IMG/VR virus record: IMGVR_UViG_3300046463_000302
Source of the DNA: an uncultured virus (IMG/VR IMGVR_UViG_3300046463_000302)
Taxonomy: Duplodnaviria; Heunggongvirae; Uroviricota; Caudoviricetes
DNA: 64,000 bases
Strand: one strand, 5' to 3'
Shown here: piece by piece, positions 1 through 64,000 of the stretch
Position numbering within the stretch: position 1 is the first letter of the stretch
How the letters are laid out: each line of letters begins with the position of its first letter
Notes under the pieces: generated by a model
The model's database searches: none
What the model was told of the DNA's origin: nothing
What the model saw: only the letters and a program-made list of their open reading frames with translations
Translations under genes and position numbers: made by a program

Positions 1-55
1 AGGTCTTGTAATGACGGACTAGAGGGAGCGCGTCGCCACAACGTTGGCAATCCAT
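1..55 (-). CDS. 5' end of a gene downstream of cro (truncated by window edge)
   Basis: Minus-strand ATG at 55 reads MDCQRCGDALPLVRHYKT.. off the edge. Confidence 0.35.
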   Translation of the reverse strand, partial: MDCQRCGDALPLVRHYKT

Positions 56-93
56 GGGAGCGCGCGGCTTTTTTGGAACACCGATTCCGCTTT

Positions 94-297
94 TCATGCC
101 GCGACCTGCTCAGAACTAGCCTTTTCCTTTTCAGCGATCAGCGCGGAGAAGGTTTTGAGGTTCACGGAATAGCCATCGTTGTTCACGATGCGCTGGATGG
201 TCCGACGGTTCACACCGGTGCGCCGCGCGATCTCGTTGAGTTGACGCTTGACCGACTGCTCCGCCAGCCAATCACGAAGCGTTTCAAATTCAGTCAT
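94..297 (-). CDS. Cro-like HTH regulator
   Basis: 67 aa, HTH (LNEIARRTGVNRRTIQRI), divergent from repressor. Confidence 0.8.
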   Translation of the reverse strand: MTEFETLRDWLAEQSVKRQLNEIARRTGVNRRTIQRIVNNDGYSVNLKTFSALIAEKEKASSEQVAA

Positions 298-332
298 GGC
301 TTCTCGCTGGGTGGTTCGTTGATGACCAACCC

Positions 333-374
333 ATTTTAGACGCGGACGTCTTGAAACGCAAGACGCAAATGTCT
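333..374 (-). promoter_or_regulatory. PR-like promoter with two AGAC-N6-GTCT operators (338-351, 361-374)
   Basis: Minus strand TTGCGT-17nt-TAAAAT overlapping two palindromic boxes. Confidence 0.75.
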
Positions 375-398
375 AGGAAACAAAAATAGAATCCAGTC

Positions 399-806
399 AT
401 GTCTAAAGCGCTCGAAATCCTCAGCTCGAACATCTCCAGCCTGATCGGCGAGGGGAAGCCATTCCGCAATGACGCGGACATGGGAGAGCGCACTGGCTTA
501 GGGCAGAGAAAGATTCACCGACTGAGAAATCAGGCCGGCGAACCGAAGATCGACAACCTCGACACTCTGTCTGAGCGCCTCCACGTGCCGATTCCAGCAC
601 TCCTCAGCCCCAACATGGACGTGGTTCAGGGCAGTCTGCCTACCCAGGTGGCCGACATCGTGCGGCGCATTTGTACGCTAGCGTTTAAAAATGCACTTGA
701 ACCGCACGATTTGATGCACCTTTCCAGCGCTGTTTCACTAATTGAGAAGTCGAAGGGGAACGTAATCTTGTCATCCGAAAGCAATAAACGCGGGACCGGC
801 ACCTAG
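399..806 (+). CDS. CI-like XRE repressor (phage A)
   Basis: N-terminal HTH (DADMGERTGLGQRKIHRL...PKIDNLDTLS), flanked by operator pairs. Confidence 0.75.
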   Translation: MSKALEILSSNISSLIGEGKPFRNDADMGERTGLGQRKIHRLRNQAGEPKIDNLDTLSERLHVPIPALLSPNMDVVQGSLPTQVADIVRRICTLAFKNALEPHDLMHLSSAVSLIEKSKGNVILSSESNKRGTGT

Positions 807-839
807 AAGCCACAGCCCGCACAGACCTGCGGGTGAATC

Positions 840-1073
840 ATGAGAGCAGCGACAGAGAGAAGGCACCTACGCCTCGTCGTGTCCAGTGCCGTCACCGTAG
901 AAATACCAGTCCCACCCCCACCGCCCCCCGCCTCCTCCACGATCCTTATTGAGATCGGCCGCGAAGGAGCGCTTCAAAAACTCGAGATCAATGTTCGCCA
1001 GGAAGATGCCATCCAGGCGCTGCACGGACTCGTCATGGCGCACATGCGCGCGCTCGACTTGCTGACCCACTGA
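840..1073 (+). CDS. hypothetical protein in immunity region
   Basis: 77-aa ORF co-oriented with repressor. Confidence 0.5.
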   Translation: MRAATERRHLRLVVSSAVTVEIPVPPPPPPASSTILIEIGREGALQKLEINVRQEDAIQALHGLVMAHMRALDLLTH

Positions 1074-1116
1074 AATTCGCGGGCTGAGACATGCCCGCAA
1101 AAAATCGCTCAGTTTT

Positions 1117-1158
1117 AGACATTCTCGTCTTGACAGTTAAGACGGGCGTGTCTAAGAT
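1117..1158 (+). promoter_or_regulatory. PL-like promoter with two AGAC-N6-GTCT operators (1117-1130, 1140-1153)
   Basis: TTGACA(1130-1135)-17nt-TAAGAT(1153-1158). Confidence 0.8.
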
Positions 1159-1200
1159 TCTACTCACAGCAGCACACAAACAAACCCTGTGAGGTCATCC

Positions 1201-1359
1201 ATGAAAGCGCCCTTTGTCTCGAAGCTGCACCACGAGATCAGCCTGTTCGCCACGAAGATGCTTGAGCTTGTGTGCATCAACCCGTGGGAAGTGAACCCGC
1301 TGTTGCGCGTGTGGAAGATCTCTCGCGAGACCGATTACAGCCGTATCACGATTCAGTGA
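1201..1359 (+). CDS. small early protein
   Basis: GAGG RBS, 52 aa MKAPFVSKLHHEIS.., first gene after promoter. Confidence 0.55.
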   Translation: MKAPFVSKLHHEISLFATKMLELVCINPWEVNPLLRVWKISRETDYSRITIQ

Positions 1360-1366
1360 GGAAGCC

Positions 1367-1666
1367 ATGAGCGCGATTCCGCTAGTCATCAACAAGACCA
1401 TGAAGTACGGCGACTGGATGTTCGACCGCGAGCTTGATGCGCTCGATCGCTCAGCCCTGATCGCCTACGACCGCCGCGAGCGCATCGAGCGCGAAGTCAG
1501 CTTTGACGACCTGCTCGAAGAGTGCGTCGAAATGACCGGACCGCAGAAGGAAGCGTTTATGCAAGCGCTGGCGCGCGGCAGCAACGCGGACGTGCACACG
1601 CTTTACTGCCTGCTCGACCAGGTGAAAGAGCAGATCGTGAAGCGCCGCCTTGCAGGAGGTGTGTGA
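1367..1666 (+). CDS. hypothetical early protein
   Basis: GAGGA RBS, coupled to next ORF. Confidence 0.65.
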   Translation: MSAIPLVINKTMKYGDWMFDRELDALDRSALIAYDRRERIEREVSFDDLLEECVEMTGPQKEAFMQALARGSNADVHTLYCLLDQVKEQIVKRRLAGGV

Positions 1667-1863
1667 TGGAAGTCCGCCTCGAAAAGATCATCGAAGCCAT
1701 GAGCGTTCTGAACGTGACGGCCGACCACCTGCTGAAGGCGCCGATTGACGATCAGGTTGCAGGTTTTCTTGCCGCGCAGTGCATCAAGTCGGCTGCGGAT
1801 CTGCGTGCGGCGATGCACATGTCAGAGCTTCAGAACGCACAAATTACGGGAGCACTGCAATGA
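1666..1863 (+). CDS. hypothetical early protein
   Basis: GGAGG RBS, TGATG overlap. Confidence 0.6.
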   Translation: MEVRLEKIIEAMSVLNVTADHLLKAPIDDQVAGFLAAQCIKSAADLRAAMHMSELQNAQITGALQ

Positions 1864-1939
1864 GCGGCATCGCCATTCTCTTCCTGATCTGGGGCTTCCT
1901 CGCACTGTGCTGCTGCGCGTTTGTGCGGGGTGCAGCGTG

Positions 1940-2128
1940 ATGACGACCCTCTACCGCCGTCGCCAGTACCGCGCCCGGCGCGATCAGCCGACGCTGGCTG
2001 ACCTGGTCGACGCTGACGTGATCATCGGCGCGCAGTGCTTCGTCGCCGGCTTCTTTTTCTTCGCGCTGCTGATGCTCGTGTTTTTCGGCGAGCGCTTTCT
2101 TGCGATCTTCGGAGGCTTACATGGTTAA
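1940..2128 (+). CDS. small membrane protein
   Basis: C-terminal hydrophobic segment, operon coupling. Confidence 0.5.
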   Translation: MTTLYRRRQYRARRDQPTLADLVDADVIIGAQCFVAGFFFFALLMLVFFGERFLAIFGGLHG

Positions 2129-2354
2129 GAACCTCGACCTGCGCCACGTGCGCACCGGCGTAAAGCTCTCGCGCGCCGAACTGGTGGACTCGGAATACCA
2201 GGCGCTGTGCGCCCGCACTGAACGGCGTCAGGAGGCTGCAAAGGCTGCTCTGGTTCGTCGCGGCGTGGAGCCGCGGGTGCGGATCAGTAGTGCATGGGTG
2301 CCGTCGTACATCGCAAAGCACTTCAACCACTGCGCTGTGCGAGGTCTCGCGTGA
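2121..2354 (+). CDS. hypothetical early protein
   Basis: GGAGG RBS, coupled overlaps. Confidence 0.6.
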   Translation: MVKNLDLRHVRTGVKLSRAELVDSEYQALCARTERRQEAAKAALVRRGVEPRVRISSAWVPSYIAKHFNHCAVRGLA

Positions 2355-2497
2355 TCCGCCGCTTATCCGACTACCTCGACGAACGTCCGGTCCTCGCCAT
2401 GATCCTCGGCACGCTAATGGCGTGTCTGATTCTCTACTTCGCGACGCCTTCGCTGTTTGAGCGTGCGGAACAACCGGTGCACCGGAGTGCGACGTGA
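2351..2497 (+). CDS. small membrane protein
   Basis: GAGG RBS, GTGA overlaps at both ends, one TM segment. Confidence 0.5.
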   Translation: MIRRLSDYLDERPVLAMILGTLMACLILYFATPSLFERAEQPVHRSAT

Positions 2498-3306
2498 TCC
2501 ACAACTATCTGAACATCGACGAGTACCACGCGATGCCAGAGGTATCGAAGTCGCAGCTCGACACGCTCGACCTGTCGCCGGCGATCTTCTATGCGCGCCA
2601 TCGCGATCCGAACCGGCCGGCGCCGGTGACGAAGTCGGGCCAGCTCGAAGGCAATCTCGCGCACTGCGCCGTGCTGGAGCCGGATGAATTCGAGTCGCGC
2701 TACGTCATCGGCCCGTCGGTCAACCGCAATACGAAGGTCTGGAAAGAGTTCGTCGAAGCGAATCCGAACCGCGTGGCAATCCAGCATGACCAGTACGAGG
2801 CAGCCACGCGTCAGGCGGTGTCGGTGCGCGCGCTGCCGGAGATCGGCGAAGCGCTGGCTAATGGGAAGGCTGAAGTGTCGGCCTTCTGGACTGACGAAGA
2901 AACGGGCGTCAAGTGCCGCTGCCGGCCTGACTGGGTGAACGACTGCGGCGAAGCTGGCGTGATCCTGCTCGACCTCAAGACCTACAGCAGCGCGAGCCCG
3001 CACGAGTTCCGCAAACAGGTCGCCCGCAAGCGGTACGACGTGCAGGCCGCGTTCTATAGCGATGGCTACGCAGCAGCCAGCGGCCGCCCCGTTCTCGGCT
3101 TCGTGTTCGTCGCTGTGGAAACCGAAGACCCCTCCGCCGCCAACGCTTTCATGCTCGACGAGGAAAGCCTTGAAGCCGGCCGCCAGAAGTACTGCAAGAA
3201 CCTGCGCACGTATGCCGAGTGCGAGCGCACCAACACGTGGCCTGGGTATTCGACGGGCATCGACATTATCCGCTTGCCCTCCTGGGCTCTCATCACTGAG
3301 GAATAA
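2494..3306 (+). CDS. RecE/exonuclease VIII-like PD-(D/E)XK nuclease
   Basis: CRCRPDW...DLKT...YDVQAAFY motifs, upstream of RecT. Confidence 0.9.
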   Translation: MIHNYLNIDEYHAMPEVSKSQLDTLDLSPAIFYARHRDPNRPAPVTKSGQLEGNLAHCAVLEPDEFESRYVIGPSVNRNTKVWKEFVEANPNRVAIQHDQYEAATRQAVSVRALPEIGEALANGKAEVSAFWTDEETGVKCRCRPDWVNDCGEAGVILLDLKTYSSASPHEFRKQVARKRYDVQAAFYSDGYAAASGRPVLGFVFVAVETEDPSAANAFMLDEESLEAGRQKYCKNLRTYAECERTNTWPGYSTGIDIIRLPSWALITEE

Positions 3307-3308
3307 CC

Positions 3309-4364
3309 GTGGCACAACAGACAACCAACCTCGCGAACCTGAAGCAGACCTCGAAGATGGTCGCGAAAGAAGCTGGGATCGGCAACGTGAAGTCGTTCTT
3401 CGAGTCGCAGAAGTCGACGCTCGCCGCGGTGTTGCCGCGCCACGTGTCGCCCGATCGGATGCTCAAGATTGCGCTCGGCGCGCTGCGCACGACCCCGAAG
3501 CTCATGGCATGCACGGTCGAATCGCTCATGGGTGCAGTCGTCCAGTGCTCGCAACTCGGCCTTGAGCCGAACACACCGCTCGGTCACGCCTACCTGATCC
3601 CATTCGAGAAGCGCAAGAAACAGGGTAACGAATGGGTCACGGTCGCCACCGAAGTGCAGATCGTGATCGGCTACAAGGGGTTGATCGACCTCGCGCGCCG
3701 CTCGGGCCAGGTCGTCAGCATCGCCGCGCATGCAGTCTGCGCGAACGACCACTTTGAGTACTCGTATGGCCTTGATGAGCGTCTTGAGCACCGTCCGGCA
3801 ATGAACAACCGCGGCAACGTGATCGCGTTCTACGCGGTGGCGAAACTGGTTGGCGGCGGTCATGCGTTCGAGATCATGAGCGCGGAGCAGGTCAACGAGA
3901 TCCGCAACGCCAGCCAGAACTACAAGTCGGCGCGCGACAAGGCCGCGTCTGTATGGGGCCAGCATTACGAGGAAATGGGCCGCAAGACGGTGTTGCGCCG
4001 CCTGTTCAAGTACCTGCCGGTGAGCATCGAACTGGCGTCTGCTGCGGCGCTCGATGAGGTTGGCGCTGCCGGTCGTTCGCAGGCACTCGACACGGTGCTG
4101 GAGGGCGACTACATCACGCCGAGCGAAACGGATGACGACGACGGCCACGTCGACCAGTCCACCGGCGAGATCACGGACCAGCGCCAGCAACAGGCGGATG
4201 CGATCGTCCTCGCTTACGGCGACTTGCTCGCGCAGATGCAGAAGGCCGATGACGTCGACACGCTGTCGATGGTGCTCGACAGCGGGCGCGATCTTCCGCA
4301 GGCCGAGCTCGTGAAGTTGCAGCAGGCCTACGACGACCGTCGCGAAATCCTGCTCGGCGCCTAA
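3309..4364 (+). CDS. recT: RecT ssDNA annealing protein (copy 1)
   Basis: QLGLEPNTPLGHAYLIPF, IGYKGLIDLARRSG, EMGRKTVLRRLFKYLP. Confidence 0.95.
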   Translation: MAQQTTNLANLKQTSKMVAKEAGIGNVKSFFESQKSTLAAVLPRHVSPDRMLKIALGALRTTPKLMACTVESLMGAVVQCSQLGLEPNTPLGHAYLIPFEKRKKQGNEWVTVATEVQIVIGYKGLIDLARRSGQVVSIAAHAVCANDHFEYSYGLDERLEHRPAMNNRGNVIAFYAVAKLVGGGHAFEIMSAEQVNEIRNASQNYKSARDKAASVWGQHYEEMGRKTVLRRLFKYLPVSIELASAAALDEVGAAGRSQALDTVLEGDYITPSETDDDDGHVDQSTGEITDQRQQQADAIVLAYGDLLAQMQKADDVDTLSMVLDSGRDLPQAELVKLQQAYDDRREILLGA

Positions 4365-4387
4365 CCCTTCCTCACCCCGGAGAAACC

Positions 4388-4969
4388 ATGTTTACCGTCA
4401 GCAATCAACTCTGCAAGATCGTATCCGTGACCAACGTGTCGGAGAAGCACGGCAAGGAACGCGTACCCGCCCTTTCCATCGGTCTCTATCTCGTCGGCTC
4501 GGGTTCGATCCTCGACCAGTTCGACAGTGCGCTGCGTCCGATGCTCTATCGCAAGCCGCAACCGACGCCCGGCGGTCTGCCGCTCGAATACGACGACAAC
4601 GAGCTGACTGAGCTGCGCTTCCCGTTCATGCGGAATTTGGCTTGGGACCGCAAATACGCCGGGTTCATGCTCCGCATCCGGATTGGGGCAACCGGCGCCG
4701 ATGATGTGCTGCTCACGGAATGTGGCCTGAAAGACATCCGCTTCGTGGCGCAGGAAGGCGGTTCTGTCGGTGTTGCTTTCAAGGTCACAGCGCATCCTAA
4801 AGACGAGATCGACCACGGCAAGGTCGCGACGCGCCTGCAGCAGGAAATCTTCATCGACCTGACGCCGCCGGACCACATGCCGACCCTGTTCGACAGCGAG
4901 CCGCAGGACGATGAGCGTGATCCCTTCGAAGGCAGCGACCTCGCGCAGGACGAGACGCGCATCCAGTAA
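4388..4969 (+). CDS. conserved hypothetical phage protein
   Basis: 193 aa, GGAG RBS, typical codon usage. Confidence 0.7.
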   Translation: MFTVSNQLCKIVSVTNVSEKHGKERVPALSIGLYLVGSGSILDQFDSALRPMLYRKPQPTPGGLPLEYDDNELTELRFPFMRNLAWDRKYAGFMLRIRIGATGADDVLLTECGLKDIRFVAQEGGSVGVAFKVTAHPKDEIDHGKVATRLQQEIFIDLTPPDHMPTLFDSEPQDDERDPFEGSDLAQDETRIQ

Positions 4970-5002
4970 CCCCCGAACCGCGCAGACGGCGCGGCGTGCT
5001 TA

Positions 5003-5029
5003 GGGCGGCTAGGTCAGCGCCCGTTTTTT
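5003..5029 (+). terminator. putative intrinsic terminator
   Basis: GGGCG..CGCCC stem followed by T run. Confidence 0.4.
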
Positions 5030-5059
5030 ACAACTGTTCGGCTATGCCGGCGAGGGAAT

Positions 5060-6085
5060 ATGAGCAACTGGATCGATCAATGCCACTTCGGTGATTGCCG
5101 CGACACCATGCGCGCGATGATCGCCGACGGCGTAAAGGTGCAGACGATCGTCACATCGCCGCCGTATTGGGGCTTGCGCGACTATGGCGTCGACGGCCAG
5201 ATCGGGCACGAGCCGACGCTGCGCGAATTCATCGACACGCTTACGGGCGTATTTGAACTGTGCCGCGAGCTGCTCGCCGACGACGGTACCGCATGGGTGA
5301 ATATGGGCGACGCGTACGCGAACGACAGCAAATGGGGCGGATCAACTGGCGGAAAGCACGTGGCAGCGCTTCATGGAGACAGCGGGATCGGCCGCGCCAA
5401 GCGCTATACCGGTCTGAAGGCCAAAGACTTGATGGGCCAGCCGTGGCGCCTCGCGTTCGCACTGCAAGACGCCGGCTGGTATCTCCGGCAGGACATCGTA
5501 TGGCACAAGCCGAACCCGATGCCGGAATCAGTACAGGACCGTTGCACCAAGGCGCACGAGTACATCTTCCTGCTCACGAAGAGCTCGAGCTACTACTGCG
5601 ATATGGCGTCGATCCGTGTGCCTGCCAGTCTCGAGACGAAGATCCAGTCTTTCGACACGATGAACTTCAAAGCGCGCGACAAGTACAAGACGGCCGGCAA
5701 CGTAAACCCGCCGAAGGGCGCCGTTGCATACGCCGACGGCGACGAGCGACACAGAACGAAGGCAGGACTGCTTGCCTATGCTCAGAAGACGCGCGCAGAC
5801 GGCGAGGTCGATCTTTCGACGGCGAACCGCCGAAGCGTCTGGACGATCGCAACTGAAGCATACCCGGGCGCCCACTTCGCCACCTTCCCCGAAGCACTCG
5901 TCGAACCATGCGTGCTTGCGGGCTCGCGGGCCGGCGACGTTGTGTTCGATCCGTTTTTCGGTAGCGGCACCACCGGGCAGGTCGCCGCGCGGCTCGGCCG
6001 AAAGTTCATCGGATGCGAATTGAACCCGGCATACGAAGCCCTGCAACGCGATCGGATCCGCGAGCGTGGCTTTGAGTTCGCCTGA
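5060..6085 (+). CDS. orphan beta-class amino-DNA methyltransferase (probably N4-cytosine)
   Basis: TSPPY near N-terminus, HFATFP and DPFFGSGTT near C-terminus. Confidence 0.92.
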   Translation: MSNWIDQCHFGDCRDTMRAMIADGVKVQTIVTSPPYWGLRDYGVDGQIGHEPTLREFIDTLTGVFELCRELLADDGTAWVNMGDAYANDSKWGGSTGGKHVAALHGDSGIGRAKRYTGLKAKDLMGQPWRLAFALQDAGWYLRQDIVWHKPNPMPESVQDRCTKAHEYIFLLTKSSSYYCDMASIRVPASLETKIQSFDTMNFKARDKYKTAGNVNPPKGAVAYADGDERHRTKAGLLAYAQKTRADGEVDLSTANRRSVWTIATEAYPGAHFATFPEALVEPCVLAGSRAGDVVFDPFFGSGTTGQVAARLGRKFIGCELNPAYEALQRDRIRERGFEFA

Positions 6086-6144
6086 CCCACCCGCAAGGAA
6101 CCCGACATGAATACCGATACAGACGCAGTGAAGGAGATGGAATC

Positions 6145-6408
6145 GTGAGCGCAGTTTATGTTGACCGCTTCAGCGCTGGCCTTGATGACCTGACGCGCAA
6201 GCAACAGGGCGATCACATCGCCGTCCTGCGGGTGCTCAACAAGACGGGCCGCTTCAGTTGCTTCGAGGCATCCGAGAATCAGACGATCGCTCGCACGATG
6301 GATTTCATTTTGCATAGCGATCTCGTCCAGACAACCGACAACGGCTATCCATGGACCGGCGTGAAGCTGACAGATGCCGGCCGTGCCGCTTTGGAGGTGA
6401 CCCCATGA
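6145..6408 (+). CDS. hypothetical (possible winged helix) protein
   Basis: AAGGAG RBS, ends LTDAGRAAL. Confidence 0.6.
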   Translation: MSAVYVDRFSAGLDDLTRKQQGDHIAVLRVLNKTGRFSCFEASENQTIARTMDFILHSDLVQTTDNGYPWTGVKLTDAGRAALEVTP

Positions 6409-6983
6409 CCACCACTACCAAGATCGCTGGAGAGGCTATGACGGACGAACAGATTCGCAAGAGCATGACGGGCGAACAGATCCGACTTGAGCGCAAGCTG
6501 ACTTGCGAAGCAATCGACGGCGCGATGGCCTTCGGTTATCAGAACACCAATCCGCCGCCGAGCGACGATCACTGGCTCGCGCCGTACTGGAAGATCGGCC
6601 GCAAGCAAGCCGAGATGGAATGCGCCCTGCTTGCAAGCAAGCCTGCCGTGGCGCCGCCCGTTGACGAGAAAGCCGAATGGCAGGCATTTTTAGATTGGGC
6701 ATGGAAGAAAGAAGGTGAGGCTATCGGCCGGATGGAAGGTCGGGATGCGGTTTGGGCCGGATGGCATGCGCGCGCCATGCTCGCCGCAGCCACCGCTCCC
6801 GCGCAATCGTGCGGTGACGCCGAGCAAGCAGACGAGGCGGTGACGGACGACGCTCGCCGATGGAAGTGGCTGAAGATGGAATCGACCGTAGGAGAGCAGC
6901 AAAAGATCATGGGCACCCCTTGGGGGCAATGGGACCAGTTTGCTGATGACGCTATCACCGCCCGCGCAAAGGACAGCAAATGA
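6405..6983 (+). CDS. mosaic hypothetical phage protein
   Basis: GGAGG RBS, ATGA overlaps. Confidence 0.65.
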   Translation: MTTTTKIAGEAMTDEQIRKSMTGEQIRLERKLTCEAIDGAMAFGYQNTNPPPSDDHWLAPYWKIGRKQAEMECALLASKPAVAPPVDEKAEWQAFLDWAWKKEGEAIGRMEGRDAVWAGWHARAMLAAATAPAQSCGDAEQADEAVTDDARRWKWLKMESTVGEQQKIMGTPWGQWDQFADDAITARAKDSK

Positions 6984-7771
6984 ACACGACAAATCACACT
7001 TCGCCGAGCGGTGAGGAACTGAAGCCGTGCCCGTTCTGTGGCGGCACCGATCTATTCGTTGAGCGGCTTGACTACACCGCTTGCTTCGTTCAATGCGACA
7101 GCAGCGTCGGCGAACATGAAGCTTGCTGTATGCGTGGACCGGTCGGCATGCAGGACGACGACGACGAGGAAACTCCCGGCAACGCCGCAGCCATTCGCGC
7201 CTGGAATCGCCGCGCCGCACTCACCGCCGAAAAGGTGGCGGCGGAGCCGGTGGCGATTGTCCGTGACAATCCTGACGACATTGGAACGATCATCGAGGCA
7301 ACGCGCCCACTCGAAGTCGGGACGCAACTCTATCTCGCCGCCCCACAACAGCCCGCGCAATCTGCCGAGCAGGACGAGCGGGCGCAGTTCAGGGCACAGG
7401 TTTGCTGCGAAGTTGGCCTATCGACAGAACGAAGCGACGAAGAAATACTGAATGCGCTGGTGGCGCAACGGGTGCAGCTTCGTCGCCAAGCCCGCGCCGC
7501 GGAGCCGGTGACTTTGGAGCAAGTGAAAGCGCTCGAAGTGGCTGTTTGTCACGGACAAAGCGGCGAAGCGCTTCGACTGCTGCATCACATGCGGAATGCG
7601 CTCGCCGCCCCGCAACCAGCACAGACACAGTTGGCGCTGACGGACACTGATCTGGAAAAACTGTATTGGACGGCTATGAATAACGCTGCCGATATTCTCC
7701 GGTACATGGACGAAGCCCGCGCCATTCTCGCTGCGCAACCTGTGAGCGGACAGACGGAGGGCAATCAGTGA
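6980..7771 (+). CDS. Lar-family restriction alleviation-like protein with mosaic C-terminus
   Basis: ELKPCPFCG...CDS..C...AIRAWNRR. Confidence 0.75.
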   Translation: MNTTNHTSPSGEELKPCPFCGGTDLFVERLDYTACFVQCDSSVGEHEACCMRGPVGMQDDDDEETPGNAAAIRAWNRRAALTAEKVAAEPVAIVRDNPDDIGTIIEATRPLEVGTQLYLAAPQQPAQSAEQDERAQFRAQVCCEVGLSTERSDEEILNALVAQRVQLRRQARAAEPVTLEQVKALEVAVCHGQSGEALRLLHHMRNALAAPQPAQTQLALTDTDLEKLYWTAMNNAADILRYMDEARAILAAQPVSGQTEGNQ

Positions 7772-8115
7772 CCGTCTACGTCGACGATATGAAGGCGAAG
7801 TACGGCCGCATGGTCATGTGTCACATGCTGGCCGATACCGACGACGAGCTACACGCCATGGCCGCCACCATCGGCGTGGCGCGTCGCTGGTGGCAGAGCC
7901 CGGAAAAGACGAGCGGAAGTCACTACGACATTGCGCTGTCCAAGCGGGCTATCGCCGTGGCGGCCGGCGCCGTCGAAATCACATGGAAGCAGGCAGGCGC
8001 GATGAACGCCCGCCGACGAGTCACAGGCGAGTTAGGCAACCCGGCTGATGCTGTCGAGTGGCTACAGACTTACATGGAACAGCGCCGTGCGGCGCGAGCT
8101 AAGGAGACAGCCTGA
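7768..8115 (+). CDS. DUF4031-family protein
   Basis: MTVYVDD..MCHMLADTDDELHAMA..HYDI..KRAIAV..GA. Confidence 0.85.
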   Translation: MTVYVDDMKAKYGRMVMCHMLADTDDELHAMAATIGVARRWWQSPEKTSGSHYDIALSKRAIAVAAGAVEITWKQAGAMNARRRVTGELGNPADAVEWLQTYMEQRRAARAKETA

Positions 8116-8267
8116 TGCAATCAGAAGCAGCATTAAACCTGAAGCTGGTCGCGGCCATGGCAGAGAAGGCCGCAGCCAAGGCCGAGCGCGGCGCATTCTG
8201 GCCCGGCGAACTGGCTGAAGCCGTGCAGCAGATGCAGAAGTGGCTTGCGGAGATCAAGACCCGCTGA
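8115..8267 (+). CDS. small hypothetical protein
   Basis: AAGGAG RBS, TGATG overlap, 50 aa. Confidence 0.55.
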   Translation: MQSEAALNLKLVAAMAEKAAAKAERGAFWPGELAEAVQQMQKWLAEIKTR

Positions 8268-8270
8268 AGA

Positions 8271-8300
8271 GTGCGGTATGGTGCGGGACGGTGCTGTATG
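8271..8300. repeat. 3 x 10-bp tandem motif GTGCGGTATG (dispersed family)
   Basis: GTGCGGTATG GTGCGGGACG GTGCTGTATG directly before TerL start. Confidence 0.7.
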
Positions 8301-9881
8301 ATTACCACCGTTCCCATTTCATTACCGCGCATGACGCCGTTCGACGAGCTACGCGCAAACCTCTCCGATCCAATGTGGAGGCTTTGCAACCTGTACAAGA
8401 TCATCACGAAAGGGTCCGACGATCCTGATGATCCGGGGCTGGTCGTCACTTTCAAGCCGAACCGTGCGCAACGCCGGTTGCTGAAACGGCTGTACTACCG
8501 AAACATCATCCTCAAGGCCCGCCAGCTAGGCTTTACCACGCTGATCGCGATTCTCTATCTCGACCACGCGCTATTCAACGCCAACGTACGCTGCGGGATC
8601 ATCGCGCAGGACCGCGAGACGGCTGAATCCATCTTCCGCGACAAGGTCAAGTTCGCCTACGACAACCTTCCCGAGTCATTGCGCGCGGCGATGCCGCTGA
8701 AGAAGGACAGCGCAACGGAACTGCTGTTCGCGCACAACAACAGCAGCATGCGCGTGGCAACGTCCATGCGGGGCGGCACGATCCACCGCCTGCACATTTC
8801 CGAGTTCGGGAAAATCTGCGCGAAGTATCCGGAGAAGGCCAAGGAAGTCATGACGGGCTCGATTCCGGCCGTGCCGCTCGACGGCATTGTGACGATCGAA
8901 TCGACGGCTGAAGGGCGGGAAGGGGAGTTCTACGAGCTATCGCAACGCGCCGAGGCCCAGCTGAAGGCCGGCAAGATCTTGACCAAGCGCGACTACCGCT
9001 TCCACTTCTTCCCCTGGTGGGGGCAAGACGAATACCGCATGGACCCGGCGGGCGTGCCGCTGGGGCCGAAGGATATCGAGTACTTCACCGAGATCGAGGC
9101 CAAGATCCGCCGCGCGCTCGACCCGGAACAGAAGGCATGGTACGTCGCCACGCGCGACGCCGACTTCCCCAACAATCCAGAGCGTATGTGGCAAGAATAC
9201 CCATCGACGCCCGAAGAGGCGTTTCAAAAGTCGTCCGAGGGCTGCTACTTCACCCAGCAGATCGCCGCGGCGCGCAAGGCCAAGCGAATCACCAAGGTTC
9301 CGCACGTCGATGGTGTTCCGGTCCACACGATATGGGATATCGGCAATAGCGACGGCACCGCGATATGGCTGTTCCAGATCATCGGCATGCAGTACAGGTT
9401 CATCGGCTTCCTCGAGGGCTGGGGCGAGACGTATAGCTACTTCGTGCGCGAGCTACACAAACTGCCGTATGTCTACGGCAAGCACCACCTTCCGCACGAC
9501 GCCGGCCATGAGCGCATGCGCGAGGACGAGGACACGGCCATGACGCCCGCAGCATCGCTCGAGCGACTTGGCCTGCGCAACGTCGATATCGTGCCGCGCA
9601 TCCCTGAGAAGCAGATGAGCATTCAGGCCGCCCGCGACTGGTTCGGCAACTGCTGGTTCGACGAGGAAGCGTGCAAGGACGGGATCATCCACCTCGAGAG
9701 CTACAAGCGTAAATGGAACACGGCGACCGGCGCATGGACGTCCGAGCCGCTTCACGACGAGCATAGCGAAGCTGCTGACGCGTATCAGCAGGGCGCGATT
9801 GTGTATCAACTCAGGCCGCCGAGGCAGAACAACGGCGAATCACGCAACAAACCACGCAAATCTAGCTGGAGAACGGTATGA
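8298..9881 (+). CDS. terL: terminase large subunit
   Basis: ILKARQLGFTT Walker A, LHISE Walker B, TIESTA, WDIG nuclease motif; start codon uncertain. Confidence 0.95.
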   Translation: MITTVPISLPRMTPFDELRANLSDPMWRLCNLYKIITKGSDDPDDPGLVVTFKPNRAQRRLLKRLYYRNIILKARQLGFTTLIAILYLDHALFNANVRCGIIAQDRETAESIFRDKVKFAYDNLPESLRAAMPLKKDSATELLFAHNNSSMRVATSMRGGTIHRLHISEFGKICAKYPEKAKEVMTGSIPAVPLDGIVTIESTAEGREGEFYELSQRAEAQLKAGKILTKRDYRFHFFPWWGQDEYRMDPAGVPLGPKDIEYFTEIEAKIRRALDPEQKAWYVATRDADFPNNPERMWQEYPSTPEEAFQKSSEGCYFTQQIAAARKAKRITKVPHVDGVPVHTIWDIGNSDGTAIWLFQIIGMQYRFIGFLEGWGETYSYFVRELHKLPYVYGKHHLPHDAGHERMREDEDTAMTPAASLERLGLRNVDIVPRIPEKQMSIQAARDWFGNCWFDEEACKDGIIHLESYKRKWNTATGAWTSEPLHDEHSEAADAYQQGAIVYQLRPPRQNNGESRNKPRKSSWRTV

Positions 9882-10039
9882 AAGCCGTGCTTTTCATCGG
9901 GCTAGTGCTCATTGCATACCGCATGGGATGGGAGAGCGCGCACAAGACCGTTGCAAGCGAGTGCAGGCGACTCGGATCGTTTTACGTCGGAAGCAGCACA
10001 TTCAAATGTATTGAAATCACACAGGAGCATAACAAGTGA
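9878..10039 (+). CDS. small membrane-anchored protein
   Basis: 53 aa MKAVLFIGLVLIAY..ECRRLGSFYVG..FKC, overlaps both neighbours by 4 nt. Confidence 0.6.
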   Translation: MKAVLFIGLVLIAYRMGWESAHKTVASECRRLGSFYVGSSTFKCIEITQEHNK

Positions 10040-10464
10040 CCACGCAACGCCCATTTCTCGACCTGACCCGCAATGCATTCGTCCGCCACCTGGGCGAGTT
10101 CACGCTATACGGCACATGGTGCAACGCTGCCGACGACCAAACCGAGCCGTGCCTTGTCATCCTGCCGCGTTTCCGCCGTATTGGTGCGAAACCATGCTGT
10201 ATAGCACTGTCGTCCGCATTCAAATACAATGACGCGCGTTATGCGGTACTAAAATCAGACCACTTTCTACGGGAAATGGGCATGGAGCCGGGAATGACTG
10301 CCACGCGGACGCTGGCAACCCTGATTCATGACCACCTTCAAGACCTGATCGAAATGCCGCCCGAGCCGACACAGGCAATTGTCGTTGGTGAGGCAAACGT
10401 GGACATGGGCGACGGGCAGCGCCGCAAGGTCGAGATCCTGGAACACGCCCAAGTTCCGCACTGA
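10036..10464 (+). CDS. conserved hypothetical protein upstream of portal
   Basis: AGGAG RBS, 142 aa. Confidence 0.7.
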   Translation: MTTQRPFLDLTRNAFVRHLGEFTLYGTWCNAADDQTEPCLVILPRFRRIGAKPCCIALSSAFKYNDARYAVLKSDHFLREMGMEPGMTATRTLATLIHDHLQDLIEMPPEPTQAIVVGEANVDMGDGQRRKVEILEHAQVPH

Positions 10465-10484
10465 GCAACGACAAGGAGCGGTAA

Positions 10485-12725
10485 ATGTTCGAGAACGAGC
10501 GAGTCAACAGGGACAATCCGGTCGATCGGCTACAAACGGCCGTGGCGGAAGAGGCCGCGGCGCCTGAGCACCCGCTCGATTCCGAGGCAATGAGCCAGTT
10601 GCACGAATCTTTGCTGGCTTTCTACCACCAGGAACTAGACCGGCAGGGCGAGAACCGCTTTCAGCAGGCCGTCGACGAGGACTATTACGACAATATCCAG
10701 TGGACGGAAGAGGATGCACAGGTTTTGAAGGACCGCGGGCAGGCGCCGCTGGTCTACAACGTAATTTCGACGTCGGTGAACTGGATCATCGGCAGTGAGA
10801 AGCGCAACCGGACCGACTTCAATATCCTGCCGCGAAAGAAAGAGGACGGGCGGGCCGCCGAACTCAAGACCGCGCTCCTTAAATACCTTTCCGACGTCAA
10901 CCGCACGCCGTTCAATCGTTCGCGGGCATTCGAAGATACCGTCAAGGTCGGAATTGGCTGGATCGAGGACGGCGCGCAGGACGATGACGACGGCGAAATG
11001 CTGTATTCGCGCTACGAGTCGTGGCGCAACATGCTTTGGGACAGCGCCGCGACTGAGTTGGACCTGTCGGACGCCCGCTATGTGTTCCGTTCCAAGTGGA
11101 CCGACGTCGATATCGCGCTGACCTACTTCAAGGGCCGCGACGATCTAATCAAGGAATCGGTCACGCATGGCGCAAAGTACGGCATTGGCAGCGATTCCGA
11201 CGGCGACGACGCGATGGATTCCGCCGAGTATGAGCGTCAGGAGCACAGCTACGCACGCGCGCTCACCACTAACACGCGGGACCGCGTCCGCCTGATCGAA
11301 TGCTGGTACCGCACGCCCGAGCAGGTAAAGCGCATCAAGGGCGGACCGCGCCACGGCGAAGTATTCGACGAGAACGACCCGCACCACCAGGCAGCTATCA
11401 CCGTCGGCAACGGCGTGCTGATCGACCGCATCATGATGCGCGTACGCTGCGCGATCTTCACGACGAGCGGCATGCTTTGGGAAGGCCCGACACCTTACCG
11501 CCATAACCGCTTTCCGTTCACGCCCATTTGGGGCTATCGCCGTGGCCGCGACGGCCTGCCGTACGGCGTGATTCGCTGGATGCGCGACATTCAGGACGAT
11601 ATCAACAAGCGGGCATCGAAGGCGCAATACATTCTCGCGACCAATAAAACGGTCATGGACGAAGGCGCTGTCGAAGATATCGAGAAGTTCCGGGAGGAAG
11701 TGTCCCGCCCCGACGCGGTCATTCAGAAGAAGCCGGGCAAGATGCTCGAGATCAACGTGGACCGCGATCTAGCGCCGGCACACCTGGATCTCATGAGCCG
11801 CAACATTCAGATGATCCAGCAGATTGGCGGGGTCACTGATGAACTCATGGGCAAGTCGACAAGCGCCGTGTCGGGCGTTGCGATCCAGCGCCGGCAGGAC
11901 CAAGGCAGCGTCGCGACGAACAAGTTCTTCGACAATTTACGCCTCGCGGTGCAGATCCAGGGCGAGACGCAGCTATCGTTGATCGAACAGTGGTTCACCG
12001 ACGAAAAAGACTTCCGCATCACGAACAAGCGCGGCGTTGCGTCATACATGACGGTCAACGATGGACTGCCCGAGAACGACATTACGCGCACGAAGGCCGA
12101 CTTCATCGTAGACGAGGCGACGTGGAATGCGTCGATGCGTCAGGCGCAGGCCGAGCAGCTTGGCGAGTTGATGGTCAAGATGCCGCCGCAAGTCGCACTG
12201 GTCATGCTCGACCTGTTCGTCGAACTGATGGACATTCCGAACCGCGAGGCGATCGTGGCGCGCATTCGCCAGGTCAACGGCATGAGCGATCCGGATGCAA
12301 CCGAGCCGAGCCCGGAACAGCAGGCCGCGCAACAGGCGCAGGCCGAAGCGCAGCAGATGCAGCGCAATATGGCGCAGGCAGAATTGGACGAAAAGCAGGC
12401 CAAGGCCGACAAACTCAAGGCCGAAGCCGATCAAGTTCGCCGGCTGACCGTGCAGGAGAACGTTCAATCGACGTTGCTCGCCACGCAGGCCGCGCAAATC
12501 GCAATCGTCGCGCCGGCTACGGCAAGCGTGGCAGACGCGATCCTTCACGAATCTGGCTGGAATGGCCCCGGCGGTGGCCTTCCTTTGCTCGAGCAGCCGC
12601 CGACGCAGCAACCGCAGCAGCAACCCCAGCCAGGTAATGGCGGACAGCCTATGGTGCCGAATGGTGCGGCACTAAATGGAATGCCGCCGCCTCAAATGCA
12701 ACCCATGCAAGGACAACCACAATGA
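10485..12725 (+). CDS. portal protein (P22/N4-like podovirus type)
   Basis: YYDNIQW..RGQAPLVYN, PYGVIRWMRDIQDDINKR, SGVAIQRRQDQG, Q-rich tail. Confidence 0.93.
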   Translation: MFENERVNRDNPVDRLQTAVAEEAAAPEHPLDSEAMSQLHESLLAFYHQELDRQGENRFQQAVDEDYYDNIQWTEEDAQVLKDRGQAPLVYNVISTSVNWIIGSEKRNRTDFNILPRKKEDGRAAELKTALLKYLSDVNRTPFNRSRAFEDTVKVGIGWIEDGAQDDDDGEMLYSRYESWRNMLWDSAATELDLSDARYVFRSKWTDVDIALTYFKGRDDLIKESVTHGAKYGIGSDSDGDDAMDSAEYERQEHSYARALTTNTRDRVRLIECWYRTPEQVKRIKGGPRHGEVFDENDPHHQAAITVGNGVLIDRIMMRVRCAIFTTSGMLWEGPTPYRHNRFPFTPIWGYRRGRDGLPYGVIRWMRDIQDDINKRASKAQYILATNKTVMDEGAVEDIEKFREEVSRPDAVIQKKPGKMLEINVDRDLAPAHLDLMSRNIQMIQQIGGVTDELMGKSTSAVSGVAIQRRQDQGSVATNKFFDNLRLAVQIQGETQLSLIEQWFTDEKDFRITNKRGVASYMTVNDGLPENDITRTKADFIVDEATWNASMRQAQAEQLGELMVKMPPQVALVMLDLFVELMDIPNREAIVARIRQVNGMSDPDATEPSPEQQAAQQAQAEAQQMQRNMAQAELDEKQAKADKLKAEADQVRRLTVQENVQSTLLATQAAQIAIVAPATASVADAILHESGWNGPGGGLPLLEQPPTQQPQQQPQPGNGGQPMVPNGAALNGMPPPQMQPMQGQPQ

Positions 12726-13705
12726 ATCTGAACGACGGACTGACTGAAGAAGAACGCGCCGCGCTGGCGCTCGACGACAACGGAGACGAGGTCAATGGCG
12801 AAGGTGCTGGTAGTGGTGCTGGGGACGGGAGCGGCGCGGGCGGCGATGCTGGCGCAGGCGCTTCCGGAGACGGAGCCGGCGATGCTGCTGGAGCCGGTGC
12901 TGACGCGGCTGGATCGGATGCCGCCGGTAGTGCGGGCGATGCTGGCAGCGGCGCCGGAAGTGGAGCGGGCGCAGCCGACGGAGCCGGTGCAGCAGGAGAC
13001 GGTAATGGTGCTGGCGATGGCGCAGGAGCGGGCGAAGGTGCAGGCGAGGGCGCAGATGCAGAAGGCCAACCGCGTCCCGTTCTCGTCGCCGAAGCGCCGG
13101 CTGATGCCGAGGCGCGGCTAAAGCAGATCGCCGACAAGCGCGCCGAGCTGCGCAAGCAGTACGACGACGGCGATATCACGTTCGAAGAGTACGACGGCGC
13201 CAAGGATTCGCTCAATGCCGAAGAACGCAAGATCGAGCGCGCCGTGGACAAGGCAACGCTCGCTGCGGAGTTGACGCAGCAGCAGGCGAAGAACGAATGG
13301 GAGACGACCGTTTCCGGCTTTCTGGCCGCGAACGATTCGTACAAGAAGAACCCTGTTCTCTATCGTGCGCTCGACAGCGAGGTAAAGCGCGTCGCCAGCG
13401 AAGAGTCCGCCAAGAATTTGAGCTTCCGTCAGATTCTGGAGAAGGCGCATGAGGCAGTATCGAGCGCATTCGGCGTACCTGCGGCAAAGCCGGCTGACCA
13501 GAAGGCCGCCGATGCAGCGAACAAAGGCCGCAAGCAACCGGAGTTGCCGCCCACGCTGCGCAAGGTGCCGGCCGCCGAGTCCGCCGACACAAGCGGCAAC
13601 AAGTACGCCGCGCTCGATCGGCTGTTGGAAACCGATCCGATCGCGTACGAGAACGCGCTGGCGAAGATGACCAAGGCCGAGCGCGACGCCTACTGCGCGC
13701 AATAA
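12722..13705 (+). CDS. head scaffolding protein
   Basis: Acidic Gly/Ala-rich N-terminus, coiled coil, position between portal and capsid. Confidence 0.75.
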   Translation: MNLNDGLTEEERAALALDDNGDEVNGEGAGSGAGDGSGAGGDAGAGASGDGAGDAAGAGADAAGSDAAGSAGDAGSGAGSGAGAADGAGAAGDGNGAGDGAGAGEGAGEGADAEGQPRPVLVAEAPADAEARLKQIADKRAELRKQYDDGDITFEEYDGAKDSLNAEERKIERAVDKATLAAELTQQQAKNEWETTVSGFLAANDSYKKNPVLYRALDSEVKRVASEESAKNLSFRQILEKAHEAVSSAFGVPAAKPADQKAADAANKGRKQPELPPTLRKVPAAESADTSGNKYAALDRLLETDPIAYENALAKMTKAERDAYCAQ

Positions 13706-13727
13706 GTGAATAACCAAGGGACCGACT

Positions 13728-13919
13728 GTGCTGAAAATTGACCTGAAGCCGAACGAGAGCGTCACGATCGGAGACGATATCGTCGTGACGCTCGAGGAAA
13801 AATCCGGCCAAATCGCGCGCCTATCGTTTCAGGCGCCGAAGTCGGTCCCCATCAAGCGCGTGCAGCCGGCGACGCCCGCCAATGTCGCGGCATCGTATGG
13901 ACTTGGCGTAAAGCCGTAA
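13728..13919 (+). CDS. CsrA/RsmA-like carbon storage regulator homolog
   Basis: MLKIDLKPNESVTIGDDIVVT..ARLSFQAPKSVPIKR matches the CsrA pattern. Confidence 0.8.
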   Translation: MLKIDLKPNESVTIGDDIVVTLEEKSGQIARLSFQAPKSVPIKRVQPATPANVAASYGLGVKP

Positions 13920-14047
13920 GAAGTTGCGTAAAGCTGGAAACATTTTGCGTGTGATGGTTGCAATTTAGCACCGACACAGCGAAAATCCGACCAACGTAGC
14001 GCAGGAGTGCGACGTGAATTCGACAATCCATTCATGGAGCACTCCGT

Positions 14048-15148
14048 ATGTCTCAAACAGTCGTCGCCTTTGGCGACGTAAAAGCCCAAAAGAAGTGGTC
14101 CGCTAACCTGGCGGTCGACGTCGTCAAGAAGTCGTACTTCGAAGGCAAGTTCATCGGCACCGATGACAACGCGATCATCCAGCGCAAGACCGATCTCGAA
14201 AGCGATTCGGGCGACCGCATCTCGTTCGACCTGTGCGTGCAGATGCGCGGCGAGCCGACCTACGGCGACAAGCGCCTGGAAGGCAAGGAAGAACAGTTGA
14301 AGTTCTTCACGGACGAGGTTGCAATCGACCAGGTCCGTAAGTCCGCATCGGCCGGCGGCCGCATGACCCGCAAGCGCACGTCGCACGATCTCCGTGCCGT
14401 GGCGCGCGACCGCCTTGGCGACTACTTCAGCCGCCTGTTCGACGAACTGGTATTCATGTACCTGTCGGGCGCACGCGGCGTGAATGCCGACTTCATCGAA
14501 GGCCCGGCCTACACCGGCTTCGCCAACAACCCGTTCAACGCTCCGGACGTCGACCACTTGCTGTACGGCGGCGCAGCTACGAGCAAGGCATCGCTCGCAG
14601 CGACCGACACCATGAGCCGCATCGTTATCGAGCGCGCGAACGTGAAGGCTTCGATGATGCAGGCCATGAATCCGGACACGGCAAACATGGTTCCGGCATC
14701 GGTCGACGGTGGCAACGATTCGTACGTGTGTCTCATGTCGGTGTTCCAGGAGCACTCGATGCGTACGGCTGACGCGGCTGGCTGGCTGGAAATCCAGAAG
14801 GCCGCGGCGGCTGCTGAAGGTCGCAACAACCCGATCTTCAAGGGCGGCTTGGGCATGGTCGGCAACACGATCCTGCACTCGCATCGCAACGTGATCCGCT
14901 TCAGCGACTACGGCGCAGGCGCAAACCTGCCCGCAGCACGCGCGCTGTACATGGGCCGTCAGGCTGCTGTCGTCGCATACGGTTCGAAGGGCGGTCTGCG
15001 CTACGACTGGCAGGAAGAAACGAAGGACTACGGCAATGAGCCGACGGTTGCTTCGGGCTTCATCGGCGGCATCAAAAAGACGCAGTTCAACGGCAAGGAC
15101 TTCGGCGTTATCGCGATCGACACGTACGCGAAGGACCCGAACTCGTAA
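14048..15148 (+). CDS. major capsid protein (N4-gp56 family)
   Basis: TDLESDSGDRISFDL, LEGKEEQL, IDQVR, NPIFKGGLG, DFGVIAID. Confidence 0.93.
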   Translation: MSQTVVAFGDVKAQKKWSANLAVDVVKKSYFEGKFIGTDDNAIIQRKTDLESDSGDRISFDLCVQMRGEPTYGDKRLEGKEEQLKFFTDEVAIDQVRKSASAGGRMTRKRTSHDLRAVARDRLGDYFSRLFDELVFMYLSGARGVNADFIEGPAYTGFANNPFNAPDVDHLLYGGAATSKASLAATDTMSRIVIERANVKASMMQAMNPDTANMVPASVDGGNDSYVCLMSVFQEHSMRTADAAGWLEIQKAAAAAEGRNNPIFKGGLGMVGNTILHSHRNVIRFSDYGAGANLPAARALYMGRQAAVVAYGSKGGLRYDWQEETKDYGNEPTVASGFIGGIKKTQFNGKDFGVIAIDTYAKDPNS

Positions 15149-15161
15149 GCGTCGAGCGGTA

Positions 15162-15191
15162 GAGGGGCCGGTTAGCGCTGGTCCTTCCTTC
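15162..15191 (+). terminator. hairpin/terminator after capsid gene
   Basis: GAGGGGCCGG..CTGGTCCTTC stem. Confidence 0.4.
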
Positions 15192-15218
15192 TGAACACCC
15201 CTGAATTGAGAGGAACAC

Positions 15219-15686
15219 ATGCCTGCATTTCTTCAAACGCGCGTAGCGCAGGGCTCTCGCCCGGTAGTCACGCCGGATTGCGCTGGCGACGTCGTATTCC
15301 AGCGCTTCTACTTCGATCTCGCCGCGGCGCTGGCGCTGGGCGACATCATCGAACTCGGCATCTTGCCGGCGGAAACCACCATCGTTGACGCGTATCTCGA
15401 CAGCGACGACCTGGACACGAACGGCGCGCCGGCTATCAAGCTGGACGTCGGCCTCATGTCGGGCACGCCGGGCGTCATCGACGGCGCGCGCACGGTCGGC
15501 ACCGAACTGTTTGCAGCTGACACCACGGCGCAGGCCGGCGGCGTTACGCGCATGAGCAAACAAACCGGCTTCCGCATCGCGACCGCAACGACCGATCGCT
15601 CGATCGGCGTGAAAGTGAACACGGCGCCTGCAACGGGCGCGACGACTGGCCGTATCGCAGTCGGTGTGTGGATGATCCAGCCGTAA
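15219..15686 (+). CDS. virion protein (possible capsid decoration)
   Basis: GAGAGG RBS, beta-rich 155 aa, follows capsid. Confidence 0.7.
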   Translation: MPAFLQTRVAQGSRPVVTPDCAGDVVFQRFYFDLAAALALGDIIELGILPAETTIVDAYLDSDDLDTNGAPAIKLDVGLMSGTPGVIDGARTVGTELFAADTTAQAGGVTRMSKQTGFRIATATTDRSIGVKVNTAPATGATTGRIAVGVWMIQP

Positions 15687-15763
15687 GGCACCGCGGATCA
15701 TCAGTACGAGAGGGGCCGAGCGCCCCTCTGTTCATAACAGCAGTAGCAGAGGACAAATCCACC

Positions 15764-16237
15764 ATGAAAATCCAGTGCATCTTGAAACGGGAAGGCGGCA
15801 CGCACATCGAATTGCGTGGCACGAACTACCACTTCGCGCCGCAGCCCGACGGCCGCCATGTCGCGGAAGTCACCGACGAGGCGCATATCTCGCGTCTGCT
15901 GTCGATCCCGGAAGCGTATCGCGTCGTTGCCGATGCGCCGGCCGCGCCGAAGCCTGCAGCCGCACCGATCCCTGAGCCGACTATCCAAACGCCGCCAGTC
16001 GATCCCGCCCTGTCCAGTGGCAATGCTCCATGGACCCCGCCCCCCGCACCGACCGATAAGGCGCAGGGCAGCGAACAGCAAGGCGGCACGCTTGAATCCG
16101 ACGACGGTGAGCCGGTCGAGGACCATTCCGAACTGCGCCGCCTGCTGGCCGAGCAGTACAAGGAAAAGTTTGGCCGCATGCCGCACGGCAAGTGGACCGC
16201 TGCAAAGATCGATGAAGAACTGAAGAAAGGCCAGTAA
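15764..16237 (+). CDS. hypothetical virion-associated protein
   Basis: GAGG RBS, MKIQCILKREGG.. Confidence 0.7.
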   Translation: MKIQCILKREGGTHIELRGTNYHFAPQPDGRHVAEVTDEAHISRLLSIPEAYRVVADAPAAPKPAAAPIPEPTIQTPPVDPALSSGNAPWTPPPAPTDKAQGSEQQGGTLESDDGEPVEDHSELRRLLAEQYKEKFGRMPHGKWTAAKIDEELKKGQ

Positions 16238-16881
16238 TGACGATCACCGCGCAAGACGTCCTGACCCGCGCCGGCAAGGTTCTCAACGACGACGCGCAAG
16301 TGCGCTGGACGCTTGATGAACTGCTGCTGTGGGTAACGGACGCTTTGCGCGAGATCGCCACGCGGAAACCTGTCGCGCTGTCGCGCACTGGCGTATGGAC
16401 GCTAGTGGCAGGCACGCGGCAGGCTATCCCGCCCGATTCGATTCGCCTGATCGACATGACCAGGAACATGGCGAGCGACGGCGTCACGCCGGGCTACTCG
16501 ATCCAGCCGGCGCTGCGCGGGGAACTCGACGCCCAAGCACCCGATTGGCATATGTCGCGCGCTTCGACGCGCATCAAGCACGTCATCTATGACCCGGATA
16601 CGGACCCGCTCCATTTCTTCGTCTATCCGCCGGCTGTCGATGGCGTGAAGGTGGAAGTGGTTGACTGCCAGAGCCCGACTCCGGTTACGGATAAGGACGC
16701 AGTTCTTCCCGTCAAGGACCAGTACATAAGCGCGGTCGTCTCGTTCGTTCTCTATCGCGCGCTGTCGCGAGAGAGCGAGGACGCAAGCGGGAACCTCGCG
16801 GCTGCGCACTATTCCGCGTTTGTCGGCGCGCTCGGTCAACCGCAGCAGGCAGCGCAGGCAGCGCAAACGGCAGGGGTGTAA
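16237..16881 (+). CDS. head-tail adaptor
   Basis: LNDDAQVRWT..LVAGTRQ..FFVYPP..YRALS pattern. Confidence 0.75.
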   Translation: MTITAQDVLTRAGKVLNDDAQVRWTLDELLLWVTDALREIATRKPVALSRTGVWTLVAGTRQAIPPDSIRLIDMTRNMASDGVTPGYSIQPALRGELDAQAPDWHMSRASTRIKHVIYDPDTDPLHFFVYPPAVDGVKVEVVDCQSPTPVTDKDAVLPVKDQYISAVVSFVLYRALSRESEDASGNLAAAHYSAFVGALGQPQQAAQAAQTAGV

Positions 16882-16884
16882 CGC

Positions 16885-17505
16885 ATGCGTGACCTGGACG
16901 TATTCCTTCCCAAAATCATGCCGAGTGCAACGGGTGTATCTGAGCCCACGGCGCTCGACGCGATCCGCGATACGGTAGCTGAATTCTGTCGCCGCACGCG
17001 CCTTTGGCGATTCGACGAGACATTCGACGTTTCGACGGCTGATTCGCAGGCTATCGCGGCGCCGTACGGTGCGCTATTGCTCGACATTGAGCGCATCGAC
17101 TTCAACGGCATCAAGCTGGATCCGATATCGACGCAATGGCTCGATAGCTACGTGCCGAACTGGCGCAGCGCGGACCCGTCCGGAAACGCCAAGTGGTACA
17201 CGCAGATCGACCGCGGAACCATCACGCTTGTCCCTGCATGCGCGGGCACCGTGCGCACATGGGTAACGCTTGAACTGAGCCAGGACGCGGAGCAGGTTCC
17301 CGACTTCATTGCAGATCAGCACCGCGAGACGATCGCGAGCGGCGCGCTCGCCCGCATCCTCATGCTTCCGGGCAAGCCGTACAGCAATCCCAATCTCGCG
17401 CAGGCGAGGAAGGTGGCGTTCGACGCAGATATCGACAGCCTGAAGTCGCAGGTAATAAGCGGCCAACAACGCGCGCGCGTCGGTTCGCGTGCGCAATTCA
17501 TGTAA
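16885..17505 (+). CDS. second adaptor/tail connector protein
   Basis: EFCRRTRLWR..IASGALARILMLPGKPYSNP, position in tail cluster. Confidence 0.7.
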   Translation: MRDLDVFLPKIMPSATGVSEPTALDAIRDTVAEFCRRTRLWRFDETFDVSTADSQAIAAPYGALLLDIERIDFNGIKLDPISTQWLDSYVPNWRSADPSGNAKWYTQIDRGTITLVPACAGTVRTWVTLELSQDAEQVPDFIADQHRETIASGALARILMLPGKPYSNPNLAQARKVAFDADIDSLKSQVISGQQRARVGSRAQFM

Positions 17506-17511
17506 TCGCCA

Positions 17512-19530
17512 ATGCCATACCCGCCGATTCCCGCCACGTTCGTTGACGCGCCGCGCTCACGCGTCATTCTGGTACCGCCTGATGCTACGCCGCTGATCGC
17601 GACCATCGCGAAGAAGCAGGACGAGCAGCTTGACTACGACTTCACGTACACGCGCTGGCTATCGCCGACTGACACGATTCTCAGCGTCGTGGCATCGGTG
17701 TCGCCGCAAGACCCGTCTGTCGCCATTGCCGGAACGCAGATCGACGCGACCGGCGCGATTGTGAAAGCATGGCTGCAGGGCGGCATTGGCGGGATGCGCT
17801 ACACGGTGAAACTGACCGTGACGACTGCCACCGGCCGCGTGAACGAGCAGATTATCGTTCTGAGCATCCTCGCGGACCGGCGCGCGAGCGGCGACCCTGA
17901 AGCGCTTGCCGACAGCGCATCGGCATCGGCAATTGCAGCGGCAGAATCGGCGCTCGAGGCGGCAAACAGTTCGGTAGATGCCGGCGCCAGCGCCACGGCA
18001 TCGGCAGACAGTGCAGCCGCATCGGAACTCAGCAACCTGGCATCTGCAGCGAGCGCGAGCGCCGCGCACGATAGCGAGGTATTGGCCGGTCAGCATGAGG
18101 TGGCGGCAGCTACAAGCGAGACAAATGCGGGCGTCAGCGCCGGGCAGGCGGCGACAAGTGCCGGGCAAGCGTCGACGAGTGCGGGCCAGGCATCGACTAG
18201 CGCCGCTGCTGCGCAGCAGTGGGCGACTGCCGCCGGCTTGGTGGGCGGCATCGACTATTCGGCGAAATACTACGCCGGGCAGGCATCGGCGTTCGCGGGA
18301 AACGCAAGCGCCAGCGCGGGCAGCGCTTCGACGTCTGCGACGAATGCTTCTGGATGGAACACGCTGGCGCAGGCATGGGCATCGCAAGCGGCGGGCCTTG
18401 TCGGTGGCATCGACTACTCGGCGAAGTACTACGCAGGACAAGCCGCAACGAGCGCCGCAAACGCGGCAGCTACGCTCGCCAATGCGCTGACGAAGGGAAA
18501 TAACCTGTCTGACGTCGCGGACAAGGCAGCAGCGATGCTGAACCTTGGGGTAACAGCCGCAATTGCCCCGTTCTCCGGCAAAAACCGGATTATCAACGGT
18601 AGCTGTTTCGTTACGCAGCGCGGCCCCGCAACATTCGCGGGCACGGCAGGAACGAGCGCATTCGGCTATGGCGGCCCGGACCGCTATGTATGTTCGAACT
18701 CGGCGGGCGGTTCGGTTCAGCAATCTGCGGGCACGATTGTCTATGGCGGGCGCTCGTATAGCGCGGTAGTCCAGACGGTTATCTCGCCCATGACTGATAA
18801 CTCGGGAGGCAACTACTGGAGTGGGATACAGCAGGTAATAGAAGGTATCAATTCCTTTGACCTCATTGGATCGCCGATCGCGGTTAGTTTGCTTTATCAG
18901 TCGTCGGTAACAGGGAACCATAGCGTTGCGATCCGAGATTCGGCGGGCACGTACTCGTATATCACGTCGATCAATGTAGCGGTCGCAAACACCGCGCAGC
19001 GATACGTAATCCTAGTCCCGGCAATCCCGTCCGGGGCGAGTATTCCGCGCAGTAATGCGGCGGGCTTATCTATCTGGATCGGTGCGCTCAACAACGCAAC
19101 ATATAAAACAGCAACGCTTAATAGCTGGCTCGCCGGTAACTACATTACCGCGAGCAACTATGTAAATTGGGGCGTAACGAACGGCGCGAGCATCGCGCTT
19201 ACGTTGCTTCAGGTTGAGGCTGGGACGGTAGCAACTCCGTTCGAGTGGCGGCACTTTGCGCAGGAGCTATTGCTGTGTCAGCGCTATTACGAAACAGGCA
19301 CGGCTCGCGGATATGCATACGAAACAGCCGGGGTCGTCGCCGCGATCAATTTAGGGTATGTGTATAAACGCGTTCCACCGACCATAGTACCTAGCGTCAG
19401 CAACTGGACTAATGCGTCGAGTCTTACTGTATATAACGTCTATTCCTCTAATGCCATGATCGGAGCGAACGCTAACGCAAGCGGGCCGGTTGACTTCACG
19501 ATCAACTATACAATCAGCGCGGAATTCTAA
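17512..19530 (+). CDS. tail fiber
   Basis: N-terminal KQDEQLDYDF adaptor, Ala/Ser-rich shaft, NNLSDV, KNRIING..ELLLCQRYY. Confidence 0.9.
   Translation: MPYPPIPATFVDAPRSRVILVPPDATPLIATIAKKQDEQLDYDFTYTRWLSPTDTILSVVASVSPQDPSVAIAGTQIDATGAIVKAWLQGGIGGMRYTVKLTVTTATGRVNEQIIVLSILADRRASGDPEALADSASASAIAAAESALEAANSSVDAGASATASADSAAASELSNLASAASASAAHDSEVLAGQHEVAAATSETNAGVSAGQAATSAGQASTSAGQASTSAAAAQQWATAAGLVGGIDYSAKYYAGQASAFAGNASASAGSASTSATNASGWNTLAQAWASQAAGLVGGIDYSAKYYAGQAATSAANAAATLANALTKGNNLSDVADKAAAMLNLGVTAAIAPFSGKNRIINGSCFVTQRGPATFAGTAGTSAFGYGGPDRYVCSNSAGGSVQQSAGTIVYGGRSYSAVVQTVISPMTDNSGGNYWSGIQQVIEGINSFDLIGSPIAVSLLYQSSVTGNHSVAIRDSAGTYSYITSINVAVANTAQRYVILVPAIPSGASIPRSNAAGLSIWIGALNNATYKTATLNSWLAGNYITASNYVNWGVTNGASIALTLLQVEAGTVATPFEWRHFAQELLLCQRYYETGTARGYAYETAGVVAAINLGYVYKRVPPTIVPSVSNWTNASSLTVYNVYSSNAMIGANANASGPVDFTINYTISAEF
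18219..18443 (+). repeat. internal duplication WAxxAGLVGGIDYSAKYYAGQA x2 in tail fiber
   Basis: Copies at about 18219-18284 and 18375-18443. Confidence 0.8.
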
Positions 19531-20048
19531 TGCTTACATACTCGATCACGTCACAAGGCTTTGTATCGCGGTCAGATGGCGCATTTATTCCGGCCGACCC
19601 GCTCAACGCGGACTATGCGGCTTACCTCGCATGGTGCGCGGCAGGTAACACGGCGACGCAACCGGGCGCAGAAACGCTTGACGAAATTAAGCAGCGGCTA
19701 TCCGACGATATCGACTCGCAAGTCGCGGCCGCCTATGCATCGTGGCAAAGATTCCAAGCGGAATACGAGAAGCGCGAAGAGGCCGCGACCGCGTTCAAGA
19801 GCGCCGGCTATGTCGGCGATCCAGGCATTTACGTTACTGGATACGCGACGGCGGCCGGCGTCACGAACAAGCAAGCGGCTGACACCATCCTCGCGCAAGC
19901 GACGATGCTTAACGGTGCGCTCGCATCGATCGGCGCGCAGCGCATGCGCAAGTATGCGATTCAGGGCGCAGCCGACGCAGCGAGCGCACAGGCAGTGCAT
20001 GACGACATTGTTTCCAACGTCAACACCATCATTGCGGGGATCACATAA
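19530..20048 (+). CDS. tail fiber assembly chaperone-like protein
   Basis: RSDGAFIPADPLNADYAAYLAW motif, follows fiber. Confidence 0.75.
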   Translation: MLTYSITSQGFVSRSDGAFIPADPLNADYAAYLAWCAAGNTATQPGAETLDEIKQRLSDDIDSQVAAAYASWQRFQAEYEKREEAATAFKSAGYVGDPGIYVTGYATAAGVTNKQAADTILAQATMLNGALASIGAQRMRKYAIQGAADAASAQAVHDDIVSNVNTIIAGIT

Positions 20049-20524
20049 TGCGAGTTGCGTTCTTCAAGGGCCGTCATCCCGGCTACAAGGGGCTGTTCGG
20101 TGTACTGGTGAAGTGGTGGACCCGCGGCGACTTCAGCCACGTCGAGCTAGTCGTTGAGGACCGCGGCACAAGCGGCGTGTGTTGGTCATCCACCTTCCTG
20201 GATCATGGAGTGCGCCGCGCCGTGGTGGACTTCACGCCGGGCGATTGGATCTTTGTCGATATCCCGACGACGGCAGAGCAGGACGCAGCCGCGCTTGCAT
20301 GGTTTGAGCAGCACGCGGGCGAGCCGTATGACGTGCGCGGTCTGTTCGGCTTCGTGTTACGCCGAATCCCCGGCGAGAAGGGGAAATGGTTTTGTAGTGA
20401 GTCTGTCGCGGCGGCGCTTGGCGTCGAAGATCCGTGGCGCTTTGACCCGGCTACGTTCTACCGCGTGGCGGACAATTGGTGTCGTATGGTGCGGTACGAT
20501 GCCGCATTGAAGGGAGCCGCATAA
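20048..20524 (+). CDS. permuted papain-like (NlpC/P60) enzyme
   Basis: FSHVEL ... GEPYD ... KWFCSE, His before Cys. Confidence 0.75.
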   Translation: MRVAFFKGRHPGYKGLFGVLVKWWTRGDFSHVELVVEDRGTSGVCWSSTFLDHGVRRAVVDFTPGDWIFVDIPTTAEQDAAALAWFEQHAGEPYDVRGLFGFVLRRIPGEKGKWFCSESVAAALGVEDPWRFDPATFYRVADNWCRMVRYDAALKGAA

Positions 20525-21391
20525 ATGGCAGTCAAAATCACGAACAACGCGGTATCGAAGCTCGCGAGCGGGCTCGCTGCCAACGGGGTCACGGTAACGC
20601 TTACGCCAGGCGATGGTGCGAAGTTCCCCGCGCTCGCAGCTGGGGACTGGTTCCCGTTGTATCTAATCAAGGCAGATGGGTCTTACGAGATTTGCAAGGC
20701 CACGGCACGCGCGGTCGACGTCATTACTGTGGTGCGCGCGCAGGAAAACACGGCAGCACTGACGTTTGTCGCGGGTGAGCGCGTCGAGTTGCGCCTGACG
20801 AGTGCCGCATTTGAGGACCGCGTGGGCCGCGACGTGCTGAATGCGCTGTTCACTGGCGTTATCTCCAAGTGGGCAGGGGCGGTTGCCGATATCCCCGTCG
20901 GCTGGAAGCTGTGCGATGGCGCAAACGGGACGCCCGACCTTCGCGGCAAGTTCATCGTTGGCGCCGGTAGCGCTGGGGCGCAATACGCTGTCGGCGCGAC
21001 GGGCGGGGCGGATACCGTTGCGTTGACGGCTGCGCAAATGCCGGCTCATAACCACGCCGTCTATGACCCAGGTCATAGCCACGGCGTCAATGACCCCGGC
21101 CACAATCACGGCCTCAATGATCCTGGTCACGTACACGGGGCGCCGGGCGGATCTTTCGTCAATATGCAGGGAGGCGGAGGTAACGGCCTCAGCGGTGGCG
21201 GACAGAATTACACATTCCCTGGCACAACAAACGGTGCCGGGACGGGCATCTGGCTTAATGCGGCTGCTACAGGCATCTGGCTCAGCGGGAGCGGCACAGG
21301 AATTTCGACATATAACGCAGGCGGCAACGCTGCGCACGAAAACCGCCCGCCGTACTACGCGCTCGCCTATATCCAGTTCAAGGGTATCTGA
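20525..21391 (+). CDS. short tail fiber/spike with collar domain and HxH repeats
   Basis: PVGWKLCDGANGTPDLRGKF, DPGHxH repeats, HENRPPYYALAYI. Confidence 0.85.
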   Translation: MAVKITNNAVSKLASGLAANGVTVTLTPGDGAKFPALAAGDWFPLYLIKADGSYEICKATARAVDVITVVRAQENTAALTFVAGERVELRLTSAAFEDRVGRDVLNALFTGVISKWAGAVADIPVGWKLCDGANGTPDLRGKFIVGAGSAGAQYAVGATGGADTVALTAAQMPAHNHAVYDPGHSHGVNDPGHNHGLNDPGHVHGAPGGSFVNMQGGGGNGLSGGGQNYTFPGTTNGAGTGIWLNAAATGIWLSGSGTGISTYNAGGNAAHENRPPYYALAYIQFKGI

Positions 21392-23133
21392 TGCCGACGA
21401 TCAAGCTCACTCAGTTTACGGGCGAGATTCCGCGGCTGATTCCGCGCCTTCTGCCCGACACTGCCGCGCAGAACTCCATGAACGTGCGCCTCGAGGATGG
21501 CGGGCTGACTCCGGTTCGCAAGCGCAACTTCGTGGCCAACGTAGTTGGACTGGCCGCCGGCACGATCAAGACCATCTACAAGAATGGCGCGGAGTGGCTT
21601 GCGTGGCCGGTTAATGTCGATGCAGCGCCCGGCCCGGTTGCGACCGATCGCCTGTACTACACCGGCGATGGCGCTCCGAAAATGCGCGTCGCTGGCGTCG
21701 TCTATCCGCTCGCCGTGCCGCAGCCGGCGGGCTCGCTTACGGGAACGCCCGGCGGCGCCGGATCGGGCAACGTGACGACCTTGCTGTACGTCTATACCTG
21801 GGTCACGCAGTGGGATGAAGAGTCGGAGCCGTGCGCGGCATCGAACTACATCAACTGGCAACCTGGACAGTCTGTGACGCTGTCGGGCTTTGCTTCGCCG
21901 CCGGCAGGCCGCGGCATCGTGAAGCAGCGCATCTACCGCACGCAATCTGGCAATGCGACGTCGGGCCTGTACTTCATTGCGGAGCGCGCCGCGTCGAACG
22001 CCAACTACGTTGATGCGGTCAATCTGGCTGCAGCGCAAGAACTCATTCCGTCGACCGATTGGAATGCGCCGCCCGACACGCTGGCTGGCCTAACGGCACT
22101 GCCAAACGGCATGATGGCCGCGTTCAACGGCAAAGACCTCATGTTTTGCGAGCCGTGGCGCCCGCACGCATGGCCTGAAAAGTACGTGCTCACGACCGAC
22201 TATCCAATCGTGGCGTTGGGCGCGTTTGGCTCGACCATCGCCGTGCTGACGACCGGTAATCCGTACGTCGTATCGGGGACGTCGCCTGACTCCATGACGA
22301 TGGAGAAGGTAGAGCAGAACATTCCGTGTATCAATGGGCGCGCAACGGTCGATCTCGGCTATTCCGTTGCCTATCCGTCGAACGATGGCCTCGCGGTCAT
22401 CTCGTCGTCGGGCGCGACCGTCATGAGCAACCAGCTATTCACGCGAAGTGACTGGCTGAAAATGTTGCCGGCGACGATGAATGCCAGCCAGTTCGCCGGC
22501 CGCTACTTTGCGTCGTACGAGTATCTCGACGCGGACAGCCGGGCGAAAAGCGGATCGTTCATCGTCGATATGACCGGACAGACACCATTCCTGCTTCGGA
22601 CGGACCTGAAGCCGGATGCGTTCGCGTACGACATTCCGACCGGCGCGCTGTACATGCTGTTCGGTACCGAGATCTACGAGTGGGACCCCGTCGGGCAGTC
22701 CAATGAAACGCTCACCTGGAAGTCGAAGCAGTTCATCTTGCCGAAGCCGACCAACTTCGGCGCCATGATGATCGACGCAGGCGGCACGCGCACGCCCGAC
22801 GAGCAGGCCGCGTACGAGCAGCAGATCGCTGACGATGACGCATGGAACGCCGCGCACTTCGGGAACGTCTCGATTGAGGGCGAAGTGGGCGGGGCGGCCG
22901 TCGGCGCGTATGCCGTCGGCGGCGACCTGTTGCGCCGCACCGAGGACCGGCCATTCGTCTCGGTGAATGTCTACGCAGACCAGAAACTCGTTGCGAACGT
23001 CTCGACCCTGAACCGAATTGCGCGCCTGCCGGCAGGCTTTGAGGCGCGCATGTGGGAGTTCGAAGTCAATTCGAACACGCAGATTGCCGAGATCAACATT
23101 GCGACGAATGCGAAGGAGTTGGCACTGGTATGA
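21391..23133 (+). CDS. tail nozzle/head-closure protein
   Basis: FTGEIPRL.PRLLP, beta-propeller-like 580 aa, WKSKQF. Confidence 0.75.
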   Translation: MPTIKLTQFTGEIPRLIPRLLPDTAAQNSMNVRLEDGGLTPVRKRNFVANVVGLAAGTIKTIYKNGAEWLAWPVNVDAAPGPVATDRLYYTGDGAPKMRVAGVVYPLAVPQPAGSLTGTPGGAGSGNVTTLLYVYTWVTQWDEESEPCAASNYINWQPGQSVTLSGFASPPAGRGIVKQRIYRTQSGNATSGLYFIAERAASNANYVDAVNLAAAQELIPSTDWNAPPDTLAGLTALPNGMMAAFNGKDLMFCEPWRPHAWPEKYVLTTDYPIVALGAFGSTIAVLTTGNPYVVSGTSPDSMTMEKVEQNIPCINGRATVDLGYSVAYPSNDGLAVISSSGATVMSNQLFTRSDWLKMLPATMNASQFAGRYFASYEYLDADSRAKSGSFIVDMTGQTPFLLRTDLKPDAFAYDIPTGALYMLFGTEIYEWDPVGQSNETLTWKSKQFILPKPTNFGAMMIDAGGTRTPDEQAAYEQQIADDDAWNAAHFGNVSIEGEVGGAAVGAYAVGGDLLRRTEDRPFVSVNVYADQKLVANVSTLNRIARLPAGFEARMWEFEVNSNTQIAEINIATNAKELALV

Positions 23134-23354
23134 GCATGGATCAAGTCAACCTGGAAAAGCTCCAGACGCTAAACGGTGAGCGGGGCGACAAGCGGCGGGC
23201 TGCAGTGCGGCGCGGCGACGTCGCCACGCTCAGCGATGTGCAGATGAAGTCGAAGCAACTCACCGCGGCGCCGACGCTGGCCGACTACAACAACCTTCAG
23301 GCAGATCTCGCGCGCGTGTGGAGCCTGCTGTTAGGCATCGCTCAGAATCCGTGA
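23130..23354 (+). CDS. small virion protein
   Basis: AAGGAG RBS, ATGA overlap, APTLADYNNL. Confidence 0.65.
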   Translation: MSMDQVNLEKLQTLNGERGDKRRAAVRRGDVATLSDVQMKSKQLTAAPTLADYNNLQADLARVWSLLLGIAQNP

Positions 23355-23407
23355 CCACTGGTAACAAAAAACATACAATGTTGGCAAATCAGCACCAGGG
23401 CGGCGAA

Positions 23408-23896
23408 ATGGCGATTTTCTGTGAGCAGGGCAAAACGCTCGCCTTGATGAAGGGCAACCGCGCTGCGGCTGACTTCGTCGAGGCGATCGTCCGCGTCCTG
23501 CATTTTTGGGATGACCTGATCGACCGTGACAAGCCGCTCGACGACGGCACGATCAACCGCGCCATGCTTGACGCACTGGTGACGCTTCCCAGCAACCCGT
23601 TCTACCGCGCCCACTTCGACCGTTTGAGCGCGGTGCTCATGAACTCGATCACTAACTGGCACGTCGCCACGAAGTTTGAGCGAACCGGCGACGAGTACCG
23701 CGAGCGCATTGCCTACATTCTGCGTTCATCGTACGTGGACCTGATTACTACGGCAGCGCTGATCGTCGGCGGGCCAGAGTACGCGATCGAAGTTGGGGAG
23801 GAAATCCGCGTCTACGCCCACAAGGAAACGTGGGGCGGCTATCTGATTAACCTGCGTGCTGAAAAGGCCGCGCGAGCAGCGAAGGAGAACAAATAA
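23408..23896 (+). CDS. isoprenoid synthase/prenyltransferase-like protein (DDxxD)
   Basis: Predicted helical, HFWDDLIDRD, LPSNPFY. Confidence 0.55.
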   Translation: MAIFCEQGKTLALMKGNRAAADFVEAIVRVLHFWDDLIDRDKPLDDGTINRAMLDALVTLPSNPFYRAHFDRLSAVLMNSITNWHVATKFERTGDEYRERIAYILRSSYVDLITTAALIVGGPEYAIEVGEEIRVYAHKETWGGYLINLRAEKAARAAKENK

Positions 23897-24726
23897 TGTG
23901 CTGTGACGCACCAGATCCGCCCGCACAAGACCCGGCGGTAGGCTCGGCGGCAATGAAGGAGGCGGAGACAGGCCAGGGGTGGCTGGACTTCGCCAGAGAT
24001 CAATTCGCCGACAGCCAAACCCGGCAAAACGCGTCAGATGCGCTCACCAAACAGGTGACGGATGCGCAGCTGACGACGATGAACAACAACAATGCCTGGG
24101 CCAAGCAGCAGCAGGACCGGCAGACCAGCGTTTTCCAGCCGCTTCAGGATCAGTACGTTAAAGAGGCGCAAGACTACGGATCGCAGTCGAACCAGGAAGC
24201 GCGCGCGGCAGAGGCAAAAGCCGACGTCATGAACAACGCGGCGACGGCGAACGCTGCAAGCGCGCGCTCCATGGCGTCGATGGGCATCAATCCGAACTCG
24301 GGCCGCTGGGCGGGCACGCAGCGCGCGCAGGATCTCGGCACGGCAGTTACCGCAGCCGGCGCGGAGAACACGGCACGTCAGGCAGTGCGCGATAAGGCGC
24401 TCGACCTGAAGGCGAACGCGATCAACATGGGCAACGGCGTTGCTGCGAACACCGCAACGGCGTATGGGCTCGGCACAACGGCGGGCAATTCTGCCGCGGG
24501 CAACCAGCTTGCATCGGATGCGGCGCAGCGGGCAAACGTTGCGGCTGTTGGTCAAGGCTATGGCGGCGCCTTGAGCGGTTACGCAGGGCAGGCCGGCACG
24601 CTGGCGTCGCAGTACAACACCAACATTCAAGCCTGGGGTCTCGGCCAGCAGGCAGGGGCATCGAGTTCGGCCGGCATGGGTAACATGATCGGCATGCTCG
24701 GCGGTGCCGGTATCAGCGCTTTCTAA
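23896..24726 (+). CDS. internal virion/ejection protein 1
   Basis: Starts MCCDAPDPP, Q/A/N-rich, SMGINPNSG, Gly-rich hydrophobic C-terminus. Confidence 0.7.
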   Translation: MCCDAPDPPAQDPAVGSAAMKEAETGQGWLDFARDQFADSQTRQNASDALTKQVTDAQLTTMNNNNAWAKQQQDRQTSVFQPLQDQYVKEAQDYGSQSNQEARAAEAKADVMNNAATANAASARSMASMGINPNSGRWAGTQRAQDLGTAVTAAGAENTARQAVRDKALDLKANAINMGNGVAANTATAYGLGTTAGNSAAGNQLASDAAQRANVAAVGQGYGGALSGYAGQAGTLASQYNTNIQAWGLGQQAGASSSAGMGNMIGMLGGAGISAF

Positions 24727-24743
24727 CCACGCAAACACAAAAA

Positions 24744-25472
24744 ATGGACACTACCATCGCAAAGCACGCGCGCATCGCGCTTCAGTTCTCGGGCGGCAAG
24801 GATAGCCTCGCCATGCTTCACCTGATGCGTAAGCATTGGGACCGGATGACCGTGTATTGGGTCAATACCGGCGACGCATTCCCGGAGACGCTCGACCTTG
24901 CAGAGCGCGTGCGCAAGATGGTCCCTAATTTTGTGGAGATCGACGGCAATCAGCCGCAGGTTATCGCGATGCACGGCATCCCGTCTGACATTGTGCCAGT
25001 GAGCGCGACGCCTATCGGTGTGAGCAACGGCGGCCACGGCGTGTTGATGCAGGACCGCTATTCCTGCTGCATGCGCACGGTCATGTTGCCGTTAGCGCGT
25101 CGCATGATCGACGACGGAATCACGCTGATCGTGCGCGGCCAGAAAGAGGCCGATGCACTCAAAGCGCCGCTGCGCTCGGGCGACGTCGACGAGGGGATTG
25201 AATACCTGTTCCCGCTCGAGGACTGGACCGACGAGGACGTTATGACGTTCCTCGAGGAAGAGGGTATTGAATTGCCGCGCTACTACGAGTCGATGCGCTC
25301 GAATCCGCCGTGTCTGTCGTGCTCGGCGTGGTGGGACGACGGCCGCGCAGCGTATATGAAGCAGCACCATCCGTTGCACTATGACCTGTACCAGCAACGC
25401 CTGAACACTATCAGCGACGCTGTCGGCGGGCACATTGCCGCGTTCAACATCGAGGTTTCCGACGGTGGATGA
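24744..25472 (+). CDS. PAPS reductase-family (PP-loop) protein
   Basis: FSGGKDS, VNTGDAFPET, SCC, RGQK, PLEDWT, CLSC. Confidence 0.88.
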   Translation: MDTTIAKHARIALQFSGGKDSLAMLHLMRKHWDRMTVYWVNTGDAFPETLDLAERVRKMVPNFVEIDGNQPQVIAMHGIPSDIVPVSATPIGVSNGGHGVLMQDRYSCCMRTVMLPLARRMIDDGITLIVRGQKEADALKAPLRSGDVDEGIEYLFPLEDWTDEDVMTFLEEEGIELPRYYESMRSNPPCLSCSAWWDDGRAAYMKQHHPLHYDLYQQRLNTISDAVGGHIAAFNIEVSDGG

Positions 25473-26235
25473 AAACCAAGACCCGAATGACCCGCTCGCT
25501 GCGGTAAATGCGGAGAACCAGCGGCAGCAGGATGAGCTAGAGCGCGAGCAGCAGATCGCGTTCGAACAGATGCGCCTCAGTCGCCAGCAGCAGCCGAAAG
25601 GCGGACTGAACAGCAATAGCTCGTCTATGGACCCGCAACAGTTCATGTCGCCGGCCGCAGGCGGGCTAGGCGGGTTCACTGGTGCATCGGCTCCTGCTAT
25701 TGGCGCGGGCACTGGCGAAGGTGCGACGGGGCTATTCGGGCTTGGCGGCGGTGCGGAAATGGCGGGCGGCTCGACAGGATCCGGCCTGTTCACGCTAGGC
25801 GGGGCAAGTGAAGGTGTCGGCGCGGGCAGCGCCGGCATGTTCTCGATGGGCGGCGGCGCAGCGGCCGGCGGTGCTGCGGCAGAGGGCGGCGGCGCCGCGC
25901 TTGGCGGCGGAGGCGCCGCGATGGGCGGTAGCGGCATGATGGGCAGCATGTCGGCCGCCGGTCCTTGGGCGGCGCTCGCCGCGGTTGTTCTCCTGCACAA
26001 CAAGTGGGCCGTGGACCACGACATTCACAAGAATTCGGACTTCTTCACGCAGCAGGGGCCAGCAAAAGACGGGCGTTATTACGCGACGAAGATGAACAAG
26101 ATCATTCCCGGATGGGGTACAGACGCAAAGGTATGGGGCGACCTGAGTTCATTCCGTGTCGGCAGCGCGATAAAGGATTGGAAGCATAACCCGCTTGGCC
26201 CGATCGGCGGCCTGTTCGGCATGGGTAAGGACTAA
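25465..26235 (+). CDS. Gly-rich ejection protein 2 with TM segment
   Basis: GAGG RBS, Gly/Ala-rich, AAGPWAALAAVVLL. Confidence 0.65.
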   Translation: MDENQDPNDPLAAVNAENQRQQDELEREQQIAFEQMRLSRQQQPKGGLNSNSSSMDPQQFMSPAAGGLGGFTGASAPAIGAGTGEGATGLFGLGGGAEMAGGSTGSGLFTLGGASEGVGAGSAGMFSMGGGAAAGGAAAEGGGAALGGGGAAMGGSGMMGSMSAAGPWAALAAVVLLHNKWAVDHDIHKNSDFFTQQGPAKDGRYYATKMNKIIPGWGTDAKVWGDLSSFRVGSAIKDWKHNPLGPIGGLFGMGKD

Positions 26236-26246
26236 TAGGAGCTACG

Positions 26247-27716
26247 ATGGGATTCAATTTTGGCGCATTCGCAGGCGGGCTCGGTCAGGGCGTCAACAAT
26301 GGCATTGCACTGAGCAACCAGATTCGGCAGCAGATCAACGACGAGAACGTCCGCGACCTTCAGCAGAAGGGCATGCAAGAGGCGCAGGCGCAGCGCGAAC
26401 AAGCCATTGGCGAAAGCATCAAGGCAAACGGCTTGCACGGCGCCGCTGACCCGCAGACGGCGACGGACAATGCGACGGCTGCGGCAACCAACGTAAGCCC
26501 CGCGCTCGGCGGCCTGATGGCGGGTGCCGACGTAAGCCAGTCGCCGGCCGCGCAAGCTCAGCCGCAAACCCAGGTGAGCGCCGCCGGCAGCGCGCCGATG
26601 TTCTCGAAGGATGCGCCCAGCAGCTATACCGTCGGAGGCAAGCAGTACGGCGACTTTGACAGCGCCAAGGCCGCAGCTTCCGCCAATGCGCCGTCGGCGA
26701 TGGATCTTTTCATCAAGGATTCTGTGCCAAAGGTGTCCCAGCTGTACCTTTCGCAAGGCGATCCGCAAAAGGCGCAGGCGTGGCAGGATTGGGCGGACAA
26801 GTCGGCAAACCAGCAGAGCATGAAAACCTGGGCGAAGGCGTATCAGGCCGCGCAGATGGGGGACATGGACACTGCAACCGATCTCATGGTCAAGCTGTAC
26901 GACAAGGTCGACGATGGCATTTCGGTCGTGAAGAAAACGCCGACACTCGACCAGAACGGCCAGCTAAAGGCTTATACGATCACGCTCAAGCAGGACAAGA
27001 CGGGCAAAACGTGGGACCAGGAAGTAACGCCCCAGGCGCTGATGACTATGGGTATGGCGGGCCTGTCTCCCGACAAGCAATTCGAAATGCAGTACAAGAC
27101 TCTGACCGATGCGGCTGCAGCGCGCGCCAAGTATGCGGCGCAAGATGCGCACGACGAACGGGTATTCAAGCGCGACATTGCGAAAAAGGGCATCGACGCG
27201 AAGATCGACGAGGCGAAAGATGCGCGGGTCACGGACCGCGATCTCGCGCTCGAGGACAAGCGGCACGGCAACCGCATGGAAGAGGACAACAACAAGACGA
27301 CGCTCGAAACGGCGAACATCGGCGCGAAGGAGAAGGCCAAGGTTCAGGCGAAAATGGATGCGCTGAAGGCCGCCGGCTACTCGGACGACGATATCAAGGG
27401 CTTGATGCCGACGTTGCTGAACGCCGACACGTACAAGAAGCCGACGTCGCCGGCAGAGACGCGCCGTATGGCCTTTGATGCGCGCATGAAGGGCGACTTC
27501 TCTTTCGCCAATAAGTCGTCGGCTGAACAGAACAAGATCATCGACAGCGATATCGCGACGATCACAGGCGGCGCAGCGCCGACTACCGGCAAGACGGCCA
27601 ACCCGTTCGCCAACCCGGCCGCATCGGGCTTGCCTGCATCGGGTGCGCAACCCGCAGGGAAGCCGCAAGGCATTCCGGTCTACGACACGAAAACCGGGCA
27701 AGTCGTCTACCAGTAA
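26247..27716 (+). CDS. ejection protein 3 (helical)
   Basis: MGFNFGAFAGGLGQG start, Q/A/K-rich, precedes giant protein. Confidence 0.7.
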   Translation: MGFNFGAFAGGLGQGVNNGIALSNQIRQQINDENVRDLQQKGMQEAQAQREQAIGESIKANGLHGAADPQTATDNATAAATNVSPALGGLMAGADVSQSPAAQAQPQTQVSAAGSAPMFSKDAPSSYTVGGKQYGDFDSAKAAASANAPSAMDLFIKDSVPKVSQLYLSQGDPQKAQAWQDWADKSANQQSMKTWAKAYQAAQMGDMDTATDLMVKLYDKVDDGISVVKKTPTLDQNGQLKAYTITLKQDKTGKTWDQEVTPQALMTMGMAGLSPDKQFEMQYKTLTDAAAARAKYAAQDAHDERVFKRDIAKKGIDAKIDEAKDARVTDRDLALEDKRHGNRMEEDNNKTTLETANIGAKEKAKVQAKMDALKAAGYSDDDIKGLMPTLLNADTYKKPTSPAETRRMAFDARMKGDFSFANKSSAEQNKIIDSDIATITGGAAPTTGKTANPFANPAASGLPASGAQPAGKPQGIPVYDTKTGQVVYQ

Positions 27717-27805
27717 AGGCCCGGCGCATGGCGTGTAAAAGTATGGTGCGATTTTCTAACCACTTGGGCTAAAATCGCACCACTTAACACGCTCAAGGGT
27801 GCGCC

Positions 27806-30800
27806 GTGGCTGATAATCCGTTCCTGCAAAATCCGTACGATGCGCTGACCAGCGATCTCAACGCACAGGCGCAGGCGGACGCAGCAACGCCGCTTCCATC
27901 GATCGACATGCCGGCACGCACGCCGGCCGCCGCGCCAGCATCCGATGAAGGATCGCGCGGCGCGGGCACGGACAATCTTCTCCCGCCCGCCAAATACCGC
28001 GGACTCTTCGACGCGACAGCACAGAAAACCGGCGTGCCGGTAAATGTGCTGATGGCGCTCGCGCACCAGGAGTCGCGCTACAACCCGACTGCGCTGGGCG
28101 AGCAAACGAAGTGGGGCCGTGCCAAGGGCATGGCGCAATATCTCGACGGCACCGCATCCGATCGCGGCATCAACCCGTACAACCCCGACGAAGCTATCCC
28201 GGCAATGGCGCAGGATATCAAGCGCCGGCTTGATCGTGGCGACACGATGATGGAAGCGATCAAGGCGCACTTCGGCGGCGATGACCGTTCGGCGTGGGGC
28301 CAAAAGACGGCGGCGTACGGCGCTGAAGTTATGGCGAAAGTCGGCAAGATCGCCGCCATGCTGCAAAAGCCGGGTACGAACCTGAACGATTCGCTTGGCG
28401 ATGGCGAGCAGGCAATGTCGGACGATGCCGCTGCGCTTCAGGGCAAGCTCGATAAGCAGGATCCCGGTAGATACAAGGTGCTGACTGCGGACGAGGCCGC
28501 CAAACTCTCTGCATCGCAGAAGCCAGCCGACGCGCCGGGTGCGCCGATACAGGACGCATCGAGCGGCTTGAACCTCAATCTGCTCAGTCTCACGAATGAC
28601 GACAAGGCGGACTGGTCGTATATCGGCAAGTCGCTGAAGGCGGGCGCGTTCGATGTTGCCGGCGCCGCGGCCAAGATCCTCGACACGCTCAACCCGTTCA
28701 CGTTGAGCAAGGCTGACGCGGCCACGCTGTTCAAGGACGATCCGGCGAAGCTGAAGGAAGTACAGGACTCTAGCGCTTCGATGATCCTGTCGCGCTTTGC
28801 CGATTCGATGCAGAAGCACGGCAATGACACGATGGACACGATCTCGCCGGATGCAAAGGCGAAGTTCGGCAACCTTGAGTACGCGACGCTCGACCCGAAG
28901 AAGGCCGCATACCTTCAGCCGGCGAAGGTCATCGGTGACGCCGTGCGCTCTCTGCCGACTATGGCCGCGCTCGCGGTCACGGCATATTTCACGCGCGGCG
29001 CCGCTGCGCAGGCAGAGAAAGACGCGCTCGCCGCTGGAATGCCCGCCTACGCCGCTCGCCAAGCCGGTATCGAAGCGGCGCAGCACGCGGCAGCACGCGT
29101 TGGCGCTGGCTCTGAAGGCGCCGTCGGCTATGCGCAGCAATCGCTCTCGACGGCTGATGATCTAAGCAAGAAAACCCCGCAGGAACTCGCGCAGACGTCG
29201 CCGAAGTACGCTGAACTGATCGCGCAGGGCTACACGCCCGAGACGGCCAAGGCGCAACTCGTTGCCGACACCGCAGAGGCCGCCGGCCAGATCGGCGGCA
29301 TTGTCGATGCCGCAGTCAATCACGTCGGCGGGCACTTCCTCGGCAAGATCCTCACGGAAGGCGGCCCGTTCATCAAGCGTGTTATGAAGGGCTTCGTCAA
29401 TGAAGGCTCGACTGAGGCGGTGCAGAGCGCAGGCGAGCAGCTTGGCCAGAACGTTGCCACGCAGCAAAACATTGACCGCAATCAGGACACCTGGCAGGAC
29501 GTCGGCGAGAACGCCGCGCAAGGTCTTGCCGTCGGCGGGCTGACTGGTGGCGCGACGGCGGGCGCGGGCGGGCGTGGTGGGCCGCAGCATCAACCGGGCG
29601 ACCCGAATGTTATCGACGGCCATGCGCGCATTGTGGATGGTCCGGACTGGATTGAAGCGCCGGGCGCCGCACCGGCAGGCTCGCCGCAACTTCCGTACGA
29701 CGCAGCGAAGTTGCCGGCGCCGACGGCCGCCGCGCCGGGCGCATCGCCGCTCTCGAGTGCGGTGCAGAACGCCGCGAACCAGCACGCCGCGCAGAAGGCG
29801 AATGTCGCCGCAGCTGCGCAGGCCGGCGAGCGCGTCAAGGTCACGACGCCGCAAGGCGAAATCACTGGCGCACTTGATCGACTCGCGACGGGCGAGAACG
29901 GCCAGTTTGCCGCGCGCGTGCTTGGTGACGACGGCCAGATCTATCACTTCACGCACGATGACGGCGTGACGATCGCGCCGGAAGGTGCGGAGCAGGCGGC
30001 AGAGGCCGCGCCCGCTTCGGAACCCGCCGTGCCGACGAAGCCGACGGACACTGCCGTCGACAATTCCGGTCATCCGGACGACGAAACGCTGTATCCGCAA
30101 GCGGTTGATCTCGTCACGGCGCATCAACGCCCGTCGATATCGCTTGTTCAGCGGCATCTTCGTATCGGCTACAACCGCGCCGCACGCCTGCTGGAACGCA
30201 TGGAGGCAAACGGTATCGTTGGCCCGATGCAGGCAGACGGCTCGCGCGCAATGCTGCGCACCGCCGAAGCGGCGCCCGCTGCGCAGCCGAAGAAGGAAGC
30301 GCCCGCAGCAGCCGCGCCCGCATCGCAGGGCGGCCAGCGCACGCTGAACGTGCGCGGCAAGCGCACCCCGGTCCAGTTCGCGACCGAAGGCGATGCCAAG
30401 CTGTTCGACGTCGCGACGAACCTCAACGCGATGCGCCTCGGCGCTGGCGACTCAGCATCGGTCGCCGCGAAGTCGACGCGTGATTACCTGGCGAAGCTCG
30501 CCGCGAATACCGGCCGCGACGAGAACACGGTTTCCGCGATGGTCGAATCGATGCGCAAGGCCGTGATGGCAGCGCTTCGCGATCACCAGGACGGCACGCT
30601 GACATTGCCGCCGCTCGTTGAACTGACGACGAACGGTATGCCCAAGATGCAACCGGAGAGCGCCGCCAATGGGACGCCTACTGCTACGCCTGATGAAAAA
30701 CCCGCGAGCGCTGCAGGCGAGCGCGCGCCGCAATCCGGTAGCACTGGTGACGCTGCTGGAACTGGAAAGCCTGTCGAGCAGCAGAACGCTGCACTGACGA

Positions 30801-33800
30801 CGACAGAGGCCGCACCCGTCAAGTGGTTCGGCACGCAGGAGAAGGCTGACGCTTTCATCGCGAAGAAGGGGCTCGCCGACACGCATCAAGTCGTGGAGAC
30901 GAAGCGCAACCGCTTCGAGATCCAGCCGAAACCGGCGGCGCAGGCTGAAGCACCGAACGCGCCGGAAGCCGCTCCAGCACAGGCTTCGTCGGGGGCGCGC
31001 AAGGTAGGCGGGCGCAAGCTGAAGGAGGGCTTCAAGCAATTCTCCCCCGACACAGGCACGCTGGGCATCCCGCGCGAGGAAATGCCGCAGGTTCCGACCG
31101 AATCGCACGGCGCGTTAGTCAATCACCTGAACGCGCAGGGCATCGAGCATGAAACCAAGATGGTGCCGGCTGATGAACTGAAGCCGACGCAGGCCGAATA
31201 CTCGCCAGAGAAGGTGGAGAAGGCGAAGGACGCTACCGGCGATCGTGCCGTTATCGTGTCCAACGATGGCCACATCATCGATGGGCACCATCAAGCGCTC
31301 GCCGCGCAAGAGGAAGGCAAGGACGTCAAGGCGATCGTGCTCGACGCGCCGGTTCATGAGGCACTCGATGCGGTGAAGAAATCGCCGAGCGCGCAGACCG
31401 AGCAGGCGAAGCCGGCATTCGACGCCGAGAGCAAGTGGCAATCTCTCAGCGCTGGCGATATCCATGACGTGCTGGAAAAGGCTGGCTTCACGGACGAGAC
31501 TGGCAGGCTCACGCCGGAAGGCTCGAAGATCGCGCAATCCCATTTCTCCGACATTCCGGCCGGCGCGTGGGAAAAGATCGTCAACGCAATGGAGGCCGAG
31601 CCGGCCGCCGACGAGTCGCCGCGCCAACCGGAACCGCCGAAGGGCAAGGGTCCGAAGGTCGACTTCAGCAAGAACAAAATGTTCACTGAGGACAAGATTG
31701 AGGCAGCGCGCGCACGCCTGCGCTCGAAACTTGGCACGTTGAACAGCGGCATCGATCCCGAGATCATGGCCGACGGCCTTACGATCGCGGGCGGATACCT
31801 CGAGGCGGGCGTACGCGAGTTCTCTGCGTTCGCCAGCGCACTCATGGACGATTTTGGCGCGAAAATCAAGCCTTATCTGCTATCGTTTTACGAGGGCGCG
31901 CGCCACTTCCCAGGCTTGGACACCGAAGGCATGACGGAGTCCAGCGAGGCAAAACGCCTGCACGGCGAACTGATGGCCGAGAAACCGGCTGAACAAACCA
32001 ACGTAGAGGCACACAATGACGCCAAGCCAGTGGAAGCGGACGCTCGAGCAGGCGATGAAGGATCTAGCGCCGCAGTCGTACGCCAGGATGGTGGCGGACG
32101 GGACGCTCAAGGGGTATCTGAACAACCTGCTGGCGAACGTGTCGAACACGGTGGCGCAGATGCAGGATCAAGCGATCAACAGCCACGTAACGCAGGGGAG
32201 CCCGCAGTACGTGGCGGATCCGACGGCGCGGACGCAAGCGCTAAACCAAAACGCAAAGTCGGCGGAAGAAACCGCCCTGTCGCAAGCGGTGGAGGAAATT
32301 CGCTCCCTCGAAGCGCAGCAGGACAAAACCACCGAATTGCCGTAGGCGAACTGAAGCGCGAAGGATCGTGGATCCAGACCGCCGAGCGCAACGTCGGCAT
32401 CATTGAGGCAGTCAAGCGCCTCGCAGCTGAAGGCCGCCGGCCGACGCCGGAAGAAGCGCGCGAGTTCGCGAAGTACACCGGCATGGGCGCGAGCGAGATC
32501 GCGAACGGCATCTTCCCGAACCAGTACGGCCAGTACAAGACGCAGCAATGGCGCGCGCTGGGCGAACGCCTGAAGGCCGCGCTGACTCCGGAAGAGTACG
32601 AGGCCGCGCGCCGCACCACACAGTATGCGCACTACACCAGCGAGGGCGTAATTCGTTCGGTGTTCAACGCGCTCGACCGCCTGGGATTCAAGGGCGGCTC
32701 TGTGCTTGAGCCGGGTATGGGCGTAGGCCACTTCAACGGCCTGATGCCCGACCACATGGCGGCGACCAGCAATTACACCGGTATCGAGTACGACCCGATC
32801 ACCGCGGCAATCGCCAAGGCGCTTTACCCGCAAAGCCATGTCATTGAAGGCGACTATACGAAAACGTCGCTCCCGAAAGACTTCTTCGACGCGGCTATCG
32901 GCAACCCGCCTTTCGGCAGCATCAAGATCACGAACGATCCTGAGTACAAGAAGCACGGCTTCATGCTTCACGACTATTTCTTCGCCAAGACGCTCGACCG
33001 CGTCAAGCCGGGCGGACTGGTCGTGTTCGTGACCAGCAAGGGCACGATGGACAAGGGCAGCAGCCGTGCGCGTGAGTTCATGGGCGAGCGTGCGAACCTG
33101 CTGGGCGCCGTGCGCCTGCCGCAGACCGCGTTCCTGCACAACGCCGGTACCGAAGTCGTGACCGACGTTATCTTCCTGCAGAAGCGCGGGCCCGGCATTC
33201 CGGACAACGGCACGAAGTGGATGGGCACGGCGCAAGTGCAGACGCCACAAGGCCCGGCTCACATCAACGAATACTTTGCCGCGCACCCGGAAATGGTGCT
33301 TGGCGCGCACGCGCTGACTGGCTCGATGTACCGCGCGAATGAGTACACCGTACTCCCGCGCGAGGGCGATATCGAACAGCACTTCGCTGAAGCGCTAACG
33401 AAACTGCCCGAGAACGTCTATCGCCCAGCGCAGGGCACGGCCGCCGAACGCGCCGTTGTGCAAGACCGCGACTTCAATCCGAAGCACCGGAAGGAGGGCG
33501 GGCTGTACGTCGACGATAACGGCCGCCTGATGCAAGTAGAGGACGGTACCGGCGTTGAGGTTGTGAGCCGCTTCGGTTCCGACGGAAAGGTTATCCAGTT
33601 GAAGCCGCGCGAAAAAGCGTGGCTGCGCGACTATGTTGGCCTGCGCGATGCGATGAAGCAAACGCAGTTCGACCAGTTGAATGATGGCGGCTGGGAAAAG
33701 TCGCTGAAGGCGCTGCAATCGGCCTATGCCAAGTTCGTCGAGAAGCACGGCAACGTGCTCGAATACACGACGATGGAGCGCACCGGGCCGGATGGCGAGA

Positions 33801-36800
33801 TCACGACGACGCGCCTGTTCAAGAATCGCGCGCTGTTCGGCGTGGATGCAGAGGGCGCGCTGGCCTATGCGCTCGAAAGCATCGCCGAAGATGGCTCGAT
33901 TGTGCCTGGCGCCGTGCTCAAAGGCCGCGTGCTCAACAAGCCGATCGATCCTGAGATCCGTTCGACGCAGGATGCGATGTTCGTGTCGCTGAACCGTCAC
34001 GGATCGCTCGACGTGGAGGACGTTGCACGCCTCGCGGGCGTGGACGTCGCGCGCGTCATTGAGGATCTTGGCACGTCGATCTATGAAGCGCCGGGCAAGG
34101 GCTGGCAACTCGCCGACGATTATCTGTCGGGCAATGTCGTACGCAAGCTGAAGGAGGCGCGCGCCGCGGCCCGCGTGAACCCGCGCTTCCAACGCAACGT
34201 TGACGCGCTGATCGCTGCGCAGCCGCGCCCGCTGGGCCCGACTGATATTACGGTGCGACTCGGCCAGAATTGGGTACCGCCGAAGGATATCGAAGCGTTC
34301 GCGAAGGAGATCATCGGCGACCGCATGAGCGTGACGTACAACGAGAAGTTGAATTCGTGGGACGTGACGCCGCATGAACGCAACGTGTCCGAGTGGGGCA
34401 TGGAGCGCATGCCGGCATCGCTGATTCTCGATGCGGTGCTCAACTCGCGCCAGATCAAGATTACGTACAAGGATCAAAGCGGCAAGACCTATACCGATGC
34501 CGAATCGACCGAAAAGGCGAACGACATTGCGCGCAAGATGAAGGAGGCGTTCCGCCGCTGGGTCTGGACCGACACCGCGCGCTCCGAGCGCTTGACGAAC
34601 TACTACAACGAGCACTTCAACAACATCGCGCCGCGCACGTTCGACGGCTCGCACCTGACGTTGCCGGGCCTGTCGTCGCGCTTCAAGCCATTCGATCACC
34701 AGAAGCGCGCAATCTGGCGCCAGATCCAGCAGGGCGACACGTACCTTGCGCACGCGGTGGGCGCCGGCAAGACGTTTGAAATGATCGCGGGCGGCATGGA
34801 GCAGCGCCGCCTTGGGCTTATCAAGAAGCCGGTCTACGCCGTGCCGAATCACATGCTGGCGCAGTTCGCTCGCGAGTTCCTCGAGTTCTATCCGGCGGCC
34901 AACATCATGGTTGCTGACGAACAGAATTTCCACACCAGCAACCGTCGCCGCTTCATCGCGCAGGCCGCGCTGAACAACCCGGATGCGATCGTTATCACGC
35001 ACTCGGCGTTTGGCCGTATCGGCATGAGCGACGAGTACACGAACGAATTCATCGGCAAGCAGATCAAGGAGTGGCAGGACGCGCTGGAGGAAGTCGATTC
35101 GGGCGACCGCATCACAACGAAGCAGATCGAGCGCCGCATTGAAGCGCTCGAGCGCCGGATGGAAGGCAAGCAGGCCAAGGAAAAGAAAGACAAGGTTCTC
35201 ACGTTCGAAGAACTCGGCGCGGACATGATCTACGTCGACGAATTCCATGAGTTCCGTAAGCTGGACTTCGCGACCAATCAGGGCAACATCAAGGGTATCG
35301 ACCCGGCGGGCTCGCAGCGGGCAATGGACCTGATGATGAAGGTTCAATACCTGCGCGAGAAGAACCCGACGCGCTCACTGGTCGCAGCATCCGGAACGCC
35401 GATCACGAACACCATGGGCGAACTGTTCACGGTCCAACGCTTCTTCCAGGAGAAGCAGCTTGAAGAGGACGGGCTGAACACGTTCGACGCGTGGGCATCG
35501 CAGTATGGCGACGTCGTTACCGGGCTCGAGCAGAATGCGGCCGGCGGCTATGAGAACGTGAGCCGCTTCGCTAAATTCCAGAACGTGCCGGAACTGATGC
35601 GCCGCGTACGCTCTTTCATGGACATTCTGACCAGTTCGCACCTTGGCGAGCTAGTCGAGCGTCCGACGGTTGAGGGCGGCCAGCGTCAGGTTGTCGTCAC
35701 GCAGGCTCCCGACGGCTACAAGGAGTATCAGAAGCAGCTCGAAACCCGTATCACGGCGATCCGCAACCGCAAGGGTCCGCCGCAGAAGGGCGACGACATT
35801 ATTCTGAAGGTCATTTCGGACGGCCGTTTCTCGGCGATTGACATGCGCTTCGTGGATCCGACGCGCCCGAGCGATCCCAAGTCCAAGCTCAACAGGATGC
35901 TGGACGACGTCATTGCCGCCTACCATGAGACGGCGGATAACGTCTACGTCGACAAGGCGACCGGCAATCCTGACCCGATCAAGGGTTCCTCGCTGATTAT
36001 CTTCACGGATATCGGGCTGGGCGAGGCGGCGGCCGAAAGCCGTGGCTTCGACATGCACGCGTGGATCCAGCATCGTCTCGTTGAGGCGGGCATCCCGCGC
36101 GCGCACATCGCGTTCATGCGGGACAACAAGCAGCACGCGAAGAAGGAACGGCTGTTCGCCGCAATGCGCGCGGGCGAGAAGCGCATCCTGATCGGCGGCA
36201 AGGACATGGAAACGGGCGTGAACGTGCAAAAGCGCCTCACGCACCTGTTCCATCTTGACGCGCCCTGGTTCCCGGCATCGGTCGAGCAGCGCGAGGGACG
36301 CATCGTGCGCCAGGGCAACCAGAACCCGAACGTCTGGATTGGCGGCTATGCGACCAAGGGCAGCTACGACAGCACCATGTGGGGCATGAATGCCCGCAAG
36401 GCACGCTTTATCGAGCAGGCCATGAACGGCGATGATTCGGTGCGCTCGCTGGACGACGTCTCCGAAGCATCGGCCTTTGAAATGGCCGCTGCGCTGGCAT
36501 CCGGAGACGAGCGTTACATGAAGCTCGCCGGCCTGAAGGGCGACATTGACCGCCTCGAGCGCTTGCGCGCGGCGCACCACGACGAGCAGAACAAGTTGAT
36601 GCGCTCGAAGTCGTGGGCCGAATCCGCAATCCAGCGCAATCGCGCGATAGTTGAGGCGATCGACAAGGCGCTTGCCGTGCGCACGCCGATCCGTGCGGGC
36701 GAGTTCGCCGGCAAGGTTGGCGAATCGACGTTTGATGCCCGCGACGACTTTTCTGGTGCGCTGTTCGACGAGTTCAAGCGCCTGAGTGACGAGAGTTTCG

Positions 36801-39800
36801 ACGGCGAGAAGCAGATTGGCGAGATCGGCGGTTTCCCGATCACGTACTACGGCGTGGCCGGCAAGAAACTCGGCGACTACAGCGCGAGCGTGCATGTGGG
36901 CCTGCCGACAGACCCGTCGCCGCTGATCCAATGGCCAGTGCGCGACGACTTCGCAATCAACGGCATCGCTGCACGCGCAGTGAACCAGATTAACGGGCTC
37001 GACAAGGACGCCGCCGAATCGCGCAACACCATCGCGCAGGAAGAACGCCGCCTGAAGCAGATCCAGAGCCGCCTCGGCGCGCCGTTCCCTGAAGAACAGG
37101 AGCTTCTCGAAAAGATCGCCGACATGAACGCGCTTGAAACCGAACTGGCTGCGGAAAAGCCGGAACAGGAAGTAAGCCCCGAAGCGCTCAACGCAACTAC
37201 CGACGTAGACCCGAATCCTGCCGGCGACGAGCCGCGGCGCTCCATCGCTGCACCGACCGATACCGGCGCAGCGCTGCGCGCGGGCGAACTCGGTGCGTTC
37301 ATCGGCAAGCTAATCGATGCGGGTCGTATAGTGCTGCACGATACCGCACGAAGCGTTCCGGGCAAGCACCCGATCGGCACGCAGGCTGTGACCGAGCGCG
37401 ATGGCACGATTCACCTGGTGGGCGAGAACCTGAAGCCGGGCGAAGCGCAGGCCGTCTTGCTGCATGAAATGATGCACGGCGGCGTTCGCGCACTGATCGG
37501 CGGTGCTGCGTGGGACTCGTTGCTCAAGCGCCTCGATGCACTGCGTACGCAGGCCGAACGCTCGACGGGCCGCGCCCGCGAGTTTTATGACGCCGCACGT
37601 CGCCGCGTCGCAGGCGCAGAACTGGCCGGCGACAACATGGGCAGCGATGCCGTGCGCGCCGAAGAGTTTGGCGCATACACGGTCGAAGAGTACGAGAACG
37701 CGCCGAGCGCCTTCCGTAAGTGGGTGGACGACGTCCTTGGCGCGATCAAGGCATGGCTGATGCACCGCTTCGGCGTGCAGCTGGGCCGCGTCACGCCCGC
37801 GCAGCTTTCCGAGCTCGCAAAGGCTGCACTGCGCCGCGCCGCGGTGGCGCCTGAGACTGACCCGAGCGAACCGACCGGCCCGCGCCGTTCAGTGTCGAAG
37901 GAAGAGGCGGAAGCCGCATTGAACGAAGCGGCAGCATCGCTCAACGAGGAACCCGTCAACAAGGGCGACTATATCGGCCGCGTGACGTCGGACCTGTCTC
38001 TCGTCTCTCGCCTGTTCAACTACCCGCGCCAGATCGCCGCGTTTTTCCCGAAGTTCACGCCGGTCTACCGTACGGCTATCGACCAGATGGAGGCGCGCGA
38101 CGCAACGATTAGCGAGTTGGGGCACCACGCGCAGGCGTATGACGCGCTCGACCAGGCCGGAAAAGAGAACGTGAACCGTGCGCTTGAACTTGGCCGCCTC
38201 ATGTCCGAGACGTTCTCTAAGAGCGATTTGACTGCAGGCGTGAAGAACCCCGGCGAAGCAAAGGTCATGGAGCAGGACGCGAACGGCCGCCCGGTCTGGA
38301 CGTCCAAGCCGTTTGAATCGTCGCTGACGAAGAAGGGCGACACCATCAAGTTGTCCGCCGACGAGGCGACCGCGTACGCCGGCCTGCGCACGATGTTCGA
38401 TGCCGCGCTCGACAAGTTCCGCGATCAAACCCTCGAGGAAATGGGCTACGGCCAGTTTGCGGGCTCGACGGACGCGGCCAAGGCTATCGCTGCGACTATC
38501 ACGCCGGAAATGACTGGCGCACAAAAGGACCGCTTGCAAAGCGTGGCGCGCTTCATCGGCGAGATTGAGCAGGCAAAGCGCGCCGGCTACGTTCCGTTCG
38601 CGCGCTACGGCGACTACGTTGTGACGGTCAAGGAGACGCAGCCGAACGGCGATGACAAGACTATCTACTCGACGAAGGTTGAAACTGGCCTTAGCGATAT
38701 GCTCGCCGAGCGTGGCACGAAGGCGGGCCGCAAGCCTATCGACCAGATTCCGGCTGTGAAAGCAGCGATCGACGCCGCGCGCGCCAAGTATGTCGACGGC
38801 AACCCGAATCGCCGTATCGTGGCGTTCGCGCCCGAGCAGCGCCGCGCCGACCAGCCGGTCAAACTGTCGGACGTCGATGCACTCGCGCAAATCGCGAACA
38901 TCGATAACGATACGTGGGATGCGGTGCGCGACCAGCTTGCCGATGCGATCAAGGGACAGTCTTTCCGCAAGCACTTCTTCCACTCCGATAACGTGCCGGG
39001 CTACTCCGGAGACTTCGAGCGCGCGATTGCCGACTACATCATCGGCATGTCGGGCTACCTCGCGCGCCGCTCGCACATGGCCGCATGGAATGATTCGATC
39101 GACGGCATCAAGGGCCAGCCGAAACTCTACGACTATGCGCAGAAATACCGCGCGTACGCGAACGAGCCGCAGGAAGAATTGGCCGCGCTGCGCCAGGCCG
39201 GGTACTTCATGTACATCGCCGGCACGCCGGCAACGGCATTCGCCAACTTGACGCAGGTTCCGTTGCTGACGTTCCCGACACTCATGCAGGTTGCACCCTC
39301 GCACCGCGTTGCGTTCGAACTGACGCGCGCCTACAAGGATGCGTTCGCAATGCTCGCCGCGCCGCGCGTTGGGCTCGACCTGTTCGACCCGAACAAGGCG
39401 CCGGCCGACGTGCGCGGCATCCTGAAGGAAGCATGGGCCGATGGCGCATTCGTGCCGCAGGACACGTACGAAATGATGATGACGGCCCGCCAGCGCAACG
39501 TTGGGCGCCGGAAGGTCACGAAGGCTTTCAATACGATCTCGCAGGTTGTGTCGATCGCATTCTCAGGCGCCGAGCGCCTTAACCGACTGGTCACGTTCAT
39601 CGCCGCGGCGCGCCTCGCCGAGAAGGAAGCAATCCGGAAGAACGCAGAGAAGAACCTTGGCAATAATGCACTGGCCCGCGCGTCGATCCTGGGCGCGAAC
39701 TGGAGCCCGAAGGCGTTTGCAGAATGGGCTGTCGACGAAAGCCAGTTCCGCATGGGCAAGGGCAATCGACCGGGCGTGATGCGCGGCGTTGGCGCGGTGC

Positions 39801-40774
39801 TGATGCAGTTCAAGGGCTTCATGATCCAGACGCTCGAGACGTGGTACCGCATGGCGAAGCTGCACGGCAAGCAGGGCAAGATGGCTGCGGCTGCGTCGCT
39901 CGCCACGCTGTACGCGCTGTCGGGCTTGTGGGGGATGCCGGGCGCGGACGACTTGCGCAAGGTCACGGAGGCCGCCTATTCGAATATCACCAACGAGGAT
40001 CTCGACCTGAAAACTGAGCTGCGCGAGTGGGTTGCCAAGACGTCCGGTAGCAACGTGATTGCGCAGATCATGAATAAGGGCATCACGTACCCGGCGGGCG
40101 TCGACCTGACGCGTGTCGGGATGGGCTCGATCCTGCCAGATAGCGCACTCAACGCGGCAGGCGTGTCGTTCGACATGCTTGTTGGCCGCCCGATGCGCGC
40201 CTTCCAGAAGTCGCAAGCGCATGACCCGTACGGCGCCGTGGCCGAGTTCGCGCCGAACTTTGCAAAGAACTGGATCACGGCCGCCGGCTGGGCAATGGAT
40301 GGCGTGCGCGACAGCAAGGGCAATCGCATTCTGAAGCCTGAAGATCTATCGGGCACGGATCTAGCGATGAAAGCCGCCGGCTTTACGCCGTCGAAGGTGA
40401 CGGACGTCAAAGACTACACGTATGCGGAGAAGCGCGCGGAAGGGGCCGTTGATGGTCTGCGCCGCGAGTTCGGCAACCGGATCGCGCATGCGATGGTGGC
40501 ATCGGAGCAGGCTAAGGACGAAGCGGGCCGGCAGGAAGCAGACAAGGAAATGGCCGACGTGATGGCGGAGATTCAGGCCCACAACGAGAAGGCGATCAAG
40601 GACAACCGTCCGGAAGCGATCATTGATCCCGGCAAGATGCGCGGCTCGATCAAGGCAAAGATCAAGCAGGAGCGCGAGGGCGTGGCGGGTATGTGGGGCC
40701 GCGAGAAGAAGCATTCGCGCGGCGCGGCACAGGAACGCCGCGACCTGTTCGGCCTATCTCCGGAGAAGCACTAA
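27806..40774 (+). CDS. giant DarB-like polyvalent virion protein: lytic transglycosylase, FtsK-gamma-like, ParB-like, N6A methyltransferase, SNF2-type helicase, HExxH, PLxRFG-like
   Basis: AHQESRYNP..AKGMAQY; SISLVQRHLRIGYNRAARLLE; LKPTQ..IIDGHH; VLEPGMGVG/GNPPF; HAVGAGKT/VDEFH/QREGRIVRQGN; LHEMMH; YVPFARYG. Confidence 0.93.
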   Translation: MADNPFLQNPYDALTSDLNAQAQADAATPLPSIDMPARTPAAAPASDEGSRGAGTDNLLPPAKYRGLFDATAQKTGVPVNVLMALAHQESRYNPTALGEQTKWGRAKGMAQYLDGTASDRGINPYNPDEAIPAMAQDIKRRLDRGDTMMEAIKAHFGGDDRSAWGQKTAAYGAEVMAKVGKIAAMLQKPGTNLNDSLGDGEQAMSDDAAALQGKLDKQDPGRYKVLTADEAAKLSASQKPADAPGAPIQDASSGLNLNLLSLTNDDKADWSYIGKSLKAGAFDVAGAAAKILDTLNPFTLSKADAATLFKDDPAKLKEVQDSSASMILSRFADSMQKHGNDTMDTISPDAKAKFGNLEYATLDPKKAAYLQPAKVIGDAVRSLPTMAALAVTAYFTRGAAAQAEKDALAAGMPAYAARQAGIEAAQHAAARVGAGSEGAVGYAQQSLSTADDLSKKTPQELAQTSPKYAELIAQGYTPETAKAQLVADTAEAAGQIGGIVDAAVNHVGGHFLGKILTEGGPFIKRVMKGFVNEGSTEAVQSAGEQLGQNVATQQNIDRNQDTWQDVGENAAQGLAVGGLTGGATAGAGGRGGPQHQPGDPNVIDGHARIVDGPDWIEAPGAAPAGSPQLPYDAAKLPAPTAAAPGASPLSSAVQNAANQHAAQKANVAAAAQAGERVKVTTPQGEITGALDRLATGENGQFAARVLGDDGQIYHFTHDDGVTIAPEGAEQAAEAAPASEPAVPTKPTDTAVDNSGHPDDETLYPQAVDLVTAHQRPSISLVQRHLRIGYNRAARLLERMEANGIVGPMQADGSRAMLRTAEAAPAAQPKKEAPAAAAPASQGGQRTLNVRGKRTPVQFATEGDAKLFDVATNLNAMRLGAGDSASVAAKSTRDYLAKLAANTGRDENTVSAMVESMRKAVMAALRDHQDGTLTLPPLVELTTNGMPKMQPESAANGTPTATPDEKPASAAGERAPQSGSTGDAAGTGKPVEQQNAALTTTEAAPVKWFGTQEKADAFIAKKGLADTHQVVETKRNRFEIQPKPAAQAEAPNAPEAAPAQASSGARKVGGRKLKEGFKQFSPDTGTLGIPREEMPQVPTESHGALVNHLNAQGIEHETKMVPADELKPTQAEYSPEKVEKAKDATGDRAVIVSNDGHIIDGHHQALAAQEEGKDVKAIVLDAPVHEALDAVKKSPSAQTEQAKPAFDAESKWQSLSAGDIHDVLEKAGFTDETGRLTPEGSKIAQSHFSDIPAGAWEKIVNAMEAEPAADESPRQPEPPKGKGPKVDFSKNKMFTEDKIEAARARLRSKLGTLNSGIDPEIMADGLTIAGGYLEAGVREFSAFASALMDDFGAKIKPYLLSFYEGARHFPGLDTEGMTESSEAKRLHGELMAEKPAEQTNVEAHNDAKPVEADARAGDEGSSAAVVRQDGGGRDAQGVSEQPAGERVEHGGADAGSSDQQPRNAGEPAVRGGSDGADASAKPKRKVGGRNRPVASGGGNSLPRSAAGQNHRIAVGELKREGSWIQTAERNVGIIEAVKRLAAEGRRPTPEEAREFAKYTGMGASEIANGIFPNQYGQYKTQQWRALGERLKAALTPEEYEAARRTTQYAHYTSEGVIRSVFNALDRLGFKGGSVLEPGMGVGHFNGLMPDHMAATSNYTGIEYDPITAAIAKALYPQSHVIEGDYTKTSLPKDFFDAAIGNPPFGSIKITNDPEYKKHGFMLHDYFFAKTLDRVKPGGLVVFVTSKGTMDKGSSRAREFMGERANLLGAVRLPQTAFLHNAGTEVVTDVIFLQKRGPGIPDNGTKWMGTAQVQTPQGPAHINEYFAAHPEMVLGAHALTGSMYRANEYTVLPREGDIEQHFAEALTKLPENVYRPAQGTAAERAVVQDRDFNPKHRKEGGLYVDDNGRLMQVEDGTGVEVVSRFGSDGKVIQLKPREKAWLRDYVGLRDAMKQTQFDQLNDGGWEKSLKALQSAYAKFVEKHGNVLEYTTMERTGPDGEITTTRLFKNRALFGVDAEGALAYALESIAEDGSIVPGAVLKGRVLNKPIDPEIRSTQDAMFVSLNRHGSLDVEDVARLAGVDVARVIEDLGTSIYEAPGKGWQLADDYLSGNVVRKLKEARAAARVNPRFQRNVDALIAAQPRPLGPTDITVRLGQNWVPPKDIEAFAKEIIGDRMSVTYNEKLNSWDVTPHERNVSEWGMERMPASLILDAVLNSRQIKITYKDQSGKTYTDAESTEKANDIARKMKEAFRRWVWTDTARSERLTNYYNEHFNNIAPRTFDGSHLTLPGLSSRFKPFDHQKRAIWRQIQQGDTYLAHAVGAGKTFEMIAGGMEQRRLGLIKKPVYAVPNHMLAQFAREFLEFYPAANIMVADEQNFHTSNRRRFIAQAALNNPDAIVITHSAFGRIGMSDEYTNEFIGKQIKEWQDALEEVDSGDRITTKQIERRIEALERRMEGKQAKEKKDKVLTFEELGADMIYVDEFHEFRKLDFATNQGNIKGIDPAGSQRAMDLMMKVQYLREKNPTRSLVAASGTPITNTMGELFTVQRFFQEKQLEEDGLNTFDAWASQYGDVVTGLEQNAAGGYENVSRFAKFQNVPELMRRVRSFMDILTSSHLGELVERPTVEGGQRQVVVTQAPDGYKEYQKQLETRITAIRNRKGPPQKGDDIILKVISDGRFSAIDMRFVDPTRPSDPKSKLNRMLDDVIAAYHETADNVYVDKATGNPDPIKGSSLIIFTDIGLGEAAAESRGFDMHAWIQHRLVEAGIPRAHIAFMRDNKQHAKKERLFAAMRAGEKRILIGGKDMETGVNVQKRLTHLFHLDAPWFPASVEQREGRIVRQGNQNPNVWIGGYATKGSYDSTMWGMNARKARFIEQAMNGDDSVRSLDDVSEASAFEMAAALASGDERYMKLAGLKGDIDRLERLRAAHHDEQNKLMRSKSWAESAIQRNRAIVEAIDKALAVRTPIRAGEFAGKVGESTFDARDDFSGALFDEFKRLSDESFDGEKQIGEIGGFPITYYGVAGKKLGDYSASVHVGLPTDPSPLIQWPVRDDFAINGIAARAVNQINGLDKDAAESRNTIAQEERRLKQIQSRLGAPFPEEQELLEKIADMNALETELAAEKPEQEVSPEALNATTDVDPNPAGDEPRRSIAAPTDTGAALRAGELGAFIGKLIDAGRIVLHDTARSVPGKHPIGTQAVTERDGTIHLVGENLKPGEAQAVLLHEMMHGGVRALIGGAAWDSLLKRLDALRTQAERSTGRAREFYDAARRRVAGAELAGDNMGSDAVRAEEFGAYTVEEYENAPSAFRKWVDDVLGAIKAWLMHRFGVQLGRVTPAQLSELAKAALRRAAVAPETDPSEPTGPRRSVSKEEAEAALNEAAASLNEEPVNKGDYIGRVTSDLSLVSRLFNYPRQIAAFFPKFTPVYRTAIDQMEARDATISELGHHAQAYDALDQAGKENVNRALELGRLMSETFSKSDLTAGVKNPGEAKVMEQDANGRPVWTSKPFESSLTKKGDTIKLSADEATAYAGLRTMFDAALDKFRDQTLEEMGYGQFAGSTDAAKAIAATITPEMTGAQKDRLQSVARFIGEIEQAKRAGYVPFARYGDYVVTVKETQPNGDDKTIYSTKVETGLSDMLAERGTKAGRKPIDQIPAVKAAIDAARAKYVDGNPNRRIVAFAPEQRRADQPVKLSDVDALAQIANIDNDTWDAVRDQLADAIKGQSFRKHFFHSDNVPGYSGDFERAIADYIIGMSGYLARRSHMAAWNDSIDGIKGQPKLYDYAQKYRAYANEPQEELAALRQAGYFMYIAGTPATAFANLTQVPLLTFPTLMQVAPSHRVAFELTRAYKDAFAMLAAPRVGLDLFDPNKAPADVRGILKEAWADGAFVPQDTYEMMMTARQRNVGRRKVTKAFNTISQVVSIAFSGAERLNRLVTFIAAARLAEKEAIRKNAEKNLGNNALARASILGANWSPKAFAEWAVDESQFRMGKGNRPGVMRGVGAVLMQFKGFMIQTLETWYRMAKLHGKQGKMAAAASLATLYALSGLWGMPGADDLRKVTEAAYSNITNEDLDLKTELREWVAKTSGSNVIAQIMNKGITYPAGVDLTRVGMGSILPDSALNAAGVSFDMLVGRPMRAFQKSQAHDPYGAVAEFAPNFAKNWITAAGWAMDGVRDSKGNRILKPEDLSGTDLAMKAAGFTPSKVTDVKDYTYAEKRAEGAVDGLRREFGNRIAHAMVASEQAKDEAGRQEADKEMADVMAEIQAHNEKAIKDNRPEAIIDPGKMRGSIKAKIKQEREGVAGMWGREKKHSRGAAQERRDLFGLSPEKH
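30669..30797 (+). CDS. candidate overprinted 42-aa peptide (+1 frame in giant gene)
   Basis: GGAGAG RBS, MGRLLLRLMKNPRALQ..; host-frame third positions become A/T-rich here. Confidence 0.35.
   Translation: MGRLLLRLMKNPRALQASARRNPVALVTLLELESLSSSRTLH
32016..32345 (+). CDS. overprinted 109-aa helical protein (+1 frame in giant gene), weak TnpV-like pattern
   Basis: GAGG RBS, GC-rich third positions in this frame, disordered sequence with A/T-rich third positions in host frame. Confidence 0.6.
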   Translation: MTPSQWKRTLEQAMKDLAPQSYARMVADGTLKGYLNNLLANVSNTVAQMQDQAINSHVTQGSPQYVADPTARTQALNQNAKSAEETALSQAVEEIRSLEAQQDKTTELP

Positions 40775-40897
40775 GGCTGCGAACGCCGCGAGTTGCGCGG
40801 CGATGAAAGCGAGCCCGGCAATAGCAAGCCGGCGCCGCTTTCTCGCGGTGTAGCCATAGGGGAAATTGAGCGGGTCGGGCGCGTTTCGTGCGGGCAT
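40754..40897 (-). CDS. small basic-hydrophobic membrane peptide
   Basis: AAGGA RBS, 47 aa ..RKRRRLAIAGLAFIAAQLAAFAALVLLRR. Confidence 0.45.
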   Translation of the reverse strand: MPARNAPDPLNFPYGYTARKRRRLAIAGLAFIAAQLAAFAALVLLRR

Positions 40898-40976
40898 GAA
40901 TTGTCCTTGGGCCGATGCTTCAGGACGGCGGCGACTGCACGGCATGGCAGTCGCGCCCGCTTTGGGTGGGGCTGAA

Positions 40977-41267
40977 CTACGTTCGGCCCGTTTCCTTGTC
41001 GAGTTTTGCTGCGAAAGCGCGGATCTTCTTCGCCCGCTCAACCTCGCGCGTCGCGGCAGCAGCAACCGCCTCGCGCACGAATGACGCTTTCGAGTGGATG
41101 AAGTTGTGTTCTATGAGCCACTCAAGCTGGAGTATCGTCGGCTCCGGAAACGGGATGTTGATCGCGATCTTTTTGGATGGATCCCCCTGTCGCCAGTTCG
41201 CCTCATTGATGCCCGTATCCTGCTTGGGCGGGCTGACCATGCGGCGCCTCGGCGTAGTGTTTGCCAT
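40977..41267 (-). CDS. ribbon-helix-helix-like DNA-binding protein
   Basis: KIAINIPFPEPTILQLEWLIE..SKASFVREAV. Confidence 0.6.
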   Translation of the reverse strand: MANTTPRRRMVSPPKQDTGINEANWRQGDPSKKIAINIPFPEPTILQLEWLIEHNFIHSKASFVREAVAAAATREVERAKKIRAFAAKLDKETGRT

Positions 41268-41425
41268 GCTTCGCCCTATATGATGGTTCAATTGCAAATT
41301 GAATAGCACCATTGTATATCGAATGGCACTATGCGGACAATGCGCAGATCGTTGATTTTTCAATAGGAAATGGTCGCCAAACGGGACCATCCTGCTTAAA
41401 ATCCGACCATTGCTTAGGGGGTTCA

Positions 41426-41977
41426 ATGGTTCCGGATGACTACATCGAGCGCGTGCTCGAGAGCGAAAAGGGGTACGTGAACGACCCGGCCGACAAGGGC
41501 GGCGAAACCAATTTCGGTATCACGGCTGCTGTCGCGCGGGCATTCGGCTATCACGGCTCCATGCGCGACATGCAGCGATCCGACGCGATCACGATCTACC
41601 GCACGCGCTACTGGACGCAGCCGAAGTTCGACCAGATCAACCCGATTGATGCGCGCCTCGCGTTCTTCCTGTTCGATACGGGCGTCAACATGGGCCAGGC
41701 AACGGGCGTGAAGTATCTGCAGCGCGCGTTGAACGTCCTGAACAACGAAGGTTCACTTTTCCCCGATATTTCCGCCGACGGCGGCATTGGCGCGATGACG
41801 ATTGCCGCGCTGAATGCGTTCGTGCGCGCGCGCGGCGCCGCCGGGCTCGCGGTCCTGCGCGGCATGGTCGAGCACCTGCGCGGCGCGGACTATATCGCTA
41901 TGGCCGAGCGCAATCCGACTCAGGAGCGATTCGAGTACGGCTGGCAAACCCGTCTTTCTGACCTGGAGCCCGCATGA
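41426..41977 (+). CDS. endolysin, glycoside hydrolase family 108
   Basis: EKGYVNDPADKGGETNFGIT, FDTGVNMG, DGGIG..T. Confidence 0.93.
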   Translation: MVPDDYIERVLESEKGYVNDPADKGGETNFGITAAVARAFGYHGSMRDMQRSDAITIYRTRYWTQPKFDQINPIDARLAFFLFDTGVNMGQATGVKYLQRALNVLNNEGSLFPDISADGGIGAMTIAALNAFVRARGAAGLAVLRGMVEHLRGADYIAMAERNPTQERFEYGWQTRLSDLEPA

Positions 41978-42201
41978 AACTGATCGACGACGCGCACCTT
42001 GTTTGGCACCGCCTTTGGTCCATTCGCTTCGCGCTACTCGCGGCACTGTTTGGCATGGCCGCGCAGCTGCAAGACAACCTGCCGCTGATTCGCGACTTCG
42101 TCACGCCGAAAGAGTTTGCCGCCCTGTCGATCGCGTGCGGCGTGGCTTCGGCGCTCTCCCGCGTCATCAAGCAAACGTCTGTATCGGGCGGTAGCCAATG
42201 A
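41974..42201 (+). CDS. holin (2 TM)
   Basis: MKLIDD..WHRLWSIRF..SRVIKQ. Confidence 0.7.
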   Translation: MKLIDDAHLVWHRLWSIRFALLAALFGMAAQLQDNLPLIRDFVTPKEFAALSIACGVASALSRVIKQTSVSGGSQ

Positions 42202-42560
42202 TCGGGCCGGTTGATCTCCAGTCTGCCGCGAGCGGTGGCGGCGCCACGGCGCTGATTTTGTCGGTGTTCTTTGGCATGCGCCGCTTTCTTCGGAAAGAGG
42301 GCGTCGACGCTGCAAGCGATAGCGCCAAGATCGACACCATCGCCCAGCTGCGGCAGTCGTTGGCCGACGAGCGCGCGGCCCGGAAAGAATCTGATTTGCG
42401 CGCGGACAAGTTCGCCGACGAGCGCAATGATGCGATTCAGAAGATCGGCGAACTCAACGGCAAGATAACTGCGCTCGAGCAGCAGGTAGCCTCACTGCAA
42501 GTTGTGGTTGAGCGCCTTTCGCGCGCGGTTCACGCCGAGCATGGAGATCCCGCACCATGA
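42198..42560 (+). CDS. holin/antiholin-like protein (1 TM + coiled coil)
   Basis: N-terminal TM then coiled coil, within lysis cassette. Confidence 0.6.
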   Translation: MIGPVDLQSAASGGGATALILSVFFGMRRFLRKEGVDAASDSAKIDTIAQLRQSLADERAARKESDLRADKFADERNDAIQKIGELNGKITALEQQVASLQVVVERLSRAVHAEHGDPAP

Positions 42561-43120
42561 CCGCCATTCTGTCCATCCTCGCGCGCATCGCGCCCTACCT
42601 GATTGCGGCATTTGTCGGGGCCGGCGCCGCGCACTACCTCGATGCGAACCACTACGGCGCCGAGATCGCGACCGTACAGCGCGATCTCGCGGACGAAAAA
42701 GAGGCGCACGGCGCCGACATGGAAGCGATGACCGCCAAGGCTGCGGACGCGGCGCGCGCGGCGCTGGCGGCGCAGCAGCAGAAAGAGCGGGACGTCGCCG
42801 CGCTGGACGCGAAATATTCAAAGGAGAGGAACGATGCTAAAGCTGAAAACGATGCTTTGCGTGCTGCTGTTGCCGATGGTTCTCTGCGGCTGCGGTTCGC
42901 CGTCACCAGTTGCACGGCAACCAGTTCAGCCGGTAGCGGTGGAGTGCTCGCGCCCGGCGCCGCCGCCAGCGTGGATCCTGGTACCGCCGGCACAGCAGAG
43001 CTTGACCGACGAGATACGGACCGACTTTTCTCTATTGCCAGCCGCGGCGACGCCGAAATAACCAAGCTGCGCGCTGCGCAGGAATACATCAAGACCGCTT
43101 GCGTGGTGCAGCCGAAGTAA
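42557..43120 (+). CDS. i-spanin (Rz-like)
   Basis: N-terminal TM, coiled coil, LRAAVADGSLRLR, LRAAQEYI. Confidence 0.9.
   Translation: MTAILSILARIAPYLIAAFVGAGAAHYLDANHYGAEIATVQRDLADEKEAHGADMEAMTAKAADAARAALAAQQQKERDVAALDAKYSKERNDAKAENDALRAAVADGSLRLRFAVTSCTATSSAGSGGVLAPGAAASVDPGTAGTAELDRRDTDRLFSIASRGDAEITKLRAAQEYIKTACVVQPK
42834..43061 (+). CDS. embedded o-spanin lipoprotein (Rz1-like)
   Basis: +1 frame inside Rz, GAGGA RBS, lipobox LCGC, Pro-rich PAPPPAW. Confidence 0.85.
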   Translation: MLKLKTMLCVLLLPMVLCGCGSPSPVARQPVQPVAVECSRPAPPPAWILVPPAQQSLTDEIRTDFSLLPAAATPK

Positions 43121-43147
43121 TTCCCGTTTCTTCGGCTGCTGTCCTTT

Positions 43148-43173
43148 GCCTCGCCTTCGGGCGGGGCTTTTTT
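43148..43173. terminator. intrinsic terminator between convergent units
   Basis: GCCTCGCC-TTCG-GGCGGGGC-TTTTTT. Confidence 0.8.
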
Positions 43174-43441
43174 ATGTCCGTCGCTTACAGGCGACGACCA
43201 TGCTGCGATTGACGATCGGGCCGAACTGGCTGGCCGTCGACGAGCTATCCCGGTCCAGCACATCAAACCCGCTGGGGCACGTCTTGGCCGCAGCCTTGTA
43301 GCACTTTGCCCACGAATACGCGGAGCCGCCGCATTCGATGTTGTAGCCGTCGCGCCCGTCTGCCGTCGGCATGCTTTCGACGCCGGCCGCGCATCCCACA
43401 AGCAGGGCACAAAGCAAACTTCCAGTTATCATTCTGAGCAT
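43172..43441 (-). CDS. small Cys-rich lipoprotein (moron-like)
   Basis: Lipobox LVGC, four further Cys, AT-rich upstream. Confidence 0.75.
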   Translation of the reverse strand: MLRMITGSLLCALLVGCAAGVESMPTADGRDGYNIECGGSAYSWAKCYKAAAKTCPSGFDVLDRDSSSTASQFGPIVNRSMVVACKRRT

Positions 43442-43472
43442 TTTTATACCCAATTTGACATAAGGTTTTTTA

Positions 43473-43799
43473 TCAACGGGATTGGTACGTGTGCGTGGCC
43501 GCGTGCTGGCCCGCTGTACGCCGCTTGCGTGGCTCGCCAATGCCACCACCAGCAACCCACGCGTCGAGCGCCGCCTTGGCCGCGCTGTACGTCCTGAACG
43601 ACCAACGATCATCAGATCCGAACGGCGTTATGCCGGAAAGGATCGCGTAGCCGAACCATCTGCGGGATATGCAGGCGTCGAGCCCGTCTGAAAGATAAAC
43701 GTAGTCGGTATATCCGAGTCGTTGCGCAATGCGCTGGCCGCGAGCAGCCGGGCCTTCGTCGGTTTGTGCCGCGACCGAGTAAAGTAGTGGTGTGGTCAT
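43473..43799 (-). CDS. hypothetical protein
   Basis: AGGGG RBS, 108 aa. Confidence 0.5.
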   Translation of the reverse strand: MTTPLLYSVAAQTDEGPAARGQRIAQRLGYTDYVYLSDGLDACISRRWFGYAILSGITPFGSDDRWSFRTYSAAKAALDAWVAGGGIGEPRKRRTAGQHAATHTYQSR

Positions 43800-43833
43800 C
43801 CCCTGCTATCGCCCCCTGCGTGCGGCTGCGCTT

Positions 43834-44036
43834 TGTGGATAACCCCGGCGCGAGTCCGCATATTGTTAACATAAAAGTCTCTATCGTTAGGGTGTCCACC
43901 AGACACCGATACCGGCATCAACGGTTCCTGGTGGACACCTTTAGAACGGTCGTTCGGTATCTGTCAGATACGTGTCTGTGTGACACCTATTCAGACTGGT
44001 TCCCATGAGACACCGATTGCGTCAGATTGTGGATAA
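43834..44036. promoter_or_regulatory. putative plasmid-type replication origin
   Basis: DnaA boxes TGTGGATAA at 43834 and 44028, AT-rich 43861-43884, five GGTGTC-N5-GACACC-like palindromes. Confidence 0.75.
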
Positions 44037-44598
44037 GTCTCTCCCGCATGGCTTTCGGGAGTTTATCCATATTGTCCAGCAGGTTTTGAATATTCAATTG
44101 CATGGACTGATCGTGAAAGTTGTTGATATTCACGGTTAGGTTTTCAATCTGTACGATCTTGGCGCCGGCAAAGTCTCCCGTCATGAGGACGTTTTTCAGG
44201 TCTGCGACCGCGCCCTTCACTCCATCAGGCACGTAATCCCATGATGCCGCTGCTACGGGCCTGCCGTGTGTGTCGGATATGTCCACCTTTTCCCTCAGTG
44301 TGTAGACGTTGTTCCTGCCCTTCTGGTCGCGCGTGATATAGCCGTAATCCTCGAGCGTCTTAAGTGCACGAATGATTTGGCTTTTCGAAATGCCCGATTT
44401 TTCCACAATCGTCGGCATCGACGGGAAAGCCATGCCCGACTTGAAATTCGTGTGCGCCTTGATGACCATATAGACGGTCACTGCGTACGGCCCCATCTTC
44501 GCCACATCGCCGTTTTCTATCATCGAACGGAAAATGTGGAACCAGGTAGTTTCCGCCTTGAACAGTTCAAACTGTTCCTTTTCGTCGCTGGCGGTCAT
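43987..44598 (-). CDS. winged-HTH replication initiator (plasmid Rep-like)
   Basis: VYMVIKAHTN..AFPSMPTIVEKSGISKSQIIRALKTLEDYGYI; downstream of par genes, adjacent to iteron-like boxes. Confidence 0.75.
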   Translation of the reverse strand: MTASDEKEQFELFKAETTWFHIFRSMIENGDVAKMGPYAVTVYMVIKAHTNFKSGMAFPSMPTIVEKSGISKSQIIRALKTLEDYGYITRDQKGRNNVYTLREKVDISDTHGRPVAAASWDYVPDGVKGAVADLKNVLMTGDFAGAKIVQIENLTVNINNFHDQSMQLNIQNLLDNMDKLPKAMRERLIHNLTQSVSHGNQSE

Positions 44599-44601
44599 AC
44601 C

Positions 44602-45030
44602 CTACTCCAAGCCGAATTGCTTCTTCAGCCGTGCCACTTCGCGCCGCGTGCCGTCGACCATGATATCGGTCTTGGTCAGGCCGAACAGCCGGCACAGATC
44701 GTCGATATCGTCGAGCAGGCTCACCGGCATGCGCGCGTTGGTCTGCACCGTGGGCTCCTTGCGCGGGCGCAGCGCCCGGATTGCCTGCATATCTAGCTGC
44801 ACGCCCCTGTGCTGCTGCATGGCAGTCTGCAGGGCATCGTTAGGCGCGGGCGGGCTCTCGATCGCCGCCTCAAAGCGCTCGGATTCCTGCTGCGTCAGCT
44901 TGACCGCTTCGCCGGCCGGCGCCGGCTGTGAGGTTTCAGTGGCCGGCGGCGCTTTCGCAATGACGTCCTGCGCGCGCTCGAGGTCCGCGAAAACATCGCG
45001 CCCGCGGGGCGTTCCCATTCCCTTGCTCAT
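44602..45030 (-). CDS. ParG-like RHH centromere-binding protein
   Basis: Disordered N-terminus, C-terminal TVQTNARMPVSLLDDIDDLC..TKTDIM; coupled to ParA. Confidence 0.7.
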   Translation of the reverse strand: MSKGMGTPRGRDVFADLERAQDVIAKAPPATETSQPAPAGEAVKLTQQESERFEAAIESPPAPNDALQTAMQQHRGVQLDMQAIRALRPRKEPTVQTNARMPVSLLDDIDDLCRLFGLTKTDIMVDGTRREVARLKKQFGLE

Positions 45031-45689
45031 TTTCCGAATACTCCAAGGTAGAAGTCCTTGATCTCGTTCGCCGCGTCAGGGTCGTAGCCGTCCTTGCGCT
45101 TCAGTTCGCCGACGCCCTTCCCGCTCACCTTCGCGTATTTGAACGCGACGCGCGTGCCGATGGTCTTGGGCATCAACGGCAGAACATCCTTGAACCCTTC
45201 CATGCCGGCCTTCATGTCGCGCAGCATGATCGGTTGTCCGGACGTCATATTGAGAACGACGCGGATATCGAGCGGCTTGCTGAACTGGCGGACCACATTC
45301 GCCAGGTCCGGTACCGTGTCGAGATCGTCGGGCGACGGCGTCAGCGGGACAATGATCCGATCCGCTATGGCCAGCGAGGCGCGGAACACGGCCGTATCCT
45401 GCCCGCCCACGTCGATAAAGACGTCGTCGTAGCTGTCGGCAAGCTCCTGAATCAGCGTCGCAAATGCGCCGACGTCCGCCCTCTTCTCGACCGGCAGGCG
45501 CCGAACAGCGATCTTTGGCAGGCTTGGATCTTCGTCGCGGCGCGATATCCACTTGCTGCACGTACCCTGATTATCGAAGTCCGCTATCACGACGCGGTAC
45601 CCTACTTCAGCGCGCACGGCTGCGCTGTTTTCTGTCAGCGTCGATTTACCTACGCCTCCCTTCTCTGCCCCAAAGACGACGACGCCCAT
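45027..45689 (-). CDS. parA: ParA (type Ib) partition ATPase
   Basis: EKGGVGKST deviant Walker A, ADFDNQG, VFIDVGG, no N-terminal HTH. Confidence 0.92.
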   Translation of the reverse strand: MGVVVFGAEKGGVGKSTLTENSAAVRAEVGYRVVIADFDNQGTCSKWISRRDEDPSLPKIAVRRLPVEKRADVGAFATLIQELADSYDDVFIDVGGQDTAVFRASLAIADRIIVPLTPSPDDLDTVPDLANVVRQFSKPLDIRVVLNMTSGQPIMLRDMKAGMEGFKDVLPLMPKTIGTRVAFKYAKVSGKGVGELKRKDGYDPDAANEIKDFYLGVFGK

Positions 45690-45712
45690 ATGTGCTCCCG
45701 GTTGTGTGCTTT

Positions 45713-45738
45713 TGTATAGCTATACAGGTAGCTATACA
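45713..45738. promoter_or_regulatory. putative par operator/centromere
   Basis: Perfect palindrome TGTATAGCTATACA plus repeat GTAGCTATACA just upstream of parA. Confidence 0.6.
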
Positions 45739-45794
45739 TGCGAACATCATAGGAGCGGCGCACGGAAACATCAAGCCCGCATGCAGTTCGGGTA

Positions 45795-45821
45795 TAAAAA
45801 AAGGCGGACCGCAGTCCGCCT
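45795..45821 (-). terminator. intrinsic terminator ending leftward early operon
   Basis: AGGCGGAC-4nt-GTCCGCCT followed by T run on minus strand. Confidence 0.8.
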
Positions 45822-45864
45822 AAGTGCACGCCGCGATGCATGGGCACCGCTGCTTACCGCTATA

Positions 45865-46014
45865 TCACTGGTGATTTCGCCAGATAGTGCGCGCCTCGCG
45901 GGCATCAACGCCTAGAAGGTGGCACAGTTCGCCCGCATTCTTCTGGCGCCGCACCAGTGTCGCGACAAGTGCGGTCAGGTAGCGCTTCAGGGTTTGCTCC
46001 GGGCTCTCGTTCAT
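45865..46014 (-). CDS. small hypothetical protein
   Basis: 49 aa, ATGA overlap with dUTPase. Confidence 0.45.
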   Translation of the reverse strand: MNESPEQTLKRYLTALVATLVRRQKNAGELCHLLGVDAREARTIWRNHQ

Positions 46015-46451
46015 TTCCCTGTGCTCCCGAACCCGCCGGCCCCGCGCTGCGTCTCCGACAGTTCATCCACTTCGACGAACATGCATTGCGGCGCCGGCTC
46101 GAGCATGGCCTGTGCGATGCGGTCGCCGTCGCGAACCTTGGCGCACGCCTCGCCGTCCGCGCGCAGGCTAACCCGGATCTCGCCGCGGTAGTCGCTGTCG
46201 ATGATGCCCACGCAGTTCGACAGGCGCATGCCCTGGTTAAAGCCGTGGCCGCTGCGCGAATAGATCTTCATGACCCAGCCGGCGGGCACTTCGACAGCCA
46301 GGCCGGTACGGAAGATCGCCGCGTGCTTGTCAGTCGGGTGTGGAGTGAACCAGTCGGCCTCAATCGCATGCAGATCGAAGCAGGCCGCGCCGGCCGTCGC
46401 ATACTTCGGAATGATGGCGTCCGGATGCGTTTTCTTGATCTTCAGCAGCAT
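46011..46451 (-). CDS. dut: trimeric dUTPase
   Basis: AACFDL, SRSGHG, GIIDSDYRGE, RIAQ, RGAGGFGSTG. Confidence 0.97.
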   Translation of the reverse strand: MLLKIKKTHPDAIIPKYATAGAACFDLHAIEADWFTPHPTDKHAAIFRTGLAVEVPAGWVMKIYSRSGHGFNQGMRLSNCVGIIDSDYRGEIRVSLRADGEACAKVRDGDRIAQAMLEPAPQCMFVEVDELSETQRGAGGFGSTGK

Positions 46452-47735
46452 TTACGCTTCCTCCTGTTCGAACGGCGAGCACAGCATGGCCGCATCGGCA
46501 TCGGTCGCAGGCACGACGCGCGGCTTACCATTGACCATCGCCACGGTGAACGTTACTTCTTGAGTGTGCGTCCAGAAGGGCACCAGTTTCAATGCGCCCA
46601 CGTCGGCGAACGCCGCGGCGGCGTTGTTATCGCCTTCCGGCGTGGTCCCCCAATACTCGCCATCCATCCAGTAGCCGGCGGGCGCCTGATTGGGGTAGAG
46701 CGGGGCAGGGCTCACGCGAACGATGCCGCCGGGCCGCAGAGATTCATCAAACGGGTCGGCGAACGAGTCGGCGGCAAGTGACGGCACATACAGCGGCGCT
46801 GCGGCCGGCGCAGTCGCGATGACGTCGTCGCCGCCGATCGGCGTCATCGGCGAGCCGATGCGCTCCAGATCCTCGGTATGGTGAACGCGCGGCGGGTGCT
46901 CTGATCGGTCGAACAGTTCATCAATTTCGTCGTTGACCGGCGCGGCAATGGGCATCGGATCGCGAGACAGCGTGACGGGCGCGGCGGCCGGTTGCTCGAC
47001 GACGGTAGCCGGCGCTTCAGTTGCGCGCTTCATGGCTTCGAATTCGGCCTTTTGGCGGGCGAGTTCTGCTTGCTGGCGGGCGAGTTCCGCTGCGGCGGCT
47101 TCCTGCGCTGCGCGCTGCGCTTCCAGTGCGTCACGTTCCGCCTGCACAGCAACAGCCGACGCGTGCATCGCGTGCAGCTTCGCGAGCGTTTCATCGCGCG
47201 CGGTGCGGGCCTCGGCAATGAATTCGGCAAAGCCGTCGGCTTCAGTGATGACGTAGCCTTCCAGATCTTCAATCGACGCGGCAAGCTCGTCGATGCCGTC
47301 GTTCGCTGACGCATCGACCACGGAGCGGATCGCCGCAATCTTTTGCTGGATGCCCGCGACGCGCTCACGCTCGATGCGTGCGCGTTCTTCCGCCTCGCGT
47401 TTTTCCTTCTCTTCCTGTGCCGCGATTTGCTCCTTGATCGGCTTTTCAAGCTTTTCAATCTCGCCTTTCAGGTACGTGGCCTCGCTGTCGATCGCCTGCG
47501 AGCGGCGCAGCGCCGGTTCTTTGATCTCTTTGCGCAGGTTTTCGAGCGCAGTGCGCAACTTCGTCAGGTTGCGCGCGGCCTCTTTCGCGTCCTTCATGCC
47601 TTCCTTGGTTTCTACCTGGAAGATGACGCCCTTGAACTTTACGCGCAGCTCGATCAACGTGCGCTGTGTGGGGGTGTACTCCGAGACGGTCAATTCTCGC
47701 GATACGGGCGTAACAGTAGCTTGCGTGGCTTGCAT
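46452..47735 (-). CDS. coiled-coil phage protein
   Basis: AAGGAG RBS, LTKLRTALENLRKEIKEP..IDSEA; long coiled coil. Confidence 0.7.
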   Translation of the reverse strand: MQATQATVTPVSRELTVSEYTPTQRTLIELRVKFKGVIFQVETKEGMKDAKEAARNLTKLRTALENLRKEIKEPALRRSQAIDSEATYLKGEIEKLEKPIKEQIAAQEEKEKREAEERARIERERVAGIQQKIAAIRSVVDASANDGIDELAASIEDLEGYVITEADGFAEFIAEARTARDETLAKLHAMHASAVAVQAERDALEAQRAAQEAAAAELARQQAELARQKAEFEAMKRATEAPATVVEQPAAAPVTLSRDPMPIAAPVNDEIDELFDRSEHPPRVHHTEDLERIGSPMTPIGGDDVIATAPAAAPLYVPSLAADSFADPFDESLRPGGIVRVSPAPLYPNQAPAGYWMDGEYWGTTPEGDNNAAAAFADVGALKLVPFWTHTQEVTFTVAMVNGKPRVVPATDADAAMLCSPFEQEEA

Positions 47736-47745
47736 GTCCAACTCC

Positions 47746-47940
47746 TTACTTGTTTTTCGTGGGAATGAGGCGCTCGTCCTCATATTTGCGAACGTCCTCT
47801 TCGCGGTAGAGCACCGTGTTTTTGCCGACGACGATGAACGGCGGACCGATGCGCTCGCGGCGCCATATCTGGAGCGTGCGCGTCGTGATGTTCCAGCGCT
47901 TCGCCAGCTGCGTTTCGGTCAGGCGGGTAGCGTCGCTCAT
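47746..47940 (-). CDS. AlpA/excisionase-like HTH protein
   Basis: LTETQLAKRWNITTRTLQIWR..GPPF..VLYR. Confidence 0.85.
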   Translation of the reverse strand: MSDATRLTETQLAKRWNITTRTLQIWRRERIGPPFIVVGKNTVLYREEDVRKYEDERLIPTKNK

Positions 47941-48965
47941 GCTGCTTTCTCCTGACGGCGCATGTCCGCTTCGAATTGCGCCTGAAGTGCCTCTTCGTCA
48001 GACATGGCGGAGCGGGCAGGGACCGTTTCGGCGGTCTGCTGCGCGCCTTTGATGATCGACGCGAAGCGCGACGCCCTGGCCTTCTGCTGCGGCACTTCGT
48101 TCGGCAGGGCAGGGGTGGCCGCCTGCGCTGGCGCCTGCGTGGCCGGCGGCAACTCGGCCGCGCTGAACGTCGGCGCTTCTTCGCGGTGTCCAAAATCGAA
48201 GCCCATCGCGTCGTTGTCGTGCTGAAGCACGCGATCCAGCTTGTCGGAGCTTTGCGGGAGCAACTTCGCGCCGCGCTTGATAACCGACTTGATCGCCATC
48301 TGGTCGTACCATTTCGTCCAGGGGCTATTCGCGCCGTTACCCGACTTCGATGCTCCGCGCACCTTCTCGATATCGCGGCGATACATCACTTCGCGTTGCA
48401 CTTCGCCGCTGACGAGTTTGACGATGAAGTAGGCCGCCTTAACCGGGCCGGGGTCGTCGGCGCCGTCGTAGGGCTCATGTTCGATGCGCGGGTTGTCGCC
48501 GCGCACAAATCGAAAGTGGTCTTTTTCGTATGCGGCCGCGGCGTCGATGCTTACGATCTCGCCGCTATTGCGCATTACCTTCAGGATGCCGCGCACCATC
48601 GGAAGGTATTGAACAGTCGGTACCCAAATGTCCCGATTGCCGTCCTTCTGCTTCGTGTCGTAGACGTTCAGCACTGCCTCACGCCCATCGGGCAGCAGGC
48701 CATCTGTGGCCGCGCGAAGGCATGCGGTGTAGAGACTCGCGCGGTCCGCGTTCAGCAGCTTGTCCGCGTCGCGCGCGATTGCCGTCATTACGATGCCGAT
48801 GAACTTGTCGACGCTGATTCCCTCGGGAAGCATCGCGGCCAACTGGTCGCCGCGCTTCTTCTTCAGAAAGTCGCCGATCTTGGCGGATTCGGCGCGGATC
48901 CATTGCGCCTCAGTGAGCGGCAGTGGTTCGGCCGCCGGCTGCTGGGTCTGTTCAGTCATGGTCAA
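47937..48965 (-). CDS. recT: RecT ssDNA annealing protein (copy 2)
   Basis: AATDGLLPDGREA, QYLPMVRGILK..RNSGE, QMAIKSVIKR. Confidence 0.92.
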   Translation of the reverse strand: MTMTEQTQQPAAEPLPLTEAQWIRAESAKIGDFLKKKRGDQLAAMLPEGISVDKFIGIVMTAIARDADKLLNADRASLYTACLRAATDGLLPDGREAVLNVYDTKQKDGNRDIWVPTVQYLPMVRGILKVMRNSGEIVSIDAAAAYEKDHFRFVRGDNPRIEHEPYDGADDPGPVKAAYFIVKLVSGEVQREVMYRRDIEKVRGASKSGNGANSPWTKWYDQMAIKSVIKRGAKLLPQSSDKLDRVLQHDNDAMGFDFGHREEAPTFSAAELPPATQAPAQAATPALPNEVPQQKARASRFASIIKGAQQTAETVPARSAMSDEEALQAQFEADMRRQEKAA

Positions 48966-48976
48966 TCCCTTACTTT

Positions 48977-49010
48977 ACGGTGCGGTACAGTGCGATACAG
49001 TGCCGCACTA
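48977..49010. repeat. 10-bp tandem motif, near-identical (inverted) to 54149-54179
   Basis: Minus strand AGTGCGGCAC TGTATCGCAC TGTACCGCAC. Confidence 0.75.
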
Positions 49011-49036
49011 GCGGTTAGCAATTGAATCGCGAGAGC

Positions 49037-50026
49037 CTATGCGGCCTCGGTAATCCGGATATTGCGAAACGGCTCAACGGTCGCTTCGATGTGGGTCGCA
49101 GGAATCTTGGTGAGCGTGATCGTTACGCGCTCGCTGGCCGCGCGATCGTGCGAGCGATACGAAACCTTGTTCGTGCCGGCGCTGATCTTGAAGCCGTCGG
49201 CGGCGATGGACTTGGCGCTCTCGATGATGGTGAGGATCTCGGCTTTAGCCGCGTCCTTGGCGACGGCCGCTTCCTTGGCCCTTACGCCCGCTTCCTTGTA
49301 CGTGCGGCACAGTTCAGCCAGGCGCGGGTTATCCGACAGGTCGATGGTCGAGCCGTCATTGTCGCGATAGAGGCGAGCGAGCGTGTCAGCGTCTTTGCTG
49401 AAGTTGGGGGCAGGGGCGTTGCCGGTATCGACACGCTTCCAGAATTGCGCGACCTTCTCGCGGATCAATGCGCCGATCTCGCGGTCGCGCTGGCGGGCGA
49501 TGACCTTGGGAGTGTTCCCGCCGACGAGTGCCACGATAAGACACCATTCGATATCGGCGACTTCCATCTGGTGCTGCACCTGAAATTCAATGTGCGGCGG
49601 CGCTTCGTCGTCGGCATCGTCGCCGCCTTCGATCCATGCGCGCCTGAACTGCAGGCCATCAACGTTCTTGATTTCCATCAGGCCGCGCGTCGTGCCGGCG
49701 CCCTCAAGAATAATGAAGTCGAACGACGAGCCCATGCGCAACTCAGGGATGCGCATGTAGTTTTTGAACGGCTGCACTTCAAGCCCGCGGTCCTCTGCGA
49801 CGCCTTGTGCAATGACAGCCTCGAGGCGCTTGCCCCATTTGATACGGTCAGTCTCTACGAAGTCCTCAGCGAGACGGCCGGTTTTCTTCAGGTACAACTC
49901 ATATTCAGTCAGGTACGGCGAGCAATCGAACAGGGCCGATACTTCCGTCGACGTGAGATCCTGCGCACGCATAGCAAGCCACGCGGCTTCGTTTTCCGGT
50001 ACCAGAGTTTCTCGAAGCAATTGCAT
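49037..50026 (-). CDS. YqaJ-like viral recombinase exonuclease
   Basis: WLAMR..TSTEVSALF..SPY, WGKRLE, SSFDF, MEIKN, QVQHQM. Confidence 0.9.
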   Translation of the reverse strand: MQLLRETLVPENEAAWLAMRAQDLTSTEVSALFDCSPYLTEYELYLKKTGRLAEDFVETDRIKWGKRLEAVIAQGVAEDRGLEVQPFKNYMRIPELRMGSSFDFIILEGAGTTRGLMEIKNVDGLQFRRAWIEGGDDADDEAPPHIEFQVQHQMEVADIEWCLIVALVGGNTPKVIARQRDREIGALIREKVAQFWKRVDTGNAPAPNFSKDADTLARLYRDNDGSTIDLSDNPRLAELCRTYKEAGVRAKEAAVAKDAAKAEILTIIESAKSIAADGFKISAGTNKVSYRSHDRAASERVTITLTKIPATHIEATVEPFRNIRITEAA

Positions 50027-50062
50027 TTTGCATCCCCTAGAAAGAGTCGCACATGCGACCTT

Positions 50063-50099
50063 GATATGATTCTAGGACCAGCGTTCTTACAATGCAACC
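50063..50099. promoter_or_regulatory. tandem 17-bp operator-like boxes at leftward early promoter
   Basis: GATATGATTCTAGGACC and GTTCTTACAATGCAACC, starts 20 bp apart. Confidence 0.6.
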
Positions 50100-50176
50100 A
50101 CTTTTTCGGGAAAACGGTCTTACTTTCTAAAATACGACTTAAGCAGGGGTGCGCCGTTCCGGAATTGCGAACAGCC

Positions 50177-50764
50177 TTAGTTTTTCGTCGCGATGATCGG
50201 CGTAGCCCACTCGATGCGCACGTTCTCTGCGCTGTAAGGCCCGGAGAGATTGACAGTGCCTTCCTCATATCCGCGCTTGATCGTTGCCAGGACTGCCGGG
50301 CCGTCCTTGATCTTGAGAAAGCAGAAGCGCCCCAGGCTATCGCCATGTACGCCCGACGGCTTGGAGCAAAAGAGAATCCAACCATCCATCCATGCAAGGG
50401 CCGACTCGGACGTTCGGCATTGAATGGCTATCGCATCTTCTGGCAATTCCGGGACGCCAACTGAGGGAGCCTGAGTTTCATCTATATGGCTCACGGTCCC
50501 GTCTCCGATCGCCGCGCCCACGACAGTAAGCCTTGCTCCGGACACCGGGCCTACTGGCACACCGGATGCCTCAATGATTCTGGTCAATGGTTCTCCGAAG
50601 ATCTCGGAAAGCGTTACCGCCTCTTCCAACTGCATGCGTCTTTTGCCGCTGAACGTGACTGATAGCTGAGAGTGCGACATGCCCATGCGGTCCGCCAATG
50701 CCCTCATGGAAATGCGTTTGTTAGCAAGAAGATTCTCGAAATAGCTCTTGTTGATCTCAGACAT
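50177..50764 (-). CDS. CI-like repressor (phage B)
   Basis: N-terminal XRE HTH (SMRALADRMGMSHSQLS), degenerate S24-like C-terminal domain. Confidence 0.85.
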   Translation of the reverse strand: MSEINKSYFENLLANKRISMRALADRMGMSHSQLSVTFSGKRRMQLEEAVTLSEIFGEPLTRIIEASGVPVGPVSGARLTVVGAAIGDGTVSHIDETQAPSVGVPELPEDAIAIQCRTSESALAWMDGWILFCSKPSGVHGDSLGRFCFLKIKDGPAVLATIKRGYEEGTVNLSGPYSAENVRIEWATPIIATKN

Positions 50765-50808
50765 ATCGAATTCCCGTTGTTTGCGCGGTAGCACCGCTTC
50801 TTCTTAGT

Positions 50809-50869
50809 GTTTGTAAAATAGAACCGAACTTTTGTAATACTTGACGGAGTGGTAACAAAACAGTACCAT
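50809..50869 (+). promoter_or_regulatory. rightward early promoter with 17-bp boxes
   Basis: TTGACG(50841)-17nt-TACCAT; boxes 50809-50825 and 50851-50867. Confidence 0.65.
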
Positions 50870-50904
50870 CAAGACGTCAATCTCATTGGCATGATACCTA
50901 TCAA

Positions 50905-51255
50905 ATGAGCATTTTTACAGAAAAAGATATCGATGGTACGTACGCACGCGAACTTAGGAAGCGCTTAGGACAGACTCAGCCCGAATTTTGGGGTGCGGTC
51001 GGCTTAACGCAATCCGGCGGGTGCCGATACGAAAAGGGCGGTCCGATTCCTCGACCGTATCGCATTCTGATATTTCTCGTCCACATTGCCGGTCTGACTA
51101 TCGACGTCACGACGCGGGAGGGAGCCGTCGCGACGATCGCGCTTGCGGAACTCCAGAAGGATCACATCAAGGCCGCGAAGCTCGGCGAACAGATTGCCCG
51201 AGTCGGTCGGGCAGAGCAGGCAATTAACGCCGCACGCGCGGCGCTCGACGCTTAA
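50905..51255 (+). CDS. Cro-like XRE regulator
   Basis: LRKRLGQTQPEFWGAVGLTQSGGCRYE. Confidence 0.85.
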   Translation: MSIFTEKDIDGTYARELRKRLGQTQPEFWGAVGLTQSGGCRYEKGGPIPRPYRILIFLVHIAGLTIDVTTREGAVATIALAELQKDHIKAAKLGEQIARVGRAEQAINAARAALDA

Positions 51256-51322
51256 CTAAGGCCGCCAGCGGGGCGGCTTTTTCAATAGGTGCGGCACCGC
51301 ACCAAACTAAAAAGGTAAGGCA

Positions 51323-51835
51323 ATGATCTTGATGGGACTGGCCCGCTTGGGTCGTGATGTTGAAGTGCGCCATTTACCGGACGGCACGGCTGTCGCGAAT
51401 CTCGCACTTGCATATAACTGGGGTGCCAAGGACGGCGATGGGCGTCGCGCTTCTCAGTGGGTGGAGGGTGTCTTGTGGGGCGAGCGCGCCGAATCTCTCG
51501 CGCCGTATCTGCTGAAGGGCCAGCAGCTTGAGGTAATGCTTGAGGACGTCCGTGTAGAGACGTACGACCGCAACGACAACACGCAAGGCACGAAGATGGT
51601 CGGTCGTGTGCTGCGGCTGGAATTCGGCGCGCGCCCGCAAGGCGACGGCGGCCAGCAGCAACAGCAGCGCGGCGGCCAGCAACGCCAGCAAACCGGAGGC
51701 GGGCAGCAGCGCCAGCAGTCTACGCAGCAGCAGTATTCGCAACAGTCGCGCGGCGGTAGCGGTGGCGGCGGACGCCCGGCACGCCCGCCAAGCGGCGGCG
51801 GCTTCGACGAAATGGATGATGACATTCCGTTTTAG
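51323..51835 (+). CDS. ssb: single-stranded DNA-binding protein
   Basis: RLGRDVEVR..G.AVAN, Q/G-rich linker, DDDIPF tail. Confidence 0.95.
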   Translation: MILMGLARLGRDVEVRHLPDGTAVANLALAYNWGAKDGDGRRASQWVEGVLWGERAESLAPYLLKGQQLEVMLEDVRVETYDRNDNTQGTKMVGRVLRLEFGARPQGDGGQQQQQRGGQQRQQTGGGQQRQQSTQQQYSQQSRGGSGGGGRPARPPSGGGFDEMDDDIPF

Positions 51836-51852
51836 ACCGGCAGGAGTACTAA

Positions 51853-52095
51853 ATGATAGAGCGCGAACAGATGGACACGCACGGCGATCCTGCTGACGTC
51901 GGCAACGAGCGCGCAGCAGCGAATCTTGAGGCGTCCATCGCCGCGGTGCGCGCTGCAGCCGGGCAGCGCATGCAACCCAACGGCTTCTGCCGCAACTGTG
52001 AAGATCCCGTCGACATGCCGCTACTGTTTTGCTGTAGCGAATGCACATGGGATTTTGAACAACGCCAACGAGCAAAGGCGCGAAATGGACAGTAA
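51853..52095 (+). CDS. TraR/DksA-like C4 zinc finger protein
   Basis: DPAD..CRNC..FCCSEC. Confidence 0.65.
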   Translation: MIEREQMDTHGDPADVGNERAAANLEASIAAVRAAAGQRMQPNGFCRNCEDPVDMPLLFCCSECTWDFEQRQRAKARNGQ

Positions 52096-52531
52096 TCCCG
52101 CCGTTCTGATCGGCACATTCGTACGCCTGCAAACCCTCGCGGACGGTACGCCGCGCATCGTGTTCGACGTGGACTGCACCCTCGCGAAGCTGGCGGAGTT
52201 GGGGCTAAAGCCGGGCTCACCTGTCGCGCTCGCACGCATCACGCAGGAAGCAGCGCAGGCGCAGGCCCGCGCCGCGACGGTCGAGAACGCCGGGTTCGGA
52301 AAGCACTACGCCTGCCTCTACAAGTCGGGTTGGTTCCATAACCCGCGCGTCGTGGCGGCGTTCCATATCAGCGACGCGAAGCCCGAGGAACGCGCCAATG
52401 CGATCAAGCGTCATGTCTACGACGCGTTCGGCGTGTCCAGTCTTTCCGACGTGCCGCCGGCCGATTTTGCGGAAGTCTGCGCAGGGCTCGGCATTCGCCA
52501 AACTATTCCCCAGGCGTTCTATGCTGCGTAA
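52085..52531 (+). CDS. hypothetical protein
   Basis: QTLADGTPRI motif, operon coupling. Confidence 0.65.
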   Translation: MDSNPAVLIGTFVRLQTLADGTPRIVFDVDCTLAKLAELGLKPGSPVALARITQEAAQAQARAATVENAGFGKHYACLYKSGWFHNPRVVAAFHISDAKPEERANAIKRHVYDAFGVSSLSDVPPADFAEVCAGLGIRQTIPQAFYAA

Positions 52532-53015
52532 GACTCCGATGAAGCCGTCGAGCAAGCCGCTCGCGCGCACGCCGTTCAAGGCCAAGCCGAAAGCGCTGCG
52601 CACGGTGGCGCCGCTCGAGGCTGGCTCGCCGGCCGGAAAAATCACGACGTACGGCGGCAGCACGATCAAGCGCCGCACGCCGAAGAAGCGCCCCGGCCAC
52701 GATAAGAAGATGCTCGACGCGTGCCGTGGCCAGCGCTGCTATCTGGCGATCCCCGGCATTTGTTGCGGGCGCATAGAGACGGTCGTGCCGGCGCACTCGA
52801 ATGAGGGTGCGCTGGGGAAGGGCATGGGCCAGAAGGCACGCGACGAGTTCACCGTGCCGGGCTGCTACTTCTGTCACTACGCGATCGACCAGGGCGGCAT
52901 GTTCAGCTACGAAGAGAAGAAGCACTTCTGGCGATCGGCCTACCGCGAGTGGGCGCCAGATCGTGAGAACCTTTTCGGCTTGCCCTACACGCCCTATACG
53001 GAGTTGCCAGTATGA
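52521..53015 (+). CDS. DUF1364-like HNH-type nuclease
   Basis: RGQRCYLAIPGICC..ETVVPAH..GCYFCH. Confidence 0.8.
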   Translation: MLRKTPMKPSSKPLARTPFKAKPKALRTVAPLEAGSPAGKITTYGGSTIKRRTPKKRPGHDKKMLDACRGQRCYLAIPGICCGRIETVVPAHSNEGALGKGMGQKARDEFTVPGCYFCHYAIDQGGMFSYEEKKHFWRSAYREWAPDRENLFGLPYTPYTELPV

Positions 53016-53311
53016 GCACAAGGATTGCAGCAGAACTGAAGCCGTGGGGCCGCCAGATCGACCTGTATTTTGGTAGGCATGAGGGCGAGACGTTCAAGGC
53101 TGCGCAGCCGGTTCAGTTCATCGCGCAGCGTGAAGATCAGCAGGTAGAGCCGTTCATGTCGCTGCACGTCGGCGTCGCGCAAGAACTGATGGATGAACTT
53201 TGGCGCTGTGGGCTGCGCCCGTCGGAAGGATCGGGCAGCGCTGGCGCGCTCGCCGCGACGGAGCGCCACCTTGACGACATGCGCCGCCTGGTATTCAAGG
53301 GAAAGCCGTGA
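53012..53311 (+). CDS. hypothetical protein
   Basis: AQELMDELWRCGLRP..HLDDMRRLVF, coupled. Confidence 0.7.
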   Translation: MSTRIAAELKPWGRQIDLYFGRHEGETFKAAQPVQFIAQREDQQVEPFMSLHVGVAQELMDELWRCGLRPSEGSGSAGALAATERHLDDMRRLVFKGKP

Positions 53312-53757
53312 GCGAGATCCTACGCTCGCGCACCGGGCGCCGCGTGCCTGCGCGCGGCCCGCGCAAGACCAAGAAGCCGCCCACGCAACATGAGTTCCTC
53401 GAGCAATCCGCGCTATTCACCTGGGCACGTATGCCGTGCATCGTGGCGCAGTATCCGGCGCTCGATCTTCTGTCCGCATCGCTTAACGGCGTGAAGCTGT
53501 CGAAAGCGCAGGCGGGCAAAGCGTACGCAGCTGGGATGCTGTCCGGAGAGCACGACGTCAAGCTACCTGTTGCGCGCGGGCGTTATGTCGGGCTCTCGAT
53601 AGAAATGAAAGCTGGCGATGGGCGCCCGACCGACAAACAACTGTGGTACGGCGGCCGACTTGAAGAGGAAGGATGGTGCGTTCGCTACTGCTGGTCATGG
53701 ACCGAGGCGCGGGACGAAATCATCGGTTATCTAAGCCTTCAGAGTGGTCGCGTTTAG
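53308..53757 (+). CDS. VRR-NUC domain nuclease
   Basis: EFLEQ..G...GEHD..LSIEMK..PTDKQ. Confidence 0.8.
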   Translation: MSEILRSRTGRRVPARGPRKTKKPPTQHEFLEQSALFTWARMPCIVAQYPALDLLSASLNGVKLSKAQAGKAYAAGMLSGEHDVKLPVARGRYVGLSIEMKAGDGRPTDKQLWYGGRLEEEGWCVRYCWSWTEARDEIIGYLSLQSGRV

Positions 53758-54148
53758 TTACCGGTAGAAAGGTAATTAAAACATTCTATCGGCATGATTC
53801 AGGCAATTGTGGCGCGAATAGAAGGCTTTTTACCCTCTAAATCAGCGAATTGCGCACTGCCTACCACAAAACGGCGAACTTTTGCGATGGAAAATATTTT
53901 GGTCTGCGGTAAAGATTACGTAACAAAACGTTAGCAACGGTAATACAATCGCAACACCGTTTTACAAGCGTCGTACGGTTTCAGTCGAAGGTGCTTACAA
54001 GGTTTGCGCTCGCCTTGATGCACTTTTTGCCCCACACAGAGCGTTCCAAGCGAGTTACAGAATGAGACACATCAAAAGCCATTCCGCTGCGTCGGCAGAC
54101 GCAAGTGGGGGCGCAAGCAATTTTCTGGCGGGTTCGCAACAGTCCAAG

Positions 54149-54179
54149 AGTGCCGCACTGTATCGCACTGTCCCGCACC
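54149..54179. repeat. 10-bp tandem motif
   Basis: AGTGCCGCAC TGTATCGCAC TGTCCCGCAC. Confidence 0.75.
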
Positions 54180-54196
54180 AATCGGAGCGTGCATAA

Positions 54197-54598
54197 ATGA
54201 GCCTTGGATTCGTGTACGTGTTAGGCAACATCGCCATGCCCGGCGTGTTCAACATTGGCAAGACGGCGGGCTCGCCGACGGCATGCGCCCGCGAACTGTC
54301 GCAGTCTGCCGCAGCTGCGCTCCCGTTCGAAGTGCTGTGCTTTGGTGAGGTTGAGGATATCGACCTTGTCGAGCAAGACATTCTGGAGCGCTATGGGCAT
54401 CGCCGACTGAGCGCGTCGCGCCCGTTCGTTGCGGAGCGCTTCAGTGTGCTGGCGTCCGCTGTCGATATGGCGTCGATGCATTTCCACATGACCGAGGCCG
54501 GCGAATCGACGCGATCCGATGAATCGATGGCGCCCGACGCGGCAGCGCAGCGCACGCTGTTGCTTACGCAAGGGGAGGCGGCATGGCCCGCTCACTGA
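54197..54598 (+). CDS. T5orf172/GIY-YIG-like protein (degenerate)
   Basis: GFVYVLGN.AMPG...IG.T..P....ELS....LPF. Confidence 0.7.
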   Translation: MSLGFVYVLGNIAMPGVFNIGKTAGSPTACARELSQSAAAALPFEVLCFGEVEDIDLVEQDILERYGHRRLSASRPFVAERFSVLASAVDMASMHFHMTEAGESTRSDESMAPDAAAQRTLLLTQGEAAWPAH

Positions 54599-54921
54599 AA
54601 CACACCGTGGCCGAGATCATGCCGTTTTTCAAGCGCGAACCGCTGACCGTGGCCGAACTGTATCGCCGCGCGATGCTGACCGAGTCGACGGCGCGCCGGC
54701 TGATAACTAAGGCGCTTGATGACGGCTTGCTCGAGCGCACCGAGGGCAACAAGTACATGATTCCGGAGCCGCCGAAGCCCGGCGAGTTGCCGCGCCGCTT
54801 CGCGCCGGCCGACGTCGCGCAAATTCCGCCAGATAGCGGCCTGCTGCGCATGCGCGAGATCGCCAAGCATGGCCCTGTGAATCCGTATATCCAGCTTGCG
54901 TGGGCAGCGGAGGCACGATGA
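54583..54921 (+). CDS. winged-helix-like hypothetical protein
   Basis: GGAGG RBS, LTVAEL..ESTARRLI..LDDGLL. Confidence 0.6.
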   Translation: MARSLKHTVAEIMPFFKREPLTVAELYRRAMLTESTARRLITKALDDGLLERTEGNKYMIPEPPKPGELPRRFAPADVAQIPPDSGLLRMREIAKHGPVNPYIQLAWAAEAR

Positions 54922-56411
54922 ACTACGGTTCCGTGTGCAGCGGCATCGAAGCCGCGACCGTGGCATGGGATGAACTCGATTGGAATGCGGCATGGTTCGC
55001 GGAGATCGACAAATTCCCTTCCGCCGTGCTGAAGCACCACTATCCGAACGTGCCGAACATCGGCGACATGACGAAGATCGCACGCGCCATTCTGGTCGGC
55101 GACGTCGCGGCGCCCGATGTGCTGGTCGGCGGCACGCCCTGCCAGGCGTACAGCGTCGCGGGCCTGCGTGAAGGGCTCGCCGACGAGCGCGGCCAGTTGA
55201 CTATCTCTTACGTGAGGTTGTTCGATGCAATTGACTATATTCGAGAGCGACGCGGAGAGCCCGCAGCCGTCGCGCTGTGGGAAAACGTCCCTGGCGTGCT
55301 CTCTTCCAAAGACAATGCCTTCGGTTGCTTTCTTGCAGGACTTGCCGGGGAAGGCCGTGAGCTGGAGCCTCCAAGGGACGCCAAAGGGAAAGCGAAAAGT
55401 TGGCCGAACGCTGGTTGTGTTTTTGGACCCACGCGCACAATCGCTTGGCGCGTCCTCGATGCCCAATATTTCGGAGTGGCCCAACGACGCCGCCGTGTGT
55501 TCGTTGTCGCAAGTGCTCGAAAAGACTTCAATCCCGTCGACGTACTTTTTGAGTCCGACGGCGTGCGCCGGGATACTGCGCCGCGCCGAGAAGCGCGGGA
55601 AGAAGTTGCCGGAACCCTTGCGGCAAGCCTTGGACGCCGTCGCGGAGCGCCTGCCGGCGGCGACGATTCAGGACACTTGCAACCCGTCGCCAGCACCGGA
55701 GACGTGTCCCACTGCCTGAACGCTGGCGGCATGGGCCGGCAGGACTATGAGACGGAAACGCTGATCGCTCAGCCGGCGTATGCAATTCAGGCCGGCGCAC
55801 TGCGCACGAACCCGAATAGCGGACCGGACGGTGTAGGCGTACAGGAGGGCGTCGCATACACGATGGAAGCGCGAGCCGAAGTGCAGGCCGTCTGTGTCAC
55901 TGGCGAAATCACGCACACGCTGAAGGCCGAAGGGTTCGATGCCAGCGAGAATGGAACAGGGCGAGGCCAGCCGATCGTCGCGGCGTTCGATTCGCAGCAG
56001 ATCACCAGTCCACACAACGGAGCTCGCGTCGATCACGATGCGCCAGCACCTACGATGGCAAAAGAGAGCCGCATGCATGCCGTCACCGGAATGGCCGTTC
56101 GCCGCCTGACGCCGCGCGAATGTGAACGCCTGCAGGGCTTCCCCGACGACTACACCCTGATTCCGTATGGCCGCGCTATCCGCCCGGAAAAGCTCGACGA
56201 GGACTGGATCAAGTATCTGATGCGCGGCGGCGTAATGACGCGCGAGGAATGCGCGAGGGCGGCAGCTGACGGACCAAGGTATAAAAGTTTGGGTAACTCG
56301 ATGGCCGTGCCGTGCATGCGCTGGCTTGGGAAGCGGCTAGATCGCGAGTTGAAGCGCGCTACTACTCGGGAATGGATCGCACGCGAGAAGCGTGGCATTC
56401 GTGCGTCCTGA
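54918..56411 (+). CDS. C5 cytosine DNA methyltransferase (alpha polypeptide)
   Basis: SVCSGIE, GGTPCQ, WENVPG, QRRRRVF, RRLTPRECERLQGFPD, LGNS. Confidence 0.95.
   Translation: MNYGSVCSGIEAATVAWDELDWNAAWFAEIDKFPSAVLKHHYPNVPNIGDMTKIARAILVGDVAAPDVLVGGTPCQAYSVAGLREGLADERGQLTISYVRLFDAIDYIRERRGEPAAVALWENVPGVLSSKDNAFGCFLAGLAGEGRELEPPRDAKGKAKSWPNAGCVFGPTRTIAWRVLDAQYFGVAQRRRRVFVVASARKDFNPVDVLFESDGVRRDTAPRREAREEVAGTLAASLGRRRGAPAGGDDSGHLQPVASTGDVSHCLNAGGMGRQDYETETLIAQPAYAIQAGALRTNPNSGPDGVGVQEGVAYTMEARAEVQAVCVTGEITHTLKAEGFDASENGTGRGQPIVAAFDSQQITSPHNGARVDHDAPAPTMAKESRMHAVTGMAVRRLTPRECERLQGFPDDYTLIPYGRAIRPEKLDEDWIKYLMRGGVMTREECARAAADGPRYKSLGNSMAVPCMRWLGKRLDRELKRATTREWIAREKRGIRAS
55225..55719 (+). CDS. overlapping M.EcoHK31I-beta-like methyltransferase subunit
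   Basis: Alternate frame, GAGG RBS, SLSQVLE..YFLSPTACAGILRRAEKRGKKLP..L..AL. Confidence 0.75.
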   Translation: MQLTIFESDAESPQPSRCGKTSLACSLPKTMPSVAFLQDLPGKAVSWSLQGTPKGKRKVGRTLVVFLDPRAQSLGASSMPNISEWPNDAAVCSLSQVLEKTSIPSTYFLSPTACAGILRRAEKRGKKLPEPLRQALDAVAERLPAATIQDTCNPSPAPETCPTA

Positions 56412-56570
56412 GTGGTCGCATTTCAGCACCGGCCGGGCTGAAAATCAAACCGGCCAAGAATGAAAAACCCGGCATCGCGCGAACGATCCGGGTCTGATCT
56501 AAACGACTCAATGGGAAGCCGTACAGATGGCTAATTCTATAACACCGTGCTGGTCCGGACGGAGGCATGC

Positions 56571-57506
56571 ATGATCGTCGACCCGGATTTTCTGGAGCAC
56601 TGGAAAACGCGCATGCTCGCGGACTTGCTTGGGCGAGATCCCGAGACGCCCGACGAAATGGCGCCGCTTTATCTCATTCGCCTATGGGCGCACTGCCAGC
56701 AGCGCAAGTCAGATCGCTTTGATTCGCTTTCGCCGGCCGCGCTGAAGTCGATTTGCCGCTTCAAAGGTGCGGCTGCGGCGTTCGAAGCGGCGATGCTTGA
56801 GTCGGGCTTTATCGAGCGTTCCGACGGCGCACTGATCGTCAGTGGATGGCGCGAGCGCAATGCTTCACTGATCGCGACGTGGGAGAACGGCAAGAAGGGC
56901 GGGCGCCCGAAAAAATCGGAACAAAAAACCGCAGGTTTCGCAGAGGGAACCCCACCGGGTACCCCACCGGAAACCCATGGGTTTCCCTTCGAATTCCCGG
57001 AGGCACCCGATTGGGTGTCCCACGCGGAACCGATAAGAGAAGAGAAGATAAGAGAAGATCAGAGGGGTTCTAACACCGCTCTAGGTGACTGTGAAGTAGG
57101 TGGCGCGAGCGCAGCGCCGACGCGCGCGGTTGACCTGTCCATCGCTGTGCGCAAGTTCGGGGTGCAGTCACAGCCAAGCGATCCGCGTTTGCAGAGCCTG
57201 GCCGAACAGGGCATCACGGCCGACACGATGACAGCCGCTTGCGAAGCCGCGAAGAAGGCCAAGACTGGCAGCGGCGAAGCGCTGAATCTCGGCTACGTCA
57301 TTTCGATCATCAAGCGATGGTCCGAAGAGGCCGCCAACCTGCGCGTTGCGGGCGTGCAGGCGCCGCGCGCGGGCAGCAAGGCGCAAGCCGTCGAGCAAAA
57401 CAATCGCGACGCCGTCGAAGAAGCAGCGCGCCGCATCGAAGCGCGAGAGCGGGGCGAGCAGGCGCCGCAGACCGATCCCTACACCATCGACATGGAGCCA
57501 GCATGA
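56571..57506 (+). CDS. phage replication initiator (lambda O-like)
   Basis: GGAGG RBS, LIRLWAHC, ENGKKGGRPK, internal repeats, REEKIREDQ. Confidence 0.8.
   Translation: MIVDPDFLEHWKTRMLADLLGRDPETPDEMAPLYLIRLWAHCQQRKSDRFDSLSPAALKSICRFKGAAAAFEAAMLESGFIERSDGALIVSGWRERNASLIATWENGKKGGRPKKSEQKTAGFAEGTPPGTPPETHGFPFEFPEAPDWVSHAEPIREEKIREDQRGSNTALGDCEVGGASAAPTRAVDLSIAVRKFGVQSQPSDPRLQSLAEQGITADTMTAACEAAKKAKTGSGEALNLGYVISIIKRWSEEAANLRVAGVQAPRAGSKAQAVEQNNRDAVEEAARRIEARERGEQAPQTDPYTIDMEPA
56925..57030. repeat. iteron-like repeats inside initiator (probable lytic origin)
   Basis: ACCCCACCGG x2, AAACCCATGGGTTT, CACCCGATTGGGTG. Confidence 0.5.
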
Positions 57507-58180
57507 AAGCAGGCGATATCCGCGAACTCGGCGAGATCCTGCGCCGCAATTTTGCCGTCTACAGCAAGGAACTGACGCCCGACATGATCGAAGTCTGGTT
57601 CGATGCGCTGGCCCACTACTCGCTCGAGGACATTGGGGTAGCACTCACGCGGCACGTACGCGACGCCGACAGCGGACGCTTCGCGCCGAAGCCCGCCGAC
57701 GTCATTGCGCACCTTGCCGGCGGCAGCAGCGTACGCGCGCTGCGCGCATGGTCGATGGTCGATAAAGCCGTGCGCATGGTCGGGCATTACGTGTCGGTGG
57801 CATTCGACGATCCAATCATTCATCGTGTGATCGACGACATGGGCGGCTGGACCAAGCTGGCGATGACGGCCACGCTCGACGACCTGAAGTATCGCGGTCT
57901 CGAGTTTCAGAAGCGCTACCAGGGCGCGCTGATAACCGGCGGCGTTGGTCAGGACTATCCGCCGTATCTGATCGGCGCAGCCGAGGCGCACAACGCGCTC
58001 GAGCGCGCGCGTGTTGCCCCGCCCACGCTGATCGGCGACGCGCACAAGTGCCAACAGGTGATCGATGCCTCGCGCGGCGCGGGAGGCCTGCGCATCACGA
58101 ACGCCGCATCGGCAGCAAAACTCATTCAAGGCGCGGTGAAGCGCATCGGAAAGTCAGACCCCGGTAATGAAGGGCGTTGA
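57503..58180 (+). CDS. helicase loader/inhibitor-like protein (DUF6475-like)
   Basis: WFDAL..FAPKPADV..VAFDDPIIHRVIDDMGGW, follows initiator. Confidence 0.75.
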   Translation: MKAGDIRELGEILRRNFAVYSKELTPDMIEVWFDALAHYSLEDIGVALTRHVRDADSGRFAPKPADVIAHLAGGSSVRALRAWSMVDKAVRMVGHYVSVAFDDPIIHRVIDDMGGWTKLAMTATLDDLKYRGLEFQKRYQGALITGGVGQDYPPYLIGAAEAHNALERARVAPPTLIGDAHKCQQVIDASRGAGGLRITNAASAAKLIQGAVKRIGKSDPGNEGR

Positions 58181-58212
58181 CATTTTGTCCGTAGTGGTCT
58201 GATAATCGAACC
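58177..58212 (+). promoter_or_regulatory. sigma70 promoter overlapped by 17-bp box
   Basis: TTGACA-18nt-GATAAT; GGTCTGATAATCGAACC. Confidence 0.65.
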
Positions 58213-58264
58213 GTTGTACAGAATTCAAAACCACGCAAACCAACTCCGACCCGGAGCAAAGACC

Positions 58265-58891
58265 ATGATTCTTTCGGCAAACGCCGTGCGACTCGCGTAT
58301 GCGTTCGCGGCAAAGCAGGACATTCGGTACTACCTCAACGGCATCAATGTCGAGCCCGCAGAGGGCGGCGGTGCGCTTATCACCGCGACTGACGGCCACC
58401 GCCTGACGCAAGTTCTTGACCGCGACGCGAGCAATGTCGAGTCGATGATTATCTCGCTCGACAAGGCGAGCCAGGCGGCGCTCAAGCGCGGCACGTTCGT
58501 TTCGACCGAGTTCAACGAAAAGCACATCGCGATTCTGAATTCCGACCGTATCCCGGTTCACATGCAGGTTGAGGCGTACAAGGTCGAGGGCAAATTCCCG
58601 GACTGGCGCCGCGTGCTGGGCAAGCGCGAGGACTGGTCCCAAGGTGTCGGCGGCAATTTCAATGTCAAGTATTTGGCGGACGTCGTGCGCCTGATGGACG
58701 GCGTTTGTCAAGCGGATCGATTCGCGCCGAGCGTTTCGTTCTTTACGAAGCTCGATAAGGATGGCAATCGCCAGATGACGGAAAGCCTGTTGTTCATTCT
58801 CGACGGGCGCGTGCAGGCGTGGGGCATGGTTATGCCGATGCGCGGCAATGAGAGCGATCCGCTCACCGTCGCATACGGGAAGGCCGCGTAA
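58265..58891 (+). CDS. truncated DNA polymerase III beta clamp-like protein
   Basis: DIRYYLNG, ATDGHRL, EGKFPDWRRV, FNVKYL, VMPMR. Confidence 0.85.
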   Translation: MILSANAVRLAYAFAAKQDIRYYLNGINVEPAEGGGALITATDGHRLTQVLDRDASNVESMIISLDKASQAALKRGTFVSTEFNEKHIAILNSDRIPVHMQVEAYKVEGKFPDWRRVLGKREDWSQGVGGNFNVKYLADVVRLMDGVCQADRFAPSVSFFTKLDKDGNRQMTESLLFILDGRVQAWGMVMPMRGNESDPLTVAYGKAA

Positions 58892-59610
58892 TGGACCAGA
58901 TCAAAGGACAGATGCGCGTGTTGGTCGACGTGCTCGCCGAGCGCAAGGCGCAAGACGGGCAGTGGGGCGGCGCCGCGCACGACGACGAGCATAGCGCATC
59001 GTCTTGGCTCGCATACATCGACGACCAGACGACAAAGGCATTCAACGATACGGCTGGCCTGATGATCGGCACGCCGGATTACATCGCCGCGCACCGCGCA
59101 CGCCTGGTGAAGATCGCGGCGCTCGCGTTCGCCGGCATTGAATCGATAGACCGGAAGGCCGCGCAAGTTGCTACGCCCGTCGCGCCGGGCTACTCGTACA
59201 GCACGAACGAGGAAATGTACTACGGCGACCATGATTCTGTGCGCGAAGCGCTGGTCGCGGCGCTTCATGAGAACGTGGATGCCGAATCGCTTGCCGATAT
59301 CGACTACGCAGATATGCCGACGATTCACGTCGGCGAGCGCGACGAGCCGGATCATGTGTTCGATGGTTTAGCGGACATTATCGTTGACCAGGTCGGCGAA
59401 TGGCTCTACGACGAGGTTGGTGAAGTCGGCGACTTCAACGTTGAAGAGGGCGAGCGCGAGCAATTGGACGCCTTGGTCGGGGCGTGGCTTCGGGTGAACA
59501 CTCCGCTGTCGTGCTGGAAGGTCGAAAAGGCAAAAGCCTACGGGCCGGGCGACGCGGAATACGAGGCGGCGCTCAAAGAGGCATTCCCGCGACCGGAGAC
59601 GCAGCAATGA
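58891..59610 (+). CDS. hypothetical protein (possible dATP/dGTP pyrophosphohydrolase-like N-terminus)
   Basis: ERKAQDGQWG..RLVKIAALA.A.IESIDR. Confidence 0.6.
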   Translation: MDQIKGQMRVLVDVLAERKAQDGQWGGAAHDDEHSASSWLAYIDDQTTKAFNDTAGLMIGTPDYIAAHRARLVKIAALAFAGIESIDRKAAQVATPVAPGYSYSTNEEMYYGDHDSVREALVAALHENVDAESLADIDYADMPTIHVGERDEPDHVFDGLADIIVDQVGEWLYDEVGEVGDFNVEEGEREQLDALVGAWLRVNTPLSCWKVEKAKAYGPGDAEYEAALKEAFPRPETQQ

Positions 59611-59807
59611 GCCGCATCAAAGCAATCATTGCCGCGGCGCTTGGATTCGCCGGCTATCCGCTCAAGCTGGTGGACGATGCGCTGACCATCACGCCGCGCA
59701 GCGCGACGAAGCCCAAGCGCAAGCTCACGCAGGCGGACCGCGATGCGCTCGCAAAGGCCGAAGCGAAGCGCGCACGCAAGGCAATGACCGGGAGGGTTGC
59801 GCGATGA
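59607..59807 (+). CDS. hypothetical protein
   Basis: Coupled ATGA overlaps. Confidence 0.55.
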   Translation: MSRIKAIIAAALGFAGYPLKLVDDALTITPRSATKPKRKLTQADRDALAKAEAKRARKAMTGRVAR

Positions 59808-60058
59808 ATTGCAACTGCATCAACGATCTCGAAAAGAAGCTTCAAGCAAAGTACACCGACGAGCTTGGCGCGCCGGCCAGCGTTGAATGCGAGGCGGCAG
59901 GGTTCACATTTGGGAAGTCCGTCCAGGTCATCCACAAGACGGAATTCAAAATCACCGCCAATGTGCCCGGCTTCAAACGTGGCAAGTCCATTCCGGTAAT
60001 CGCAAGCTTTTGCCCGTTCTGCGGGAAGTCGGCGAAGCAAGAGGGTGCTGCGGCATGA
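59804..60058 (+). CDS. Zn-finger hypothetical protein
   Basis: MNCNC...FCPFCG. Confidence 0.7.
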   Translation: MNCNCINDLEKKLQAKYTDELGAPASVECEAAGFTFGKSVQVIHKTEFKITANVPGFKRGKSIPVIASFCPFCGKSAKQEGAAA

Positions 60059-60588
60059 GCAAGTCGGCTAAACCCCGCAAGAAGTACGACCCAGCTAAGG
60101 GCGCGCTCCGCACGGCGAAGCTCTCGCAGCGGTTTGAATCCCGAATTAGTGCGCAAGCCGAGGAACTTATCAAGGCATCGTTCGCGCGCACGTTGGGCGA
60201 TAACGATCTCGCCAAGCTGGCGGTGCAGTATCACGCCGCGTTCGCGACGTTGCGCCTGTGTGGCGGCCATGAGGCATTCAAGGACGTCGCCGCGGCAATC
60301 CTGATCGCGCAGCGCTTCGCTGAAGTCGGCATTGCTCCGGAGTTCGCTGGCGAGATTAACGAAGCATTGAAGGCGCTGCACCGGGTTCAGGAGCGCGCGC
60401 TTGGTACGGGCCGCTGGTTGCTGGACGGAGACGGACTGAAGTCGGTCATGCGGGGCATGGCGATCTATGACGCACAGATGGACGTCGCCACGTATGGGCA
60501 GTTGCGCGAAGCCGTTGTCGAGGCTGCGCGCCGTAACGATGAAGTGCTAGGCGCGGAAGCGCGCGAATTGATGAAGGAGGCAGCTTGA
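60055..60588 (+). CDS. hypothetical protein
   Basis: KPRKKY start, coupled. Confidence 0.7.
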   Translation: MSKSAKPRKKYDPAKGALRTAKLSQRFESRISAQAEELIKASFARTLGDNDLAKLAVQYHAAFATLRLCGGHEAFKDVAAAILIAQRFAEVGIAPEFAGEINEALKALHRVQERALGTGRWLLDGDGLKSVMRGMAIYDAQMDVATYGQLREAVVEAARRNDEVLGAEARELMKEAA

Positions 60589-60827
60589 GCTTTACGATTG
60601 AAAAGGGTATTCCCCCGCCGTCGAACGGCAATAGCCCAGGGCGACAGCCGATGTACCCGTTCGGCAAGCTGAACGTCGGCGACTCGTTCCTGATCCCGGA
60701 GACGTCGAACATTCGAAACCGAGCCGATCGCGTCAAGTCGGCCGCCTGCTATTTCGGCAAGCGCAACAACGTGAAGCTGGCGACGCGCGTGGTCGAGGGC
60801 GGTATCCGCGTGTGGAGGACGGCATGA
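60585..60827 (+). CDS. small DNA-binding-like protein
   Basis: IEKGIP..YPFGKLNVGDSF..IRVWR. Confidence 0.7.
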   Translation: MSFTIEKGIPPPSNGNSPGRQPMYPFGKLNVGDSFLIPETSNIRNRADRVKSAACYFGKRNNVKLATRVVEGGIRVWRTA

Positions 60828-61090
60828 AGCGGGCTCCGGTCGTAACCGAATGGTTCCCAGCATCAATGTCGCCTGAGTACCCAGGTCCGTACGAGTGCGA
60901 GCGGTCCGAGAGGACCGGAAAGCGTAAGCCGAAGGCCAAGCGCGTGCGCCGCATCATGCATTGGGATGGCGAGCGCTGGCTGTACGGCGAATCGGTACCG
61001 AACGAGCATTGCAAGCCGGGCATGCCGGCGCTGATGCTCGACCAGTACGGCGACCGCTGGCGCGGCATTGCAAAGGATCCGCAGCAATGA
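60824..61090 (+). CDS. hypothetical protein
   Basis: GGAGG RBS, TEWFP..P..PG.YE..WRG. Confidence 0.65.
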   Translation: MKRAPVVTEWFPASMSPEYPGPYECERSERTGKRKPKAKRVRRIMHWDGERWLYGESVPNEHCKPGMPALMLDQYGDRWRGIAKDPQQ

Positions 61091-61380
61091 TGCAACTTGG
61101 CTTCTTCGACGAGCCGGTTGAGGCGCCGCCTGCAGCGCCGGCCGCGCCGACGTACGCGGAGATCATCGCCGCGCAGCCGGAGAAGTTGCGGCCCAGCTGC
61201 GCGCCGGTACCGCCTGTGCCGACGGCAAAGCCTGAACTGGACGCATGGGTGCGCGACACGCAGCGCCGCTATCTGCTGTACCTGGTCGGCGCTATCGCTC
61301 GCATGACGTACCGCGACTCCAGCATCGCGAACGCGCGCTATGTGCTGCAAAAACTCAACGGACTCGGGGGTGAGTGGTGA
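61087..61380 (+). CDS. hypothetical protein
   Basis: Coupled overlaps. Confidence 0.55.
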   Translation: MMQLGFFDEPVEAPPAAPAAPTYAEIIAAQPEKLRPSCAPVPPVPTAKPELDAWVRDTQRRYLLYLVGAIARMTYRDSSIANARYVLQKLNGLGGEW

Positions 61381-61970
61381 GCACGCACGGCCGCACGCGC
61401 GATCTCGTCAACATGGCGAAGGACGTAGGGCTCGAAGTGGTGAGCCACCACATCAAGCAGAACCGCGTATGCATCGAAGCGAGAGCGGAAAACGGGGCCA
61501 GTTCTTCGTTTTCCCTTTCCAATTCGTCGCGCAGCGACATACGCGGCGACCTTAACGAGCAGTCGCGCATGAAGCGCTTTGCGCGCGCGAATGCGTTGCA
61601 GGCAGAACAACTACCGAACCAAGACATGCAACGAGACACCATCAAACTGAAGAAGGACGAGACGGCCGCCGCGCAGGAATTGACGCCGATCGAGTTCTAT
61701 CGCCTGTGCGAGTGGGTAAAGCTGGCCCGGATGAACCTGCATCCGAACCTGGCGGCGCTGGCGCTTGCTGCTTCGCATGATATCGGGCAGACCGTGAGCG
61801 AGCGCGCCATGGGTGAGGCAATGCAGGCGACGAACACCAAGGATCCGGACCACTGGACGCCGCTGGCCGATCCGCACACGATCCTGGCGCGCGAGCTAGA
61901 AGCCCTGCTTAAGCAGCTTGGACAGCCGCAATCGTCGCAGTTCATGCGCTTGCTCGAAACACTCAAGTAA
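61377..61970 (+). CDS. hypothetical protein
   Basis: About 197 aa, coupled. Confidence 0.65.
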   Translation: MSTHGRTRDLVNMAKDVGLEVVSHHIKQNRVCIEARAENGASSSFSLSNSSRSDIRGDLNEQSRMKRFARANALQAEQLPNQDMQRDTIKLKKDETAAAQELTPIEFYRLCEWVKLARMNLHPNLAALALAASHDIGQTVSERAMGEAMQATNTKDPDHWTPLADPHTILARELEALLKQLGQPQSSQFMRLLETLK

Positions 61971-61980
61971 GGATGCGAGC

Positions 61981-62385
61981 ATGGGCGACATGATCGATAT
62001 GTACCGCGACCTGAAGGAGATCGACAAGGAGCGCCGCGCCGAGAACCGCTCGACCGGCTACAAAGCGCTTGTCGACGCAGGCTTCGGGTTCGAAGCGAAG
62101 AACGGCGGAACGCACTTTATCGTCCAAACGGATCGCGGTCGCGTCGATTACTGGCCCGGTACCGAAAAGTGGCTGCTTGTGGGCGCCGGCTACAGCCGCG
62201 GGCTCGACGCGTTTCTGAGCCATTTCAAGCCCGTCGGCGAGCCGGGCGAGCGCGCAGTACCGCCGATACCTGCCGCGCAATCGGCTGACGTCGACGACGG
62301 CATCATCAAGTACGCGCCGCACATGAGCGAATTCACCCTGGGCGTCTATGCGCGCGCGGGATACACCGTAGAGGGAGCACCATGA
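61981..62385 (+). CDS. hypothetical protein
   Basis: AAGGA RBS, NGGTHFIV..VDYWPGTEKW. Confidence 0.7.
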   Translation: MGDMIDMYRDLKEIDKERRAENRSTGYKALVDAGFGFEAKNGGTHFIVQTDRGRVDYWPGTEKWLLVGAGYSRGLDAFLSHFKPVGEPGERAVPPIPAAQSADVDDGIIKYAPHMSEFTLGVYARAGYTVEGAP

Positions 62386-62525
62386 ACGATGAAAACGCAG
62401 TGACCGATTGGGACGTCGCAGCAGTGCTGCAGGCTCAGCCGGTAGAGGAAAGCAGGGCGACCGTTTGCATTTCGTGCGGCGCGGTGAAGGACGAGCACGG
62501 CGAATTGCCGTGCGGTGGGCACTGA
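62382..62525 (+). CDS. small Cys-containing protein
   Basis: GGGAG RBS, CISCGA..LPCGGH. Confidence 0.55.
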   Translation: MNDENAVTDWDVAAVLQAQPVEESRATVCISCGAVKDEHGELPCGGH

Positions 62526-62536
62526 GGGGATAGGGC

Positions 62537-63112
62537 GTGGCAGCAGACAAACTTTCGCCGCAGCAAGAGCGCTTCGTCGATGAATACATGGTCGACTTCC
62601 ACATCACGGACGCCGCGATTCGAGCAGGCTACTCGAAGCGTTCGGCCCGCCAGATTGGTTCTGCCCTGTTGCAGAAGGATCATGTACAGGCCGCGTTGAG
62701 GGAGCGACGCGAGCGCGCGGCCAAGAAATTCGAGATCACGCGCGAGGCAGTGCTGGACGAGTATCACAAGCTGGCCTTCGCTGATCCGCGCAACTTCTTC
62801 CGCGAGGACGGCACGCTCAAGCGCGTCACGGAACTGGATGACCGCACGGCCGCCGCGCTCGCGCACTTTGAAGTCCTCGAGGAATTCGCCGGCAGCGGCG
62901 AGGACCGCATGCAGGTTGGCTACACGACCAAGGTGAAGTGGGCGGACAAGAAAGCCGCGCTCGACTCTATCTGCCGTGTCATGGGCTGGAATCAGGACAA
63001 GATGAAGCTGGGCGCCGACGAGGATGATCCGCTTGTCATGTTGCTGAAGCAGATCGGCGGCAGCGGATTCAGGCCAACGGGCGCAGGCGAGCCCGAGCGG
63101 GACGATCAATGA
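62537..63112 (+). CDS. terS: terminase small subunit
   Basis: LSPQQERFVDEY..AAIRAGYS..A..IGS.LL..DKKAALD. Confidence 0.92.
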   Translation: MAADKLSPQQERFVDEYMVDFHITDAAIRAGYSKRSARQIGSALLQKDHVQAALRERRERAAKKFEITREAVLDEYHKLAFADPRNFFREDGTLKRVTELDDRTAAALAHFEVLEEFAGSGEDRMQVGYTTKVKWADKKAALDSICRVMGWNQDKMKLGADEDDPLVMLLKQIGGSGFRPTGAGEPERDDQ

Positions 63113-63197
63113 TGGTTTGATTGGATGGCCACAACGGCGCCGTAGCGGACCGCATGAAGAGGCACGTAAAGAGCGTGTCTCTTTTTTTGCGCTCGGT

Positions 63198-63254
63198 GGT
63201 TGCATTTCCTAACCACTCGATCCTATAATAAGACCGTGGTAAGAAAATACTAAC
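63198..63254 (+). promoter_or_regulatory. promoter with three 17-bp boxes
   Basis: Boxes at 63198, 63219, 63238; TTGCAT..TATAAT. Confidence 0.65.
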
Positions 63255-63273
63255 GAATTTATAGGACACGACC

Positions 63274-63531
63274 ATGAAGCCGACTATCCAGTTCTTCCGC
63301 GCCTCAACCGGCGCGCTGTTCGCCCGCATCGCAACGACCGCACGCGACCTGACCATTGCCGTCGAGGCAACCGACGAGCAGGCCGTACGTCAGGAGGCCG
63401 CCGACATGCGCGCTCGCGCCGCGCGCCTGATCGACCGCGCTGAGTTCATCGAGGCATCGCTGGCGCCCTTCGCCGAGGTCTCGGATTTTGCCGCGCACCG
63501 CGCCGTGCGCTACAGCATCAAAGCAGCGTAA
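63274..63531 (+). CDS. hypothetical protein
   Basis: AGGA RBS, first gene after promoter. Confidence 0.6.
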   Translation: MKPTIQFFRASTGALFARIATTARDLTIAVEATDEQAVRQEAADMRARAARLIDRAEFIEASLAPFAEVSDFAAHRAVRYSIKAA

Positions 63532-63541
63532 GGGGCGCGAC

Positions 63542-63727
63542 ATGGCATTCACTATGAAGGTGCGCGGGCCGAACGGAAAGACCGTCGACCTGACGCCCGA
63601 GCAGTTCGCGATCGTTGAGCCGATCGTGGTCAGCATGATGAACGCCGAGATCGGCCCAAAGGATGCCGAGAAGCAGGTTATTGCGAAGCTCAAGGAAGCA
63701 GGCAAGCCCGTCATTTTTGGCATCTGA
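63542..63727 (+). CDS. hypothetical protein
   Basis: AAGGGG RBS, 61 aa. Confidence 0.6.
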   Translation: MAFTMKVRGPNGKTVDLTPEQFAIVEPIVVSMMNAEIGPKDAEKQVIAKLKEAGKPVIFGI

Positions 63728-63767
63728 CATTTCGCACCATACCGCACCATACCAAAGGAGATCCACC

Positions 63768-64000
63768 ATGAAGCGAAGCATCAAGAGCCAAGCAGTCACG
63801 AACCTGAACGCCGCCGCGCGCAACGTGGACCTGCGCAACGTCAGCCTGATCGCTATGGAGCCGATCACGCTGAAGCCGGGCGCGCTGCGCCGCGTGGCGG
63901 GCGTACTGGCGCGCGTGAGCAACGGCGCATCGTCGCGCGTGTCGTCGTTCATCGTGCGTACCGGCGAGGCGGCATTCAGCGGGCCGGGCGTGGCGCTGTT
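63768..64000 (+). CDS. hypothetical protein (truncated by window edge)
   Basis: AAGGAG RBS, open to end of window. Confidence 0.55.
   Translation, partial: MKRSIKSQAVTNLNAAARNVDLRNVSLIAMEPITLKPGALRRVAGVLARVSNGASSRVSSFIVRTGEAAFSGPGVAL

Follow-up and report, generated by a model that had tools for sequence, protein, structure and literature searches.

A metagenomic viral contig in which a lambdoid early arm has probably been misassembled onto a complete Bcep22-like podophage genome at a shared cassette

Bcep22-like podophages have genomes of ~60 kb with TerS distant from TerL, and encode a DarB-like protein, CsrA and PAPS reductase (PMC9144972, available text). According to the same text, the Bcep22-like lysogens studied so far integrate or are unstable. 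The mosaic genes that lie between exo and xis in lambdoid phages combine common segments with unrelated variable domains (accessible part of PMC10834534), and Rad52-like recombinases are described as acting on short homology and driving exchange (accessible part of PMC3945230). The 64,000-nt stretch of viral DNA analysed here (henceforth referred to as the window) is part of a 68,586-nt contig, G000, for the circular portion of which (see below) the nearest known systems are Gervaisevirus (Ralstonia phages Gervaise, UAM5 and GP4) and Lessievirus (Bcep22, BcepIL02 and JC1). An earlier note on the window had proposed that two phages are joined through shared accessory DNA, either as a cointegrate or as an assembly chimera; our analysis confirms the two phages and the accessory DNA between them, and favours the chimera over the cointegrate.

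The end of G000 (68460–68586) is an exact 127-nt copy of 7241–7367, the longest exact repeat of that end, and the contig is therefore a lasso with a 7,240-nt stem and a 61,219-nt circle (7,240 + 61,346 = 68,586, where 61,346 = 61,219 + 127). The stem (1–7240, + strand) belongs to a second, lambdoid temperate phage, of which it represents the early arm, and begins at position 1 simply because the contig ends there; the Bcep22-like circle body (7385–64000, + strand) runs on to G000 position 68586 and closes on 7368. Over a slightly longer stretch, 7210–7367 and 68429–68586 are identical at 156 of 158 positions, of which 127 nt are the exact part, and form a direct repeat flanking the circle; an assembly lasso would give the same flanking direct repeat as a single-crossover insertion. 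The terminal overlap equals the top k of the JGI workflow, which applies k of 33, 55, 77, 99 and 127 to 2x150 reads (10.1101/2020.09.30.320929, available part), JGI metaSPAdes being the presumed source workflow of G000 on the basis of its JGI/IMG source label. The record is rated 100% complete. Alignment of each half to its relatives placed the breakpoint at 7241–7384 (+ strand), a shared core of 144 nt that is identical in both phages and lies inside a chimeric Lar-like gene (6980–7771, + strand; P0004, 263 aa). This gene consists of a lambdoid N-half, the core and a podophage C-half, and its parents are P0003 (187 aa, lambdoid) and P0001 (345 aa, podophage). The early arm does continue on the + strand into TerL, and the breakpoint does fall in shared accessory DNA at 5–8 kb as had been suggested, but not at TerL itself: since the join is inside the Lar-like gene, DUF4031 (7768–8115, + strand; PF13223, upstream of TerL) and 8115–8267 are podophage DNA. 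The second copy of the accessory segment that had been anticipated past 64 kb exists in the form of linker motifs and the 158 nt at 68429–68586, with no copy of the methyltransferase (MTase), DUF4031 or an integrase.

The gene order of the lambdoid arm (cro/repressor, small genes, ExoVIII, RecT, MTase, accessory genes and a convergent integrase) is like that of Burkholderia phage KL4 (Kelquatrovirus), which matches ExoVIII/RecT/MTase of the stem at 78.7%, and of the lambdoid IMG/VR records represented by L005, L006 and L171. In the stem, switch 1 comprises a Cro-like HTH protein (94–297, − strand; weak HTH match) and a putative repressor (399–806, + strand), which has no family match and is assigned by its position; its operator, AGAC-N6-GTCT, occurs four times in the contig, at 337, 360, 1116 and 1139 only. 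RecE-like ExoVIII (2494–3306) and RecT (3309–4364), both on the + strand, match PHROG 412 and 148 and PF12684 and PF03837, and the N6/N4 DNA MTase (5060–6085, + strand; PF01555) is found with 100% protein identity in the lambdoid loci L170 and L171. L005 matches 1–4610 at 99.8% and extends leftward into CII, DUF1376 and a DnaB-like helicase. L006 matches 1860–4362, 4388–6133 and 6958–7384, the last at 100% identity, and then continues into a J-domain gene, a Xis-like HTH and a PF00589 integrase. The expectation that such an arm ordinarily ends in xis/int is thus borne out by near-identical L006; G000 has the other lambdoid hallmarks (repressor/Cro switch and exo-recombinase pair) and lacks xis/int. 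P0003, the lambdoid form, was recovered from 9 contigs, with a variant of it found on 5, and run X1 contains a loose end at 7384 that matches the L006-type continuation in 29 of 30 letters. Cassettes vary even among close relatives in the lambdoid records, and those of the stem (6140–6955) recur in exact form in G001 alone among the loci compared, which counts against the chimera reading favoured below, although their proteins are on 6–7 contigs. ExoVIII was found in none of 79 other TerL loci (~40 with at least 5 kb upstream), and a search for it in five podophage records, run without a positive control, gave no match. RecT loci had TerL downstream in 0 of 30 cases (21 with at least 4 kb) and an integrase in 12, and G001 alone of 90 MTase/cassette loci had TerL. 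Runs X8 and X12 contain parts of the stem and almost nothing of 8000–15000; since they also lack 1–1000 and their contigs may have holes, this pattern is given no weight here.

The circle resembles Bcep22-like phages in its size (61.2 kb; its close isolated relatives are 55–62 kb), TerS distant from TerL, TerL-portal-CsrA-capsid order, 4,322-aa DarB-like protein, PAPS reductase, RecT/YqaJ/switch block and DUF4031 ahead of TerL, and so has the hallmarks of the group, even though DNA identity to Gervaisevirus/Lessievirus is only 68–73% over the parts aligned by regional BLAST (70–73% for aligned head genes). DUF4031 has the same place in UAM5 and lies upstream of TerL in 9 of the 79 other TerL loci. 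The recorded form of TerL (8298–9881, + strand) is the 527-aa one starting at 8298; an alternative start at 8271 falls within a dispersed motif. On the closed circle, TerS (62537–63112, + strand; PF03592) is followed by ~6.4 kb of small genes and TerL, as in relatives (L035 and L060 have TerS, HTH, TerL). The circle's own gene over the join, P0001, is made up of the circle-end ORF and the C-half of 6980–7771; of the 2 contigs that carry it, the longer has 61,346 nt (known through its protein record only). A block at 47937–51255 (both strands) contains the podophage RecT, the YqaJ exonuclease (49037) and switch 2 (50177–50794, − strand, and 50905–51255, + strand), the two genes of which are 53% and 51% identical to Gervaise. 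The window therefore does have, as previously claimed, two repressor/Cro switches (the switch 1 operator being confined to the stem sites given above), two divergent RecT proteins (32% identical over 233 aa) and two different exonucleases (ExoVIII/DUF3799 at 2494 and YqaJ at 49037). The dispersed 29-nt motif has 8 copies, all within 8271–63757 and none in the stem, where 0.95 copies would be expected (P(0)=0.39), so that its absence there, taken alone, is a weak sign of separate origin. Neither GC content nor palindrome avoidance separates stem from circle. Repeat families D1–D20, other than D13, seem to be chance or coding repeats.

In contrast to Bcep22-like phages, the circle is without an integrase, and a Rep-like HTH, RHH and ParA module (43987–45689, − strand) adjoins Rz at the position of the Gervaise tyrosine integrase. 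No PF00589 or PF00239 match was found in G000 (G002 and G008 served as positives), which leaves no site-specific recombinase beside the lysis genes, and G006 has the same ParA/RHH adjoining Rz with no integrase match. The circle therefore has the gene content of a phage-plasmid (full phage set and replication/partition genes, no integrase), family support for the Rep-like HTH being weak. The best match in PLSDB with TerL was <60% identical, a scan of genome contigs with the Rep protein yielded no host and a single weak match to something unrelated, and no description of a Bcep22-like phage-plasmid was found in the literature listings covered.

Short-read misjoins induced by repeats typically show an end whose overlap with an internal site is exactly k long, a depth step at the junction and the existence of both parental paths. 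Both paths exist independently here (P0001 on the 61,346-nt contig; L006 and P0003), and the repeat was deeper than the flank of the circle in each of runs X1–X4, with core depths of 45.3, 44.6, 18.9 and 15.1 against 24.4, 29.7, 4.3–6.1 and 9.4 (each depth is a mean per contig, with organisms summed, and the runs could stem from a single campaign and include the source sample). The extra core depth amounted to 0.86, 0.5, ~2.8 and 0.6 of that of the circle, and the ratio of circle end to flank was 0.86, 1.02, ~1.3 and 1.0. In X2, the circle body was at 29.6, the flank at 63.5–66.8 kb at 29.7 and the circle's own end pieces at 31.4, 29.0, 31.7 and 28.8, the shared core was at 44.6, and the stem pieces were at 4–11 (stem-specific pieces 4–8) with the MTase at 18.8. 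The two partners are thus not of equal depth, and their ratios vary across X1–X4. Extra free copies could mask a joined minority, and balanced depth flow also fits a cointegrate. Overall, we conclude that the contig is probably an assembly chimera between soil phages, a lambdoid early arm having been joined to a complete 61,219-nt phage genome at the 144-nt core. In a de Bruijn assembly of 150-nt reads with a top k of 127, the core would act as a repeat; for a lambdoid phage at low depth, k-mers into the core might survive and those out to the xis/int side be lost, the sole exit of the stem would then be the podophage loop, and the path would halt on meeting the same 127-mer again (assembler behaviour as represented in a toy model). 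What sets this case apart from usual repeat misjoins is the nature of the repeat, a cassette that two phages have exchanged; the same misjoin can therefore arise in several samples and look like a true recombinant.

The join does recur: G001 (60,725 nt, corresponding to 5875–66599 with 2 differences from G000) also has it, and the chimeric P0004 is on 3 contigs, which may include one duplicate record, compared to 2 for the closed-circle form. The toy model gave 15–27% entry-only linkage at lambdoid depths of 4–15, at which three joined of five has P=0.04–0.10, and was nearly unchanged when the lambdoid exit was split into two alleles. On account of this recurrence we retain, as an unlikely reading, a true cointegrate in a fraction of the population, formed when a circular phage-plasmid crossed into a resident lambdoid prophage through the shared stretch of 144–175 nt by RecET or RecA, with one junction shown. 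A single crossover leaves a flanking direct repeat, depth flow is conserved, and both phages encode RecT and an exonuclease, in keeping with the use of short homology by Rad52-like recombinases (PMC3945230, accessible part). However, the repeat stops at exactly 127 nt though the L006 homology reaches 144; the reciprocal protein (podophage N-half and lambdoid C-half, ~269 aa) was absent among 20 or 18 matches, such database absence being weak evidence; and the stem-specific depth of 4–8 against 29.6 in X2 allows at most a minority of copies to be joined. The 127-nt overlap, the recorded 61,346-nt circle, the circle end at circle depth and the absence of a reciprocal junction from our searches favour the chimera.

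The chimera reading leaves unaccounted for that G001 lacks 66600–68459 and ends within a 19-nt microhomology to 6104–6122. This end at 66599, inside microhomology to linker A and without the circle's own block, is what a podophage variant might show that had swapped its own 66.6–68.4 kb for the lambdoid block (~6.1–7.2 kb) by double crossover at linkers, the assembler attaching the remaining stem. We regard such a swap as very improbable, as contigs of X1–X4 cross 66599 unbroken, the circle's own block is at full depth, and G001, which starts to the left of linker A (at 5875), follows G000 through its last 6,725 nt without a single difference or jump. Less credible still is one stable hybrid genome with both early modules in this order. 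Two records do have that order in common, but close isolated relatives are 55–62 kb and likely headful packagers (PMC9144972, available text), depth is uneven, no relative has both modules together, and the closed circle is recorded separately with its own end at circle depth in X1–X4, which largely refutes it.

Unlike the fusion, the Rep/ParA module and the linker array common to both phage types are real findings. The linker/cassette array (6079–7750, + strand; linkers at ~6085, 6408, 6622, 6793, 6821, 6963, 7210, 7336, 7610 and 7718) consists of 11 near-invariant 22–55-nt DNA linkers, largely in fixed order, between which lie many unrelated, swappable in-frame inserts; a second linker set lies at G000 66804–68586. 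None of the 11 linkers is in KL4, and the lambdoid-type array of the circle was not found in the compared DNA of the 79 other TerL loci, UAM5 and Gervaise. The array occupies the genomic position at which lambdoid phages have their mosaic exo-xis genes (Ea22 variants), and it resembles the mosaicism driven by Rad52-like recombinases through short-homology exchange, but differs from Ea22 mosaics in its near-invariant DNA linkers and its presence in two unrelated phage types; no match to the Ead/Ea22 Pfam families was obtained. The 48-aa core was found at at least 3 distant loci among the matches listed in a metagenome contig scan. No description of the linker array was found in the literature listings covered. 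The 144-nt core is likely the trace left by a cassette that the two phage types have genuinely and recently exchanged. A joint reading, in which the array is a shared cassette-exchange platform with linkers as RecET landing sites and the recurring join reflects an actual crossover intermediate, is unlikely. If true, the linkers would swap protein domains in frame among temperate phages that are unrelated but share one soil host group, and a Bcep22-like phage-plasmid, integrase-less, would be plugged into the lambdoid pool and insert into prophages via the array.

Taking the contig as an assembly chimera, the fusion as such is to be discounted, recurrence across assemblies of one community is no proof of a recombinant, and 7.2 kb of a record rated 100% complete probably come from a different phage. 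With its ParA-type module and no integrase, the circle would bring a plasmid lifestyle into the Bcep22-like group, and the array reveals that genes have recently moved, domain by domain, between the lambdoid pool and an unrelated podophage, by which linker-guided shuffling becomes testable.

The 68,586-nt IMG/VR virus record of which the window forms bases 1-64000 was compared with itself, and its final 158 nt matched an internal stretch (7210-7367) at 156 of 158 positions; the exact part of this end repeat reaches 127 nt at most and starts at 7241. Because the end repeats this internal site, the record is a lasso, in which a 7,240-nt stem (the early arm of a lambdoid phage) enters a 61,219-nt loop (a Bcep22-like podophage). 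Contigs that end at a node of the assembly graph are expected to overlap by exactly k. The JGI metagenome workflow applies metaSPAdes with k of 33, 55, 77, 99 and 127 to 2x150 reads (10.1101/2020.09.30.320929), and the JGI/IMG label of the record's proteins suggests that the record came from this workflow. The fusion, judged from assembled contigs, is probably an assembly chimera and not a real feature. The earlier note was right that two phages are joined; of the two origins it offered, a phage-plasmid cointegrate within a prophage or a chimera, the lasso geometry and the presence of both parents on record favour the latter.

The lambdoid parent is represented by locus L006, which is identical to 6958-7384 and then diverges, completing a 187-aa Lar-like gene, after which come a J-domain gene, an Xis-like HTH gene and a convergent tyrosine integrase, the xis/int ending that the earlier note had expected of such an operon. 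The 187-aa protein occurs on nine contigs and a two-residue variant on five, and in X1, one of the metagenome runs available as assembled contigs, a loose end at 7384 matches the continuation of the 187-aa form at 29 of 30 letters. The podophage parent was recovered by searching with the 211-aa ORF truncated at the end of the record: a 345-aa Lar-like protein, found on two contigs, consists of this ORF and the C-terminal half of the chimeric gene at 6980-7771. The longer contig measures 61,346 nt, exactly 61,219 + 127, and together with the stem gives the length of the record (7,240 + 61,346 = 68,586). The exact core common to both phages is 144 nt (7241-7384), and both parents, by their assembled sequences, exist independently of the join. 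L006 also carries an extra gene after RecT and, just past the integrase, a methyltransferase-like gene (11631-12596, minus strand) called by sequence motif only. Strain variation in the stem includes a 3-nt insertion at 6789 (6788-6789) in X1 and X2 contigs, inserts at 1860-1866 in L004, L006 and L171, and an MTase (5065-6079) skipped by contigs in three runs.

The two early modules described previously were borne out: both switches are present, the switch 1 operator has four copies confined to the stem, the RecT proteins are 32% identical, and one module carries ExoVIII and the other YqaJ. The stem resembles the lambdoid Burkholderia phage KL4 and is prolonged leftward in a lambdoid locus (L005) by CII, DUF1376 and a DnaB-like helicase. 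Similarity of the loop is to 55-62-kb phages of Gervaisevirus (best 25 of 128 records). In the closed loop, TerS (starting at 62537) is followed by small genes, an HTH gene, Lar-like genes, DUF4031 and TerL. The Gervaisevirus phage UAM5 has TerS, 12 small genes including a DUF4031 match, and then TerL; loci L035 and L060 have TerS, an HTH gene and TerL; and of 79 other TerL loci, nine carry DUF4031 upstream of TerL, with TerS further up in 8 of these 9. Given this order in relatives, the junction falls within the Lar-like gene, and the DNA at 7385-8267 is that of the podophage.

The join was sought among relatives. ExoVIII was absent from all 79 other TerL loci, some 40 of them with at least 5 kb of upstream sequence, and TerL lay downstream of RecT in none of 30 RecT loci (21 with at least 4 kb), 12 of which had an integrase match. 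Among 90 loci found via the MTase or a 192-aa cassette gene, only a second record, G001, had TerL, portal or DUF4031. G001 corresponds to 5875-66599 (60,725 nt, two differences) with the same join, which counts against a chimera, as do the occurrence of the chimeric protein on three contigs, possibly including duplicate filing, versus two for the closed form, and the end of G001 inside a 19-nt microhomology (18/19) between record positions 66586-66604, where the circle's array begins, and linker A (6104-6122); X1-X4 contigs run unbroken across that point. Recurrence of the join is nevertheless expected from a toy model that demands 28 consecutive read-supported 128-mers for every link entering or leaving the core: entry-only linkage arose in 15-27% of trials at lambdoid depths of 4-15, although three chimeric of five is rather many under this model (P 0.04-0.10). 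The model was built for this analysis on general assumptions about how assemblers behave and takes no account of gap closing. A stable hybrid genome is the least probable reading, and a variant podophage with a swapped block scarcely more probable.

A cointegrate in a minority of copies is unlikely, though better placed than either of these. Depth was compared in 6 of 24 listed runs, all rhizosphere metagenomes from one year held as contigs, which may represent one campaign and include the source sample; depth is given as a single mean for each contig and does not amount to a copy number. In X2, a single 38,859-nt contig beginning at 7357 had a depth of 29.6, as against 29.7 for the flank (63.5-66.8 kb), 31.4, 29.0, 31.7 and 28.8 for pieces from the loop's own end, 44.6 for the shared core, and 4.1-10.8 for the listed stem pieces (MTase piece 18.8). 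Ratios of loop end to flank in X1-X4 were 0.86, 1.02, ~1.3 and 1.0 (the X3 flank of 5.0 being rounded from pieces of 4.3-6.1), and the extra core depth relative to the loop was 0.86, 0.5, ~2.8 and 0.6; the loop's depth is therefore explained by its own end, and that of the other phage fluctuates separately. Since the flow would be balanced equally well by a cointegrate, depth sets only an upper limit on it, some 14-27% of the loop copies in X2. The reciprocal hybrid protein was absent among 20 and 18 matches.

The repeat at the join lies in a linker array, found in lambdoid phages as well as in this podophage, which probably accounts for it. Positions 6079-7750 and the loop at 66.8-68.6 kb (66804-68586 of the record) are composed of 11 linkers of 22-55 nt, on average 85-97% identical among the loci carrying them (besides stem and loop, L006, L009, L033, L125-L135, L149 and L171) and largely fixed in order across 21 listed rows, which include some duplicates and of which two are the stem and the loop. 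Spacing of linker pairs is constant modulo 3 in the four best-sampled pairs (13/13, 13/13, 12/12 and 10/10), with exceptions in pairs A-B and F-G. Such frame conservation alone is expected within genes; the key feature is that unrelated inserts lie between near-identical DNA linkers, the 70 inserts in nine intervals being of 61 unrelated types once duplicate loci were removed. Three cases of insert sharing are between stem and loop, and the looser matching used in this count may add false linkers. The podophage array has one insert in common with L006 and another with L135. The DNA retrieved for the 79 other TerL loci, UAM5, the Gervaisevirus phage Gervaise and KL4 contained no linker, so the podophage probably acquired its array from lambdoid phages. 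RecT-driven recombination at the linkers may be involved, by analogy with Rad52-like recombinases, which work on short homology (PMC3945230); exo-xis genes are known to be mosaic (PMC10834534). Titles and abstract openings of the literature searched held no description of this array. Where relatives of the Lar-like proteins are named, they come from Paraburkholderia, which hints at such a host.

The loop itself encodes a 4,322-aa DarB-like protein (27806-40774; SLT, FtsK-gamma, methylase and helicase domains) and, within a tail-fibre adaptor gene, two 77-nt copies, 75% identical and 159 nt apart (18229-18464). A dispersed 29-nt motif, possibly a regulator or partition site, has eight copies (8271, 12654, 17059, 20479, 37321, 48980, 54150 and 63729), all in the circle; it recurs in L035, L060, UAM5 and Gervaise, with one copy immediately before TerL in the first three, and is absent from G002 and KL4. 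The integrase families PF00589 and PF00239 had no match in the loop, although positive controls matched. At the site next to Rz that a tyrosine integrase occupies in Gervaise, the loop instead has a Rep-like, RHH and ParA module (43987-45689). In the Bcep22-like relative G006 (62,070 nt), the same ParA (78%) and RHH (50%) sit next to Rz, and its retrieved DNA had no match to an integrase or to the loop's Rep. ParA relatives of ~50% identity also occur on four viral contigs of 83-216 kb (L154-L157). JC1 integrates, and other Bcep22-like lysogens were unstable (PMC9144972); the loop, by its gene content, may live as a plasmid. Apart from the fusion, the points of note are the linker array and this integrase-free circle, in which, as in G006, the module would replace the integrase; these two Bcep22-like genomes may form a subgroup of phage-plasmids.

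Follow-up and report, generated by a model that had tools for sequence, protein, structure and literature searches.

An FtsK gamma winged helix in the giant DarB-like virion protein of a putative phage-plasmid carrying a dif-like site

The element and its DarB-like protein

The DNA considered here is a 64,000-nucleotide stretch of an uncultured member of the Caudoviricetes (IMG/VR record IMGVR_UViG_3300046463_000302), called the window at its full length; its features are collected in Table 1. The gene of main interest belongs to a PHROG family annotated as 'DarB-like antirestriction' (phrog_10089), lies among the late virion genes and carries variable accessory domains. It shows the hallmark of the DarB core, an adenine methylase (NPPF/Y) fused to a SWI2/SNF2-like helicase, and this core is 71-73% identical to those of the DarB-like proteins encoded at the same gene position by Bcep22 and JC1 (Lessievirus) and by the Ralstonia phages Heva and Gervaise (Cimandefvirus/Gervaisevirus). 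Those phages encode recombinases, however, whereas the element described here has ParA and Rep genes and a dif-like site. The ParB-like region gave no Pfam match; its Atlas neighbours carry ParB_N in 14% of members, or ParBc_2 in 57%, and a presence map indicates that this probable domain is itself optional among DarB relatives.

Table 1. Features of the window bearing on the gamma domain and the dif-like site
Feature	Position	Strand	Basis or remark
Bcep22-like virion cluster: TerL, portal, major capsid, tail fibre, internal virion proteins	8271..27716	+	immediately before the DarB gene
DarB-like polyvalent virion protein, 4322 aa	27806..40774	+	PHROG 10089, 2880 bits
SLT lytic transglycosylase domain, aa 67-161	28004..28288	+	profile match
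FtsK gamma winged helix, aa 759-817	30080..30256	+	Pfam, phmmer, AlphaFold model, Foldseek
Helix2-helix3 surface of gamma	30149..30205	+	residue lists of PMC5052618 Table 1 and PMC2680272
DdrB-type ParB-like domain (probable), aa ~1070-1200	31013..31405	+	Atlas neighbours; a lead, not firm
N6-adenine methyltransferase	32705..33100	+	motif I at 32708, NPPF at 32900
SF2/SNF2 helicase-like motor	34682..36316	+	Walker A 34754, DEFH 35234, motif VI 36287
PLxRFG C-terminal domain (NF032893)	38585..40708	+	217.5 bits, cut-off 100
dif-like XerCD site (predicted): degenerate XerC arm, 6-bp centre, canonical XerD arm	43453..43480	-	pattern search
HTH_36-type replication initiator-like gene	43987..44598	-	profile match
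Small ParA partner-like gene	44602..45030	-	weak TacA1-like match
ParA partition ATPase	45027..45689	-	profile matches

The JC1 DarB homologue, gp69, has been found in virions (PMC9144972), and DarB of P1 is described as packaged and injected, with the DNA protected from restriction in cis (PMC5512222); by analogy, the 4322-aa protein is probably packaged and ejected with the genome. The fusion of an FtsK winged helix to such proteins is already in print: Iyer et al. (2017, PMC5512222) list it as an infrequent dsDNA-binding add-on of polyvalent proteins, of which Cupriavidus WP_029307715 is an example, with the same methylase-SF2 dyad, a lysozyme and other add-ons, and a place among phage late genes. 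The exact architecture seen here may already be among those in that paper, which gives the FtsK winged helix two sentences and, in the sections covered here, no residue or dif analysis.

Searches of the nearest record, G001, identical with the window from 5875 on, turned up neither a tyrosine (PF00589) nor a serine (PF00239) recombinase, and the description of the element as integrase-less in the earlier sequence-only reading is thereby borne out. The element thus combines the traits of a phage-plasmid: a full virion module, Rep and ParA, with no integrase found. The relative closest to it, from Caballeronia zhejiangensis OP-1, is a 62-kb contig that stands free, is circularly permuted and encodes Rep3 and ParA, and from their gene content we read the element and this Caballeronia sister as putative phage-plasmids of Burkholderiaceae, presumably kept as episomes. 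The window holds no Rfam or tRNA match. G-rich purine octamers are strongly strand-biased (78:7) across the whole element, regardless of gene direction. From position 1 to about 8200, before TerL, the window resembles the early region of a KL4-like lambdoid phage (repressor pair, RecET, methylase), which gives the window two RecET sets; G001 starts at 5875, and the long contigs of two sequencing runs both start at window position 7357. This part either comes from a second phage, linked on at a branch in the assembly, or belongs to a true hybrid.

The FtsK gamma domain and its relatives

The ORF translation places the gamma peptide in frame at residues 758-817 of the giant protein. The sequence-only reading had recognised it as FtsK gamma and proposed a profile search as a check; that search matches Pfam FtsK_gamma (PF09397) to residues 759-817 with 77.8 bits (E 5e-22, model positions 3-61 of 63), against a curated cut-off of 30.6 bits. 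All six phmmer matches among PDB sequences are FtsK gamma (2VE8, 2J5O, 2IUT, 2J5P, 2IUS and 5DCF), and an AlphaFold model built on a 47-row alignment (pLDDT 89) has three helices and a wing, lies within an rmsd of 1.1-1.9 A of 2VE8/2VE9 and finds nothing but FtsK gamma structures in Foldseek (13 of 13 matches at E<=0.001). The identity of the domain is thus confirmed on every count, and an intact FtsK gamma winged helix is present in this giant phage protein. Single contigs cover gamma and its upstream flank in three of the four sequencing runs, one of them a run not flagged as a possible source of the element's DNA, so the fusion is no assembly artefact.

The domain sits between disordered linkers, Ala/Pro-rich on both sides, in which hydrophobic residues make up 7% (aa 730-757) and 0% (aa 820-845). 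Unlike the gamma of the FtsK/SpoIIIE translocases it comes without the hexameric alpha-beta motor: profile searches of the 4322-aa protein found no FtsK motor family, the ATPase present being SF2, and gamma lies about 1480 residues from that motor, with one copy per monomer. It is also internal rather than C-terminal, and belongs to a virion protein and not to a hexamer. In fold, in XerD-contact residues and in KOPS residues it is nevertheless the same as the FtsK subdomain (PF09397; 2VE8, 2VE9, 2J5P, 5DCF). The complex of gamma with XerD has been solved (5DCF), and a structure of gamma on KOPS was reportedly described by Lowe et al. in 2008.

Six residues of E. coli FtsK gamma contact XerD (PMC5052618), namely Q1288, R1289, R1292, I1293, G1294 and N1296, and all six are identical in the phage domain (Q782, R783, R786, I787, G788 and N790). 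The residues whose change makes gamma KOPS-blind, R1300, E1303 and E1306 (PMC2680272), are likewise all identical (R794, E797 and E800); the E. coli numbering was mapped by ungapped counting from the 1289-1297 peptide. These intact sets are not diagnostic, since 79 of 218 gamma domains from non-giant proteins carry the full XerD-contact set and 92 of 218 the full KOPS set; the XerD-contact set is the common core of the gamma family. Six giant-protein copies keep it whole. By our reading of the sequences, a divergent subfamily (the second copy of L033, and P0202, P0178 and P0191) has kept helix 3 with R1300 and E1303 and lost Q1288, R1289 and R1292.

The gamma of the window has the same residue as its counterpart in the DarB-phage record G412 at 39 of 60 codons, of which 19 differ silently, while the flanks barely align. 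Such silent divergence under conserved residues points to purifying selection on the gamma protein, part of it possibly older than the insertion. The GC3 of the segment is 0.67, as against 0.78 +/- 0.08 for the gene, and 5 of 72 bins are as low.

Among DarB relatives the domain is a scattered minority feature. The DarB of the closest relative, 84% identical in core DNA, lacks it, with an alignment gap exactly there, and none of five named phage DarBs tested has it. Of the best 120 of 1213 DarB homologues, 8 contain a gamma-like module, seven found by our own profile HMM (>=19 bits) and P0191 by phmmer; only three are intact (>60 bits), and the precomputed PF09397 label is attached to five of the same 120. 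On a FastTree tree built from the methylase domain (122 rows, with L033 and P0004 added to those best 120 of 1213, and P0191 labelled gamma-less) presence is unclustered, with 8 changes against 8.8 when shuffled. A DarB of G412 (L033/L048) has two gammas, aa 799-856 and 953-1009, one intact and the other of the divergent subfamily. The slot in Bcep22-like proteins precedes a KWFG module, while gamma has other neighbours in P0004, P0005 and P0109. An intein with a LAGLIDADG domain lies at residues ~3836-4114 of P0004, in the C-terminal region of that DarB-like giant. According to the precomputed list, 3 of the best 120 of 1213 homologues bear an H-NS C-terminal domain, one of them a gamma-less sister of the gamma-bearing P0003; in the two where this DNA-binding domain could be located (P0175, aa 1023-1058, and P0207, aa 1105-1140) it lies in the same region of the DarB linker as gamma. 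Among 396 scored Caballeronia-family genomes a close DarB was found only in the already known sister element.

Beyond DarB, gamma of the PF09397 type was matched in 376 of 50,697 phage records, with many annotated RdgC fusions among the matches listed, and it is also inserted in primase-helicase linkers. These phage RdgC and primase fusions share with the DarB fusion a motor-less gamma, the same conserved surface and a DNA-acting phage protein, but they are early, mostly C-terminal (65 of 80 viral matches end <=25 residues from gamma) and far commoner. Gamma stands mid-protein in several ORFs of about 1000 aa (P0068, P0078; L181, L183, L187, L209, L223, L225, L232 and L244), two of which we take to be Toprim primase-helicase fusions. 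A metagenome scan for gamma gave no giant ORF among 80 matches, and 64 of the 80 had an FtsK motor motif. One Caballeronia genome (G002:C5; L010, L011) has two chromosomal FtsK paralogues with gamma. A tree of 228 gamma domains, of 57 columns and with 9 of 224 branches well supported, resolves neither a single origin of the giant-protein copies nor a donor. The literature search, with most subscription papers outside its reach, found no functional study of motor-less phage gamma domains, and nothing on FtsK gamma with RdgC or in prophages.

The dif-like site

A dif-like pattern with a 6-bp centre matches the element exactly at 43453-43473 (minus strand), where 0.28 matches would be expected even at three mismatches, so the site that the sequence-only reading had predicted is there on search. 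A second match at 43864-43884, with three mismatches, was treated as chance. The Caballeronia sister has a site in the corresponding position, flanked by the lysis module and Rep (G002:C40, 58276-58296); it keeps the XerD arm and the inner XerC arm, and the centre differs.

Only these two of 30 DarB-phage records, the element and its gamma-less sister, have the site. ParA occurs in three records, both site carriers included, and PF00589 in 15, neither site carrier among them, while gamma exceeds the cut-off in three, one with both gamma and site and two with gamma only, leaving one record with the site only. Association with the site gives a Fisher p of 0.19 in the case of gamma and of 0.007 in that of ParA, the two carriers being sisters that do not count independently. 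The provirus G412, its gamma intact, carries no dif-like site; at its left end lies an ORF with a weak likeness to excisionases. In wider sampling (50 of 80 loci in each direction) gamma was present in 2 of 48 dif-carrying virus records, and an exact site in 2 of 50 gamma-carrying records, with one more at two mismatches and one match in the control; 33 of these 50 are proviruses, from whose record ends hybrid dif sites could be trimmed off. Across relatives the dif-like site accompanies the ParA/Rep plasmid module, not gamma. Contigs of all four sequencing runs cross it unbroken, contigs being such as drop rare forms.

Plasmids commonly rely on host XerCD for multimer resolution (PMC5357621). 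Comparison may also be made with TLC-phi, an IMEX with the activator XafT (PMC9226527): both are mobile, have a dif-like site and lack an integrase, and the element here has a candidate XerD activator of its own. Here it is the XerC arm that is degenerate, the XerD arm being canonical, the reverse of TLC-phi; moreover, the element has its own Rep and ParA, and activator and site do not travel together among the 30 DarB-phage records.

The two Bcep22-like phage-plasmids both have the site beside Rep/ParA, with different Rep genes (HTH_36 type and Rep3), and the same 16-base dif pattern matches at least 116 viral-contig stretches; together these observations suggest that the use of host XerCD by phage-plasmids may be common. 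The literature search found nothing on phage-plasmid prophages using Xer at dif. In two other Caballeronia contigs, L020 and L022 (G002:C18 and C76), a second XerD-arm-like sequence, inverted, stands about 30 bp upstream of the dif-like site, and these sites adjoin transposase and toxin-antitoxin-like genes, recalling pdif modules. A 12-kb contig of run X2 (record 14), a different replicon, has 37 bases in common with window 43452-43488 at three differences.

Possible roles of the gamma domain

The reading we consider fairly probable is that gamma is an optional dsDNA tether in a DarB-like polyvalent protein. The domain, host-derived, would be a dsDNA-binding bead in the variable N-terminal linker of DarB, which, to judge from its homologues, would be taken up into the head and enter the cell together with the genome, the delivered methylase-SF2 dyad then modifying and protecting phage DNA in cis. 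Gamma might add a grip on DNA of low specificity, with perhaps a mild preference for G-rich octamers resembling KOPS, which would help to keep DarB on phage DNA during packaging or after ejection; other small modules that bind DNA, the H-NS C-terminal domain for one, could take its place. The dif-like site would belong to the plasmid module, independently of gamma, and be used by host XerCD. We count in favour of the tether the scattered minority presence, the H-NS alternative, the divergent subfamily that keeps helix 3, the purifying selection, the other phage gamma fusions and the listing of the FtsK winged helix by Iyer et al.; against it stand the retention of every known XerD-contact and KOPS residue here, and of the whole XerD-contact set in six giant-protein copies, together with the dif-like site in the same genome.

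The patchy presence and the decayed copies also count against a tether, in that they equally fit a nearly neutral passenger, gamma cassettes having been recombined, out of the many phage RdgC or primase fusions, into a linker that tolerates them, and decaying later. Gamma is indeed rare, scattered and often degenerate, the closest relative does without it, and its low GC3 fits a recent arrival. Nevertheless it recurs before the KWFG module in unrelated branches, as well as in the unrelated giants P0004, P0005 and P0109; its residues are conserved where silent sites have diverged, a selection that may however be older than the insertion; and the divergent subfamily is itself conserved. We regard such a passenger as unlikely. 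The sequence-only reading had gamma read KOPS (GGGNAGGG) on the phage genome and so give the SF2 motor direction for uptake or targeted methylation, and both the conserved equivalents of R1300, E1303 and E1306 and the placing of seven of eight KOPS on one strand would agree with this. Against it, the count of 8 compares with 4.3 +/- 2.4 expected and is reached in 12 of 100 shuffles, and the 7:1 skew compares with 6:1 for the reversed-pattern control and 78:7 for 29 other G-rich arrangements; these shuffle and control-motif counts led us to reject KOPS enrichment or polarity as support. G412, with its intact gamma, has two KOPS, gamma-less relatives are skewed 8:0, 0:7 and 7:0, and KOPS loading uses three gammas of a hexamer (PMC5052618), against the single one of a phage monomer. 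With a count near chance, a skew no greater than that of control motifs and a motor some 1480 residues away, KOPS-directed uptake is unsupported, and steering of any such kind seems highly improbable.

A different possibility is that ejected DarB uses gamma as an FtsK-independent activator of XerD at the phage dif-like site, an analogue of XafT, which we hold to be quite unlikely; the same doubt attaches to the version in which the virion-borne SF2 translocase carries gamma along the incoming genome and host XerCD resolves circularisation multimers or integrates the element at host dif. Activation is mechanistically possible, by analogy with XafT (PMC9226527), since isolated gamma without a motor activates XerCD at high concentration (PMC3130261) and a tethered 9-residue peptide suffices (PMC5052618), a peptide that the phage matches at seven of nine positions; all six XerD contacts are conserved, the dif-like site is present and no integrase was found in G001. 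Yet site and gamma, in two and three of 30 DarB-phage records, are found together only here, the intact gamma of G412 has no site beside it, and the wider sampling paired gamma with the site in just 2 of 48 and 2 of 50 records. The contact set is common in the family (79 of 218 non-giant domains), and the contigs of all four runs pass the site unbroken. The sequence-only suggestion that gamma recruits host XerCD to an integrase-less element was right about the site and the missing integrase and is otherwise weak, because across relatives the site goes with ParA/Rep and not with gamma. A late virion protein would, moreover, not be expected in a silent prophage, so that a routine role in dimer or multimer resolution would fall away, leaving entry or the late lytic stages. 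It is also conceivable, though very improbable, that gamma, delivered with the virion or made late, is a decoy that binds chromosomal KOPS or XerD of the host, disturbing FtsK-coupled segregation or provoking unregulated XerCD recombination. Both surfaces are intact here, and motor-less gamma yields topologically complex products that would impair unlinking; the same work, however, needed high gamma concentrations in vitro (PMC3130261), P1 packages about 40 copies of DarB (PMC9024508), and impaired segregation would presumably hurt a plasmid prophage.

Gamma is here more likely just a further DNA-binding accessory of a polyvalent protein, and phage proteins commonly carry an FtsK gamma without the motor. 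The element lends itself to testing, as it unites an intact gamma with a dif-like site in one integrase-less genome, and the gamma-less sister, which has the same site, offers a natural control. If activation of XerD were true, XafT would be joined by a second kind of Xer activator encoded by a phage, and the first to arrive in the virion, a mimic of the FtsK-gamma/XerD switch that would act during establishment.
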